Assembly: GCA_030065275.1 (NCBI GenBank) | Contig: JASJCV010000007.1 | Location: 1 to 46,415 of the forward strand | Reading direction: 5' to 3' | DNA length: 46,415 bases | Source of the DNA: Desulfobacterales bacterium | GTDB taxonomy: Bacteria; Desulfobacterota; Desulfobacteria; Desulfobacterales; UBA5852 | Part shown: positions 1 to 46,415 of the stretch, piece after piece | Position numbering within the stretch: position 1 is the first letter of the stretch | Layout of the letters: each line of letters begins with the position of its first letter | Notes under the pieces: model-generated | Databases searched by the model: none | Told to the model about the DNA's origin: nothing | What the model saw: the letters and a program-made list of their open reading frames with translations, nothing else | Translations under genes and position numbers: made by a program

Positions 1-891
1 CACCGGCGGTGCCGACGGTTCGAAATCAATGTAGACGATATTGGTGCGGATGGCCGCGGGAGCAATGCGAACAGCTCGATGTGGCGCCAGCCCCTCGGCC
101 AATTGCCGGGCATTGGCATGGTCCTCGCCCAGGCGGTCCGTCATCGTTTTCAGGGCCACGATCCCGGCGGCCGCCAGGACACCGGCCTGGCGCATCCCGC
201 CGCCTAAAACCTTGCGGTGACGGCGGGCCTGCATGATGAAATGCGTGTCGGAACATACCAGCGATCCCACAGGGGCGGCCAAGCCCTTGCTCAGGCAGAA
301 AGAGAGGGAATCGGCGTCTTCCGCCAGCTGTCGGACAGTAACGCCGAGGGCGGCCGCGGCGTTGAAGATCCTGGCGCCGTCCACATGGACTTTGAGTCCG
401 TGGCCGGCGGCCAGGGCCGCGACTTCGCCAAGATAATCGGGGGGCAGTGGGGTGCCGTTGCAGCGGTTGTGGGTGTTCTCAAGCGCGATCAGGCGCGAGC
501 GCGGAAAGTGGACGTCGTCCGCGCGGATGGCGTGAGCCACGGCTTCCAGGTCGAGGGTCCCGTCGGGCCGGTTGGCCACCGTGCGCGGGTGGATCCCGCC
601 CACCTGGGCGCTGCCCCCCTGCTCGTAGTAGAAAATATGGGCCTGGTCGCCCACGATGAACTCGTCGCCCCGGCCGCAATGGGTCAGGAGGCTCACCAGG
701 TTGGCCATGGTACCGCTGGGGACGAAGAGCGCAGCTTGCTTGCCGGCAATATCGGCGGCCATCTCTTCAAGCCGCCTGACGGTTGGGTCTTCACCGAAGA
801 CATCGTCACCCAGCCGGGCCTCCGCCATGGCGCGGCGCATGTCCGGCGTGGGCAGGGTGAGCGTGTCGGAGCGCAGATCGATCGGGTTCAT
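1..891 (-). CDS. ltaE: Low-specificity L-threonine aldolase (PLP-dependent), C-terminus cut by window edge
   Basis: Absent from the ORF track because it runs off the window edge. My translation of the minus strand from the ATG (complement of 889-891) gives MNPIDLRSDTLTLPTPDMRRAMAEARLGDDVFGEDPTVRRLEEMAADIAGKQAALFVPSGTMANLVSLLTHCGRGDEFIVGDQAHIFYYEQGG...ENTHNRCNG...SFCLSKGLAAPVGS. This matches the threonine aldolase/beta-eliminating lyase pattern, including the PLP-lysine context. The frame stays open to base 1 (297 codons). Confidence 0.8.
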   Translation of the reverse strand, partial: MNPIDLRSDTLTLPTPDMRRAMAEARLGDDVFGEDPTVRRLEEMAADIAGKQAALFVPSGTMANLVSLLTHCGRGDEFIVGDQAHIFYYEQGGSAQVGGIHPRTVANRPDGTLDLEAVAHAIRADDVHFPRSRLIALENTHNRCNGTPLPPDYLGEVAALAAGHGLKVHVDGARIFNAAAALGVTVRQLAEDADSLSFCLSKGLAAPVGSLVCSDTHFIMQARRHRKVLGGGMRQAGVLAAAGIVALKTMTDRLGEDHANARQLAEGLAPHRAVRIAPAAIRTNIVYIDFEPSAPPV

Positions 892-1089
892 GGCATGCCT
901 CCTTGTACTTGGGAATGTGGGGCCGGCCGTGGATGGCACCCCATCAGACATGCTGGGGATAGCGGATTTGGCAGGCGGGATCAAGTCGCCCGCCGCCGCC
1001 AGATAAACCTTGCAATCCGCTTGATTATTGCCCAAGATAGCCCACCCGGCGTCATCCACCGCAGCCAACGGCAACCATGAGGGACCGTT

Positions 1090-1500
1090 ATGCCCGCACC
1101 TTTTAAGATCGCACCGATCGGTTTTGTCCGGCGGACCGACGAAGCCGTCTGGATCGAGATCGCGCCGCCGTTTCTGCCGGCCATGGAGGGCCTGGAAGAC
1201 TTCTCGCATATCCAGGTGCTCTTCTGGTTCGACCGCAACGACCACGCCGAGGGGCGTTCCTTCCTTAAAGTCCATCCCTGCCGCGATCCCGAGAATCCGC
1301 TTACGGGCGTATTCGCCACCCACTCGCCCCTGCGGCCGAACCTGATCGGCCTGAGTCTGTGCCGAATCGAGGCGATCGAGGCCGAACGGATCTTTATCGA
1401 CCGGATCGACGCTTTGGAAGACACCCCCGTCGTCGACATCAAGTGTTTCATCCCCACCCGCCGCGAGCTTTCGAGCCTGCGGCTGCCGGAATGGGCTTAA
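1090..1500 (+). CDS. Short TsaA/TrmO-family protein (N-terminal beta-barrel domain only, 136 aa)
   Basis: The motifs FSHIQVLFWFD, RPNLIGLSLCRIEAIE and TPVVDIKCFIP match the YaeB/TsaA (TrmO) fold. GAGGGA sits just upstream of the ATG. The ORF ends 14 nt before recD2. Confidence 0.7.
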   Translation: MPAPFKIAPIGFVRRTDEAVWIEIAPPFLPAMEGLEDFSHIQVLFWFDRNDHAEGRSFLKVHPCRDPENPLTGVFATHSPLRPNLIGLSLCRIEAIEAERIFIDRIDALEDTPVVDIKCFIPTRRELSSLRLPEWA

Positions 1501-1513
1501 CCCGGAGCCGGCC

Positions 1514-3691
1514 ATGGAGGCGCTTTCGGGGCAGGTCGACAAAGTCACCTACTACAGCGAGGAGACAGGGTTCACGGTGGCCCGCCTGATCGCCGAGGCG
1601 CAGGATACGGCGGTGACGGTGGTCGGCCCGCTGATGAATCCCCGGCCGGGGGAGGTGCTCCACCTCGAGGGTGAATGGCAGCAGCACGCCGCCTTCGGGC
1701 GCCAGTTCCGAGTTCAGGCTTTCAAGATCGGCATCCCCACCACCGAGAAAAGCATTTGCGCCTATCTGGGATCGGGGCACATCAAGGGTATCGGCCCGGA
1801 AATGGCCTCGCGCATCGTGGCGCGCTTCGGCCGACGGACGCTGGCGGTGATCGACGCGGATATCCAGCAGCTAAAGAAGGTGAAAGGCATCGGCGCCAAG
1901 CGCCTGGGCCAGATCGAAGCGGCCTGGTCGGCGCACCGGGATTTAAGAGAAATCATGCTCTTTCTCCAGGCCCACGACCTGCCCACCGGCCATGCGGCCC
2001 GCATTCTCAGAACCTATGGCGATCAGGCCGTGGCGGTGCTTCGCAGCAACCCCTACCGCCTGGCCGACGATATCCGGGGCATCGGCTTCCAGACCGCCGA
2101 TCGTATGGCACGCCAGCTCGATTACGATCTCGCGGCGCCGGCGCGGGTGGAGGCCGGGGTTTTGCACCTCCTGGGGGCCAAGGCCGACAACGGTCACGTC
2201 TACAGCCCGCGGCGCGCGCTTGAGCAGGAGGCGGCCGCGCTTCTGGGGGTCGATGCGGCCCTGGCTTCGGCGGCGATTGAACGTCTGGTCGTGAAAAAAC
2301 GCCTGGAGGTGGATGCCGTTGCAGCCCCGCCGGAAACGGCCGTATACCCAAAGGCGCTTCACCTCTGCGAGGTGGGCGTCGCCCGGCACCTCCTGCGGCT
2401 GCAGCACGAACAGAGCGGGTTGCCGCCGATGGATCCCGATCAGGCGCTTGCCTGGGTGCAACCGCATTTGGGGATTGAACTGGCCGCGCAGCAGAAGGCG
2501 GCGGTGGCCGCGGCGCTCGACACCCAGGTACTGGTCATCACCGGGGGACCGGGAACCGGCAAGACCACGATCATCAAGGCGATTGTGGCGCTCCAGGCCC
2601 GGCGGCGAGCCCGCATCCACCTGACGGCGCCCACCGGGCGGGCGGCTAAACGCATGGCCGAGGCCACCGCGTGTCGGGCCACCACCATCCACAGGCTATT
2701 GGAATACAGTTTTCAGAAAGGCGGGTTCCAGCGCAATGCGGATCGGCCCCTGGTCGCCGACCTCGTGATCGTGGATGAGGCCTCCATGATCGATATCCGG
2801 CTCATGCGTCATCTTCTGGAGGCCCTCGCACCGGGTGCCCGCCTGATCTTGGTGGGCGACATCGACCAGTTGCCCTCGGTGGGTCCGGGCAACGTTTTGC
2901 GGGATATCATCGCCTCGCGGCGCTTTGCGGTGGCCACCCTCACCAAGATCTATCGTCAGGCCCGCAGCAGCGCGATTGTCCGCAATGCCCATCGCATCAA
3001 CGCCGGCGAGATGCCCCGATGGGCGAACGACGCCGCTGGAAACGACTTTTTCTTCATCGCGCGGGATGCGCCCGAAAAAGCGCTGGACACCATCGTTCAT
3101 CTGGTCGCCGAACGCATGCCTCAACGGTTCGGCCTCGATCCGGTGCGCGACATTCAGGTGCTGAGCCCCATGCACCGAGGTGTCGTCGGCGCCGCAAACC
3201 TCAACCGGGCGCTGCAGATGCGGCTCAACCCCGCCGCGCCGGAGTTGCCCCGCGGTACCCACACCCTGCGGATCAACGACAAGGTCATGCAGGTGCGCAA
3301 CAATTACGACAAGGACGTTTATAACGGCGATATCGGCACCATCAGCCGCATCGACGGGGCGAGCGCGGCCGTGGGGGTCGATTTCGACGGACGGGCGGTG
3401 GATTACGACGCCGGCGAGCTGGATGAAATCGTTTTGGCCTATGCCATATCGGTGCACAAGTCACAGGGCTCGGAATTCCCGGCCGTCGTTGTGCCGGTCC
3501 TGACCCAGCATTATATTCTTCTGCAACGAAACCTGCTGTACACGGCCGTGACCCGCGGCCGCCGCCTCGTCGTTCTGGTGGGAACCCGCAAGGCGTTGGC
3601 GCTGGCCGTCAAAAACGCCTCTCCGCGGCGGCGTTTCACCGCTCTCGAAAAGCGTCTGCGCCATCCCGCATCGGCCGCTGCCGGACAGTAG
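1514..3691 (+). CDS. recD2: RecD2-type SF1B ATP-dependent DNA helicase
   Basis: 725 aa with a RecD2-like N-terminus (GQVDKVTYYSEETGFTVARL) and an HhH region (IKGIGPEMA, VKGIGAKR). Helicase motifs seen: Walker A GGPGTGKTT, Walker B VIVDEASM, DQLPSVGPG, and C-terminal SVHKSQGSEF / YTAVTRGR. Confidence 0.9.
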   Translation: MEALSGQVDKVTYYSEETGFTVARLIAEAQDTAVTVVGPLMNPRPGEVLHLEGEWQQHAAFGRQFRVQAFKIGIPTTEKSICAYLGSGHIKGIGPEMASRIVARFGRRTLAVIDADIQQLKKVKGIGAKRLGQIEAAWSAHRDLREIMLFLQAHDLPTGHAARILRTYGDQAVAVLRSNPYRLADDIRGIGFQTADRMARQLDYDLAAPARVEAGVLHLLGAKADNGHVYSPRRALEQEAAALLGVDAALASAAIERLVVKKRLEVDAVAAPPETAVYPKALHLCEVGVARHLLRLQHEQSGLPPMDPDQALAWVQPHLGIELAAQQKAAVAAALDTQVLVITGGPGTGKTTIIKAIVALQARRRARIHLTAPTGRAAKRMAEATACRATTIHRLLEYSFQKGGFQRNADRPLVADLVIVDEASMIDIRLMRHLLEALAPGARLILVGDIDQLPSVGPGNVLRDIIASRRFAVATLTKIYRQARSSAIVRNAHRINAGEMPRWANDAAGNDFFFIARDAPEKALDTIVHLVAERMPQRFGLDPVRDIQVLSPMHRGVVGAANLNRALQMRLNPAAPELPRGTHTLRINDKVMQVRNNYDKDVYNGDIGTISRIDGASAAVGVDFDGRAVDYDAGELDEIVLAYAISVHKSQGSEFPAVVVPVLTQHYILLQRNLLYTAVTRGRRLVVLVGTRKALALAVKNASPRRRFTALEKRLRHPASAAAGQ

Positions 3692-3759
3692 CGTGCGTGA
3701 TTCAGAAGCGTGCCGGCCGGGTTTTGATTCGCCACTGGCCGCGACCGCGATCCGCACCT

Positions 3760-3788
3760 TTTAAATCCCGGCCGATTGTGCCTATTAT
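3760..3788 (+). promoter_or_regulatory. Candidate sigma-70 promoter (TTTAAA-N17-TATTAT) for the PilZ gene
   Basis: Hexamers at 3760-3765 and 3783-3788 with a 17-nt spacer, about 75 nt upstream of the ATG at 3863. Pattern match only. Confidence 0.3.
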
Positions 3789-3862
3789 GCTGGCAGTGGG
3801 CCCGGTCCAGGGAGCCCCGCAGCGACGATCGCGACGCCACTGCCAAGAAAGGGATCCTCGTT

Positions 3863-4495
3863 ATGCAAACGGTCGAGTTGGCCCATGGTTATGCCCTCGA
3901 GGTGGGAGCGGCGATCCAGGTCCGCATTGAAGACATCGATTACACGTTCGGCAGCCAGCTGGTCGGCGCCGGCGAGGAGGGGCGGGTTCTCGTAAGCACC
4001 GATGATGTCATGGACCGCTTGGAGGGCCGACTGCAGCCCGGCATGATCGTGTCCACTTACTATCTTGCCGATGACATCTACCATATGTTCAATACACGCT
4101 TCGAAAGCCTCACCGGCGATCCCCGGCCGACCATGGTGCTGGAGGCCCCCACCGAAGTTCTCAACATCGAGCGCCGCTCCCAGCGGCGAATCAATTGCAC
4201 CCTGCCGGCCAGGGTGGATGTGCGCAAGACCCTGTCCATGGAAATTGTCGACATCACCCACAAAGGCTGCCGGATTACCGCACCGGCCGATACGTCCGAA
4301 ACAGTGCGGCTGGCGCCTTCCGACCGGATCCTGCTCAGGATCCGCGCGCCCCAGGCGCCACACGGTTATATCGTCGAGGGGCAGGTGCGCAACGTCTATC
4401 GCCGGGGCGATACGATCGAGGCCGGCGTTCTTTTCGACACGCTGCCCGAGACCCTCAAGAGCTACATCGAATCCCTGACCACCAACGACCAATAG
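3863..4495 (+). CDS. PilZ-domain protein with a YcgR-like N-terminal domain (putative c-di-GMP receptor)
   Basis: C-terminal PilZ signature RRSQRR ... DITHKGC. I chose the start at the internal ATG 3863, which is preceded by AAGAAAGGGA. The track ORF starts at 3776. Confidence 0.7.
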   Translation: MQTVELAHGYALEVGAAIQVRIEDIDYTFGSQLVGAGEEGRVLVSTDDVMDRLEGRLQPGMIVSTYYLADDIYHMFNTRFESLTGDPRPTMVLEAPTEVLNIERRSQRRINCTLPARVDVRKTLSMEIVDITHKGCRITAPADTSETVRLAPSDRILLRIRAPQAPHGYIVEGQVRNVYRRGDTIEAGVLFDTLPETLKSYIESLTTNDQ

Positions 4496-4613
4496 AGCCT
4501 TGCCGGGGGCCATCGTTCGGGGGCTTCGCGGCGTCATCCGATCCCGTGGTCGCGTACGGCTTGTGCCGGCGCCGCCGTTTTCCGTGCCCGACTTTTGCGC
4601 CCGCGCTGGTCGA

Positions 4614-5141
4614 TCATGCCATCGCCAGCCGATGAATGGTCGCGGGGACGCCTCCCGGCAGTCGCCTTAAATGGCGCCGGAAGGTGGCTTTGCAGGGGAG
4701 GCGCTTAAGCCGAACGAGGTGGGATGGGCAGCCGCAGTCCGAGCTTCCAAAACCATGGATCGGCATCTCGGCGCCGCGGATCGCCGCGAGCGCCTGCGCC
4801 CACTGGTGCTCGTCCGCAGGGCGCGTGCGCGCATGCCAGATTTCCCTGACGCCGGCGCGGGCCCTCAGATAATCGATGTGCCAGTGCGGCGCCGCCGGCC
4901 GGCCCAGGTGGTGGGCCAGGCGCGCCGCCAGGCCGCCCGGCCCGAAAGCCCGGCCCACATAGGCATAGCAGCCGGCTGCCAAATGGAAAGGTCCCAGTTT
5001 ACCGACCACAATTCGTTGATATGAATGAAGTTCCAGGCAAAGAACATAAGTCCCCTTCCCGGAGATCGACCGGATACGCGGATCGCCTGCGGCGACTGAT
5101 TTTTCACGGGGCACGTTCACCTCCGAGGCGACGGCGTTCAA
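4614..5141 (-). CDS. DUF123 / GIY-YIG (Uri) superfamily nuclease-like protein
   Basis: GKGTYVLCLEL...VGKLGPFHLAAGCYAYVGRAFGPGGLAARLAHH...HWHIDYL matches the DUF123 pattern as I remember it. The exact start is uncertain. Confidence 0.65.
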   Translation of the reverse strand: MNAVASEVNVPREKSVAAGDPRIRSISGKGTYVLCLELHSYQRIVVGKLGPFHLAAGCYAYVGRAFGPGGLAARLAHHLGRPAAPHWHIDYLRARAGVREIWHARTRPADEHQWAQALAAIRGAEMPIHGFGSSDCGCPSHLVRLKRLPCKATFRRHLRRLPGGVPATIHRLAMA

Positions 5142-5348
5142 ACAGCGGACCGCCAGGTCATGGCAGGCGTCGGTGTCTGCATCTGATCGCTGTCATAAAG
5201 CGGCGCTAGCGCACGCTGTGGCCGTCACACGGCCGCCATTGGAAGGGATGCCTTGACCTTTCGGACGCCTCCCGGGCAATGCCAGAACACGGGCCTTCAC
5301 CGGCGATTCGGTGGCCGCATCGATGTCTACCCCTGACGATGAACATTA

Positions 5349-5396
5349 CGAACCGGAACGGCAACACGAATCGAATTGAAAATTGATGCCGGTTCG
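5349..5396. repeat. Inverted repeat CGAACCGG-N32-CCGGTTCG in the divergent intergenic region upstream of the EBP gene
   Basis: Perfect 8-nt arms at 5349-5356 and 5389-5396. The spacer is AT-richer and contains CGAATCGAATTG. Function unknown. Confidence 0.5.
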
Positions 5397-5458
5397 AATA
5401 CATTGAGTGAACATCGCGCGTTCATCAAATGCATGGCACGCAGGGAACAGGAGGCCAG

Positions 5459-6964
5459 ATGAAAAAGCCTTTGCGGCTGACGCCCGAAGAGCGAACTTTC
5501 TTTCAGCATGTCTACCAGGCCGGCCTGGCAAGCCCGTTTACCGACGACCGGGTCGCGCTTGAAACCCAGATCGCCGGCACGGCCGGGGCCGCCCGGGTCA
5601 AACGCATCGAGCGGGCGATCCACCAGGTCAAGCGGTCCATCGCCAACCTTGAAAAGGGGGGGCGCATCGACTTCAACCGCTACGCCGGCGACGACCGCGG
5701 TCTGGTCCGGGCCGGCCTTCTGTTCGACTTTTTTTACGATTTGCGCGAACGGTTCGATCAGCTCATCCGTGATCAGATTGCCGCGGGCGACACCCCCATC
5801 AAGGTTGCGTTTGCCGCCGAGGCGCTCGCCCGGCTCCAAAGCCGCGGCTTCCAACTGGAGGATGCCCTGCGGTATTTCGCCCTCAGCTATCAGCTGCGGC
5901 GGGCCTATTTCTTCCTCTACCGGACGCTGGTCGGACGCAGTCCCTGCATGAAAAAACTGCGGCAGGATCTCTGGCACAACGTCTTCACCCACAACATCGA
6001 GCTCTATGACCGCTACCTCTGGAATCAGATGGAGGATTTCTCGACCCTTTTGCTGGGAGAGACGGGTACGGGCAAGGGAACTGCTGCCATGGCCATCGGC
6101 CGTTCCGGATTCATACCCTTCAATCCGGAAGGCAATGTCTTTGTCGAGAGCTTCACGCGCTCGTTCGTGTCCCTCAATCTTTCGCAGTTTCCTGACACGC
6201 TGGTGGAGTCCGAGCTGTTCGGACACAAGAAAGGGGCCTTTACCGGTGCGGTGAAGGACCACCGTGGCGTTTTCGATCATTGCAGCCCCTACGGCGCCAT
6301 CTTACTCGATGAAATCGGCGAACTCTCCATTCCGATCCAGATCAAGCTTCTCCAGGTGCTCCAGGACCGCAAGTTCGCACCGGTGGGCAGTCACCAGGAA
6401 AACCGTTTTGAAGGCCGCGTGATCGCGGCCACCAACCGATCGATCGAAGAAATCCACACCCGCAAAATTTTCCGGGACGATTTTTACTACCGCCTGTGTT
6501 CGGATATCATCACCGTGCCACCGCTGCGGCAGCGTATTCGGGAGGCCCCCGGCGAGATGGACGATCTGCTGGATTTCACGGTCCAGCGCATGGTGGGACG
6601 CGCCTCACCGGAACTCGTGGCCATGGTGCGCGAGGTGATCGACTCGCGCTTGGGGCCGGATTACGCCTGGCCGGGCAACGTGCGCGAACTCGAGCAATGT
6701 GTGCGCCGCGTCATCCTGAAGCGCGAGTATGTCGGCCGCCCGGCGAAACCGGCCGTGTCCTCGGTGCCCGCCTTCCTTCACGCCGGAATCGATGGCGGCA
6801 GCATCGATGCCCACCGCCTGGTCATCGGCTATTGCTATCATCTCCACACGCGTTTCGGCACCTACGAGGAAGTTGCCCGCCGCACCGGTCTCGATCGGCG
6901 GACGGTCAAAAAATACATCCAGGAATGGGCGGCGCATAGCCCCGGCGGTGACTTGCCGGACTGA
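5459..6964 (+). CDS. Sigma-54-dependent transcriptional activator (bEBP) with an unrecognised N-terminal domain
   Basis: AAA+ motifs seen: Walker A GETGTGKG, GAFTGA loop (HKKGAFTGAV), Walker B LLDEIGEL, RVIAATNR and FRDDFYYRL. C-terminal HTH YEEVARRTGLDRRTVKKYI. I chose the start at ATG 5459, directly after GGAGG. The track ORF starts at 5429. Confidence 0.85.
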   Translation: MKKPLRLTPEERTFFQHVYQAGLASPFTDDRVALETQIAGTAGAARVKRIERAIHQVKRSIANLEKGGRIDFNRYAGDDRGLVRAGLLFDFFYDLRERFDQLIRDQIAAGDTPIKVAFAAEALARLQSRGFQLEDALRYFALSYQLRRAYFFLYRTLVGRSPCMKKLRQDLWHNVFTHNIELYDRYLWNQMEDFSTLLLGETGTGKGTAAMAIGRSGFIPFNPEGNVFVESFTRSFVSLNLSQFPDTLVESELFGHKKGAFTGAVKDHRGVFDHCSPYGAILLDEIGELSIPIQIKLLQVLQDRKFAPVGSHQENRFEGRVIAATNRSIEEIHTRKIFRDDFYYRLCSDIITVPPLRQRIREAPGEMDDLLDFTVQRMVGRASPELVAMVREVIDSRLGPDYAWPGNVRELEQCVRRVILKREYVGRPAKPAVSSVPAFLHAGIDGGSIDAHRLVIGYCYHLHTRFGTYEEVARRTGLDRRTVKKYIQEWAAHSPGGDLPD

Positions 6965-6974
6965 ATTCCGGTGC

Positions 6975-7943
6975 CTACGGGCCGGCCGCGGCCGCCGGCC
7001 CGATCTGGGGGCAGGCGGCATTCTCACAGTCGACCGCCGGGATACCCAGGAGATATTGCCCGATGCGGGCCGAATAGTTGATGGGTGCGTGATCGGCCAG
7101 AAAGCGGGGCGGATCGTGCCAGCGGCTTTCCGGCGATGCCGCGGCGGCCTCTTCTTCGGCGTTGCAGTCCAGGGCGGCGCTCGCCTCATCCCCGATCTGG
7201 TGCAAAAGGCCGCGTGAGCATATATGCACGAGCTGGCCGGCCGGCTGAAACGAAAGGATCGGGCTGGCCGGCGGCAGGACGGCCACGATGTCGCGATTAT
7301 TGACGACGCGGTAAACATTGATGGGGCGCATCACTTCCACATAGCCGCCATCCCCGACGCGGGGGGCGCCGAAGCAATAGACGGCTCGCGGCCGGAAACG
7401 CGTGGCCGCCAGTTGGGCCAGGGCGCCTCCCATGCTGTGCCCCGTGAAGAAGCAGGGCACTTCGAGGCCGTCCAGCACGGGTTGCAGATGATCCCAGACC
7501 CGTTGCAGGGATTCGAGAAAACCCCGATGGACAATGGCCCGGCGGCCCATTTTTTCGGGCCGGACATCCAGGTCCAGCAGCCAGTTGCGAAAACCGGTGG
7601 TGCCGCGGAAGACGAGTACGGCAAAGGGTTTCGGACCGTTTCGCGATTGCAGCAGCGCGCATTGGGTTTCTTGGCGGCCGATAAACAGGATTTCTTCGCA
7701 GGCCGCTTCGGTCAGGAAGACTTCACGCGGCTTGGCGCTTTGGCGATACGAGGACTCTTCCGGGTTGCGCCGGTAGAACAGGCGGCAGATCTCGCTGAGC
7801 CAGAAGGCGTTGACCGGGTCGAAGGAGCCCCGGTCGGGGTTGAACGGCGGCAGTGGGTCGATCCCGAAATAATTCTCTCCGTTCCCGGGTTGGGTCAGTC
7901 CGTGCCAGCTCAGGTCGATTTTCATCTGTTGGCCACGTCCCAT
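6975..7943 (-). CDS. Class 3 lipase family protein (alpha/beta hydrolase)
   Basis: VLVFRGT...HRGF...FTGHSMGGALAQLAA nucleophile elbow, then NNRDIV. The alternative start MKIDL lies at 7925. Confidence 0.8.
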   Translation of the reverse strand: MGRGQQMKIDLSWHGLTQPGNGENYFGIDPLPPFNPDRGSFDPVNAFWLSEICRLFYRRNPEESSYRQSAKPREVFLTEAACEEILFIGRQETQCALLQSRNGPKPFAVLVFRGTTGFRNWLLDLDVRPEKMGRRAIVHRGFLESLQRVWDHLQPVLDGLEVPCFFTGHSMGGALAQLAATRFRPRAVYCFGAPRVGDGGYVEVMRPINVYRVVNNRDIVAVLPPASPILSFQPAGQLVHICSRGLLHQIGDEASAALDCNAEEEAAAASPESRWHDPPRFLADHAPINYSARIGQYLLGIPAVDCENAACPQIGPAAAAGP

Positions 7944-7989
7944 GCGCTGGTGGCAGCGTCAAACCATCGGTCGCTTCCGTTTCAGGCGC

Positions 7990-8871
7990 CTATGCGCCGG
8001 CGTCGAAGAAGGCCGCCACGGCATCCACCGCCTGCTGTCTTTCCTGTGCGTCGGAAAGAAAATGATCCCCCTGCAGACGGATAAATTCGGCTGTCGGGCA
8101 GACGCGGCGCAGCGCCGCCTCATAATCCCGGGGGGCGTCAAAATAGCGAAAGGCCCTGAAGAGCCGATCATCGCGCGAATATAAACAGAGAACGGCCGTC
8201 TTCGCAAGGCGCACGGCACGCAGCTGTCGGGAGGCCAGCCAGTCCACCAATGTCTGCAGAATGCGCATCCGCCTTAAGGCCAGGAGCCCGAAATGGCTGC
8301 GGTTGATCGTTATGCCGGGCAGGAGAAATTCGGCATAGCGACGAACCTGGGCGGCCGGATTGGCCGTCGGCCAGGCATCCGGGCCGAAATTGCGGCGAAA
8401 ATCCCAGAAGGAATGCAACAGGTGGCGGGAAAACAATCGGGGAATGGCGTTGATCAGAACGACGCGCGGCAACGGTTCGCCGCAATGCTGCAGCGCATTG
8501 ACGAGCGGTATCGCGGCATAGCAGATGCCCAGGCCGTATTGCGGTAGGGTGAAGCGCAACCGATCGCGCCGCGCGAAATTGAGCAGCGATTGCGTGTCGC
8601 GGAAGCTCTGGCGGATGGAAAACGGGCGGCTGGAAAGCCCGTGCCCGGAGTAGTTGAAGGACAACAGGTTGTAACCCTTCGATCGCAAGGGACGAAGGTG
8701 ACGCAGGACCAGAAGCCCGTCACCGCCCACGAGCGGCGGAGCGAATATGGTTCCCCGGGGCCGGGGCGCGCACACCTGCATCCACTCCAATTGGTGTCCC
8801 CCGCCATTCGGGAAGAGGCGGCGCTCGAGACGACCCTGCGGACGGGTTCGGTGGGGAGGAGACTTCAGCAT
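7990..8871 (-). CDS. Alpha/beta-hydrolase-fold protein with a cysteine in the nucleophile elbow (G-I-C-Y-A-A)
   Basis: LSFNYSGHGLS, then the elbow YGLGICYAAIP, then candidate acid YSRDDRLF and candidate His LQGDHFLS. I chose the start at ATG (complement of 8869-8871), which overlaps the upstream stop by 7 nt (ATGCTGA). The track ORF extends to 8985. Confidence 0.6.
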   Translation of the reverse strand: MLKSPPHRTRPQGRLERRLFPNGGGHQLEWMQVCAPRPRGTIFAPPLVGGDGLLVLRHLRPLRSKGYNLLSFNYSGHGLSSRPFSIRQSFRDTQSLLNFARRDRLRFTLPQYGLGICYAAIPLVNALQHCGEPLPRVVLINAIPRLFSRHLLHSFWDFRRNFGPDAWPTANPAAQVRRYAEFLLPGITINRSHFGLLALRRMRILQTLVDWLASRQLRAVRLAKTAVLCLYSRDDRLFRAFRYFDAPRDYEAALRRVCPTAEFIRLQGDHFLSDAQERQQAVDAVAAFFDAGA

Positions 8872-9725
8872 GAAACGTTTCGACTCGCGGCTTGGGGTTC
8901 GCGTGTTCGGCAGCCGGCCTGAATAAAACGACGCATCGCCTCCAGTGTGCGTCGCGGCGCCTCGCGATGGGGCGCGTGGCCGCACGATGGGATGAGATAC
9001 GCGCGGGCCCGCGGGCCAATGCCCCCGGCGATGGCCTCGACCTGGCGCACCGTGCCGTAGGGGTCGTCCAGCCCCTGGATCACGAGCGCCGCACAGCGGA
9101 TTTGCGGCAACCAGGCCTCGATGTTCCAGTCCCCGAACGCCCCGGACAGCCAGACATCGGCCCAGTGGTAGAACATTTCGCGGGTGCGCGTGCCGTGATA
9201 GCGGCTCAACTGATCCGCCAGCCCACCACGCTCGAAGGCATCAACCGTGGCCCGAATGCCCTCCAGGGTAACGGTTTCCACGAATACGTGGGCGCCTTCG
9301 GCGATGACGCCGCCTGCCCGCTGCCCGGAACGGGCGGCGAAAAGCAGGGCGATCGTGCCGCCGTCACTGTGGCCAATCAAAAAAGGGGCTTGGATGCCGA
9401 AGCGGTCGAGCAGGGCCGGAAGCGTGGTTTCGGCCTCCTCCTGCAGATAGCCGGTCGTGGGCGGCCGACGGCGGGCACTCGATCGGCCGTATCCCTGGCG
9501 GTCGTAAACCAGGACCGGACAGCGGGTGGCCCGCGCCAGTCGATGCGGAAAGTCATGCCACATGGCCGTGCAGCCGAGCCCCTCGTGAAGAAATACCAGC
9601 CAGGGGCCTTCCACGGCCGCACGGTCCCCGGGGGTAAGGGTCAGGGTGTGGATATCCTGGCCTTCGATCGAGACCTGTCGGGATGTGGCCGTCAGTGCGG
9701 TGGCCGAGGAATCTCGAGGGGACAT
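8865..9725 (-). CDS. Alpha/beta hydrolase (serine nucleophile)
   Basis: FLHEGLG oxyanion region, FLIGHSDGGTIALLFAA elbow, QGLDDPY and SCGHAPH. I chose the start at MSPRDSS (9725), preceded by GGGAGAG. The track ORF extends to 9785. Confidence 0.75.
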   Translation of the reverse strand: MSPRDSSATALTATSRQVSIEGQDIHTLTLTPGDRAAVEGPWLVFLHEGLGCTAMWHDFPHRLARATRCPVLVYDRQGYGRSSARRRPPTTGYLQEEAETTLPALLDRFGIQAPFLIGHSDGGTIALLFAARSGQRAGGVIAEGAHVFVETVTLEGIRATVDAFERGGLADQLSRYHGTRTREMFYHWADVWLSGAFGDWNIEAWLPQIRCAALVIQGLDDPYGTVRQVEAIAGGIGPRARAYLIPSCGHAPHREAPRRTLEAMRRFIQAGCRTREPQAASRNVSC

Positions 9726-9855
9726 GGGGTCGCTCTCCCTTTCACTTCCCCGATGTGGGCGGCTCGGGGGGCATAGATCCAGCATAATAAATCACGGGAC
9801 GAAATCAAGACACCCCCTGTTTTGTTTCCACAAGGAATTGTGTTAATCGGAGCCC

Positions 9856-10605
9856 ATGACGTTTGCATTCGAGACCATCGGTACGCTGCATTCCTGCTTC
9901 GAGCAAAAATTCGGCATCCCCCGTCAACCCGGACTCGTGCCGGACGCCCGGGCTGTGCTGGTCCTCAAACCGCCCTTCAGCCGCGCGGAAAATCTGCAGG
10001 GTCTGGAGGGCTATTCGCACCTGTGGCTGATTTACGTGTTTCATGCCGTTGCGGCCCGCCCGGCAAAGTCCTCGGTCAGGCCGCCGCGGCTGGGCGGCAA
10101 TCGGCGCGTCGGCGTTTTTGCTTCGCGATCGTATTTTCGCCCCAATCCCATTGGACTGTCCGTTTGCGAACTGGAGCGGATTGAAATCGATGAAGGCCAT
10201 GGCGTCCTGCACCTCCGGGGGGTGGACATTCTCGATCAGACACCGGTGCTCGATATCAAGCCGTACCTGCCCTATGCGGATTGCGTTCCGCAAGCCCAGG
10301 CCGGCTGGGCCGCCAATTCGCCAGCGCTTCGCTGCGGCGTTCACTTCAGTGAGGCCGCCGATGCGGTTCTCGAATCGTTGCCTTCCAGGGAGCGTCAGGA
10401 CCTGCGGCGGCTGATCCGCCAGGTCCTGAGCCTCGATCCCCGGCCGGCTTATCTTCACCGGAACGATCACCGGCGCTGTTTCGGCATGCGGCTGGCGTCC
10501 TGGGATGTACGCTGGGAAGTCCGCGCCGATGATGTCGAGGTGAAGATCCTGATTCCCGTCCGCGAGGGGCGAACGCAAGCGGACATCAAACCCGGACGAC
10601 GCTGA
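9856..10605 (+). CDS. trmO: tRNA (N6-threonylcarbamoyladenosine(37)-N6)-methyltransferase TrmO/TsaA, full length
   Basis: FGIPRQPG, YSHLWLIYVFH, RPNPIGLSVCELERIE and PVLDIKPYLPY, plus a C-terminal extension of about 100 aa as in full-length YaeB. Confidence 0.85.
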   Translation: MTFAFETIGTLHSCFEQKFGIPRQPGLVPDARAVLVLKPPFSRAENLQGLEGYSHLWLIYVFHAVAARPAKSSVRPPRLGGNRRVGVFASRSYFRPNPIGLSVCELERIEIDEGHGVLHLRGVDILDQTPVLDIKPYLPYADCVPQAQAGWAANSPALRCGVHFSEAADAVLESLPSRERQDLRRLIRQVLSLDPRPAYLHRNDHRRCFGMRLASWDVRWEVRADDVEVKILIPVREGRTQADIKPGRR

Positions 10606-10614
10606 GCTTCCGAT

Positions 10615-10630
10615 TGGCAAGGGGCTTGCA
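10615..10630 (+). promoter_or_regulatory. Sigma-54 (-24/-12) promoter TGGCAA-N5-TTGCA upstream of the usp gene
   Basis: Sequence TTGGCAAGGGGCTTGCAG. GG and GC have exact consensus spacing relative to TGGCAC-N5-TTGCA. It lies 10 nt after the trmO stop and about 90 nt upstream of the usp start. Confidence 0.55.
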
Positions 10631-10721
10631 GCGACGGCAGACCGAACTATGTTAACCATGGATGGCGGAATCGATCCGCTGTCCGCACGACGACAAGCCT
10701 ATCGAACGCAGGAGGTGGATG

Positions 10722-11171
10722 ATGCCGATCAAACGTATTCTCTGGCCCACCGATCTTTCGGGCCGCGCACAAGCCGCAATGCCGTACGTAACGTCCCTGA
10801 CGGAGCGCTACGATGCCGAAATCCATGTTCTCTATGTCATCGACGACCTGACCGCGCACCGCTGGTACGGCGAATTCGAGCCGGACCATATCGAAAAGAT
10901 CCTCGCCTGGGAGCAAAAAACGGCGCGCAAACGCCTGGACCAGCTTTGTCAAAACCATCTTTCCGGGTGCCCGCTGTATGTGCGCCATGTGGCCGTGGGT
11001 GAGCCCGCACGTGAAATCCTCAAGCTGGTCGAAGCCGAGAAGATGGATATGGTGGTCATGGCGTCGAGGGGCGCGGAGGGTCATTTCGCATTCGGCAGCG
11101 TCGCCGAGAAAGTGGTCAAAAACGCAGCGGTGCCCGTGGTGACCATTCCGGGCACCGACGCGCAGCCCTGA
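10722..11171 (+). CDS. Universal stress protein (single USP domain)
   Basis: MPIKRILWPTDLS...IHVLYVID...MVVMASRGAEGHFAFGSVAEKVVKNAAVPVVTI, which includes the USP ATP-binding G-x2-G-x9-G(S/T) region. AGGAGG lies 6 nt upstream. Alternative starts are at 10719 and 10662. Confidence 0.8.
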   Translation: MPIKRILWPTDLSGRAQAAMPYVTSLTERYDAEIHVLYVIDDLTAHRWYGEFEPDHIEKILAWEQKTARKRLDQLCQNHLSGCPLYVRHVAVGEPAREILKLVEAEKMDMVVMASRGAEGHFAFGSVAEKVVKNAAVPVVTIPGTDAQP

Positions 11172-11331
11172 ACCTTACCGGCAGAAATACGGCTTGTCGT
11201 TTGAATCCCATGCGGTTTGTCAAACGGCCTCCGGCCGGCACCGGTGGCCGGCCCCCCGACGGGCGCCAGACAGTAGGCGCCGCAACAGCGGCCCGCGTCC
11301 GATAATCCCCATTAAAAGCGAGCTGATCGAG

Positions 11332-12717
11332 ATGTTCTCCAAGCAAACCTATCGGACGCGGCGCGCGCATCTGGTCAACAGCGTGCGGTCCGGTCTCGTC
11401 CTTTTCCCCGGCCATCAATCCAGCCCGATCAACTTCGGAGCCAATGCCTACCCTTTCAGGCAGGACAGCACCTTCCTCTACTACGGCGGTCCGTCGTCTC
11501 CCGGACGGGCCGTCGTGGTGGACTGCGACGCGAATGAAGCCTGGCTTTGCGGAAGCGAGCCCGAACCGGACGAAGCGCTCTGGTCCGGTCCGGCGCCGAC
11601 ATTGGAGGCCGGGGCCGATGCGGGGGCCTTTGACCGGCTGGAGTCGCTGGATGCCCTGCCCGATCTGCTGGCCGCCGCACAGCGGGCGGGCCGCCCCATC
11701 CACTTTCTTCCCGACTACCGCGCTGATATCACCCTCACCCTGGCGCGGCTTCTGTCCATTCCGGCCCTTCGGGTGCAAGCCGGTGTCTCGCTCAAATTGA
11801 TCGCTGCCGTCGTGGCGCAGCGCGCGGTCAAGACGGATGAGGAGGTGGCTGAGATCGAAGTCGCCCTCGGTATCTGCCGCAATATCTTCCAGGAAATTGC
11901 CACGGCCGGGCTCGCAGACCAAATGCCCGCAGCGATCGTGGGGCGGATGGCGATGGTGGCGCTCTCGCGGGACAGCCGTTTCGCCTTTGCGCCCATCGTA
12001 ACCCCGCACGGCGATATTCTCCACGGTGGCGTCGCGGCGGAACCCCTCAAGACCGGCGATCTTCTCGTCGTGGATGTCGGTGTCGAATCACCACGGGGGT
12101 ATGCCGCGGACATCACCCGGACCTTGCCGGTCGGCGGCCGCTTCGACCGCCGGCAGCGCGATATCTACGAGATCGTGCTCAAAGCCCAGAAGACGGCCAT
12201 CGCCGCCCTGGCTCCGGGGGTGCGCTTTCGCGATGTGCATCTGGACGCCGCCGCCGTCATTTGTCAGGGACTCAAAGAGATGGGCATCATGCATGGGGAC
12301 ATCGAGGAAGCCGTGGCCGAGGGGGCGCATGCCTTATTTTTCCCCCACGGTCTGGGGCACATGCTCGGGTTGGACGCCCACGACATGGAGGCGCTGGGGG
12401 AAGACCACGTCGGCTATGATGACGAGACCCGTCGCAGCCGACAGTTCGGGCTGGCTTCTCTGCGCCTGGGGCGGCGCCTTGAATCCGGTAACATCGTTAC
12501 CGTGGAGCCGGGCATTTATTTCAACCGCGGTCTCATCGAACGGTGGCGCGCGGCGCAGCGCGCGGCCGCATTCATCGATTACGGTAAACTGGCCGCGTTT
12601 GAAGGCTTCGGCGGCATTCGCATCGAAGACGACGTCCTGGTGACCGACACGGCCGCTCGTGTTCTCGGCCCGACCATCCCCAAATCCGTCGCGACGGTCG
12701 AGGCGTCGCTCTTATAA
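11332..12717 (+). CDS. Xaa-Pro aminopeptidase (M24B pita-bread metallopeptidase)
   Basis: LVVDVGVESPRGYAADITRT, HGLGHMLGLDAHD, VTVEPGIY and GGIRIEDDVLVT give the metal-ligand pattern of aminopeptidase P/prolidase. I chose the start at MFSKQTYRTRR. The track ORF starts at 11194. Confidence 0.85.
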   Translation: MFSKQTYRTRRAHLVNSVRSGLVLFPGHQSSPINFGANAYPFRQDSTFLYYGGPSSPGRAVVVDCDANEAWLCGSEPEPDEALWSGPAPTLEAGADAGAFDRLESLDALPDLLAAAQRAGRPIHFLPDYRADITLTLARLLSIPALRVQAGVSLKLIAAVVAQRAVKTDEEVAEIEVALGICRNIFQEIATAGLADQMPAAIVGRMAMVALSRDSRFAFAPIVTPHGDILHGGVAAEPLKTGDLLVVDVGVESPRGYAADITRTLPVGGRFDRRQRDIYEIVLKAQKTAIAALAPGVRFRDVHLDAAAVICQGLKEMGIMHGDIEEAVAEGAHALFFPHGLGHMLGLDAHDMEALGEDHVGYDDETRRSRQFGLASLRLGRRLESGNIVTVEPGIYFNRGLIERWRAAQRAAAFIDYGKLAAFEGFGGIRIEDDVLVTDTAARVLGPTIPKSVATVEASLL

Positions 12718-12759
12718 GCGGTGGGCCGCAGCTTCCGGCCTCAATCGCTCGTTGCCTGC

Positions 12760-13041
12760 TCACCCGCCGGTGTCGACACCGGTTTTCTGAGGGAAGATAT
12801 CTTCGAAGGCGACCTCGGCAATTTTCTGCAGACAGTCGTCGAGCGCTTCGGTTTCGGTTTGTCCCGTACCCTGATACTGGGTTAGGGCGATGATGTTGAT
12901 CAGGTTGGGTACGGCCACGAATGGTGCCGCTAAGGCGCCGCGAATGGTTTCATGCACATCGATATAGAGCATCCGCCCATCCCGGATCAGATTGTAGCGG
13001 GAGATTTTGGTAAGCAGGACGTCCTGGCGGCGGGTCGACAT
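12760..13041 (-). CDS. Hypothetical 93-aa protein downstream of the PilZ gene
   Basis: Amino-acid composition is balanced and unlike the Arg/Pro/Gly-rich shadow ORFs. It lies 65 nt downstream of, and on the same strand as, the 13107..13472 PilZ gene. I recognise no motif. Confidence 0.4.
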   Translation of the reverse strand: MSTRRQDVLLTKISRYNLIRDGRMLYIDVHETIRGALAAPFVAVPNLINIIALTQYQGTGQTETEALDDCLQKIAEVAFEDIFPQKTGVDTGG

Positions 13042-13106
13042 CGCTCTGATCTTTTCCGGTGTTTGCCGATCGAGGGGGCCGTCTTCGATGGCGGATCGTC
13101 TGTTGA

Positions 13107-13472
13107 TCAGCGTCTCGGCTGGAAACGATGGCCGCGGATGAATTGAATCGCGATTCCCTTGCGGTCGTGCCAGACGATCTTGCCCATCTTCTTGGTTTCT
13201 TCGTTGCGTTTGCCGAAGGGACCGGCCACGACCACTTCCTGGCCCACCGTAAAACGTTCCTTGGTTTGAACGTAGATGCCCCCCTGGCTCATGTTTTTGA
13301 TCGTCCCCCGGAAAAGTTCCCGGTTGGCGGAGAAATGGGTGTCTTCGGAGCAGGGGATACGGCTGTAGACGCGCGCTTCCTTGTTGTCAAGCCGCCGGAA
13401 CCCGCGCTCGAACCTCTCCTCGGACTTCGGCTTGACGGCAGGTTTGTCGGATTTGGGGCGGAACGGTTTCAT
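13107..13472 (-). CDS. Small stand-alone PilZ-domain protein
   Basis: An arginine-rich stretch (RFERGFRRLDNKEARVYSR) followed by GTIKNMSQGGIYV gives the RxxxR / (D/N)xSxxG PilZ signature. I chose the start at MKPFRP. The track ORF extends to 13517. Confidence 0.65.
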   Translation of the reverse strand: MKPFRPKSDKPAVKPKSEERFERGFRRLDNKEARVYSRIPCSEDTHFSANRELFRGTIKNMSQGGIYVQTKERFTVGQEVVVAGPFGKRNEETKKMGKIVWHDRKGIAIQFIRGHRFQPRR

Positions 13473-13994
13473 GTGTGTTAATCCAGGCGTCAAACATCGG
13501 TTGGCTCGGAATTTCACACCCTATGGCTTTATCTACATTTCCTATAAATTCAGGGTTCAATTGTCAACCCCAAAGCAACCGAAAAAATTCGGAAAATTTA
13601 TTTTCAGCCGACCCATTCGTCTGCCTTCCGGCCCGCGAGGGCGTTCGACCGGCCCGAGCGCCGGACACCGACACGACGAAGTCCGTCGTCACCTGCCGCC
13701 CGGGAGTTGTGTTTTAGACGATGCTCTGATAAATTTGTAGGGTTTACAAAAAACGGCCTGCCATTGGAATCCGTGCGCCGAAGGACGGATGATGTTGCAG
13801 CATCGACAACGGTTCGGGGTATGGCCATACTGATTTTTTTTGCGCGGCCTCCGTGTGGGTTGCGAATACGGTTCGATGGCGGTGCTCGTTTGGCGCCCCT
13901 TTCAGTGGGCGCAACCCGTAGATACATTCTCATTCTTGTGCTCGAACCGATGGCGCGACCCTCCCGGGGATGAACTTTTTCGAATGCATCATTC

Positions 13995-15941
13995 ATGACG
14001 GCTTCGGAACCAACCAAATTCGGAAAATACTGGCTCACCGACCGGATCGCCGTCGGCGGAATGGCCGAGCTTTACCGTGGGAAGATTTCGGGCGACGAGG
14101 GATTTGAAAAGGCTGTCGCCGTCAAGAAGATCCTGCCCCATTTGGCCGCCGAGAAGGACGCGGTCAATTACTTTATCGACGAAGCGCGCCTGGCCGCCCT
14201 GCTTCAGCACCCCAACATCGCACAGATTTACGACTTCGGCCGTCTCGAGGACGCCTATTTCATTGCGATGGAGTATCTCTTCGGCAAAGACCTCAAGTCG
14301 GTACTGCACCTCGCCGAGGAACGCAACCTGCCGCTGTCCCTTGAAAATGCCCTTCACATCACCTCGCGCATCTGCTCCGGACTGGACTACGCCCACAACA
14401 TGAAGGACCTGCAGGGCGACCTGCTCAATATCATCCATCGGGACGTCAGCCCCCAGAATATCTTTATCACCTACGACGGGCAGGTGAAGATCATCGACTT
14501 CGGTATTGCCAAAGCGGCCAGCCGTATTACCAGTACGCGTTCGGGCGTGATCAAGGGTAAAGTGGCCTACATGTCGCCCGAGCAGGCCGAGGGCCTGGAG
14601 GTCGATCACCGGGCCGATATCTTTTCCGTCGGCATTCTGCTCTATGAAATGGTGACCGGCCGTTTCATGTACGACGGCGACGCCATGGAAATCCTCTCCC
14701 GGGCGCGGGATGCCGACTTCACGCGGCCGGAGCGCATTGTCCGCGATTTGCCCGAATGCGTTATCCTCTCGCTTGATACGGCTCTGGCCAAGGACACGCG
14801 CACGCGCTACAGCTCCTGCGGCGAGATGCTCTCTGACCTGGAAGACTGCATCTACCACCTGAATTTCCGACCCAGCGACCAGAAACTGGCGCAGTACATG
14901 AAAGCGCTCTTCGAGAATGAATTCGAATCCGAAGAGGCTTCGATGACACGGGCTCTGCGGCGGGTCATGCCCACGGATGCGGCGCTCGAGACCGCGGCCG
15001 CCGACCGTCCCGGCTATCAGGAAACCATGGTACTGGATACCGAGACGGCGACACGGCGTTCCAGGCGCTGGCTGGGGATCGCGCTGTGCCTGTTGATCCT
15101 GGTGGCGGGCGGCGCCTTCTGGTTTTTGAATCGTCCCGGGGACGGAAATCAGGACGGGCCGGTCGTCGTTCACGTGCCCATCGACGCCAAGCCCGACAAC
15201 CCCGAGGATCAGGCCCGCTCGACCGTCGTGAAGACCATTCCACCCGGTGCGGGCAAGGGGACGTCTGACGCGGACCGGCGCGCCCCCGACCCGCAGATTG
15301 CCGCGGGTCTGAAGGCGGCCGAGCAGCACCTGCAAGCCTGGAATCTCACCTCTCCCTCGGGTCGCAATGCCTATGACGCCTACCGGAAGGTGTTGAAGAT
15401 CGATCCCGGCAATGCCCAGGCGCGGAAGGGGATCAAAAAGGTGGCGGAGCGCTACGCCGATCTGGCCGACAAGGAGATCAAGCGCGGCAACCGGGACAAA
15501 GCCATGGGGTTCATCAAAACCGGGCTGGGGGTCGATGCCGCCAACCGGCGCCTGTGGGCGCTGCGCGAGAAGATCAATCTGCAAAACGAGCAGGTGCGCC
15601 AGAAGAAAATCCAGGGACTGCTGGTGAAGGCCAATGAGCGCATCGCCTCCTTGCGTCTGACGAAACCGCCCCGGGACAACGCGCTTTATTTCTTCCGTGA
15701 AGTGCAGAAGATCGATCCCGGCAATACCGAAGCAAAGAAGGGCTTGCGCAAAATCGCCGACCGCTACGCCACGCTTGCCGAAAAAGAGATGAACCGCTTC
15801 CGTTACGACGACGCCCGGCGGTTCATCGACACCGGACTCCGGGTCGATCCGCGGCATGAAAAGCTGCTGATGCTTAAAACCGAGGTCAACAAACGGCTCG
15901 ACCAGCGGGTGATGCGCAGCCTTAAAAATATTTTCAATTAA
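13995..15941 (+). CDS. Hanks-type Ser/Thr protein kinase with one TM helix and a repeat-containing C-terminal domain
   Basis: Kinase motifs: G-loop IAVGGMAELY, AVKKI, HRDVSPQNI, DFGIAK and YMSPEQ. TM segment WLGIALCLLILVAGGAFWFL. Two homologous C-terminal modules are present (IDPGNAQARKGIKKVAERYADLADKE / IDPGNTEAKKGLRKIADRYATLAEKE). Confidence 0.9.
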   Translation: MTASEPTKFGKYWLTDRIAVGGMAELYRGKISGDEGFEKAVAVKKILPHLAAEKDAVNYFIDEARLAALLQHPNIAQIYDFGRLEDAYFIAMEYLFGKDLKSVLHLAEERNLPLSLENALHITSRICSGLDYAHNMKDLQGDLLNIIHRDVSPQNIFITYDGQVKIIDFGIAKAASRITSTRSGVIKGKVAYMSPEQAEGLEVDHRADIFSVGILLYEMVTGRFMYDGDAMEILSRARDADFTRPERIVRDLPECVILSLDTALAKDTRTRYSSCGEMLSDLEDCIYHLNFRPSDQKLAQYMKALFENEFESEEASMTRALRRVMPTDAALETAAADRPGYQETMVLDTETATRRSRRWLGIALCLLILVAGGAFWFLNRPGDGNQDGPVVVHVPIDAKPDNPEDQARSTVVKTIPPGAGKGTSDADRRAPDPQIAAGLKAAEQHLQAWNLTSPSGRNAYDAYRKVLKIDPGNAQARKGIKKVAERYADLADKEIKRGNRDKAMGFIKTGLGVDAANRRLWALREKINLQNEQVRQKKIQGLLVKANERIASLRLTKPPRDNALYFFREVQKIDPGNTEAKKGLRKIADRYATLAEKEMNRFRYDDARRFIDTGLRVDPRHEKLLMLKTEVNKRLDQRVMRSLKNIFN

Positions 15942-16112
15942 TGGTTTCGGGTGTCAGGGATACAGCATCGAAACCCAACCATCCTTCTGACGCCTGAACA
16001 CGGACACCTCTATTCTGCCTGACCCCCCCCAAACCTTGAAATCAATTTCCTGAGCCCAAATCCTTCAAGACGGCGTTTTGTCTCTGACGCGAATCCGGCC
16101 GGGCGGTGGCAA

Positions 16113-17093
16113 TCAATCCACGGTCAGAATGGTGGCGCCGGTGGTTTGACGGGCCTCGAGGTCGCGATGCGCCTGCGCGGCGTCTTTCAGCGGATAGGTC
16201 TGGCGGATATCCACCTGAACGGCGCCCTGCCGAACCACGTCGAACAGATCGGCGGCATGGGCCTGCAGATCCTCCTGTGCGGCCGTGTAGGTCATCAGGC
16301 TGGGCCGCGTGAGAAAGAGCGACCCCTTGGCCGCCAGGAGGCCGGGATCGATGGGGCCGACCGGCCCGGACGACTGGCCGAAGGACACCAGCATGCCCAT
16401 GGGGCGCAGACAGTCCAGCGAGCGCATGAACGTGGCCTCGCCGACCGAGTCGTAGACCACGTCGACCCCGCGGCCGTCCGTAATATCCTGGACGCGCCGG
16501 ACAAAATCCTCGCTTTGGTAGAGCAGGGGGTGGTCGCACCCGTTGGCGCGGGCCAGTTCGGCCTTGGCCTCCGTGCCCACCGTACCGATGACCCGGGCCC
16601 CCAGGTGGCGGGCCCACTGACAGACCAGCAGGCCGACACCGCCGGCCGCGGCGTGAATCAGGATGGTATCGCCTCTTTGGACCGGGTAGCAGCCGCGCAG
16701 CAGATAGCGTGCGGTCATGCCCTGGAGCATCATGGCGGCCGCTGTCCGGCTGTCGATGGTGTCGGGCAGCCTGACGAGGCGGTGAGCGGGGATGCGGCGA
16801 TGCTCCGCATAGGCGCCGGGGGGCAGGCCGGCATAGGCGACACGGTCGCCGGGTTTGAATGCGCTGACCTCGGCCCCTACCGAGGTCACCCGACCGGCGC
16901 CTTCCATGCCGGGGATGGCCGGCAGATCGCCAATGGGATATAGGCCCGTGCGGTGATAGACATCGATGAAGTTCAGCCCGATGGCTTCGTGCCGCAAACG
17001 CACTTCGTCCGGTCCAGGTTCCCCGGGGTCATGGGGTTCCCATTGCAGGACGTCCGGCCCGCCGGCGGCATGCATGACGATGGCGTGGCTCAT
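16113..17093 (-). CDS. qor: NADPH:quinone oxidoreductase (MDR superfamily, zeta-crystallin type)
   Basis: IGLNFIDVYHRTGLYP, PGMEGAGRV, and the Rossmann motif IHAAAGGVGLLVCQWA. 326 aa. Confidence 0.8.
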   Translation of the reverse strand: MSHAIVMHAAGGPDVLQWEPHDPGEPGPDEVRLRHEAIGLNFIDVYHRTGLYPIGDLPAIPGMEGAGRVTSVGAEVSAFKPGDRVAYAGLPPGAYAEHRRIPAHRLVRLPDTIDSRTAAAMMLQGMTARYLLRGCYPVQRGDTILIHAAAGGVGLLVCQWARHLGARVIGTVGTEAKAELARANGCDHPLLYQSEDFVRRVQDITDGRGVDVVYDSVGEATFMRSLDCLRPMGMLVSFGQSSGPVGPIDPGLLAAKGSLFLTRPSLMTYTAAQEDLQAHAADLFDVVRQGAVQVDIRQTYPLKDAAQAHRDLEARQTTGATILTVD

Positions 17094-17212
17094 GAGTTGC
17101 CCTCCTGTTCGGTATCCGTTTGACTTAGAGGGTCGGCGGGCAAAACCGGTATCCGCAGAGAGATGTCCGCCGGCCGAGTGACGTTCATTTAAGCCCCCCC
17201 GGAGCGTATGTC

Positions 17213-17231
17213 AAACGGCCCGCGGCCGTTT
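17213..17231 (-). terminator. Weak terminator-like hairpin overlapping the stop codon of the SMC-like ATPase gene
   Basis: AAACGGCC-CGC-GGCCGTTT forms an 8-bp stem, but only a 3-T tail follows on the minus strand. Confidence 0.2.
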
Positions 17232-20200
17232 ATAGACGGTGAACGCTGAGCATGGGAGCGGCGATGCTCTGGCGGGCCAGATCGACCATGTGTTGGTGAT
17301 GGGTGAAAAAAATGACCTGGGTCCTTGCGGCCAGGGCCGCCAGGATTTTCAGGGTCGCCGCGGACCGCTCGTCGTCGAAGCGCAGGAGGATGTCGTCCAC
17401 CACGAAGGGCAGCGGCTCGCTGATGTCGATGTACTGCTCGATGCCGGCCAGCCTCAAGGCCAGATAGAGTTGGTCGGCGGTGCCGTCGCTCAGCCCCTCC
17501 ACCGCGACTTGATCGCCGTCGGGGGAACGGATGCCCACCAGCACGGGCTGGCCCTTCTCGTCGTATTCCGTGCGCACGCCGTCGAAGGCCCCGCCCGTCA
17601 TGGATGCAAAAAATTCGCTGGCCCTTTGAATCAGCGGGCCCTGATGCTTCCGGCGATACGCTTCGATGGTGCGGGCCAGAACCGTCGTCGCTAACTTGAG
17701 CCGGGCGTATTGTTCGACATCCGCCTCCAGCGTGGCCAGAAGACGTTGGGCGGTCTCGGCCTGCTCGGCGGCCGCGGCGCGGCCGTCCATGCGCTTGAGC
17801 TCGGCGCGCGCGGTGCCGACGGCCTGATGGCGCTCGGCGCGCTCCGCCTCGAGGGCTTCGATCTCCCGGGTCAGCTGCTGCCGTTGCGTTTTGATGCGGT
17901 CGGCATCCACCGTGGCGGCCTGGTCGACAAACGCGGCAACCGTGGCGCCTGCGCTCAGCTCGCGCAACCGGCTTTCAAGGGTGCTCTTTTCCTCGCGGAG
18001 CCGGCGTCGTTGCTGATTCTGGTGCTCGACTTCGGGTAGCGCCTCCGGCTGGTCGCAGCGCGCCTCCCGGCACAGGGCCTGCAGCAATACCGCGGCGTCC
18101 TCCGTGCGTTTGCGGGTCTGGTTCAGATCTTCGACGGCCGTGGTCAACTGTTTTTCAACGCTGCGGCGGGCAGCCTGTGCCTCCCGGGCGGCCGTCAGAC
18201 TGGCATTCAAGCGTTGAGCGGTCTGATCAGGGGGCTCGCCCGCGTTAATGCGGAGCAGGGGCGCCGCCAGCGCATGCACCCGCTGCCGGAAGTCTTCCGC
18301 GTCGCGGTCGATGCCCTGGATGCGTTTTTGGAGGATGTCGGCTTCGCCGCGCTGTGAGCGGGATTCGCGAATGCTTTCGATAACCGCGGAAACCACCCGG
18401 GGGGCGGCATCGTCTGTGAGTCCGACCCGGGAAACCTTCCGGGACCAGACCGCGCGCCAGGTGGTAAACTCCTCCTCCAGCCGGCGCGATTCCTCGCCCC
18501 AGCGCCGCCGCGCCTGCTCGAGGCGCAAGCGTTCCCGGGCAAGCGATTCGTGCTGCATCCGACGTTCGTTTTGCCGCGCCGCGTAACGACCGGCCGCGGC
18601 GACGAGATCCTCCAGCGAAGCGGACCGGGCGACGGATTGGCTGGCGCTCTGCAGGGCCTGGCGGATCATGGTCTTGAGGGCTTCGACGTCGGTCCGGACG
18701 GCGGTGGTGTGGGTGGTCTCGGCTTGAAGGGCATCCCATTGGTCCCGGATGGAAAGGATGGCGGTCAGCCAGGCCCGCATTTCCCGCGGCTCGGCGGGCT
18801 CGATTTGCGCCGGCGCCCAGATTTGCCGCCATTGGTCTTGCAGATCGGAGCGGGCGCTACGGGTGGCTTCCATGCTTTCGGCGATGCGCTGCAGATCCCG
18901 GGTGGACTGCGTCCGACGAGTCTCCAGAAGACTTTTCCGGCTGATTTGCTCGGCTTCACGCCGGAGTCGGTCGACGATCTGATCGGCCCGGCGCATGCTG
19001 GCTTCAAAAGCTTCGGGCAGGGCCGGGGCCTCGGCGATGTCGGCCCGGAAACGCTTTTCTGCCGTCGGGTCCACCGCTAGACCTTCCAGGCGCCGCCGTA
19101 GGAGCTGCCAACCGACATCGCGCCGACGGCGCGCCGCCGTCAGGTCCTCTTCCGTGGGCAGCTCCCCGTGGAGGGACAGTTCATGGCGCTCAATGTCGAT
19201 GCGCGCGAGCGCTTCCTGCTGTTTTTCCCAGTCGGCCTGCTGTTGTGCCTGGATTTGCCTCAGGTCGTCCAGTCGGGCTTCGAAATGGTCGATGCTTTCC
19301 AACGCGGGCAGGGGCAAGGTTTCAAGGGCGTCCAATTCACCGTGCCAGAGGGTCTGGCGCCGGAGGTTTTTCTTTAGCTTCGCTTTCTGGGCGGCCAGGC
19401 TGCGGTCGCTGGCGGCCAGCTGTTTTTCCAGAGGGCCGGCCTCGATCCCCCGCTGAAGGGCGGTCTTCAAGGCTTCGGCATCAGGCGGCGGCGCCAGGGC
19501 ATTTTGCTGCGCCTCGAGGGCCCGATATTCGCTCTCGAGTTCACGGCCGCGCGCGCGTGCGGCCTCCAGCCGGGTTTGCAGGCGCTCGTGTGTTTGCCCC
19601 AGGTCCTGGATCTCGGCGACCCAGGCGGCCGGCAGCTCGAGGTCGGTCTGCGGCCCCGCCGGATCGATGCCCGCGAGAGTGGCGTCCGCCTGCCGGTAGA
19701 GCAGGCGCATGCGGGCTTCCAGGCCGGGCCGGTCCTTCTGGGCCTTGATGTAGCTGCCGAGTTCATGCTGCAGGGCCTCGATGAGGGGGGCTTGATCCAA
19801 AACGTCGTCGCGCACCGCGATGCGGTCCATCTGCTGACGAAGGGAGGCGACCTGCGACTGCAGCCGGCTCAAATCGTTGCCGGCCGTTTCGAGGTGGTAT
19901 TCGGTTTCGCGACGCTGGGCACTGAAATCCTCCGGCAGTTCCGGGAGGCCGGCATATCGGCGCAGACCATCATCGATCTCCCGGCGGCGGGCCATCAGTG
20001 GCAGCGCCGTCTCGATACGCTCCAGACCGCCCTGCTCCTGGCGTTTGGCGACCAGCATGTCATCCAGGGCCTCGAGACGCTGGCGGGCCTCGCTGAGGGC
20101 CGCATGGTGGGCCTGCCATGTCCGGGCCTGCAACCGCGCGGCCTTCTCGCTCTGGCGAGTCTGCCTGATAAGCGCCAGCGTCTGGTTGATGCGGGGTTTC

Positions 20201-20736
20201 TTGCCCGTGGATTTGAACAGGGCCTCGCATTGACCGGCCAGTTCCCGCTGAAGGGTCTGGAGCCGGTTCAGCCCGGCGCCGGCGGCGAACAAGGCCTGGC
20301 CGACACGGCCGCCCCCGGCGACGATGTCTTCACCGCCCCGAACCAGGTCCTCATGACCGATGGCAAACATCTGTTCGAAAAAATCACGGTCGACGCCGCC
20401 CAAAAACGGGTGCAGGGCGCTTTCTTCTAGCACCGTCCGGTCGTCCTTCGCGCGCAGGGTTTTGCCCTGCCCCTTGCGCCGGACCAAAGTGATCTGCCGA
20501 CCGTCGCTGTGGGTCAGGCAGGCACCGATGCGAAGCTTGGGGTGCGGGTGCCGGAAGTTGTCACCGGTGCGAACCGGAATACCGAAAAGCAGGCTACGCA
20601 GGGCCCGCAAGGCCGAGCTCTTGCCGGCCTCGTTGGGGCCGAACACCAGGTGCATCGCCCCGTGCGGCTGCGAAAAATCCAGGGCCGCGTCGGTGAAGGG
20701 GCCATAGGCAATGAGGTGCAATTGCTCGATTTTCAT
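17230..20736 (-). CDS. SbcC/Rad50-like coiled-coil ATPase (YhaN / AAA_27 type), 1168 aa
   Basis: N-terminal Walker A FGPNEAGKSSALRAL, then about 900 aa of A/E/R/L/Q-rich coiled coil. The C-terminus has the ABC signature LSDGTADQLYLALRLA and Walker B PFVVDDILLRFDD. Its ATG overlaps the upstream nuclease stop (ATGA). Confidence 0.8.
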   Translation of the reverse strand: MKIEQLHLIAYGPFTDAALDFSQPHGAMHLVFGPNEAGKSSALRALRSLLFGIPVRTGDNFRHPHPKLRIGACLTHSDGRQITLVRRKGQGKTLRAKDDRTVLEESALHPFLGGVDRDFFEQMFAIGHEDLVRGGEDIVAGGGRVGQALFAAGAGLNRLQTLQRELAGQCEALFKSTGKKPRINQTLALIRQTRQSEKAARLQARTWQAHHAALSEARQRLEALDDMLVAKRQEQGGLERIETALPLMARRREIDDGLRRYAGLPELPEDFSAQRRETEYHLETAGNDLSRLQSQVASLRQQMDRIAVRDDVLDQAPLIEALQHELGSYIKAQKDRPGLEARMRLLYRQADATLAGIDPAGPQTDLELPAAWVAEIQDLGQTHERLQTRLEAARARGRELESEYRALEAQQNALAPPPDAEALKTALQRGIEAGPLEKQLAASDRSLAAQKAKLKKNLRRQTLWHGELDALETLPLPALESIDHFEARLDDLRQIQAQQQADWEKQQEALARIDIERHELSLHGELPTEEDLTAARRRRDVGWQLLRRRLEGLAVDPTAEKRFRADIAEAPALPEAFEASMRRADQIVDRLRREAEQISRKSLLETRRTQSTRDLQRIAESMEATRSARSDLQDQWRQIWAPAQIEPAEPREMRAWLTAILSIRDQWDALQAETTHTTAVRTDVEALKTMIRQALQSASQSVARSASLEDLVAAAGRYAARQNERRMQHESLARERLRLEQARRRWGEESRRLEEEFTTWRAVWSRKVSRVGLTDDAAPRVVSAVIESIRESRSQRGEADILQKRIQGIDRDAEDFRQRVHALAAPLLRINAGEPPDQTAQRLNASLTAAREAQAARRSVEKQLTTAVEDLNQTRKRTEDAAVLLQALCREARCDQPEALPEVEHQNQQRRRLREEKSTLESRLRELSAGATVAAFVDQAATVDADRIKTQRQQLTREIEALEAERAERHQAVGTARAELKRMDGRAAAAEQAETAQRLLATLEADVEQYARLKLATTVLARTIEAYRRKHQGPLIQRASEFFASMTGGAFDGVRTEYDEKGQPVLVGIRSPDGDQVAVEGLSDGTADQLYLALRLAGIEQYIDISEPLPFVVDDILLRFDDERSAATLKILAALAARTQVIFFTHHQHMVDLARQSIAAPMLSVHRL

Positions 20737-21998
20737 GGGCGGGGCCGATCCGTTTTAAGTCCCCGGATCAGAAGGTCCCGGGCCTGGCGGACCAACGCGC
20801 GCCAGCGTTCGGGGTCCTGAGGATCGAGGGCATCGTCGCCCCGGCGGTAGTCGGCGGGCAGTTTGCGCCATAGAGGTGCCAGGATCTCCCCCAGAGCGAT
20901 CAACTCCGTGTCGCTGGCCACCAGTTCGTCGACCAGTCGGTTCATTTCGTGCAAAGGGCCGGGGTCCGCGGCGGTCGTGGAGCTGGCCGGGGGCGGCAGG
21001 GTTTGGATTTTGACCTTTTCAATCCAGACCCGCTCTCCGAATGCGGATACGGCTGCCGAGCGGACGGCCTGTGTCCAATATTCGACATCGCCGTTGATGT
21101 CGGTGTGCACCGCCGTCGGTCCCCTGAAAGTCACCCGAGCAACAACGGGCAGGGGGGGGCTGTCCGCGACCAGGGCCTCCAGCGTCGCCTTGAGACGGTC
21201 GTTTGCGGCCGTTAGCGTCTCGACCCCCTCGAGGTCGACCGTCACCTGCGCCCAGCGCACGACATCGTGTGGGCATCGGGTCAATGCGGTCACCCGGCCG
21301 TCCTCCACCGTTACGAGCACACTGCCCTTCTCCCCGGTTTCCCTGACGCTGCGTCCCTGGATGCAGCCCGGAAAGATCACCGGCGGCGTCTGGGCCACCT
21401 GTTCGAACTGGTGGACATGGCCTAGGGCCCAGTAATCGTAGCTGCGGCTTTCGAGATCGGCCAGGGCGCAGGGGGCGTAGTTTTCGTGTCCTTCGCGCCC
21501 GGTCAGGCTGGTGTGCAGCAAACCGATATTGAACCATCCGGGAACCGGCTCCGGGTAGCGCTGGACCAGATTTTCCACGACGGCCGTTTTTGCGAAGCTC
21601 TGCCCGTGAACGGCCACCTGGAGGCGGTCCAGCGTGCATGTCTGGGGCCGGCGGTGATCCAACACATGGACGTTGTCCGGGTAGGGCAGGGTGCGCGTCA
21701 TGCGGCCGGCGGCGTCGTGGTTGCCCGACACGATGAAGACGCGAATGTTCGCGGCCCCCAGCCGCTGCATCTGAGAGACGAAATAGAGGCCGGTGTTGTA
21801 GTCCTTCCAGTCGCCGTCGAACAGATCGCCGGCGATCAGGACGAAATCCACGGATTCGCCCAGGGCGTGGTCGATCAGGTTTTCGAAGGCCCGGCGGGAG
21901 GCCTGACGCACTTCTTCGACCGGTGCGCCCTCGTAGTGCGCCAGCCGGTGCAGGGGACTGTCCAGATGGATATCGGCCGTGTGAATGAACTTGAACAT
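20733..21998 (-). CDS. SbcD/Mre11-like metallophosphoesterase nuclease (YhaO type)
   Basis: Calcineurin-type motifs FIHTADIHLD, LIAGDLFD, IVSGNHDA, GLLHTS and ALGHVH. I chose the start at MFKFIHTADIH (complement of 21996-21998). The track ORF extends to 22109. Confidence 0.85.
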   Translation of the reverse strand: MFKFIHTADIHLDSPLHRLAHYEGAPVEEVRQASRRAFENLIDHALGESVDFVLIAGDLFDGDWKDYNTGLYFVSQMQRLGAANIRVFIVSGNHDAAGRMTRTLPYPDNVHVLDHRRPQTCTLDRLQVAVHGQSFAKTAVVENLVQRYPEPVPGWFNIGLLHTSLTGREGHENYAPCALADLESRSYDYWALGHVHQFEQVAQTPPVIFPGCIQGRSVRETGEKGSVLVTVEDGRVTALTRCPHDVVRWAQVTVDLEGVETLTAANDRLKATLEALVADSPPLPVVARVTFRGPTAVHTDINGDVEYWTQAVRSAAVSAFGERVWIEKVKIQTLPPPASSTTAADPGPLHEMNRLVDELVASDTELIALGEILAPLWRKLPADYRRGDDALDPQDPERWRALVRQARDLLIRGLKTDRPRP

Positions 21999-22529
21999 GC
22001 TGAAACGGAACCTGGCTATGGGGTCTGCGAATCTTAGGCGTCGGCATCCACGCCCGTTCGTCGCCTTCGGATCTCCCGGCGGGCGTCTGTCGCGGCGGTG
22101 CCAGACCATGTTCCCTGGCCGGCCGCGTCACGCACACCCGCTCCGATCCAGTCTGCGGGGGACATCGGGGCTTGCCGGGGCAAAACCTGGATAGCGAAGC
22201 CGGCCCACGGGGTCAAGCGCTACCTGCCGTAAGAGGGCTGCGGTCCGTCTTCGCCCCTTCTCCGATCGGCGCGGTCGTGCGCGATCGGTCGTTGGACGGC
22301 AGACCCCGCAGCAGCGGATCGAAAACGACGGGAAGCCACGGACGGCCTCTCATACCGGGCGGTCTTGCTTCTTGTCCATGTATGGGTTACGAGTGAGTGC
22401 GCTATCATCAGAGCGCCATCAGTGGACGCCGGTGCGACCATATGTTTTCCGAATGCCTGCAGGGTCACCACTGCCCAGGCCGGGGCGTCGGCCTGAGCGC
22501 ATTCGCCATCCTTTACCGGGAGAAACGTC

Positions 22530-24407
22530 ATGAAATCCAGGCAGTACTGGGCTGACCGCTATGTCGAGATCCGGCAGGCGCCCGAAAAGGCGATCAAACT
22601 GATTCGCTCCGGTCAGCGGGTCTTCATCGGCTCGGCCTGCGGCGAACCCCAGGCGCTGGTGCGGGCCTTGGCCCAGCACGCCCGCACCCTCACCGGGTTG
22701 GAGGTGGTGCGCCTGATGTCGATGGAGACCACGCCCCTGACCATGATCGCCGAGAAGAGTCAGGATCAGAGCCTCAACATCCGTTCCCTTTACCTGGGTT
22801 CGGGGCGGCCGCAGACCATTGCCCGCAACAAGCGCTTTGTCACGCCGATGAACCAATCGGCCATTCCGCGCCTGTTCAAAAGCCGCAAACTGCCGATCCA
22901 TGTGACCCTTGTCCAGGCCTCGCCGCCCGACGACTTCGGTTGGATGAGCCTGGGCGTCTCGGTGGACATCTCGCTCGCGGCCGCCCAGGTCGCCGATCTG
23001 CTCATCGTGCAGGTCAACCCCCGAATGCCGAGGGTGTTGGGGCACAGCTTCATCCACGTCAACCAGGCGGATATCATCGTCGAGCACGAGGAGCCGCTGA
23101 TCACCGTCCCCGAGCCGCCGGACAGCGAGCGGGCCAACCGGATCGGCCGCTTCATGGCCCGGCTGATTGACGACGGCTCCACCCTGCAGATCAGCCCGGG
23201 AACCACCGGGCAGGCCACCGCCCTGGCGCTGTCAGAAAAAAACGATCTGGGGATCCACTCGCAATTCGTCACCGACACGATCATGCATCTTGTTTCCAAG
23301 GGCGTCATCAACAACCAGCGCAAAAGGCTCAACGAGGGCAAACTCGTGGCCAGTACGGCCATCGGCTCGGCCGAACTCTACGAATTTCTGGACGACAATC
23401 CGGGGATCGAATTCTTCCCCTCCGACTACGTCAACAATCCCGCCGTCATTGCCGAGCACCACCACATGGTGTCGCTCAACGTGGCCATGGCCATGGACCT
23501 GACCGGGCAGGTCGCCGCCGATGCACTGCCCTACAACCATTTTTCGGGCATTACCGGCCTGCTGGACTTCATGCGCGGCGCCGCGGCTTCCGAGGACGGC
23601 AAGGCCATCCTCATGATGACGGCCACCAACGGCAGCGGCAAGAAAAGCCGGATCGTGCCCAAAATGGAGGATCATTCGGTGGTCGTGCCCCGGGGCGACG
23701 TCCACTACGTGGTGACCGAGTACGGGGCCGTGAACCTTTTCGGCAAAAGCCTCCAGGAACGGGCCATGGCCATGATCAGCATCGCTCACCCGGATTTTCG
23801 GGACGAGCTTTTCCAGCAGGCCAAGGAGATCGGGTTGCTCACCGCCGAGCGCACCCTGCATGAATCCATGCAGGGGGTCTATCCCGTCGAACTCGAGGAA
23901 ACCATCACGATCGACGGCGAAGACGTCACCATCCGCCCGGCCAAGCCGGTGGACGAGCGGCGCATCCAGGAGCACTACTACAATCTCGACAAGGAAGACG
24001 TGGTCTCGCGCTTTTTCCACGAAAAGAACAGTTTCATGCGCAAGGAAGTGGAGGGGGTCTCACAAATCGACTATGTGAAGGATCTGACCCTCGTGGCCCT
24101 GACGGGCGAGTTCGGCTTCGGCAAGGTCGTCGCCGTCGGGGAATATCTGCTGGACGAGGCCAAGAACATGGCCGAAGTGGCCTTTTCGGTGATCAAGCCT
24201 TACCAGGGCAAAGGCCTCGGCAGTGTGTTCATCCTGAAACTGGCGACCCAGGCACGTGAAAACGGGATCGTCGGTCTCATGGCCTATACCGCCCCCCAGA
24301 ATCAGGGCATGATCCGCCTATTTAAAACCCTGCCCTACAAGATCGAATCCTTCTTCGACGGTGAGATGCTGACGCTGAGCTGCCGTTTCGATAAACCCAA
24401 GGAATGA
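22530..24407 (+). CDS. Fusion protein: acetyl-CoA hydrolase/CoA-transferase family domain plus C-terminal GNAT acetyltransferase
   Basis: The N-terminal ~430 aa carry FIGSACGEPQALVRALA and LDFMRGAAASEDGKAILMMTATNGSGKKSRIVP (4-hydroxybutyrate CoA-transferase/acetyl-CoA hydrolase pattern). The C-terminal ~170 aa form a GNAT domain with the acetyl-CoA loop PYQGKGLGS. Confidence 0.85.
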   Translation: MKSRQYWADRYVEIRQAPEKAIKLIRSGQRVFIGSACGEPQALVRALAQHARTLTGLEVVRLMSMETTPLTMIAEKSQDQSLNIRSLYLGSGRPQTIARNKRFVTPMNQSAIPRLFKSRKLPIHVTLVQASPPDDFGWMSLGVSVDISLAAAQVADLLIVQVNPRMPRVLGHSFIHVNQADIIVEHEEPLITVPEPPDSERANRIGRFMARLIDDGSTLQISPGTTGQATALALSEKNDLGIHSQFVTDTIMHLVSKGVINNQRKRLNEGKLVASTAIGSAELYEFLDDNPGIEFFPSDYVNNPAVIAEHHHMVSLNVAMAMDLTGQVAADALPYNHFSGITGLLDFMRGAAASEDGKAILMMTATNGSGKKSRIVPKMEDHSVVVPRGDVHYVVTEYGAVNLFGKSLQERAMAMISIAHPDFRDELFQQAKEIGLLTAERTLHESMQGVYPVELEETITIDGEDVTIRPAKPVDERRIQEHYYNLDKEDVVSRFFHEKNSFMRKEVEGVSQIDYVKDLTLVALTGEFGFGKVVAVGEYLLDEAKNMAEVAFSVIKPYQGKGLGSVFILKLATQARENGIVGLMAYTAPQNQGMIRLFKTLPYKIESFFDGEMLTLSCRFDKPKE

Positions 24408-24477
24408 TGCGTCGGGGCTAACGGCGGGGATCGTTTTGTCCCCGACCCAGACCGTTGCCGGCGCCAGGAGTGGAGCC

Positions 24478-26418
24478 ATGCCGCAAGTGACCTTTCTTCC
24501 CCATGAAAAATCGATCCAGGTGCCTGCGGGGGACAGTCTGATTCGGGCGGCCATGGAGGCCGGCGTGCATATCAACGCCTCCTGCGGCGGCGACGGGGTC
24601 TGCGCCAAGTGCCGCATCCTTGTTGAAGCCGGAACGGTCGACGGCGGGCTTTCCGACCGCATCAGCCCGGAGGACCGGGAAAAGGGCTACCGCCTGGCCT
24701 GCCAGGCGGTGATCACAGGCGACGTCACCGTGCGTGTGCCGGTGGAGTCCAGCATCGACGCCAGCGTGCTCAAGCGCCAGGCCACGCCGCGCAGCACGGC
24801 CCGAATCCATCAGCCCGACTTTGAGAGCCTCAAGGAGGAGGGGCTTTTCGCACCGCCCGTGGAGGAGGTCTTTCTCGAACTCCCCGAACCCAGCGCGACC
24901 GACAACCAGCCCGACGCCTCCCGTCTGGTCAATTTTCTCACCATGAACCATGACGAGCACCGGCTGGTGGTCCGGATGCCGGTCATCCGCAAGTTGCCCG
25001 GGGCGCTGCGGGGGGACAACTTCCGGGTGACGGCCACCCTGGCCCGTCCGGTGCAGCCGGGCCGCAAGACCCACATCATCAACATCCAGCCGGGGGATAC
25101 CACCGACCGCAACTATGCCGTGGCCATGGACATCGGCACGACCACGGTCTACGGCCAGCTGATCGACCTGATTTCGGGCGACGTATTGGCCGAAAGCGGT
25201 GATTTCAACGGTCAGATCAGCTACGGCGAAGATGTCATCACCCGGATCATGGCGGCCGAAAAACCGGGGGGGCTCGAAAAGCTGCACGCCGTGGTCACGG
25301 CCACGATGAACAAGATCATCGCCAAGATCGTCAAGCGGGCCGGCGTGGACGTGGACGACATCAATGCCATCACCATCGCGGCCAACACCACCATGACCCA
25401 GCTTTTTCTCCGGGTGGATCCGCGTCATATCCGCCGGTCCCCCTACGTTCCGGCCAGCAACATCTACCCGCCTCTGGACGCCGTGGGGCTTGGACTGGAG
25501 CTTGGCGATCACGCTGCCGCCCTGGTCTATCCCCAGGTATCGAGCTACGTGGGCGGGGATATCGTGGCGGGGGTGATGGGATCGGGCATGTCCCGCAGCG
25601 AGAAGCTGACCCTCTTCATGGATATCGGCACCAACGCCGAGATCGTGGTGGGCAACAAGGACTGGATGGCCTGCGCGGCCTGCTCGGCCGGCCCCGCCCT
25701 GGAAGGCGGCAATATCGAATTCGGCATGCGGGCCGCCAAAGGCGCCATCGAGGATTTTTCCATCGACCCGCTGACACTCGAGCCGATGATCCTGACCATC
25801 GGCAACGTGCGTCCCAAAGGCATCTGCGGCTCCGGGCTGATTACGACGGTGGCCGTGATGTTCGAGACGGGCGTGATCAACAACCTGGGAAAATTCGACC
25901 GGGATCTGGACACCCCGCGCATCCGGGCCAAGGAAAACGTCTACGAGTACGTGCTGGCCTGGGCCGATGAAACCCAGGTGGCGCGCGACATTGTGCTGAC
26001 CGAAATCGACATCGAGAACCTGATCCGGGCCAAGGGCGCCATCTACAGCGGTTGCCTGACCCTGCTCGACGAAGTCGGGCTGGGCATGGCGGACATCGAA
26101 CAGATCTACCTGGCGGGCGGTTTCGGCAGCTACGTCGATCTCGAAAAGGCCATGACCATCGGGCTGCTGCCCGAAACCGACCCGCGGAAGGTGACCTATA
26201 TCGGCAACGCCTCCCTCCTCGGGGCGCGTATGGCCGCCCTGACCAACCGCCTGCGCCAGGACGTGGTCACCGTGACCCGCATGATGACCAATTTCGAGCT
26301 CTCGGAAACGGCTTCTTACATGGACCATTATGTGGCGGCGCTCTTCCTGCCGCACACCGACCTCAATCAGTTTCCCAAACTCAAAAACCGCCTGGCAGCC
26401 GCCAAAGCAAATAGCTGA
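24478..26418 (+). CDS. acsV: Corrinoid activation/regeneration protein (RACo: 2Fe-2S ferredoxin domain plus ASKHA ATPase)
   Basis: N-terminal plant-type ferredoxin (VTFLPHEKSIQV...ASCGGDGVCAKCRI) and ASKHA phosphate motifs AMDIGTTTVYG and FMDIGTNAEIVVG. I chose the start at MPQVTF after AGGAGTGGAG. The track ORF starts at 24436. Confidence 0.85.
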   Translation: MPQVTFLPHEKSIQVPAGDSLIRAAMEAGVHINASCGGDGVCAKCRILVEAGTVDGGLSDRISPEDREKGYRLACQAVITGDVTVRVPVESSIDASVLKRQATPRSTARIHQPDFESLKEEGLFAPPVEEVFLELPEPSATDNQPDASRLVNFLTMNHDEHRLVVRMPVIRKLPGALRGDNFRVTATLARPVQPGRKTHIINIQPGDTTDRNYAVAMDIGTTTVYGQLIDLISGDVLAESGDFNGQISYGEDVITRIMAAEKPGGLEKLHAVVTATMNKIIAKIVKRAGVDVDDINAITIAANTTMTQLFLRVDPRHIRRSPYVPASNIYPPLDAVGLGLELGDHAAALVYPQVSSYVGGDIVAGVMGSGMSRSEKLTLFMDIGTNAEIVVGNKDWMACAACSAGPALEGGNIEFGMRAAKGAIEDFSIDPLTLEPMILTIGNVRPKGICGSGLITTVAVMFETGVINNLGKFDRDLDTPRIRAKENVYEYVLAWADETQVARDIVLTEIDIENLIRAKGAIYSGCLTLLDEVGLGMADIEQIYLAGGFGSYVDLEKAMTIGLLPETDPRKVTYIGNASLLGARMAALTNRLRQDVVTVTRMMTNFELSETASYMDHYVAALFLPHTDLNQFPKLKNRLAAAKANS

Positions 26419-26755
26419 ATCATTTCGACAAACTAAACCCGATTTACCGGATTCAGGTATTGACAAAAAACCACGCGAAAGATAGAGCAATAAATCCACG
26501 GGCTCATATCATTCCAGCCTTTACAAAACCGCCGCTGATGCTTTCGACGTTCCGGTCGATCCGATGGCACAGGCGATCGACCTTCGCGAAAGTTATAGTA
26601 TATTCAAATAGATGCAGGTCATCCGCCATGACGGATCGCATGGACCGGTGTGTATTGAACGGAGGGGCACTGTTCTCAAAACGGGGCGCAACAATCCGCG
26701 CCGCGACCGAATAGAAAGTACAAATCCAACAATTGAAAGGGGGGCTGCAGACAGA

Positions 26756-26808
26756 TCATTGTTAATGCTGGCAGCGGGCTCCGTCAGGAGCCCGGACATT
26801 AATGATGA
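26756..26808 (+). promoter_or_regulatory. Nested 20-bp stem-loop in the long leader of the acs operon
   Basis: The outer 12-bp stem pairs TCATTGTTAATG (26756-26767) with CATTAATGATGA (26797-26808), with 2 G-U pairs. The inner perfect 8-bp stem pairs CGGGCTCC (26775-26782) with GGAGCCCG (26787-26794), with loop GTCA. It lies about 90 nt upstream of the acsD start. Confidence 0.4.
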
Positions 26809-26896
26809 CATCACAGGAGAAAGGAAATAGGCACCATTCACAATGAGCTGAGGGGCAGTTCGGTTATCGGCTCAACCCAGCGAGAAGGAGGTAAAA

Positions 26897-28459
26897 TTGG
26901 GCTTCGAATTTTTCAAGGAATCCTATGCCGGCAGCGTAAAGGAGATCTCCCTCGGCAAGGGAGACAGCGCGGTTACCGTTGGTGGCGAAACCTGCTATCC
27001 GTTCTACCAGTTCGAAGGAGAGATGCCTCACAAGCCCAGAATCGCGATGGAAATCTGGGATTCTGAACCCGAAGAGTGGCCCGAAGGCGCGTTAGCACCG
27101 TTCAAAGACGTGGTTTCGGACCCGGCCGCCTGGGCCAAAAAGTGCGTCGACGACTACGGGGCCGAGATCATCGTGCTGCAGCTGAAAAGCACCGACCCCA
27201 ACGGTCAGGACGCCAGTCCGGAAGATGCGGCCGCCGTCGTGAAAAAGGTTCTCGCGGCGATCAATGTCCCGTTGATCGTCTGGGGAACCGCCAACCCGCA
27301 AAAAGACGAAGACGTCCTTAAAAAAATAGCCGAAGAGACCCAGGGGGAGCAACTGATTCTCGGACCCGTGGAAGACAAGAACCACAAGGGGATCGGGGCG
27401 GCTGCCATGGGGTTCGGCCACGCCGTTATTTCTTCCTCACCGATTGACGTCAACCTGGCCAAACAGGTCAACATTCTGCTCGAAAACCTCGGCATGCCCA
27501 TGGACCGGGTGATTATCGATCCCACCACCGGCGGTCTGGGCTATGGCCTGGAGTACACCTACTCGGTCATGGAGCGGCTGCGCATGGCCGCCCTGAATCA
27601 GGGCGACGACAAGCTCCAGATGCCGATCATCAACAATGTGGGCAACGAAGTCTGGAAGTGCAAGGAAGCCAAGCAGGACGCCGACGAGGCGCCCACCCTG
27701 GGCGATCCTGAAAAACGCGGGATCATGATGGAGGCCGTGGCTGCGGTCAGCTATCTGGCCTCGGGCGCGGACGTGCTCATCATGCGTCACCCGGAATCGA
27801 TCCGGCTGACCAAAGCGTACATCGACCTGGTCTACAGCGGTGGGTCGGCCACCGACGTGGCGCCGGTCACCAAGCAACTCGACGATGTGGACATCGATCT
27901 GGCCGCCCTGGCCCCGGAGCCTGATCTCAAGATCGAAGAGGAAAAGAAAGCCGCTCCGGCCAAAAAGGCGGCCCCGGCCAAGAAGGCGGCTCCGGCCAAG
28001 GCTGCACCGGCGCCCAAGGCCGCGCCGGCACCCAAGGCGGAAGCCGCTCCGGCCCCGGCGCCGGAACCGGAAGCGCCCAAGGTCGATGCGGCGGCGGAGG
28101 CGGCGGCCAAAGCCGAAGCCGAAGCGGCGGCCAAAGCCAAAGCCGAGGCCGATGCCAAGGCCAAGGCCGAAGCCGATGCCAAGGCTAAAGCCGAGGCCGA
28201 AGCCAAGGCCAAAGCGGACGCCGAGGCCAAGGCCAAAGCCGAAGCCGAAGCCAAGGCCAAAGCGGCAGTGGCCGCCAAGGCCAAGATGGACACCGAGATC
28301 GACGAGTTGCGCGCCCTGCGCGCCAAGGAGCGTGAGAAGCTGGCCGCCGAGCGGGCCGCAGCCGAGGAGCAGGAAAAAACCCTCACGCCGGATGCGGTCC
28401 AGAAGAGCATGGTCGAGAAGCTCATCGACAACGTCAACTGGGTCCACAAACGCCGGTAG
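26897..28459 (+). CDS. acsD: Corrinoid iron-sulfur protein small subunit (AcsD/CdhD) with a ~190-aa low-complexity C-terminal extension; TTG start
   Basis: Conserved from the first residues ([17 protein letters not shown]...[14 protein letters not shown]...PRIAMEIWD...STDPNG...[17 protein letters not shown]). Starts at TTG 26897, 5 nt after AAGGAGG. The first in-frame ATG would delete the conserved N-terminus. Confidence 0.85.
27950..28285 (+). repeat. Coding low-complexity / imperfect tandem-repeat tract inside acsD
   Basis: Translates as [43 protein letters not shown], followed by (AKAKAEAx)n. At the DNA level this is degenerate 24-nt units of the form GCCAAGGCCAAAGCCGAAGCCGAx. Confidence 0.85.
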
Positions 28460-28518
28460 ACAATCATTCGGAAACGGTTCGACAACTGACAATCCGTTTA
28501 TGCTGAGGAGGAACCTCA

Positions 28519-30549
28519 ATGGCAGAAGCAAAAGATATCAAGAAAAAGGCCAAGAAAGCCAAAACGGCCGATCCCAAGGCATCCAGCATCGATGCCGCCA
28601 CGCAGGAAATGCTGGCCCGCGCCCAGGAACTGGGCATCGAGACCGTGTTCGACCGGGCGGTCACCATGAAACCCTGCAATATCGGGCTCCAGGGCACCTG
28701 CTGCAAACAGTGCGGGATGGGCCCCTGCCGCCTGCCCCTGCCCAAGGATTACGACGAGGCCAGCGACGAGCGCAAAGGGCTTTGCGGCGCCACGGCCAAC
28801 ACCGTCGCGGCCCGCAACTTCCTGCGCATGATCGCCGCCGGCTGCGCGGCGCACTCCGACCACGGCCGCAGCGTGGCCGAAGTTTTCCTGTCCGCGGCGC
28901 GCAAGGAAACCGACGCCTATAAAATCAAGGACGAGCGCAAGCTGCGCGAACTGGCCCCCCACCTGGGGATTGAGACCACGGTGGAAGTGGACGGCGAGAT
29001 CAAGGACCGCGACAAGGACGAGATCGCCCTGGAAGTGGCCGAGAAGGCCCTGGCCGAGTGGGGCAAGGCCGAAGGCGAGCTGGAATTCCTGAAACGCGCT
29101 CCCGGACCGCGTTACGATATCTGGACCAAGCAGGGGGTCAAACCCCGCAGCATCGACCGCGAGGTCGTGGATATCATGCACCGCACCCACATGGGCGTGG
29201 ACCAGGACTACAAGAACCTGATGAAGCAGGGGGCCCGCGCGGCGCTGGCCGACGGCTGGGGCGGCTCCATGCTGGCCACCGAGCTTCAGGACATCCTCTT
29301 CGGCACCCCCTATCCGCTGGTTTCCGAAGCCAACCTGGGCGTCATGAAGGAAGACATGGTCAACATCGTGATTCACGGTCATGAGCCGGTGCTTTCCGAG
29401 GTCATCGTGGAAGTGGCCCAGACCAAGGAAATGATCGACTATGCCAAGGAGAAAGGCGCCAAGGGGATTCAGCTCTCCGGGATCTGCTGCACGGCCAATG
29501 AGATCCTGCAGCGCCACGGTGTGCCTTTTGCCGGCACTTTCCTGCAGCAGGAACTGGCCATCACCACCGGCGCCTGCGACGCCATGGTGGTGGACGTGCA
29601 GTGTGTCTTCCAGAACCTGGCCAACGTGGCCAAGTGCTTCCATACCAAGCTGATCACTACCCATCCGATGGCCCGCATGGAACAGGAAAACGTGGTCCAC
29701 GTCGAATTCGACGAGCACCACGCGCTGCAGGATGCCAAGCGAATCGTGCGCATGGCCATCGATAACTTCCAGAACCGCGGTGACAACGTCATGATTCCCA
29801 AACAGAAATCGCCCCTGGTGGCGGGTTTCAGCGTGGAATCGGTGGAATATCACCTGGGCGGCACCTTCCGCGGCAGCTACTACACCCTGAACGACAACAT
29901 CATCAACGGCCGCATCCGCGGCGTGGCCGGCGTGGTGGGCTGCAACAACGCCCGGGCCAAGCACAACGAGGCCCACATCACCGTGGTCAAGGAACTGATC
30001 AAAAACGACGTGATCGTCCTGACCACCGGCTGCAATGGCATCGCCTGCGCCATGGAGGGGCTCCTGACCCCCGAATCGGCCAAGGTGTTCTGCGGGCCGG
30101 GGCTGGCCGAAGTCTGCGAGACGGTCGGCATCCCGCCGGTGCTCTCGCTGGGATCCTGCGTGGACAACAGCCGCATCCTGCTGGCGGCCACCGAAGTGGT
30201 CAAGGCCGGCGGGCTGGGCAACGACCTGAGCGATCTGCCCGCGGCTGGCAGCGCGCCGGAATGGATGAGCGAGAAGGCGATTGCCATCGGGCAGTACTTC
30301 GTCTCCTCCGGGGTCTACACCGTGTTCGGCACGGTCTTCCCGGCCGAGGGCGCGCCGGTCTTCCAGCGCCATCTCTTCGAAGACATGGAGAAGATGTACG
30401 GCGGCAAATGGGATTTCGAAAAGGATCCCATCAAGCATGCCCGCAAGATGATCGCCCACATCGACGCCAAGCGCAAGGCGCTGGGCATCGACAAAGCCCG
30501 CGAACGGGTCCTGATGGATATGGCCGATCGCCAGGCCATTGAAGGTTAA
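28519..30549 (+). CDS. acsA: Anaerobic Ni,Fe carbon monoxide dehydrogenase catalytic subunit (CODH component of CODH/ACS)
   Basis: 676 aa with the N-terminal cluster cysteines CNIGLQGTCCKQCGMGPCRL, plus HGHEP, GICCTANE, GCNNA and LGSCVDNSR. GAGGAGG RBS. Confidence 0.95.
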   Translation: MAEAKDIKKKAKKAKTADPKASSIDAATQEMLARAQELGIETVFDRAVTMKPCNIGLQGTCCKQCGMGPCRLPLPKDYDEASDERKGLCGATANTVAARNFLRMIAAGCAAHSDHGRSVAEVFLSAARKETDAYKIKDERKLRELAPHLGIETTVEVDGEIKDRDKDEIALEVAEKALAEWGKAEGELEFLKRAPGPRYDIWTKQGVKPRSIDREVVDIMHRTHMGVDQDYKNLMKQGARAALADGWGGSMLATELQDILFGTPYPLVSEANLGVMKEDMVNIVIHGHEPVLSEVIVEVAQTKEMIDYAKEKGAKGIQLSGICCTANEILQRHGVPFAGTFLQQELAITTGACDAMVVDVQCVFQNLANVAKCFHTKLITTHPMARMEQENVVHVEFDEHHALQDAKRIVRMAIDNFQNRGDNVMIPKQKSPLVAGFSVESVEYHLGGTFRGSYYTLNDNIINGRIRGVAGVVGCNNARAKHNEAHITVVKELIKNDVIVLTTGCNGIACAMEGLLTPESAKVFCGPGLAEVCETVGIPPVLSLGSCVDNSRILLAATEVVKAGGLGNDLSDLPAAGSAPEWMSEKAIAIGQYFVSSGVYTVFGTVFPAEGAPVFQRHLFEDMEKMYGGKWDFEKDPIKHARKMIAHIDAKRKALGIDKARERVLMDMADRQAIEG

Positions 30550-30593
30550 CCCTTATTCGTTAACGCTTTATATCCTCAACGAAGGAGGAACGC

Positions 30594-32810
30594 ATGTCCA
30601 AGCTAGTCGCATTCGCCGCCATTCAGGGTGGTTATAATATTGTTTCCAAAGTCGAAGGTGATTACAAAAAGGCCCTGGAAACGTTCAACGCGGACACCCA
30701 GGTCGGCTTCCCGAACACGGCCTATTACCTGCCCGTGATCTATTCGCTCCTGGGGATCAAGGTCGAAACCCTGGAAGACATCCAGCAGGTCCTGGACTTC
30801 TGCCGCAAGATCCTGCCTCCGCATGTGAAGTCCCGCAATCACCTGCCTTACCTCGGCCCCCTTCTGGACGCCGGGATGGCATCCCTCCTGGCTTTCGAGA
30901 TCAAGGAAGCCCTGCGCTACCTCAACGATCCGGATTTCTACCACGTCTCCGAGGAATGCGATCCGGATAACGGCAAACTCTGGCTGGGTGCGGCCGAAGA
31001 CACGGTCTTCCGTAAACGCGGCGTCGAGTTCGTGGACGGCTCGGCCCCCGGTTTCGCGGCCATCGTCGGCGCCTGCCCCTCACCGGAAATCGCCAAGGAG
31101 ATCATCGAGGAATACCAGAAACGCAGCATCTATGTCTTCCTGGCGGCCGGCCACAACGGCACCAGCGTGGCCGAACAACTGGTGGAAGCCGGGGTCCAGG
31201 TGGGCTGGAACACCAAGATCGTGCCTTTCGGCCCGGACATCTCCTCGGCCATCTTCGCACTGGGCTTTGCCAACCGCGCGGCCATGGCCTTCGGCGGGGT
31301 TCAGCCCGGCGACTACAAGAAAATGCTGCTTTACAACAAGAATCGCATTTTCGCCTTCGTGAACGCCTTCGGCGACGTGGGCACCGAGTGGGGTGCGGCT
31401 GCGGCCGGCTGCGTCAACTGGGGTTTCCCGACCCTGGCCGACACGGACATCCCCGAGATTCTGCCGACGGGTGTTTGCACCTACGAACACGTCATCGCCA
31501 ACGTGCCGCATGAGGATATCGTCCAGAAGTCGGTGGAGACCCGTGGTCTCAAGGTCACCGTTTCGGACATCGAGATTCCCTGCAACTTCGGCCCGGCCTA
31601 CGAGGGCGAGCGCGTACGCGGCGCCGATCTCTTCACCCAGATGGGCGGCGGCAAGACCCAGGCCACCGAGCTGGTGAAGATGGCCGAAATGAACGACATC
31701 GAAGACGGCAAGGTGGACGTGGTCGGCCCCGACATCGGTGATGTCAAAGAGGGCGACACCCTGCCGCTGGGTATTTACGTCCAGGTGGCCGGCCGTGAAA
31801 TGCAGACCGATTTCGAGCCCATCCTGGAGCGCCAGATCCACCACCTGGTGAACTACATCCAGGGCGTCATGCACATGGGCCAGCGCGACATCGCCTGGAT
31901 CCGCGTGAGCAAGGCCGCCGTGGAGAAGGGCTTCACCATCAAGGACATCGGGGTCGTGCTGCACGCCAAGTTCCACCAGGACTTCGGCGCCATCCTGGAC
32001 AAGGTCCAGGTGACCCTCTACACCAAGAGCGAAGACGTGGATCCGCTGACCGAAAGGGCCCGGGGCGAGTACAGGACCCGCGACGAGCGTGTCGACAAGA
32101 TGACCGACGAGGATGTGGAGATCTTCTACTCCTGCACCCTGTGCCAGTCGTTCGCCCCCAGCCATGTCTGTGCCGTCAGCCCTGAGCGCACCGGCCTCTG
32201 CGGCGCCTACAACTGGATGGACTGTCGGGCCTCCTACCAGATCAACCCCACTGGCCCCAACCAGCCCATCGAGAAGGGTGAAGTCCTGGATGCCAAGCTG
32301 GGGATGTTCAAGGGCGTCAACGACTTCGTCAACAAGGCCTCCCGCGGCGCCATCACGCAGTATAACTTCTACTCCATGGTGAACGAACCCATGACCACCT
32401 GCGGGTGTTGCGAGTGCATCGCGGCCATGCTGCCGTCCTGCAACGGCGTCATGACGGTCAACCGCGAGTACACCGGTGAGACCCCCTGCGGGATGAAGTT
32501 CACCACCCTGGCTGGTGTGATGGGCGGCGGGGCCTCCTCACCGGGTTTCGTGGGCCACTCCAAGTACAACATCACCCAGCGCAAGTTCATCATGGGTGAC
32601 GGCGGCCTCCTGCGGATGGTCTGGATGCCCAAAGTCCTCAAGGACGAAATCCGGGAGCGCCTGATTGCCCGCGGCGAAGAGCTGGGCCACCCGGATCTGG
32701 TCGACAAGATCGCCGATGAGACGGTCGGGCTGACCGAAGAGGAGATCCTGCCCTTCCTCGAGGAAAAGGGTCATCCGGCGCTGTCCATGCCGCCGCTGAT
32801 CGGCGGCTGA
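30594..32810 (+). CDS. acsB: CO-methylating acetyl-CoA synthase (A-cluster subunit)
   Basis: 738 aa with A-cluster ligands CTLCQSFAPSHVCAVSPERTGLCGA and TTCGCCEC (Cys-Gly-Cys). GAAGGAGG RBS. Confidence 0.95.
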   Translation: MSKLVAFAAIQGGYNIVSKVEGDYKKALETFNADTQVGFPNTAYYLPVIYSLLGIKVETLEDIQQVLDFCRKILPPHVKSRNHLPYLGPLLDAGMASLLAFEIKEALRYLNDPDFYHVSEECDPDNGKLWLGAAEDTVFRKRGVEFVDGSAPGFAAIVGACPSPEIAKEIIEEYQKRSIYVFLAAGHNGTSVAEQLVEAGVQVGWNTKIVPFGPDISSAIFALGFANRAAMAFGGVQPGDYKKMLLYNKNRIFAFVNAFGDVGTEWGAAAAGCVNWGFPTLADTDIPEILPTGVCTYEHVIANVPHEDIVQKSVETRGLKVTVSDIEIPCNFGPAYEGERVRGADLFTQMGGGKTQATELVKMAEMNDIEDGKVDVVGPDIGDVKEGDTLPLGIYVQVAGREMQTDFEPILERQIHHLVNYIQGVMHMGQRDIAWIRVSKAAVEKGFTIKDIGVVLHAKFHQDFGAILDKVQVTLYTKSEDVDPLTERARGEYRTRDERVDKMTDEDVEIFYSCTLCQSFAPSHVCAVSPERTGLCGAYNWMDCRASYQINPTGPNQPIEKGEVLDAKLGMFKGVNDFVNKASRGAITQYNFYSMVNEPMTTCGCCECIAAMLPSCNGVMTVNREYTGETPCGMKFTTLAGVMGGGASSPGFVGHSKYNITQRKFIMGDGGLLRMVWMPKVLKDEIRERLIARGEELGHPDLVDKIADETVGLTEEEILPFLEEKGHPALSMPPLIGG

Positions 32811-32811
32811 T

Positions 32812-32856
32812 CCGGTTAACCGGTGTGCGGGGCGCTGGGCCATCCACGCCCCGCAC
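32812..32856 (+). promoter_or_regulatory. Intercistronic palindrome plus GC-rich hairpin directly after the acsB stop
   Basis: CCGGTTAACCGG is a perfect 12-nt palindrome (32812-32823). It is followed by GTGCGGGGCG (32825-32834) pairing with CGCCCCGCAC (32847-32856), a 10-bp stem with a 12-nt loop. No T tract follows. Confidence 0.4.
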
Positions 32857-32925
32857 GGTCACGAGTGAACACGCAATGGTTCGATTCGCACCCGTGCGAT
32901 CGTATGCATACCCAAGGAGAGAATT

Positions 32926-34266
32926 ATGGCATTAACCGGTATTCAGATTTTCAAACTGCTGCCGAAGACCAACTGCAAGGAGTGCGGTGTTCCCACCTGT
33001 CTCGCGTTTGCCATGAACCTTGCTTCCGGGAAAGCGGAGCTGGACAGCTGCCCCTATGTTTCCGACGAGGCCCGTGAACAACTGGCCGAGGCATCCGCGC
33101 CGCCGATCCGTCCGGTGGTGCTGGGGGCTGGTGTGCGCAAGGCCACCGTAGGCGGGGAAACGGTCCTTTACCGCCACGAGAAGACGTTCTACAATCAGAC
33201 CACGATAGCAGCGCTGCTGTCTTCCGATATGAGCGAAGGCGATGTGGCCGCCAAGCTGAAGGAATGGAATGCGCTGCAGTATGAGCGCGTGGGGCTCAAC
33301 CTGCGGCCCGAACTCGTGGCTCTGAAGGACGCCGGCGGCGATGCCGCCGCTTTTGGTGCCCGGGCCAAGCAGATTGCCGAAACCTCCGAGTTCAACCTGA
33401 TCCTGATGAGCGAGAGCGCCGACGTCATGCAGGCCGGTGTGGAAGCCTGCGCCTTCAAGCGTCCGCTGATCTACGCCGCCACCGATGCCACGGCGGACGC
33501 CTTCGGCGAGCTGGCCAAGGCCAACGACCTGCCGCTGGCCGTCAAGGCCGATTCGGTGGAGGCGCTTGTCCCCCTGACCACCAAGCTCACCGAAATGGGA
33601 CTCAAGGACCTGGTGCTCGACCCTGGTTCGCGCGACGTGCGCCAGTCCCTGGACGACATGGTCGCCATCCGTCGTGCGGCCCTGAAAGACCTCAAACGCG
33701 AGGTGGGTTTCCCCACCATCACCTTCCCCTGCGAAATGGCCTCCAACCTGGACATGGAAACCCTTATCGCCGGTCAGTTCATCGCCAAGTACGGCAGCAT
33801 CGTGGTGCTCTCCGACTTCACCGGGGAAAGCCTGTTCCCGCTGCTGCTCGAGCGCCTGAACATCTACACCGACCCGCAGCGGCCCATGACGGTGACCGAG
33901 GGGATCTTCGAGATCAACAACCCGGACGAGAGTTCCCCTGTCATGGTGACCACGAACTTTGCCCTGACCTACTTCATCGTTTCGGGTGAAATCGAGGCCA
34001 GCAAGGTGCCGGCCTGGCTGCTGATCAAGGACGCCGAAGGCCTTTCCGTCCTCACGGCCTGGGCGGCCGGTAAATTCGCGGGCGACGATGTGGGCATGTT
34101 CGTCAAAAAATCCGGCATTGCCGACAAGGTCAAACACCAGGAATTGATCATCCCTGGCTACGCCGCGGCCATCGCCGGTGACGTGGAAGAGGAACTTCCC
34201 GGCTGGACCATCACGGTCGGTCCGCGGGAAGCGGCGCATATACCGGGCTTCCTTCGCGGGAAATAG
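32926..34266 (+). CDS. acsC: Corrinoid iron-sulfur protein large subunit (AcsC/CdhE)
   Basis: N-terminal 4Fe-4S motif CKECGVPTCLAFAMNLASGKAELDSCPY, followed by the TIM-barrel and B12-binding regions. 446 aa. AAGGAGAG RBS. Confidence 0.9.
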   Translation: MALTGIQIFKLLPKTNCKECGVPTCLAFAMNLASGKAELDSCPYVSDEAREQLAEASAPPIRPVVLGAGVRKATVGGETVLYRHEKTFYNQTTIAALLSSDMSEGDVAAKLKEWNALQYERVGLNLRPELVALKDAGGDAAAFGARAKQIAETSEFNLILMSESADVMQAGVEACAFKRPLIYAATDATADAFGELAKANDLPLAVKADSVEALVPLTTKLTEMGLKDLVLDPGSRDVRQSLDDMVAIRRAALKDLKREVGFPTITFPCEMASNLDMETLIAGQFIAKYGSIVVLSDFTGESLFPLLLERLNIYTDPQRPMTVTEGIFEINNPDESSPVMVTTNFALTYFIVSGEIEASKVPAWLLIKDAEGLSVLTAWAAGKFAGDDVGMFVKKSGIADKVKHQELIIPGYAAAIAGDVEEELPGWTITVGPREAAHIPGFLRGK

Positions 34267-34377
34267 ACTAAATAATTCCGGTGGCGCGTGTGCGGGTGCC
34301 GCCAACGGCGCCTGCTGACGCCCGGTCGCACCCGACATCACGCCGGCCGGAAATGACGAGAAAAAGAGGGAGGTTCT

Positions 34378-35274
34378 ATGTTACTCATCGGTGAAAGTTT
34401 GAACGTTATTTCGACCAAAATCGGCAGGGCCTTCAAGGAGCGGGATCCCAAGCCCATCCAGGAGGAGGCCCTGTTCCAGCGTGAAAAGGGTATGGATTTC
34501 ATCGACATCAACCTGGGGCCGGCCAAAAAGGAAGGTGTCGAGCTGATGCCCTGGGTGGTGCAGACCGTTCAGGAAGTGGTGGACGATGTGCCCCTGGCGC
34601 TGGACACATCCAACATCGATGCCATCGAGGCGTCTCTGAAGGTTATCAAACCCGTTGCCAGCGGCATGTCGCACATCGTCAATTCGATCATGGTACGCCC
34701 CGAACGCTATGAGCGCATGGTGCCCATGACCGCCGACGCCGGGGCCGATTTCATCGCCCTGATGTGGGGACCCGAAGGCCTGCCACGGGACGAGAACGAG
34801 CGCGCCGCCCTGTGTGTCGAGCTGCTCTATTTTGCCAACGAAGCCGGTATTCCCAACGAAAAAATCTGGGTGGACGGGATCGTGACCCCGGTCAACATCC
34901 AGCAGCCCCAGGCCATCAGCCTGATGGAATTCCAGAAAATGCTGCCGGACATGTCACCCGGCGCCCGCAGCACCTGCGGCTTGTCCAATATCTCCAATGG
35001 GCCGCCGGACCACCTGCGTCCCATTCTCAACCAGACCTACATGGTCATGCTGGAGAAATGCGGGATGGAATCCGTGATCGCCGATCCGCTGGACGACCAG
35101 CTGATCGCCATCGCCAAGGGGCAGCGTCAGGATATCGTCGACCTGATCTACGGCATGCTCGACGGCGTGGAGCCGGATGTGGGCTCCCTGTCCAAGGAAA
35201 TGCTCGACTACAAGAAGACCGTGGACGTCATCATGGGCAAAACCCTCTATTCCGACTCCTGGCTGGAGGTTTAA
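34378..35274 (+). CDS. acsE: Methyltetrahydrofolate:corrinoid/iron-sulfur protein Co-methyltransferase (pterin-binding barrel)
   Basis: MLLIGESLN, FIDINLGP, LALDTSN, CGLSNISNG. GAGGGAGG RBS. Last gene before the terminator. Confidence 0.85.
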   Translation: MLLIGESLNVISTKIGRAFKERDPKPIQEEALFQREKGMDFIDINLGPAKKEGVELMPWVVQTVQEVVDDVPLALDTSNIDAIEASLKVIKPVASGMSHIVNSIMVRPERYERMVPMTADAGADFIALMWGPEGLPRDENERAALCVELLYFANEAGIPNEKIWVDGIVTPVNIQQPQAISLMEFQKMLPDMSPGARSTCGLSNISNGPPDHLRPILNQTYMVMLEKCGMESVIADPLDDQLIAIAKGQRQDIVDLIYGMLDGVEPDVGSLSKEMLDYKKTVDVIMGKTLYSDSWLEV

Positions 35275-35302
35275 TCTACAGGTACCAATCGGGAAACACC
35301 AT

Positions 35303-35335
35303 AGAAGCCCTTCCTGCGGGAAGGGCTTTTTTTTT
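35303..35335 (+). terminator. Rho-independent terminator of the acs operon
   Basis: AAGCCCTTCC (35305-35314) pairs perfectly with GGAAGGGCTT (35319-35328), with loop TGCG. A run of 9 T (35327-35335) follows. It lies 30 nt after the acsE stop. Confidence 0.85.
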
Positions 35336-35644
35336 CCCCGTCGGCGCTTTCGCCTGAAAGCGCGCGTTGCACCGGGCCCGCTGTTGTGGCGCCGGTGGGT
35401 ACCGGACGGAAATGGGCGCTGGCTTGCAAATGATACCGGGCTGTGGTAAGCCCAAGGCAATAAAAACTATTGTATTACTTATAAATTTCAATGTGTTGTG
35501 GGATTTGCCCGTTTGCGGCTGCGGATGCCGATCCAGCGGGCGGGAATGCGTCGTGGCGAATCCGGCACGAAGCCGGCATCACCTGGGACACCCGGCGGGC
35601 GCTAGTCTGCCGATGCGTTGCGCGACGCGATCAGGAGGAGGGGC

Positions 35645-38600
35645 ATGATCCGCTCCAAAGCGCTGGAAGTCAATATCGCCGATCATCATGTCGAAGTGGA
35701 GATCGACAGCCGCTTCGAGGTGCTGCAGCGCGTCATGGCGCCCTACTTCGGCTTGCAGGAAGGGCTGACCACTTTTCTGAAAGAGCTTTCGCACCCTTAC
35801 AAGAACTGGCATTTTATCGTCAAGGAAGCGCGGGTCTACTCGCTGGACTATTTTCATCTGCTCAAAACCCACGACGACGGGCCGGACGCCGCCTGGCTGT
35901 TTGCGGACATCTATCTGCGCGCCATCGAATCCACCAACAGCGGGGAGGTGCGCGCCGATGCCGCAGACAATCTGCTTCTGTTCCTGATCAAGATTCTGAA
36001 AGATGCCGGTGAGACGATCGAACGTTTCGTGCCGCCGCTGGATCAGAGCTTTGCCTATCTTCAACGCTGCGAATCCCGTATCTTCGCCCTCTTTCTGAAA
36101 AGCTATTACCAACTCAACCGCCTGGGAGAGGCGGTCCAGACCAGCACCAACGGTGACGCGGCGCACTTCGAGCATTTGAATCACCTGCTGATCCGCTTTT
36201 ATCGGTCGACCTACGACTACTGGCTGGGCGAGGAGGACCCTCAGCAGTGGTTCGAAAAGGAGGCGGGCGATTTCAAGCCGGACGCGCCCCTGGAGGCGAT
36301 TTTTGAAACCATTTCGCATGCCGCCCTGAAGCGGCACGCCCGGCGGCTGGATGAAATCCTCGCGCGCGAAAAACAAGGGGCACCCGATATCCTCGCGGCC
36401 CTGCTCGCTCTGCCCGGCTTCAACCAGATCGTCACCAGCCATCGGGAAATACCCGGAAAGCTGTTGGCCATCGACCCGGACGGCGGCCGCGGCAATCTCT
36501 ACCGCCTGTTGTTTCTCTTCTACCAAATGAACCTTTCGGGACTTTCGATCATTCACGAGGAGGCCCTGCGCGATATCAACCGCACCCTGACCTGGATCAT
36601 CGAGAACGAAAAGCCCTGGAACATCCGCAAGCTGATTGGCAAGACCTTTTCGATTCTGAAAGCGCGGGCATCCGTTTTCCCGACCACCGCCCTGAACTGC
36701 GTGCTCAACATGGGCAAGGGGGTTTACCGCACCCAGGACATCGATTTCATCAATTTTTTCATCGATCGCGTCATCGAACTCGGGTTTCAGGCACCCAATA
36801 TCGGCGGTGTCGGCAACGACTGGCAGATCAAAGTCAACAGCGCCCACCTGCAGAATATCCGCACTTGGCTCGAATTGATCGAGCTGAGCCCCAAACACTC
36901 CACGCGACTGATGTCCTATTTGATTATCCACATCTCCCTGTGCGGTGTCTTTATCAAGGATACGGATCTATTCCCACGGGACATCACCCGTTTTTTAAAC
37001 AGCGGCGTCGAGCCGGTCTACAACATCGCCAAGCAGCTGGCGCGGCTTTTTCCAGTCTACTTCAACGACATCGGCGCCGAGGGACGTCTGCGGGACATTT
37101 CCACCCAACTGGATGAAATCAATCACCGCAAGGACGTCTTGCTGCATTTTCTGCGCAAACAATGCCATGTCGAAAGCAGCAATCGCATCATTAACTTCAT
37201 GGAGTCCGTGCTTCACTTCTGGCAAACCCGCGAGATCGATCCCCTGCTGACCTACCTGCCCCCCAATATTTTCAGCCAGATCGAACCCCAGGGGCAATAT
37301 ATCGACGGCGTACACGCGGTGATGCAACGCCTGCGGGCGGAAGGTCTGGAGCAGTTGGACCAGTTGCTGCACGCCGACGCCGATACGTTCGAGCGAACGC
37401 TGGACACGTTCGCCGACCTGCCATCCGTGGATTGCCAGCGGGTGCTTTTGGCCGTGCGCCTCTACAAGCTCCTGAACCAGAAATACAAGATCGGGTTCAC
37501 CGAACTGGCCGGCTATATCGCCCAGCTCAAGACCGAGGGCTTTCCCGAACTGGACGAACTGGAAGCGATGCTGGAAGAACCCCGGACACATGCCAAGCTG
37601 GAGCGGCTGCTGGGCTTCGAAGAAAAACTCAAGCGCATCGTGCTGGCCTCGGAGGTCTTCGAGATCCGGGAAGATATCTACAAAAAGCGTCATTTCACCA
37701 TCGATATCCCGTCGATGTACGGCAGTTACCACGAGATGAAATTCAACGCCCTGGGGCTGAGTTTTCGGCTCGAGGCCCTCACCAACGTCTTGCTCGAGAA
37801 ACTGATTCATCGCATCGATCTGAATCTGATCACGCGGGCCACGTTCTACCATATCTACGACCTGCTGCTGCTGTTCAACCGGGCGCTGCGGTTGGATGGC
37901 ATTTCTTCCAAGGAGTTCGAGCGTCAGCTGGAGATGCTTTCCCATGCCCTGGAGGCCAGGGGGTTTACATTCACCCAGTACCTCGACATTTTCAAAGGCT
38001 TTGCCCGGGCCGTCAAGAATATCATCAGTGATTACTTCCACAATATTCACGAGGAGAACCTCAATCGCATCATTGCGCGGACGCCGCCCCAGCACCTGCT
38101 GCCCAAATATCAGCCGGCCGAGGACGAACCGCACGACGAGCGCATGCTTCACCGCCTGTCCGAAATCTTCTTCCGTGACCTGATTTCCCTGGCCCTGGGA
38201 TTGCGGCAACTGGATTTGTTTCTGAGCCGGATTCTGAACACGCTCTTCCACCAGTCGGCCCAGATCCCCAAAAGCAGTCTGCACAGCCTGCTGAACTACG
38301 ATCCCCAGCGGGCGATGACCTCGCTCGTGGCCCCCAACCCCAAAGTGGACGGCATCAACTTCCTGGGCAACAAGGGGCTCAACATGATGAAGCTCAAAAG
38401 CTTCGGATTCCCGGTGCCGCCCGGCTTCATCGTGACCACCGAGGTCTTTCGCTGCCGCGAGGTCATCGAATCCTATGCCGCCGCCGAAGAGAACTTTCGC
38501 GACCAGATCGCACAGAACATCGGCATTCTCGAGAAGTACACCGGCAAGCAATACGGCGACCCCCGCAACCCCCTGATGCTCTCCGTGCGCAGCGGCTCCT

Positions 38601-39823
38601 CCATATCCCAGCCCGGCATGATGGACACCTTCCTGGACGTGGGCATGAACGAGGCCATTGCCGAGGGGCTGGGGGCGCGGGCGGACAACGCCTGGTTCGC
38701 CTGGGACAACTACCGGCGTTTTCTGCAGTGCTGGGGCATGTCTTTCGATCTGGAGCGCAACGACTTCGATGCCATCATCAGCGATTTCAAAATACGCCAC
38801 GGGATACCCCTGAAGCGGGGCTTCAGCGGTGAGCAGATGAAACAGGTGGCGCTGGCCTACAAGGAGATGGTGCGCTCGGCCGGCATCGAAGTCCCGGAAG
38901 ATCCCTTCGAGCAGCTGGTGCTGACCATCATGCGGGTCCTGGAATCCTGGGAGTCGGCCAAGGCCAAGACCTACCGCAAGATCATGGGGATCTCGGATGA
39001 CTGGGGTACGGCCGTCACGATCCAGCAGATGGTCTTCGGCAACATCTCCCAGAATTCAGGCTCGGGGGTGATATTTACGCACAATCCCCGCTGGTCGGGC
39101 GATACGCTCAGGCTGTGGGGCGACTTCACGATCGAGAACCAGGGCGAAGACGTGGTTTCGGGCCTGGTGACCACCCTGCCGATATCCGTGATTCAGCAGG
39201 AAACGGAGATGCGGGACACGGATATTACGCTGGAAACGCATTTCCCCGAGGTTTACGCGACCCTGAAGCGCTTCGCCCAGGACATCGTCTATCACCGCGG
39301 GTGGAGCCCCCAGGAGATGGAGTTTACCTTCGAGGGGGCGGCCGCCAGCGATCTCTATCTTCTGCAGAGCCGCAACATGGCCATTCGCGAACGCAAGAAA
39401 TACATGACGTTCGACCACCAGGACCTGATGGAGCGCAAACCCATCGGCCACGGTATCGGCGTCAGCGGCGGGGCCATGAACGGCCGCCTGGTCTTCACCC
39501 TGGATGAGATCGACCGCTGGCGCAGCCGGGAGCCCGACACGGCCCTCATCCTGGCGCGGGCCGACACGGTGCCGGACGATATTCGCGAGATCTACGCCGC
39601 CGACGGTCTGCTCACCGCCCGGGGGGGGTTGACGTCGCATGCCGCCGTGGTGGCCCATCGCCTGGGCCGCACCGGTGTCGTGGGTTGCGGGGAGCTCGTG
39701 TGCAATGAGAAGGAGAAGACCTGCCGGTTCGATGACATCGTGGTTGAATCCGGGGACTTCATCAGCATCGACGGACAAGAGGGGACGGTTTACAGCGGGC
39801 GCGTGAAGGTGAAAGAGGCCTGA
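35645..39823 (+). CDS. Giant PPDK-like dikinase: ~895-aa unrecognised N-terminal region plus PPDK-type ATP-grasp domain plus phospho-histidine swivel domain; no PEP/pyruvate TIM-barrel domain
   Basis: The C-terminal ~500 aa (about 38340-39823) carry these PPDK-type motifs: FLGNKGLNMMKL..GFPVPPGFIVTTEVF, NPLMLSVRSGSSISQPGMMDTFLDVGMN, DDWGTAVTIQQMVFGN, GSGVIFTHNP, NQGEDVVSGLVT and MEFTFE...LYLLQSRN. The catalytic loop is LTARGGLTSHAAVVAHRLG (His codon 39638-39640). The ORF ends 60 aa later. I chose the start at ATG 35645 after AGGAGGAGGGG. The track ORF starts at 35618. Confidence 0.8.
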   Translation: MIRSKALEVNIADHHVEVEIDSRFEVLQRVMAPYFGLQEGLTTFLKELSHPYKNWHFIVKEARVYSLDYFHLLKTHDDGPDAAWLFADIYLRAIESTNSGEVRADAADNLLLFLIKILKDAGETIERFVPPLDQSFAYLQRCESRIFALFLKSYYQLNRLGEAVQTSTNGDAAHFEHLNHLLIRFYRSTYDYWLGEEDPQQWFEKEAGDFKPDAPLEAIFETISHAALKRHARRLDEILAREKQGAPDILAALLALPGFNQIVTSHREIPGKLLAIDPDGGRGNLYRLLFLFYQMNLSGLSIIHEEALRDINRTLTWIIENEKPWNIRKLIGKTFSILKARASVFPTTALNCVLNMGKGVYRTQDIDFINFFIDRVIELGFQAPNIGGVGNDWQIKVNSAHLQNIRTWLELIELSPKHSTRLMSYLIIHISLCGVFIKDTDLFPRDITRFLNSGVEPVYNIAKQLARLFPVYFNDIGAEGRLRDISTQLDEINHRKDVLLHFLRKQCHVESSNRIINFMESVLHFWQTREIDPLLTYLPPNIFSQIEPQGQYIDGVHAVMQRLRAEGLEQLDQLLHADADTFERTLDTFADLPSVDCQRVLLAVRLYKLLNQKYKIGFTELAGYIAQLKTEGFPELDELEAMLEEPRTHAKLERLLGFEEKLKRIVLASEVFEIREDIYKKRHFTIDIPSMYGSYHEMKFNALGLSFRLEALTNVLLEKLIHRIDLNLITRATFYHIYDLLLLFNRALRLDGISSKEFERQLEMLSHALEARGFTFTQYLDIFKGFARAVKNIISDYFHNIHEENLNRIIARTPPQHLLPKYQPAEDEPHDERMLHRLSEIFFRDLISLALGLRQLDLFLSRILNTLFHQSAQIPKSSLHSLLNYDPQRAMTSLVAPNPKVDGINFLGNKGLNMMKLKSFGFPVPPGFIVTTEVFRCREVIESYAAAEENFRDQIAQNIGILEKYTGKQYGDPRNPLMLSVRSGSSISQPGMMDTFLDVGMNEAIAEGLGARADNAWFAWDNYRRFLQCWGMSFDLERNDFDAIISDFKIRHGIPLKRGFSGEQMKQVALAYKEMVRSAGIEVPEDPFEQLVLTIMRVLESWESAKAKTYRKIMGISDDWGTAVTIQQMVFGNISQNSGSGVIFTHNPRWSGDTLRLWGDFTIENQGEDVVSGLVTTLPISVIQQETEMRDTDITLETHFPEVYATLKRFAQDIVYHRGWSPQEMEFTFEGAAASDLYLLQSRNMAIRERKKYMTFDHQDLMERKPIGHGIGVSGGAMNGRLVFTLDEIDRWRSREPDTALILARADTVPDDIREIYAADGLLTARGGLTSHAAVVAHRLGRTGVVGCGELVCNEKEKTCRFDDIVVESGDFISIDGQEGTVYSGRVKVKEA

Positions 39824-39944
39824 CCGCCGTCACAGGCTCCGCAGCGGCGAGAAACGTGCCGCTCAACCGTCGCCGCCGGCTGCGGCGCCATAGATGCAGG
39901 GCCTGCAGTGCGTATCGAACGAATTCAAACAGGGGAGAGCATCC

Positions 39945-41210
39945 ATGCAACATCCGGCAACGCCTGGTGCGGGCCAAACGCTCGGGGTCAATGGGTTCGG
40001 CCGTATCGGCAAGCTTACCGTCTGGCATCACATCGCCCGCAAATACTTTCAGGAAATCGTGGTCAACATCGGCCGCGAGGCCGGGCAGTCCATGGCCGAC
40101 ATTGCCCATTACCTCGAGCGGGACTCATCCTACGGCATGCTACCGCAATATCTTTACGGCCACCGGGCCAAGCCGGTGATCACCGCTGTGGACGAGGCCG
40201 CCAACGCCCTGAACGTCGACGGGGTCACCGTTCGATTTCTCAAGGATCATCGCCGTCCGGCCGAGATCCAATGGCGGGCCAACAACGTCACCCTGGTGGT
40301 CGACACCACCGGGCGCTTCCTCGATCCCACCCTCCCCGGAAATGATCCGGCCGGCGCCCTGCGCGGCCATCTCGACGCCGGGGCCGAAAAGGTCATCGCC
40401 TCGGCGCCCTTCAAGATCAAGGACAAGGGCCAGGCCATGCCGGAGGATGCCGTGACGACCGTTATGGGGATCAACGCCAACGACTACGACCCCCGCCGGC
40501 ACCGGTTGATCTCCAACGCCTCCTGTACGACCACCTGCCTGGCGCACATGGTGAAACCGCTGTTGAACCATTTCGGCCCCAAACGGATCCTTTCGGCCTC
40601 CATGGCCACGGTGCACGCCGCCACCGGCTCCCAGGCCGTGCTGGACCGCCTGCCCAAATCCGGGGTCAAGGATCTGCGCAAGAACCGCAGCATCATGAAC
40701 AACATCATCCTCACCACGACCGGGGCGGCCAATGCCCTGCGGCTGGTCATACCGGAAATGGAGGAGATCGGGTTCATCGCCGAATCCGTGCGTATTCCCA
40801 CGGCTACCGGCTCGCTGATCATTCTGGTGCTCGATCTCCAGGAAGAACTTGAAGGCGACCCCATTCGAAGGGGTGTGATCAATGCCATTTACAGTCAGGC
40901 GGCCGAAATGGACCCCAACGGCTACCTGCATTTCACCGAAAAGCAGAACGTTTCGGGCGATATCGTCGGATTTCCGCGCGCCGCCACCATCATCGAAGGG
41001 CATGAAACCCACACCCGCACGGCCGAGGTCACGCTGGACCTCGGTCGCATTCCCGGCCTGCCGGACGACGTGCGTGCCGGCCTTCAGGACCGCGTCTACC
41101 GGATACCCATCACCCAGGCGGTGATTTACGGTTGGTACGACAACGAAATGGGCAGCTACGTGAACATGCTGGGTGATCGCACGGTCAGCGTGGCCGAGGA
41201 CATGGCCTAG
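39945..41210 (+). CDS. Divergent long-form glyceraldehyde-3-phosphate dehydrogenase-like protein (~421 aa)
   Basis: GVNGFGRIGKL Rossmann start, IAHYLERDSSYG, catalytic SNASCTTTCLAHMVKPL, ATVHAATGSQ and WYDNEMGSY. It is about 85 aa longer than canonical GapA. I chose the start at MQHPATPGAG after GGGGAGAG. The track ORF starts at 39894. Confidence 0.8.
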   Translation: MQHPATPGAGQTLGVNGFGRIGKLTVWHHIARKYFQEIVVNIGREAGQSMADIAHYLERDSSYGMLPQYLYGHRAKPVITAVDEAANALNVDGVTVRFLKDHRRPAEIQWRANNVTLVVDTTGRFLDPTLPGNDPAGALRGHLDAGAEKVIASAPFKIKDKGQAMPEDAVTTVMGINANDYDPRRHRLISNASCTTTCLAHMVKPLLNHFGPKRILSASMATVHAATGSQAVLDRLPKSGVKDLRKNRSIMNNIILTTTGAANALRLVIPEMEEIGFIAESVRIPTATGSLIILVLDLQEELEGDPIRRGVINAIYSQAAEMDPNGYLHFTEKQNVSGDIVGFPRAATIIEGHETHTRTAEVTLDLGRIPGLPDDVRAGLQDRVYRIPITQAVIYGWYDNEMGSYVNMLGDRTVSVAEDMA

Positions 41211-41220
41211 CGGACCCGGA

Positions 41221-42144
41221 TTAGATCGATCCCCCTGCCGGCAGGGCGACCGACAGAACTGCGCATTCGGCATGGCGGATGACCCGGTCGGTGGTCGAGC
41301 CGATGAACATGGTGTCGAGCATGCCGTGTCCCCTCGATCCCAACACGATCAGGTCGATGGCCGCCTGCCGGGCGTATGCCCGCAGTTCGTCATAAGGCCG
41401 CCCCTCGCGCAGCTCTGTCGTCGTCTGGCACCAGTGGCGGGCATCTGCAGGGATCAGGGTGTCGATTTTTTCCTGAATGAAGGTTTTGATGGCGGCCGTC
41501 GAGGAACGCCGGTGTTCAAGCACCGGTTTGAGCAACTCGGTGTAGGTCGGCATTTCAATGACGTGGACGAGGTGCAGTTCGGCTTCGAATTCCTGGGCCA
41601 GGCTGAGGGCGTGCTGCAAGGCCAGCTCGGCGTCGGGGCTGAAATCGCATCCGACCAGGATGCGCTTGAAGTGCCACGCGGCGGAGGTTGACGCCTGGTG
41701 GGCGTCCGGCGGCCCCCCGCGAATAACCAGCAGAGGGCATGCAAGGGTGCGCATCAGTTTTTCGGTGACGGACCCCAGCAGCAGACGCTTCAGTCCCCTG
41801 CGGCCGTGGGTGGCGGCCACCACCAGATGGGCCCCGTCCTCGCGGGCGATGCGGTTGATTTCATCGGCGGGTTGGCCCACGCAGATTCGCGGCTCCCACG
41901 GCACCGCCTGATCGGCCATGGCGGCATCGATGTGTTCGCGGGCGTATTCGAGGTTGCGATTCAAATGCTCTTCCGGCGCCAAATAGGCTTCGCCGTACAT
42001 GGAGGGGGTCGGAAGATCGACGACGTGGCAGACGAGCAATCGCGATTCGAATTCCCGCGCCAGGGCGACGCTGTGTTGGAGGGTCAGGTGAGCGTTGTCG
42101 GAAAGGTCGGTGGCGCAGACGATGGTTTGATACTGAATTCGCAT
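41221..42144 (-). CDS. Tandem-domain universal stress protein
   Basis: Two USP repeats, each ending in a G-x2-G-x9-G(S/T) block (AATHGRRGLKRLLLGSVTEKLM and LGSRGHGMLDTMFIGSTTDRVI). 307 aa. Confidence 0.85.
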   Translation of the reverse strand: MRIQYQTIVCATDLSDNAHLTLQHSVALAREFESRLLVCHVVDLPTPSMYGEAYLAPEEHLNRNLEYAREHIDAAMADQAVPWEPRICVGQPADEINRIAREDGAHLVVAATHGRRGLKRLLLGSVTEKLMRTLACPLLVIRGGPPDAHQASTSAAWHFKRILVGCDFSPDAELALQHALSLAQEFEAELHLVHVIEMPTYTELLKPVLEHRRSSTAAIKTFIQEKIDTLIPADARHWCQTTTELREGRPYDELRAYARQAAIDLIVLGSRGHGMLDTMFIGSTTDRVIRHAECAVLSVALPAGGSI

Positions 42145-42334
42145 CCGGACCTCCTTGGTAAAAGGTGGTTGGATGGTGCCCCGCCCGCCCGCGGGATTTC
42201 ATTGTCAACGCTTGCAGACCGACGTTCAGGCACGCTGCGTATCATCTAAAACATAAGAAGAGACCTGGGGGACTGTCAAATGCGAAATTGAAGGTAGCAG
42301 GCAGGCCGGACAGCCGACAACCCCGCTTAAGCCA

Positions 42335-42363
42335 TTGACACACTTTGTCCCGCAGGGCATTCT
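42335..42363 (+). promoter_or_regulatory. Candidate sigma-70 promoter TTGACA-N17-CATTCT upstream of the CoADR-rhodanese gene
   Basis: Perfect -35 hexamer at 42335-42340 and a weak -10 at 42358-42363, about 120 nt upstream of the ATG. Pattern match only. Confidence 0.3.
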
Positions 42364-42480
42364 GAGCGCTTCTGTGGCCCGGCCGAACTTCGGGGTGCGC
42401 CGGTTACCGTTGTTGAAGGTCATCTCAGCGTTGCATGCAGAAGAATATCTCAAGAGACACGAGTGGAAAGGAAAAAAGTC

Positions 42481-44178
42481 ATGCCAGCGAGTTTGCGTGT
42501 TCTGATTGTCGGTGGTGTCGCCTGCGGTCCCAAGACAGCGGCCCGTCTGAAGCGCATCATGCCGGAAGCCGAAATCACCATGGTCGAAAAAGGGGCAATG
42601 GTATCCTACGGCGCCTGCGGCCTGCCCTATTATGTCGAAGGGACCTTCGCGAATATCAATGCCCTGACCCATACGCCGGCGGGGGTGTCGCGCACGCCGG
42701 ATTTCTTCCGGACCTGGAAAGGCTTTCAAACCCTGACCCGCACCGAGGCCATGGCCATCGATCGTGAAGCCAAACAGGTTCATGTTCGGTGCCTGGATAC
42801 CGTTGAGGAGAAAAAGCTGCCCTACGACAAACTTGTCCTGGCCACCGGTGGTGAGGCTTTTCGGCCCCCGATCCCCGGCATCGATCTGGAGCATGTCTGG
42901 TTCATGAGCCATCCGGACGACGCCGCCAGCCTGGTGGAGGTCGTCGAACAGAAGGGGCTTGAAAAGGCGGTCCTCGTAGGGGCCGGATTCATCGGCCTGG
43001 AAATGGCGGAAGCCCTGGTCAACAAGGGCCTGGATGTCACCATGGTGGAAATGATGGATCAGATCATGCCCGGTGTGATCGATGAAGATATCGCCCGCAT
43101 GTCCCAGATTCATCTGGAAGACAACGATGTCGAGCTCGTATTGGGAGAACGGGTGACGGCGCTCGAGGGCGACGGACAGGTCCGGCGCGTGGTCACCGAT
43201 CGCCAGTCCATCGAAGCCGATCTGGTGGTGATCGGCGTGGGCACCCGGCCCAACGACCGCCTGGCCCGGGAAGCCGGCCTGGACTGCGACGGGGGGGTCA
43301 TCGTCAACGCCAACGGTCAGACCAGCGATCCCGACATCTATGCCGGTGGGGACTGCGTGCGCAATCAATTTGTCCACCGCCTGGTGGACGAGCGCCTCTT
43401 CGTGCCGCTGGGCTCGACCGCCAATAAGCATGGCCGGGTGATCGCCAATCATATCGCCGGGCGGCCGACGCCCTTCAGCGGCATCGGCTGTTCCAGCATC
43501 GTGCGGGCGTTTGATTTCACCATCGGCCGCACCGGTGTCACCGAAACCATGGCCCGCCGTTTGAACATCGACTATGCGGTGACGACTTGGTCGGGTCAGG
43601 ACAAGCCGCATTACATGGAGGGCAGCCGCTTGTTCGCCATAAAAATGCTGGCCTCGCGGCGCGATCGCCAGGTGCTGGGGGTTCAGGTGGCCGGGACGGG
43701 TGACGGGGCCAAGCGGCTGGATGCGGCGGCCTGCGCCATTTATTTCGGGGCCACCCTGGACCAGTTGGCCGACGTCGATTTCGGCTACGCCCCGCCCTAC
43801 AGCCCGCCCATCGATCCGCTGGCGGTCTGCGCCCATGTCTTGACCAACAAACTCGATGGGCTGGCCGACGGTATCGGGCCGCTGCAGGCCAAGGCGCAGA
43901 TGGACGCCGGGGGCTGTCTGCTGCTGGATGTGCGTCTTGAGGACGAGGCCAAAATGGAGTGGATTCCCCATACCGACAGGGTTCACATCCCCCTGGGCCA
44001 ATTGCGTGAGCGCTTCAACGAATTGCCGCGCGACACGCCCATCCTGACGTACTGCAAGGTCAGCATGCGTGGTTACGAGGCCCAGCGGATATTGAACGCC
44101 GAGGGGTTTGACAACGTGCGCTTCATCGAGGGCGGGGTTGCCGCCTGGCCGTTCGAAACCGACATGCCCGGGCTGTGA
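42481..44178 (+). CDS. CoA-disulfide reductase / NADH-dependent persulfide reductase-type flavoprotein fused to a C-terminal rhodanese domain
   Basis: VLIVGGVACGPKTAARL (FAD GxGxxG), single redox Cys context VSYGACGLPYY, second Rossmann VLVGAGFIGLEMAE, and IYAGGDC. The C-terminal rhodanese domain has the active-site loop TYCKVSMRG. I chose the start at MPASLRV. The track ORF starts at 42463. Confidence 0.85.
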   Translation: MPASLRVLIVGGVACGPKTAARLKRIMPEAEITMVEKGAMVSYGACGLPYYVEGTFANINALTHTPAGVSRTPDFFRTWKGFQTLTRTEAMAIDREAKQVHVRCLDTVEEKKLPYDKLVLATGGEAFRPPIPGIDLEHVWFMSHPDDAASLVEVVEQKGLEKAVLVGAGFIGLEMAEALVNKGLDVTMVEMMDQIMPGVIDEDIARMSQIHLEDNDVELVLGERVTALEGDGQVRRVVTDRQSIEADLVVIGVGTRPNDRLAREAGLDCDGGVIVNANGQTSDPDIYAGGDCVRNQFVHRLVDERLFVPLGSTANKHGRVIANHIAGRPTPFSGIGCSSIVRAFDFTIGRTGVTETMARRLNIDYAVTTWSGQDKPHYMEGSRLFAIKMLASRRDRQVLGVQVAGTGDGAKRLDAAACAIYFGATLDQLADVDFGYAPPYSPPIDPLAVCAHVLTNKLDGLADGIGPLQAKAQMDAGGCLLLDVRLEDEAKMEWIPHTDRVHIPLGQLRERFNELPRDTPILTYCKVSMRGYEAQRILNAEGFDNVRFIEGGVAAWPFETDMPGL

Positions 44179-44211
44179 TGACCCTCTTGCCGGGGGAGGG
44201 AGGTATTGCGG

Positions 44212-46260
44212 CTATTCGATGCGACGCCGCCGGCGGAGCGCGGGCACTTCGTTAAAACCCAGCAGGCTGCCGATTTTCTCGGATAGCTGCAGGATGCTGT
44301 ACGGTTTGGAGATAAACCCCAGACAACCCTTGGCGACGATCTCTTCGGCCTGTCTGTTGAAACCATAGCCGCTGGTCAGCAGGACGCGCACATCGGGATC
44401 GATCGACTGCAGACGATCGAAGGTCTCCCCGCCATCCATACCCGGCATGACAACGTCCAGGATGACCAGGTCCACGGCCGTCCGGTGTTCCCCGTAGATC
44501 TCCACGGCGGCCGATCCGGACGGCGCCTCGATGACCTTGTAGCCCAGTTCGCTCAGCCATTCCCGCGTGATTTCGGTGATGAATTTTTCGTCGTCCACCA
44601 CCAGAATCGTCCCTGTGCCGAGGATCGGTTCCTGATGGATGTCCTGGTCCCGTTCCGCCGGCACCTCGGTGGCCGGTAAAAAGATGCTGAATTGCGACCC
44701 CCGCCTCAAACGGCTGGTGACCTTGAAGAAGCCGCCGTGGTTTTTGATGATCCCGTAGGCCGAGGACAGCCCCAGACCGGTGCCGCGGCCCCTTTCCTTG
44801 GTGGTGAAAAAAGGCGTAAAAATTTTCTGCCGGGTGATTTCATCCATGCCGATGCCCGTGTCGATGACCCGGGCTTCGACGTATTGGCCCGGTTTCATGC
44901 CAAAGGGGTGGACCGTCTGGCGATTCAACTTGACGTTGCGGGTGGTCAGGATAAGCTCGCCTCCGCCCGGCATGGCCTGCCAGGCATTGACATATAGGTT
45001 GATCAGGACCTGCTCGATCTGTCCGCTGTCCACATTGACGTTCCAGGACGCCTTGAGGCCGGAGAGGTCGATCTGGATCTCTTTTTTGGTGCGCCCGAAC
45101 ATCCGGGCGGTTTTGTGGATCAGGAAATTCAGGTCCGAAATACGGGTGGAACGCGGCTTGGTGCGGGCAAAATCGAGCAACTGACGCGTCAGCCCCGCGC
45201 CGTTTTGGATATACTGCTCGACATTCCTGAGCTTCTGGTCCAGCGGGTGCCGATTGGGAAGGCGCATGCGCACGAGCGAGACATTACCCTGCATGCCCAT
45301 GAGGATATTGTTGAAGTCATGGGCGATGCCGCCGGCCAGGGTGCCGATGGCCTCCATGCGCTGGGCATGATAGAGCTGGCGCTCTAATTCCTTGAGTTCG
45401 GCCTCCGCCCGTTTGCGCTGGGTGATGTCCCGCAGCATTCCCCGGAAGCCGAGCGGCTTGGCATCGCGGTTGCGCACCAGCGAGGCCGAGATTTCCAGAA
45501 TGACTTTCTGGTTGCCCCGGACCGCCTGGAAGTCCTGGTTGGCAACTGGCATGCCCGTCCGGAAGACCCGGTTGAAAATGCGAAAAAGCAGCCGTGCCGT
45601 GCGCCGCGAGGTGTAGTTCCTGAAATTGGTGAACAGCAGCCGGGATTTTGAAAAGCCGGCAATGCGGCACAGGGGGGTATTGACGAACGTCAGGTTGCCC
45701 TTCAGGTCGACTTCGAAATACCCTTCTTCGATGTTCTCGATGATGGTCTGGTGCTTGATCTCGCTGTCGCGAAAGGCATCTTCCGCCTTTTTGCGGCCGG
45801 TGATATCCACCATGACGCAACGCAGTCCATTGAAAACGCCGTCGGTGACGTTGGGTCGATTGAACGCCTTGACCCAGCAGAATTGATGGCGCTTGTGGCG
45901 AATGCGGTATTCGGTCGCCTTGAGTTGTCCGGCGACGATTTTGGGATAAATCTTCTTCAGGTGCTTGCGGTCATCCGGAAAGATCAGGTCGATAAAGGGG
46001 AGGCCGACGCATTCGTCCGGGCGAAATCCGGTATAGGCGTGAATACTGGGGCTTACATAGACGACGATGCCATTTTTGTTGGTTGCGAAGATGACGGCAT
46101 TGATATCTTCGACCAGATAGCGGAATTTTTCGCGGTCTTTGAGTGTTTTATGAAGCAGGGCCAGGGCCTCATTGAGCCGATGCTCACCGGCGCGGCGCCT
46201 GCTGCGCTCTTCCTCCAAGGCGCGCTGAAGATTCTTAATTTGGCGTGCCTCACCGTCCAT
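44212..46260 (-). CDS. Cytoplasmic hybrid sensor histidine kinase (2 PAS, HisKA, HATPase_c, receiver)
   Basis: PAS-like segments (NGIVVYVSPSIHAYTGF; EGYFEVDLKGNLTFVN). H-box GGIAHDFNNIL, N-box LINLYVNAWQAM, G-boxes DTGIGMD and GTGLGLS. C-terminal REC domain ILVVDDE...DLVILDVVMPGMDG...LTSGY. I saw no TM segment. Confidence 0.9.
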   Translation of the reverse strand: MDGEARQIKNLQRALEEERSRRRAGEHRLNEALALLHKTLKDREKFRYLVEDINAVIFATNKNGIVVYVSPSIHAYTGFRPDECVGLPFIDLIFPDDRKHLKKIYPKIVAGQLKATEYRIRHKRHQFCWVKAFNRPNVTDGVFNGLRCVMVDITGRKKAEDAFRDSEIKHQTIIENIEEGYFEVDLKGNLTFVNTPLCRIAGFSKSRLLFTNFRNYTSRRTARLLFRIFNRVFRTGMPVANQDFQAVRGNQKVILEISASLVRNRDAKPLGFRGMLRDITQRKRAEAELKELERQLYHAQRMEAIGTLAGGIAHDFNNILMGMQGNVSLVRMRLPNRHPLDQKLRNVEQYIQNGAGLTRQLLDFARTKPRSTRISDLNFLIHKTARMFGRTKKEIQIDLSGLKASWNVNVDSGQIEQVLINLYVNAWQAMPGGGELILTTRNVKLNRQTVHPFGMKPGQYVEARVIDTGIGMDEITRQKIFTPFFTTKERGRGTGLGLSSAYGIIKNHGGFFKVTSRLRRGSQFSIFLPATEVPAERDQDIHQEPILGTGTILVVDDEKFITEITREWLSELGYKVIEAPSGSAAVEIYGEHRTAVDLVILDVVMPGMDGGETFDRLQSIDPDVRVLLTSGYGFNRQAEEIVAKGCLGFISKPYSILQLSEKIGSLLGFNEVPALRRRRRIE

Positions 46261-46415
46261 GGCCGCTGGATATCCTTAACTGGTGGCGCTCAACCGCTTG
46301 GTCGCCGTCTGGCATTTATTTCAAAGTCTAATATGACGGTGGATATTTTTCAATAGGTTCAGCATGTTTCACCGGAATACCGTCATCGGCCGCTCTTTGA
46401 TCGGCTTGCGCGTAG

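Follow-up and report, generated by a model that had tools for sequence, protein, structure and literature searches.

The stretch of DNA analysed here (the window: 46,415 nucleotides from a Desulfobacterales bacterium, contig JASJCV010000007.1) carries genes for RACo, the CFeSP subunits, CODH, ACS and AcsE, and downstream of these, on the forward strand, a dikinase gene (35645-39823; 1392 aa plus stop) followed by the gene of a long GAPDH paralogue (39945..41210; 421 aa, with Gp_dh_N and Gp_dh_C). The dikinase ATG at 35645 is preceded by the ribosome-binding site AGGAGGAGG (35633-35641, forward strand), which ends 3 nt short of it, and homologues begin at an equivalent M-x-S-K-A-L-E-V-N, which supports this start; the in-frame TTG upstream at 35618 is an unlikely one. 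The GAPDH ATG at 39945 lies 121 nt past the dikinase stop, and a longer, 438-aa reading frame opening at 39894 has no support from homologues.

An intrinsic terminator after acsE (35303..35340, forward strand; a 12-bp GC-rich hairpin and then a T-run) lies between the CODH/ACS operon and the dikinase-GAPDH pair. Beyond it comes an AT-rich stretch (35460..35510, forward strand) of 27.5% GC in a window of 62% GC, so the pair does have an AT-rich upstream region of its own, as had been proposed from the sequence, and this is a putative promoter region for the two genes. A consensus scan of the forward strand gave no sigma-70 match, and a search for a riboswitch or known leader gave only sub-threshold Rfam matches, all on the terminator hairpin. 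Folding of the leader is modestly better than that of shuffled sequences (z = −2.1). Within the acsE-dikinase spacer the hairpin alone is conserved in a relative (L010), and no remnant of DUF3786 is found there.

The PPDK-type engine of the dikinase

By close homology the C-terminal 490 residues constitute a PPDK-type engine. Pfam places PPDK_N (PF01326) at residues 948-1252 (E 3.5e-30) and PEP-utilizers (PF00391) at residues 1302-1380 (E 2.2e-15), and in the PDB alignment residues 905-1392 correspond to residues 16-514 of the Clostridium symbiosum PPDK (EC 2.7.9.1, 1KBL; E 5e-92), G-G-x-T-S-H included. The ATP-grasp nucleotide-binding domain (residues 896-1260; 38330..39424, forward strand), matched by Pfam, NCBIfam and the PDB alignment, keeps the equivalents of PPDK K22 (in GNKG), R92 (in SVRSG) and the E, Q and R of E-F-T-F-E...L-L-Q-S-R. 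The swivel phospho-histidine domain follows (residues 1261-1392; 39425..39823, forward strand), and its G-G-L-T-S-H with His1332 (T-S-H at residues 1330-1332, His codon 39638-39640) is invariant in 51 family members. ATP-grasp and mobile His domain thus stand together in one polypeptide, as in the swivel-His phosphotransferase superfamily. In dikinases of this kind the beta-phosphate is delivered to an acceptor held by a family-specific domain, and in PPDK that domain is the PEP/pyruvate TIM barrel. Here the barrel is missing: His1332 lies 60 residues from the C-terminus, which itself falls at PPDK position 514 in the linker where the barrel would begin, and PF02896 has no match anywhere in the 1392 residues. 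Nor is there a GTNDL motif, and the single CGE (1348) falls inside the swivel domain. The original prediction of PPDK ATP-grasp and swivel-His modules with an intact T-S-H loop, and of a stop about 60 aa past that loop with no TIM barrel, therefore holds.

The match to the PPDK profile TIGR01828 scores 395 bits, far below the curated equivalog cutoff of 843; PEP synthase scores just 83 bits, and this difference between the two profiles favours a Pi/PPi chemistry. Matches to RPH, PigC and RedH in NCBIfam are weak and confined to the shared ATP-grasp and His modules. The databases label the protein PPDK ('pyruvate phosphate dikinase'); despite that label the family cannot be canonical PPDK.

The helical N-terminal domain

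In place of the barrel there are about 895 residues at the N-terminus, for which Pfam, NCBIfam, a profile search of PDB sequences and PADLOC all gave no match. The corresponding region of 14 family members had no Pfam match even at E up to 1, and so the claim that this part is without a recognisable family motif stands. AlphaFold models of the new domain are confident (pLDDT 88 and 91) and all-helical apart from one beta-hairpin. Residues 1-379 (35645..36781, forward strand) are modelled by AF2 entirely as helices and are less conserved, with few invariant columns; residues 380-895 (36782..38329, forward strand) form the conserved core, modelled at pLDDT 91.4 and pTM 0.89, and carry nearly all the invariant polar residues. 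The sole hairpin (residues 675-696; 37667..37732, forward strand) bears the motifs K-R-H and I-P-S-M-Y-G; model confidence is low at its tip (684-687). Foldseek was run against the PDB with the 900-residue model and then with the 526-residue conserved core alone, so as to drop the solenoid-like N-terminal part, and no PDB fold was matched: nothing came up beyond designed proteins and helical repeats of a generic kind, at TM 0.1-0.2. Structure prediction and fold search, which had been put forward as the check on this region, thus yielded very little beta structure and no match to a known fold. A PEP/pyruvate barrel in permuted form, which would have undone the original prediction, is ruled out by the same models, helical but for the one hairpin, as well as by the lack of PF02896 and of GTNDL.

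Twenty-one residues of the core, mostly charged, are invariant and are kept down to 25-30% identity: H401, D439, D441, E479, R483, D490, R495, D497, R504, K505, H508, K613, Y614, K681, R682, H683, S690, Y692, R708, R844 and D857. The same residues are kept in a clade fused to hemerythrin and having no adjacent GAPDH. Given a confident fold and the persistence of these residues, the new domain seems to behave as a catalytic domain and not as a linker, and its conserved core may well hold the site at which the acceptor binds or the phosphoryl group is transferred.

Rifampicin phosphotransferase, glucan water dikinase (GWD), PEP synthase and PigC/RedH resemble the present protein in joining an ATP-grasp and a mobile His to an exchanged acceptor domain. 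However, the acceptor domain here is unrelated to theirs, no homologue of it being found in a characterised swivel-His member by Pfam, NCBIfam, PDB profile or Foldseek (TM below 0.2), and the domain order of acceptor domain, then ATP-grasp, then His is unlike that of RPH, PPDK and GWD.

The best Foldseek matches of the approximately 900-residue model, though weak, are protein-binding solenoids of the karyopherin or HEAT type, and these, with the large, solenoid-like and all-helical character of the domain, are what would recommend a dikinase directed at a protein. The helical domain would then dock the long GAPDH or some other protein, which His1332 would phosphorylate and so regulate, possibly by way of His683 on the hairpin, by analogy with Enzyme I phosphorylating HPr. 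The pairing with the GAPDH is obligate and the five family-specific surface insertions of the latter could be docking elements, and the hemerythrin sensor domain of some members suggests signalling. Yet the invariant Arg, Lys, Asp and His residues packed in a single core are more suggestive of an active site for a metabolite, members of the hemerythrin clade retain them with no GAPDH next to the gene, and a neighbourhood of canonical gap and pgk-tpi is in keeping with an enzyme of a pathway. To our knowledge the ATP-grasp dikinases characterised so far all act on a small molecule or a glucan, which also counts against a protein target, and such a role is considered unlikely.

The long GAPDH and the gene neighbourhood

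In canonical GAPDH the catalytic and phosphate sites are formed by the Cys, the His, T-T-G-A-A and the Arg of V-R-I-P-T. The long paralogue retains Cys194 within S-C-T-T, T-V-H-A, T-T-G-A-A and V-R-I-P-T; equivalents of Cys149 and His176 are present, and S-C-T-T and T-V-H-A are common to seven long paralogues from distant lineages. Five insertions, making about 85 extra residues, are conserved across the long-GAPDH family, and so the picture first drawn of a GAPDH-like gene 121 nt downstream with intact Cys and His contexts and some 85 added residues was correct. The protein scores 320 bits with TIGR01534, below the type I GAPDH equivalog threshold of 367.2, and NCBI names its relatives only 'GAPDH NAD-binding domain-containing protein'. 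In type I GAPDH the Asp32 after strand B is the determinant of NAD specificity. Where the canonical enzyme has N-D the long one has N-I-G-R, and N-[IVL]-G-R stands there in all long paralogues compared, in contrast to the canonical gap of L089, which retains I-N-D. The long GAPDH is probably a phosphorylating, NADP(H)-type enzyme, the cofactor prediction resting on the replacement of Asp32, a single sequence position. An NADP-dependent gluconeogenic paralogue such as Bacillus subtilis GapB, next to the NAD-dependent GapA, is likewise a second GAPDH alongside a canonical one and lacks the Asp32 determinant, but it shares neither the 85 or so extra residues in five insertions, nor the score below the type I cutoff, nor the obligate linkage to a dikinase.

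The dikinase family comprises 592 clusters at 50% identity and at least 583 GTDB species, with a fixed domain architecture, and covers at least the Desulfobacterota and Bacteroidota, in hundreds of species. In a full-text literature search, whose coverage lay outside subscription journals, no published account of it was found. The long GAPDH is directly downstream of the dikinase in 63 of 64 Desulfobacterales loci (L073 is the exception), and the same order recurs in five distant lineages at a dikinase identity of 25-39%, so that the pairing passes strongly the test of conservation across genomes that had been proposed for it; in L088 the stop and start of the pair overlap. Clustering of flanking ORFs over about 85 loci gave no third conserved partner, only lineage synteny (acs genes, DUF3786, KsgA, M16 peptidase). 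A reading as a defence system was discarded, there being no PADLOC matches and the neighbouring contexts being housekeeping ones. The two genes are best regarded as a self-contained metabolic module.

The link to CODH/ACS first supposed from the position of the pair is not a general one: of 68 loci from Desulfobacterales only 30 have AcsE upstream of the dikinase, no distant lineage has it there, in the window the terminator intervenes, and the adjacency is lineage synteny only. Outside Desulfobacterales a canonical gap lies directly upstream of the module in two independent distant lineages, and in one of these (L098) pgk-tpiA adjoins it as well, which argues for a role at the level of triose phosphates and not one specific to acetyl-CoA assimilation.

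These observations bear on the possibility that the enzyme is still a pyruvate/PEP dikinase, its new domain a non-homologous replacement of the TIM barrel and its GAPDH a neighbour through shared gluconeogenesis. The C-terminal half is indeed closest to genuine PPDK, as the database name reflects, and in the window the gene comes after an acetyl-CoA-forming operon. However, with PF02896 absent and one hairpin as the only beta structure a barrel is excluded however permuted, the profile score is less than half the PPDK equivalog cutoff, most loci lack the acs linkage, and a strict coupling to a specialised GAPDH, and not to enolase, PFOR or pyruvate enzymes, would be left unexplained. This explanation is thought very improbable.

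A proposed phosphoglycerate route and its alternatives

The reading preferred here, and held tentatively, is that a PPDK-type dikinase phosphorylates, by way of its new domain, an acid at the triose level, most likely 3-phosphoglycerate to 1,3-bisphosphoglycerate, in a step coupled to the long GAPDH. Using ATP and probably Pi, the engine would pyrophosphorylate and then phosphorylate His1332 on the swivelling domain, with release of AMP and probably PPi. The phospho-His domain would then swing to a pocket in the helical core (residues about 380-860), whose walls would carry about nine invariant Arg/Lys, along with five Asp/Glu and three His, under the cover of the flexible K-R-H hairpin, where the phosphoryl group would pass to a small polyanionic acceptor. 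Gene linkage suggests an acceptor at the triose-phosphate level, the likeliest being the carboxylate of 3-phosphoglycerate, to yield 1,3-bisphosphoglycerate as an acyl phosphate, and the long GAPDH, as the predicted NADP(H) enzyme, would interconvert this with glyceraldehyde-3-phosphate. Succinyl-CoA synthetase and ATP-citrate lyase provide a precedent for transfer from phospho-His to a carboxylate. The pair would so form a kinase and acyl-phosphate-reductase couple parallel to PGK plus GAPDH, with a stoichiometry of ATP + Pi <-> AMP + PPi that may give extra driving force in the gluconeogenic direction and, in the glycolytic one, regenerate ATP at the expense of AMP and PPi, of which sulfate reducers and PPi-dependent anaerobes are abundant producers. 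An adjacent, co-oriented phosphoryl-donating enzyme and Cys-dependent NAD(P)-linked dehydrogenase of GAPDH/Asd type are also found in PGK-GAPDH, ProB-ProA, ArgB-ArgC and LysC-Asd, although the likeness is in logic only, the kinase here being a His-swivel dikinase that would take ATP to AMP and not an ADP-forming one.

The intact PPDK machinery, with the ATP-grasp Lys and Arg and T-S-H kept, supports the phosphoglycerate route, as do the GAPDH pairing, the adjacent canonical gap and the pgk-tpiA of L098. Yet the choice of 3-phosphoglycerate is a guess from gene context, and since PGK is present beside the module in L098 no pathway gap is filled, which counts against it. A domain of about 900 aa seems large for a three-carbon acid, the hemerythrin-fused clade and L073 are without an adjacent GAPDH, and with weak fold matches to protein-binding solenoids a protein substrate would fit equally well.

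Some other acceptor may instead feed or drain the long GAPDH, which would then act on an aldehyde other than GAP or on another acyl phosphate; glycerate, glyceraldehyde, another phospho-sugar acid such as 4-phosphoerythronate, a nucleotide or CoA-type cofactor and a polymer are candidates. The long GAPDH is divergent in its profile score, its insertions and its cofactor site, the invariant basic residues indicate just a polyanionic ligand, and in Bacteroidales the operon is followed by an HpcH-type aldolase, an SDR and an IMPase-family phosphatase. On the other hand the motifs of the catalytic and phosphate sites of GAPDH are kept, canonical gap, pgk and tpiA are what recurs beside the module outside Desulfobacterales, and no further conserved partner gene is seen. 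This alternative is rather doubtful. The phosphoglycerate reading in its full form, that of a '3-phosphoglycerate, phosphate dikinase' of new fold acting with a dedicated NADP(H)-dependent GAPDH, possibly in complex with it, as a PPi/AMP-linked bypass of PGK in Desulfobacterota, Bacteroidota and other anaerobes, is put forward with similar reserve.

Only a few dikinases of this type are known, and with each came a new reaction, be it PEP synthesis, starch phosphorylation, rifampicin inactivation or prodigiosin condensation. Here a large and deeply conserved family carries a confidently predicted acceptor domain of some 900 residues and of no known fold, and its constant partner, a distinct GAPDH paralogue, suggests that lower glycolysis or gluconeogenesis includes a phosphorylation step not yet described. 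Whichever the acceptor, biochemical and structural work has a well-defined target in this protein. Should a glycolytic intermediate be the acceptor, lower glycolysis and gluconeogenesis would gain a further enzyme, and with it a new energy stoichiometry, in anaerobes that abound in sediments and the gut, and an erroneous annotation that is widespread and enters metabolic reconstructions would be put right.

The dikinase and its PPDK-type module

The dikinase gene lies on the forward strand from an ATG at 35645 to a stop at 39823 (1392 aa), and this ATG is the best start because AGGAGGAGG finishes 3 nt 5' of it and because homologues agree on the opening M-x-S-K-A-L-E-V-N. A Pfam scan gave two domains and nothing else, PPDK_N at residues 948-1252 (E 3.5e-30) and PEP-utilizers at residues 1302-1380 (E 2.2e-15), with PF02896 absent and zero matches for residues 1-895, and so the architecture read in the original prediction stands. 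A comparison with PDB sequences matches residues 905-1392 over their whole length to residues 16-514 of the Clostridium symbiosum PPDK (E 5e-92), and the dikinase therefore ends at the linker preceding the PEP/pyruvate barrel of that enzyme, His1332 being 60 residues from the C-terminus; the stop ahead of the TIM barrel that had been proposed is thereby confirmed. The nucleotide-site motifs G-x-K-G and S-V-R-S-G and the G-G-L-T-S-H loop are all present. Homology shows, or comes close to showing, that the C-terminal module has the full PPDK set for the nucleotide partial reaction and for carriage of the phosphoryl group on a mobile His.

Databases label relatives of the dikinase as PPDK. However two defining tests of a PPDK fail, in that the TIM barrel is absent and the score against the NCBIfam PPDK equivalog is 395 bits with a cutoff of 843, and so the protein should not be annotated as PPDK; with the NCBIfam models of PEP synthase it scores about 80 bits. 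It belongs to the broader group of swivel-His ATP-grasp phosphotransferases, the members of which differ in their acceptor domains, and here the acceptor domain is new.

The new N-terminal domain

A word-indexed search returned more than 1300 relatives, nearly all of them 1391-1398 aa long and with this pair of Pfam domains. HMMER, run exhaustively over 1.84 billion cluster representatives, gave 592 clusters at E ≤ 1e-3, with full-length members of 1335-1540 aa reaching down to about 25-30% identity. Scanning one genome per species placed a relative in at least 583 GTDB species, the best 80 of which are almost all Desulfobacterales MAGs together with Desulfatitalea alkaliphila M08but, and one distant cluster is Bacteroidales. 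An alignment of 51 sequences has 21 invariant N-terminal columns (H401, D439, P470, E479, G480, R483, D490, D497, R504, K505, H508, K613, Y614, L662, K681, H683, S690, G693, G752, R844 and D857), and D441, R495, R682, Y692 and R708 are kept in at least 90% of these sequences and are invariant in an alignment of 14. The conserved residues build the motifs D-T-D-L-F, I-G-A-E-G-x-L-R, H-F-L-R-K-Q-x-H-V-E and K-R-H-x(4)-I-P-S-M-Y-G. Pfam scans of 14 family members at E ≤ 1 left the N-terminal region without a match, as did a profile of the region run against PDB sequences. The N-terminal 895 residues are a real, conserved and unclassified domain.

AlphaFold2 models of residues 1-900 (pLDDT 88, pTM 0.80) and of a core of residues 375-900 (pLDDT 91.4, pTM 0.89) are all helix save one beta-hairpin at 675-696, the tip of which is the only low-confidence segment. 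For the whole domain Foldseek against 350,542 PDB chains matched nothing but generic solenoids (karyopherins and Ctr9, TM 0.10-0.19), and for the core no match was better than E 0.05. The region had been described as helix-rich by composition and as lacking any recognised family motif, and these confident models agree; as far as the libraries searched show, the predicted domain is without a known fold. A TIM barrel in any permutation is ruled out by the helical models with their single hairpin and by the solenoid-only Foldseek matches. That the protein is a PEP-forming enzyme with a pyruvate domain of non-homologous type seems very improbable.

The acceptor site may lie in the conserved core, since invariant Arg, Lys, Asp, Glu and His residues gather there, and the flexible hairpin with its K-R-H could serve as a lid over it. 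One subclade (P0285, P0157 and P0150, proteins of 1455-1540 aa) carries an N-terminal hemerythrin (PF01814), which suggests sensing of O2, iron or redox state in that branch. At the one locus of this type examined (L093, 8001-12623) the long GAPDH is not adjacent to the fused dikinase, the neighbours of which are a ferritin gene on the upstream side and, downstream, an SH3-domain gene.

The long GAPDH and the gene neighbourhood

The next gene, also on the forward strand, runs from an ATG at 39945, 121 nt past the dikinase stop, to 41210 and encodes a 421-aa GAPDH paralogue, this start being preferred over that of a longer 438-aa ORF because homologues measure 412-432 aa. Both GAPDH domains are present and the score is 320 bits, the type I GAPDH cutoff being 367, and so from its sequence it is a GAPDH-family enzyme and not a standard type I GAPDH. 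When seven paralogues from distant lineages were aligned with the canonical gap of the Bacteroidales locus L089, the approximately 85 extra residues resolved into five insertions at fixed positions: after D-S-x-Y-G, within D-P-T-x-x-x-x-D-P-x-G, within F-K-I-K-D-x-G-x-x-M-P, before K-D-L-R and about 30 residues ahead of W-Y-D-N-E. The catalytic S-C-T-T and T-V-H, the T-T-G-A-A and the Arg of V-R-I-P-T are retained. In canonical GAPDH strand B ends in I-N-D, of which Asp32 binds the NAD ribose, and loss of the acidic residue with an Arg next is the usual NADP(H)-binding signature. All the long paralogues have N-[IVL]-G-R in place of I-N-D, and they probably use NADP(H) because the acidic residue is missing and an Arg follows.

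Window proteins were compared by tblastn with all fetched loci. More than 1.5 kb of sequence past the dikinase is available in 64 non-redundant loci, and in 63 of them the gene that follows on the same strand is the long GAPDH, the sole exception being L073, a Desulfobacterales locus (14227-17674) the downstream ORFs of which look unrelated. The pairing persists in distant lineages (L088, L091, L097, L098 and the Bacteroidales L089 and L094), where N-terminal identity of the dikinase is only 25-39%, and in L088 the dikinase stop overlaps the long GAPDH start. Across distant lineages the long GAPDH keeps 50-60% identity whereas the new domain keeps 26-39%. In the Bacteroidales a canonical gap (337 aa) comes first, then the dikinase and then the long GAPDH (416 aa), with a 4-nt overlap of gap and dikinase (L089 3078-9456, L094 7991-14369), and HpcH/HpaI aldolase, SDR and inositol-monophosphatase-family genes follow. 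L098 (5449-13564) has the same order, with gap of 334 aa and long GAPDH of 429 aa, and a divergent pgk-tpiA-secG adjoins. A canonical gap beside an NADP(H)-type long GAPDH would resemble the GapA/GapB split of Bacillus. That the dikinase is protein-directed and regulates the GAPDH with which it is paired is a further reading, which we consider unlikely.

In the window RACo, the CFeSP subunits, CODH, ACS and AcsE lie upstream, and a link to CODH/ACS had been proposed alongside the pairing. The pairing held up; the link did not, since just 30 of the 68 loci with sufficient upstream DNA have AcsE in the 3.5 kb that precede the dikinase. Other upstream contexts include DsrC with an H+-PPase (L004), an acetyl-CoA hydrolase/transferase-GNAT fusion (L007) and unrelated genes, and when the flanking ORFs were clustered no further partner common to the loci emerged. 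The constant partner of the dikinase is the long GAPDH and not CODH/ACS, the association with which is local synteny.

A terminator (a GC-rich hairpin of 12 bp, then a T-run) follows acsE at 35303-35340, and apart from it the gap to the dikinase is simply a spacer of 370 nt, part of which is AT-rich. A DUF3786 gene occupies the gap in 23 related loci (for example L001 9241-9858 and L010 7486-8103), and comparison with these two gave no such gene or remnant at 35275-35644. Relative to shuffled controls the leader at 35340-35650 shows a slightly stronger predicted fold (z = -2.1), and Rfam has no match for it. A 625-aa acetyl-CoA hydrolase/transferase-GNAT acetyltransferase fusion opens the acs region (22530-24407); in L007 (7792-9669) it is directly 5' of the dikinase with acs genes absent, and it is listed also for L029 and L083. 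A zinc-type alcohol dehydrogenase and the acs region flank an overlapping pair of reverse-strand genes (17230-22109), one for an SbcC-like AAA_27/SMC ATPase of 1168 aa and one for a calcineurin-like phosphoesterase of 458 aa. After the dikinase-GAPDH pair, 41221-44178 holds two genes. One, convergent and ending 10 nt past the GAPDH stop, encodes a tandem-Usp protein; the other encodes a CoA-disulfide-reductase-like flavoprotein that has a rhodanese domain at its C-terminus. Only the closest relatives (L001, L010, L011, L012 and L081) keep these two genes downstream. In L004 (6248-17033), from a widespread marine Desulfobacterales lineage whose P0087 occurs on 59 collection blocks, the H+-translocating pyrophosphatase and DsrC precede the dikinase-GAPDH pair and a CdhD-like gene and ferredoxin follow; should the dikinase form or consume PPi, the pyrophosphatase would be a neighbour worth noting.

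A candidate reaction for the pair

Gene linkage points to an acceptor at the triose level, although a different small acceptor is conceivable, if somewhat doubtful. Our tentative preference is for the carboxylate of 3-PG, phosphoryl transfer to which would yield 1,3-BPG, a compound that the paired long GAPDH would use or form. Pairs of a kinase with an acyl-phosphate reductase are a common design (ProBA, ArgBC, LysC-Asd, PGK-GAPDH), and succinyl-CoA synthetase and ATP-citrate lyase are precedents for transfer from phospho-His to a carboxylate. The function of the module is a well-constrained hypothesis.

No description of the family or of its GAPDH pairing was found in the literature searched, a coverage outside of which most subscription journals fall. 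The feature is real, widespread and uncharacterised, and constitutes a new family of dikinases, in which the acceptor domain has a novel fold and a GAPDH paralogue is the dedicated partner. Since pgk adjoins the module in L098, it adds to the standard pathway and does not replace it. With PPDK-type stoichiometry the proposed reaction would run near equilibrium, and could serve to drive gluconeogenesis or else to regain ATP from AMP and PPi.
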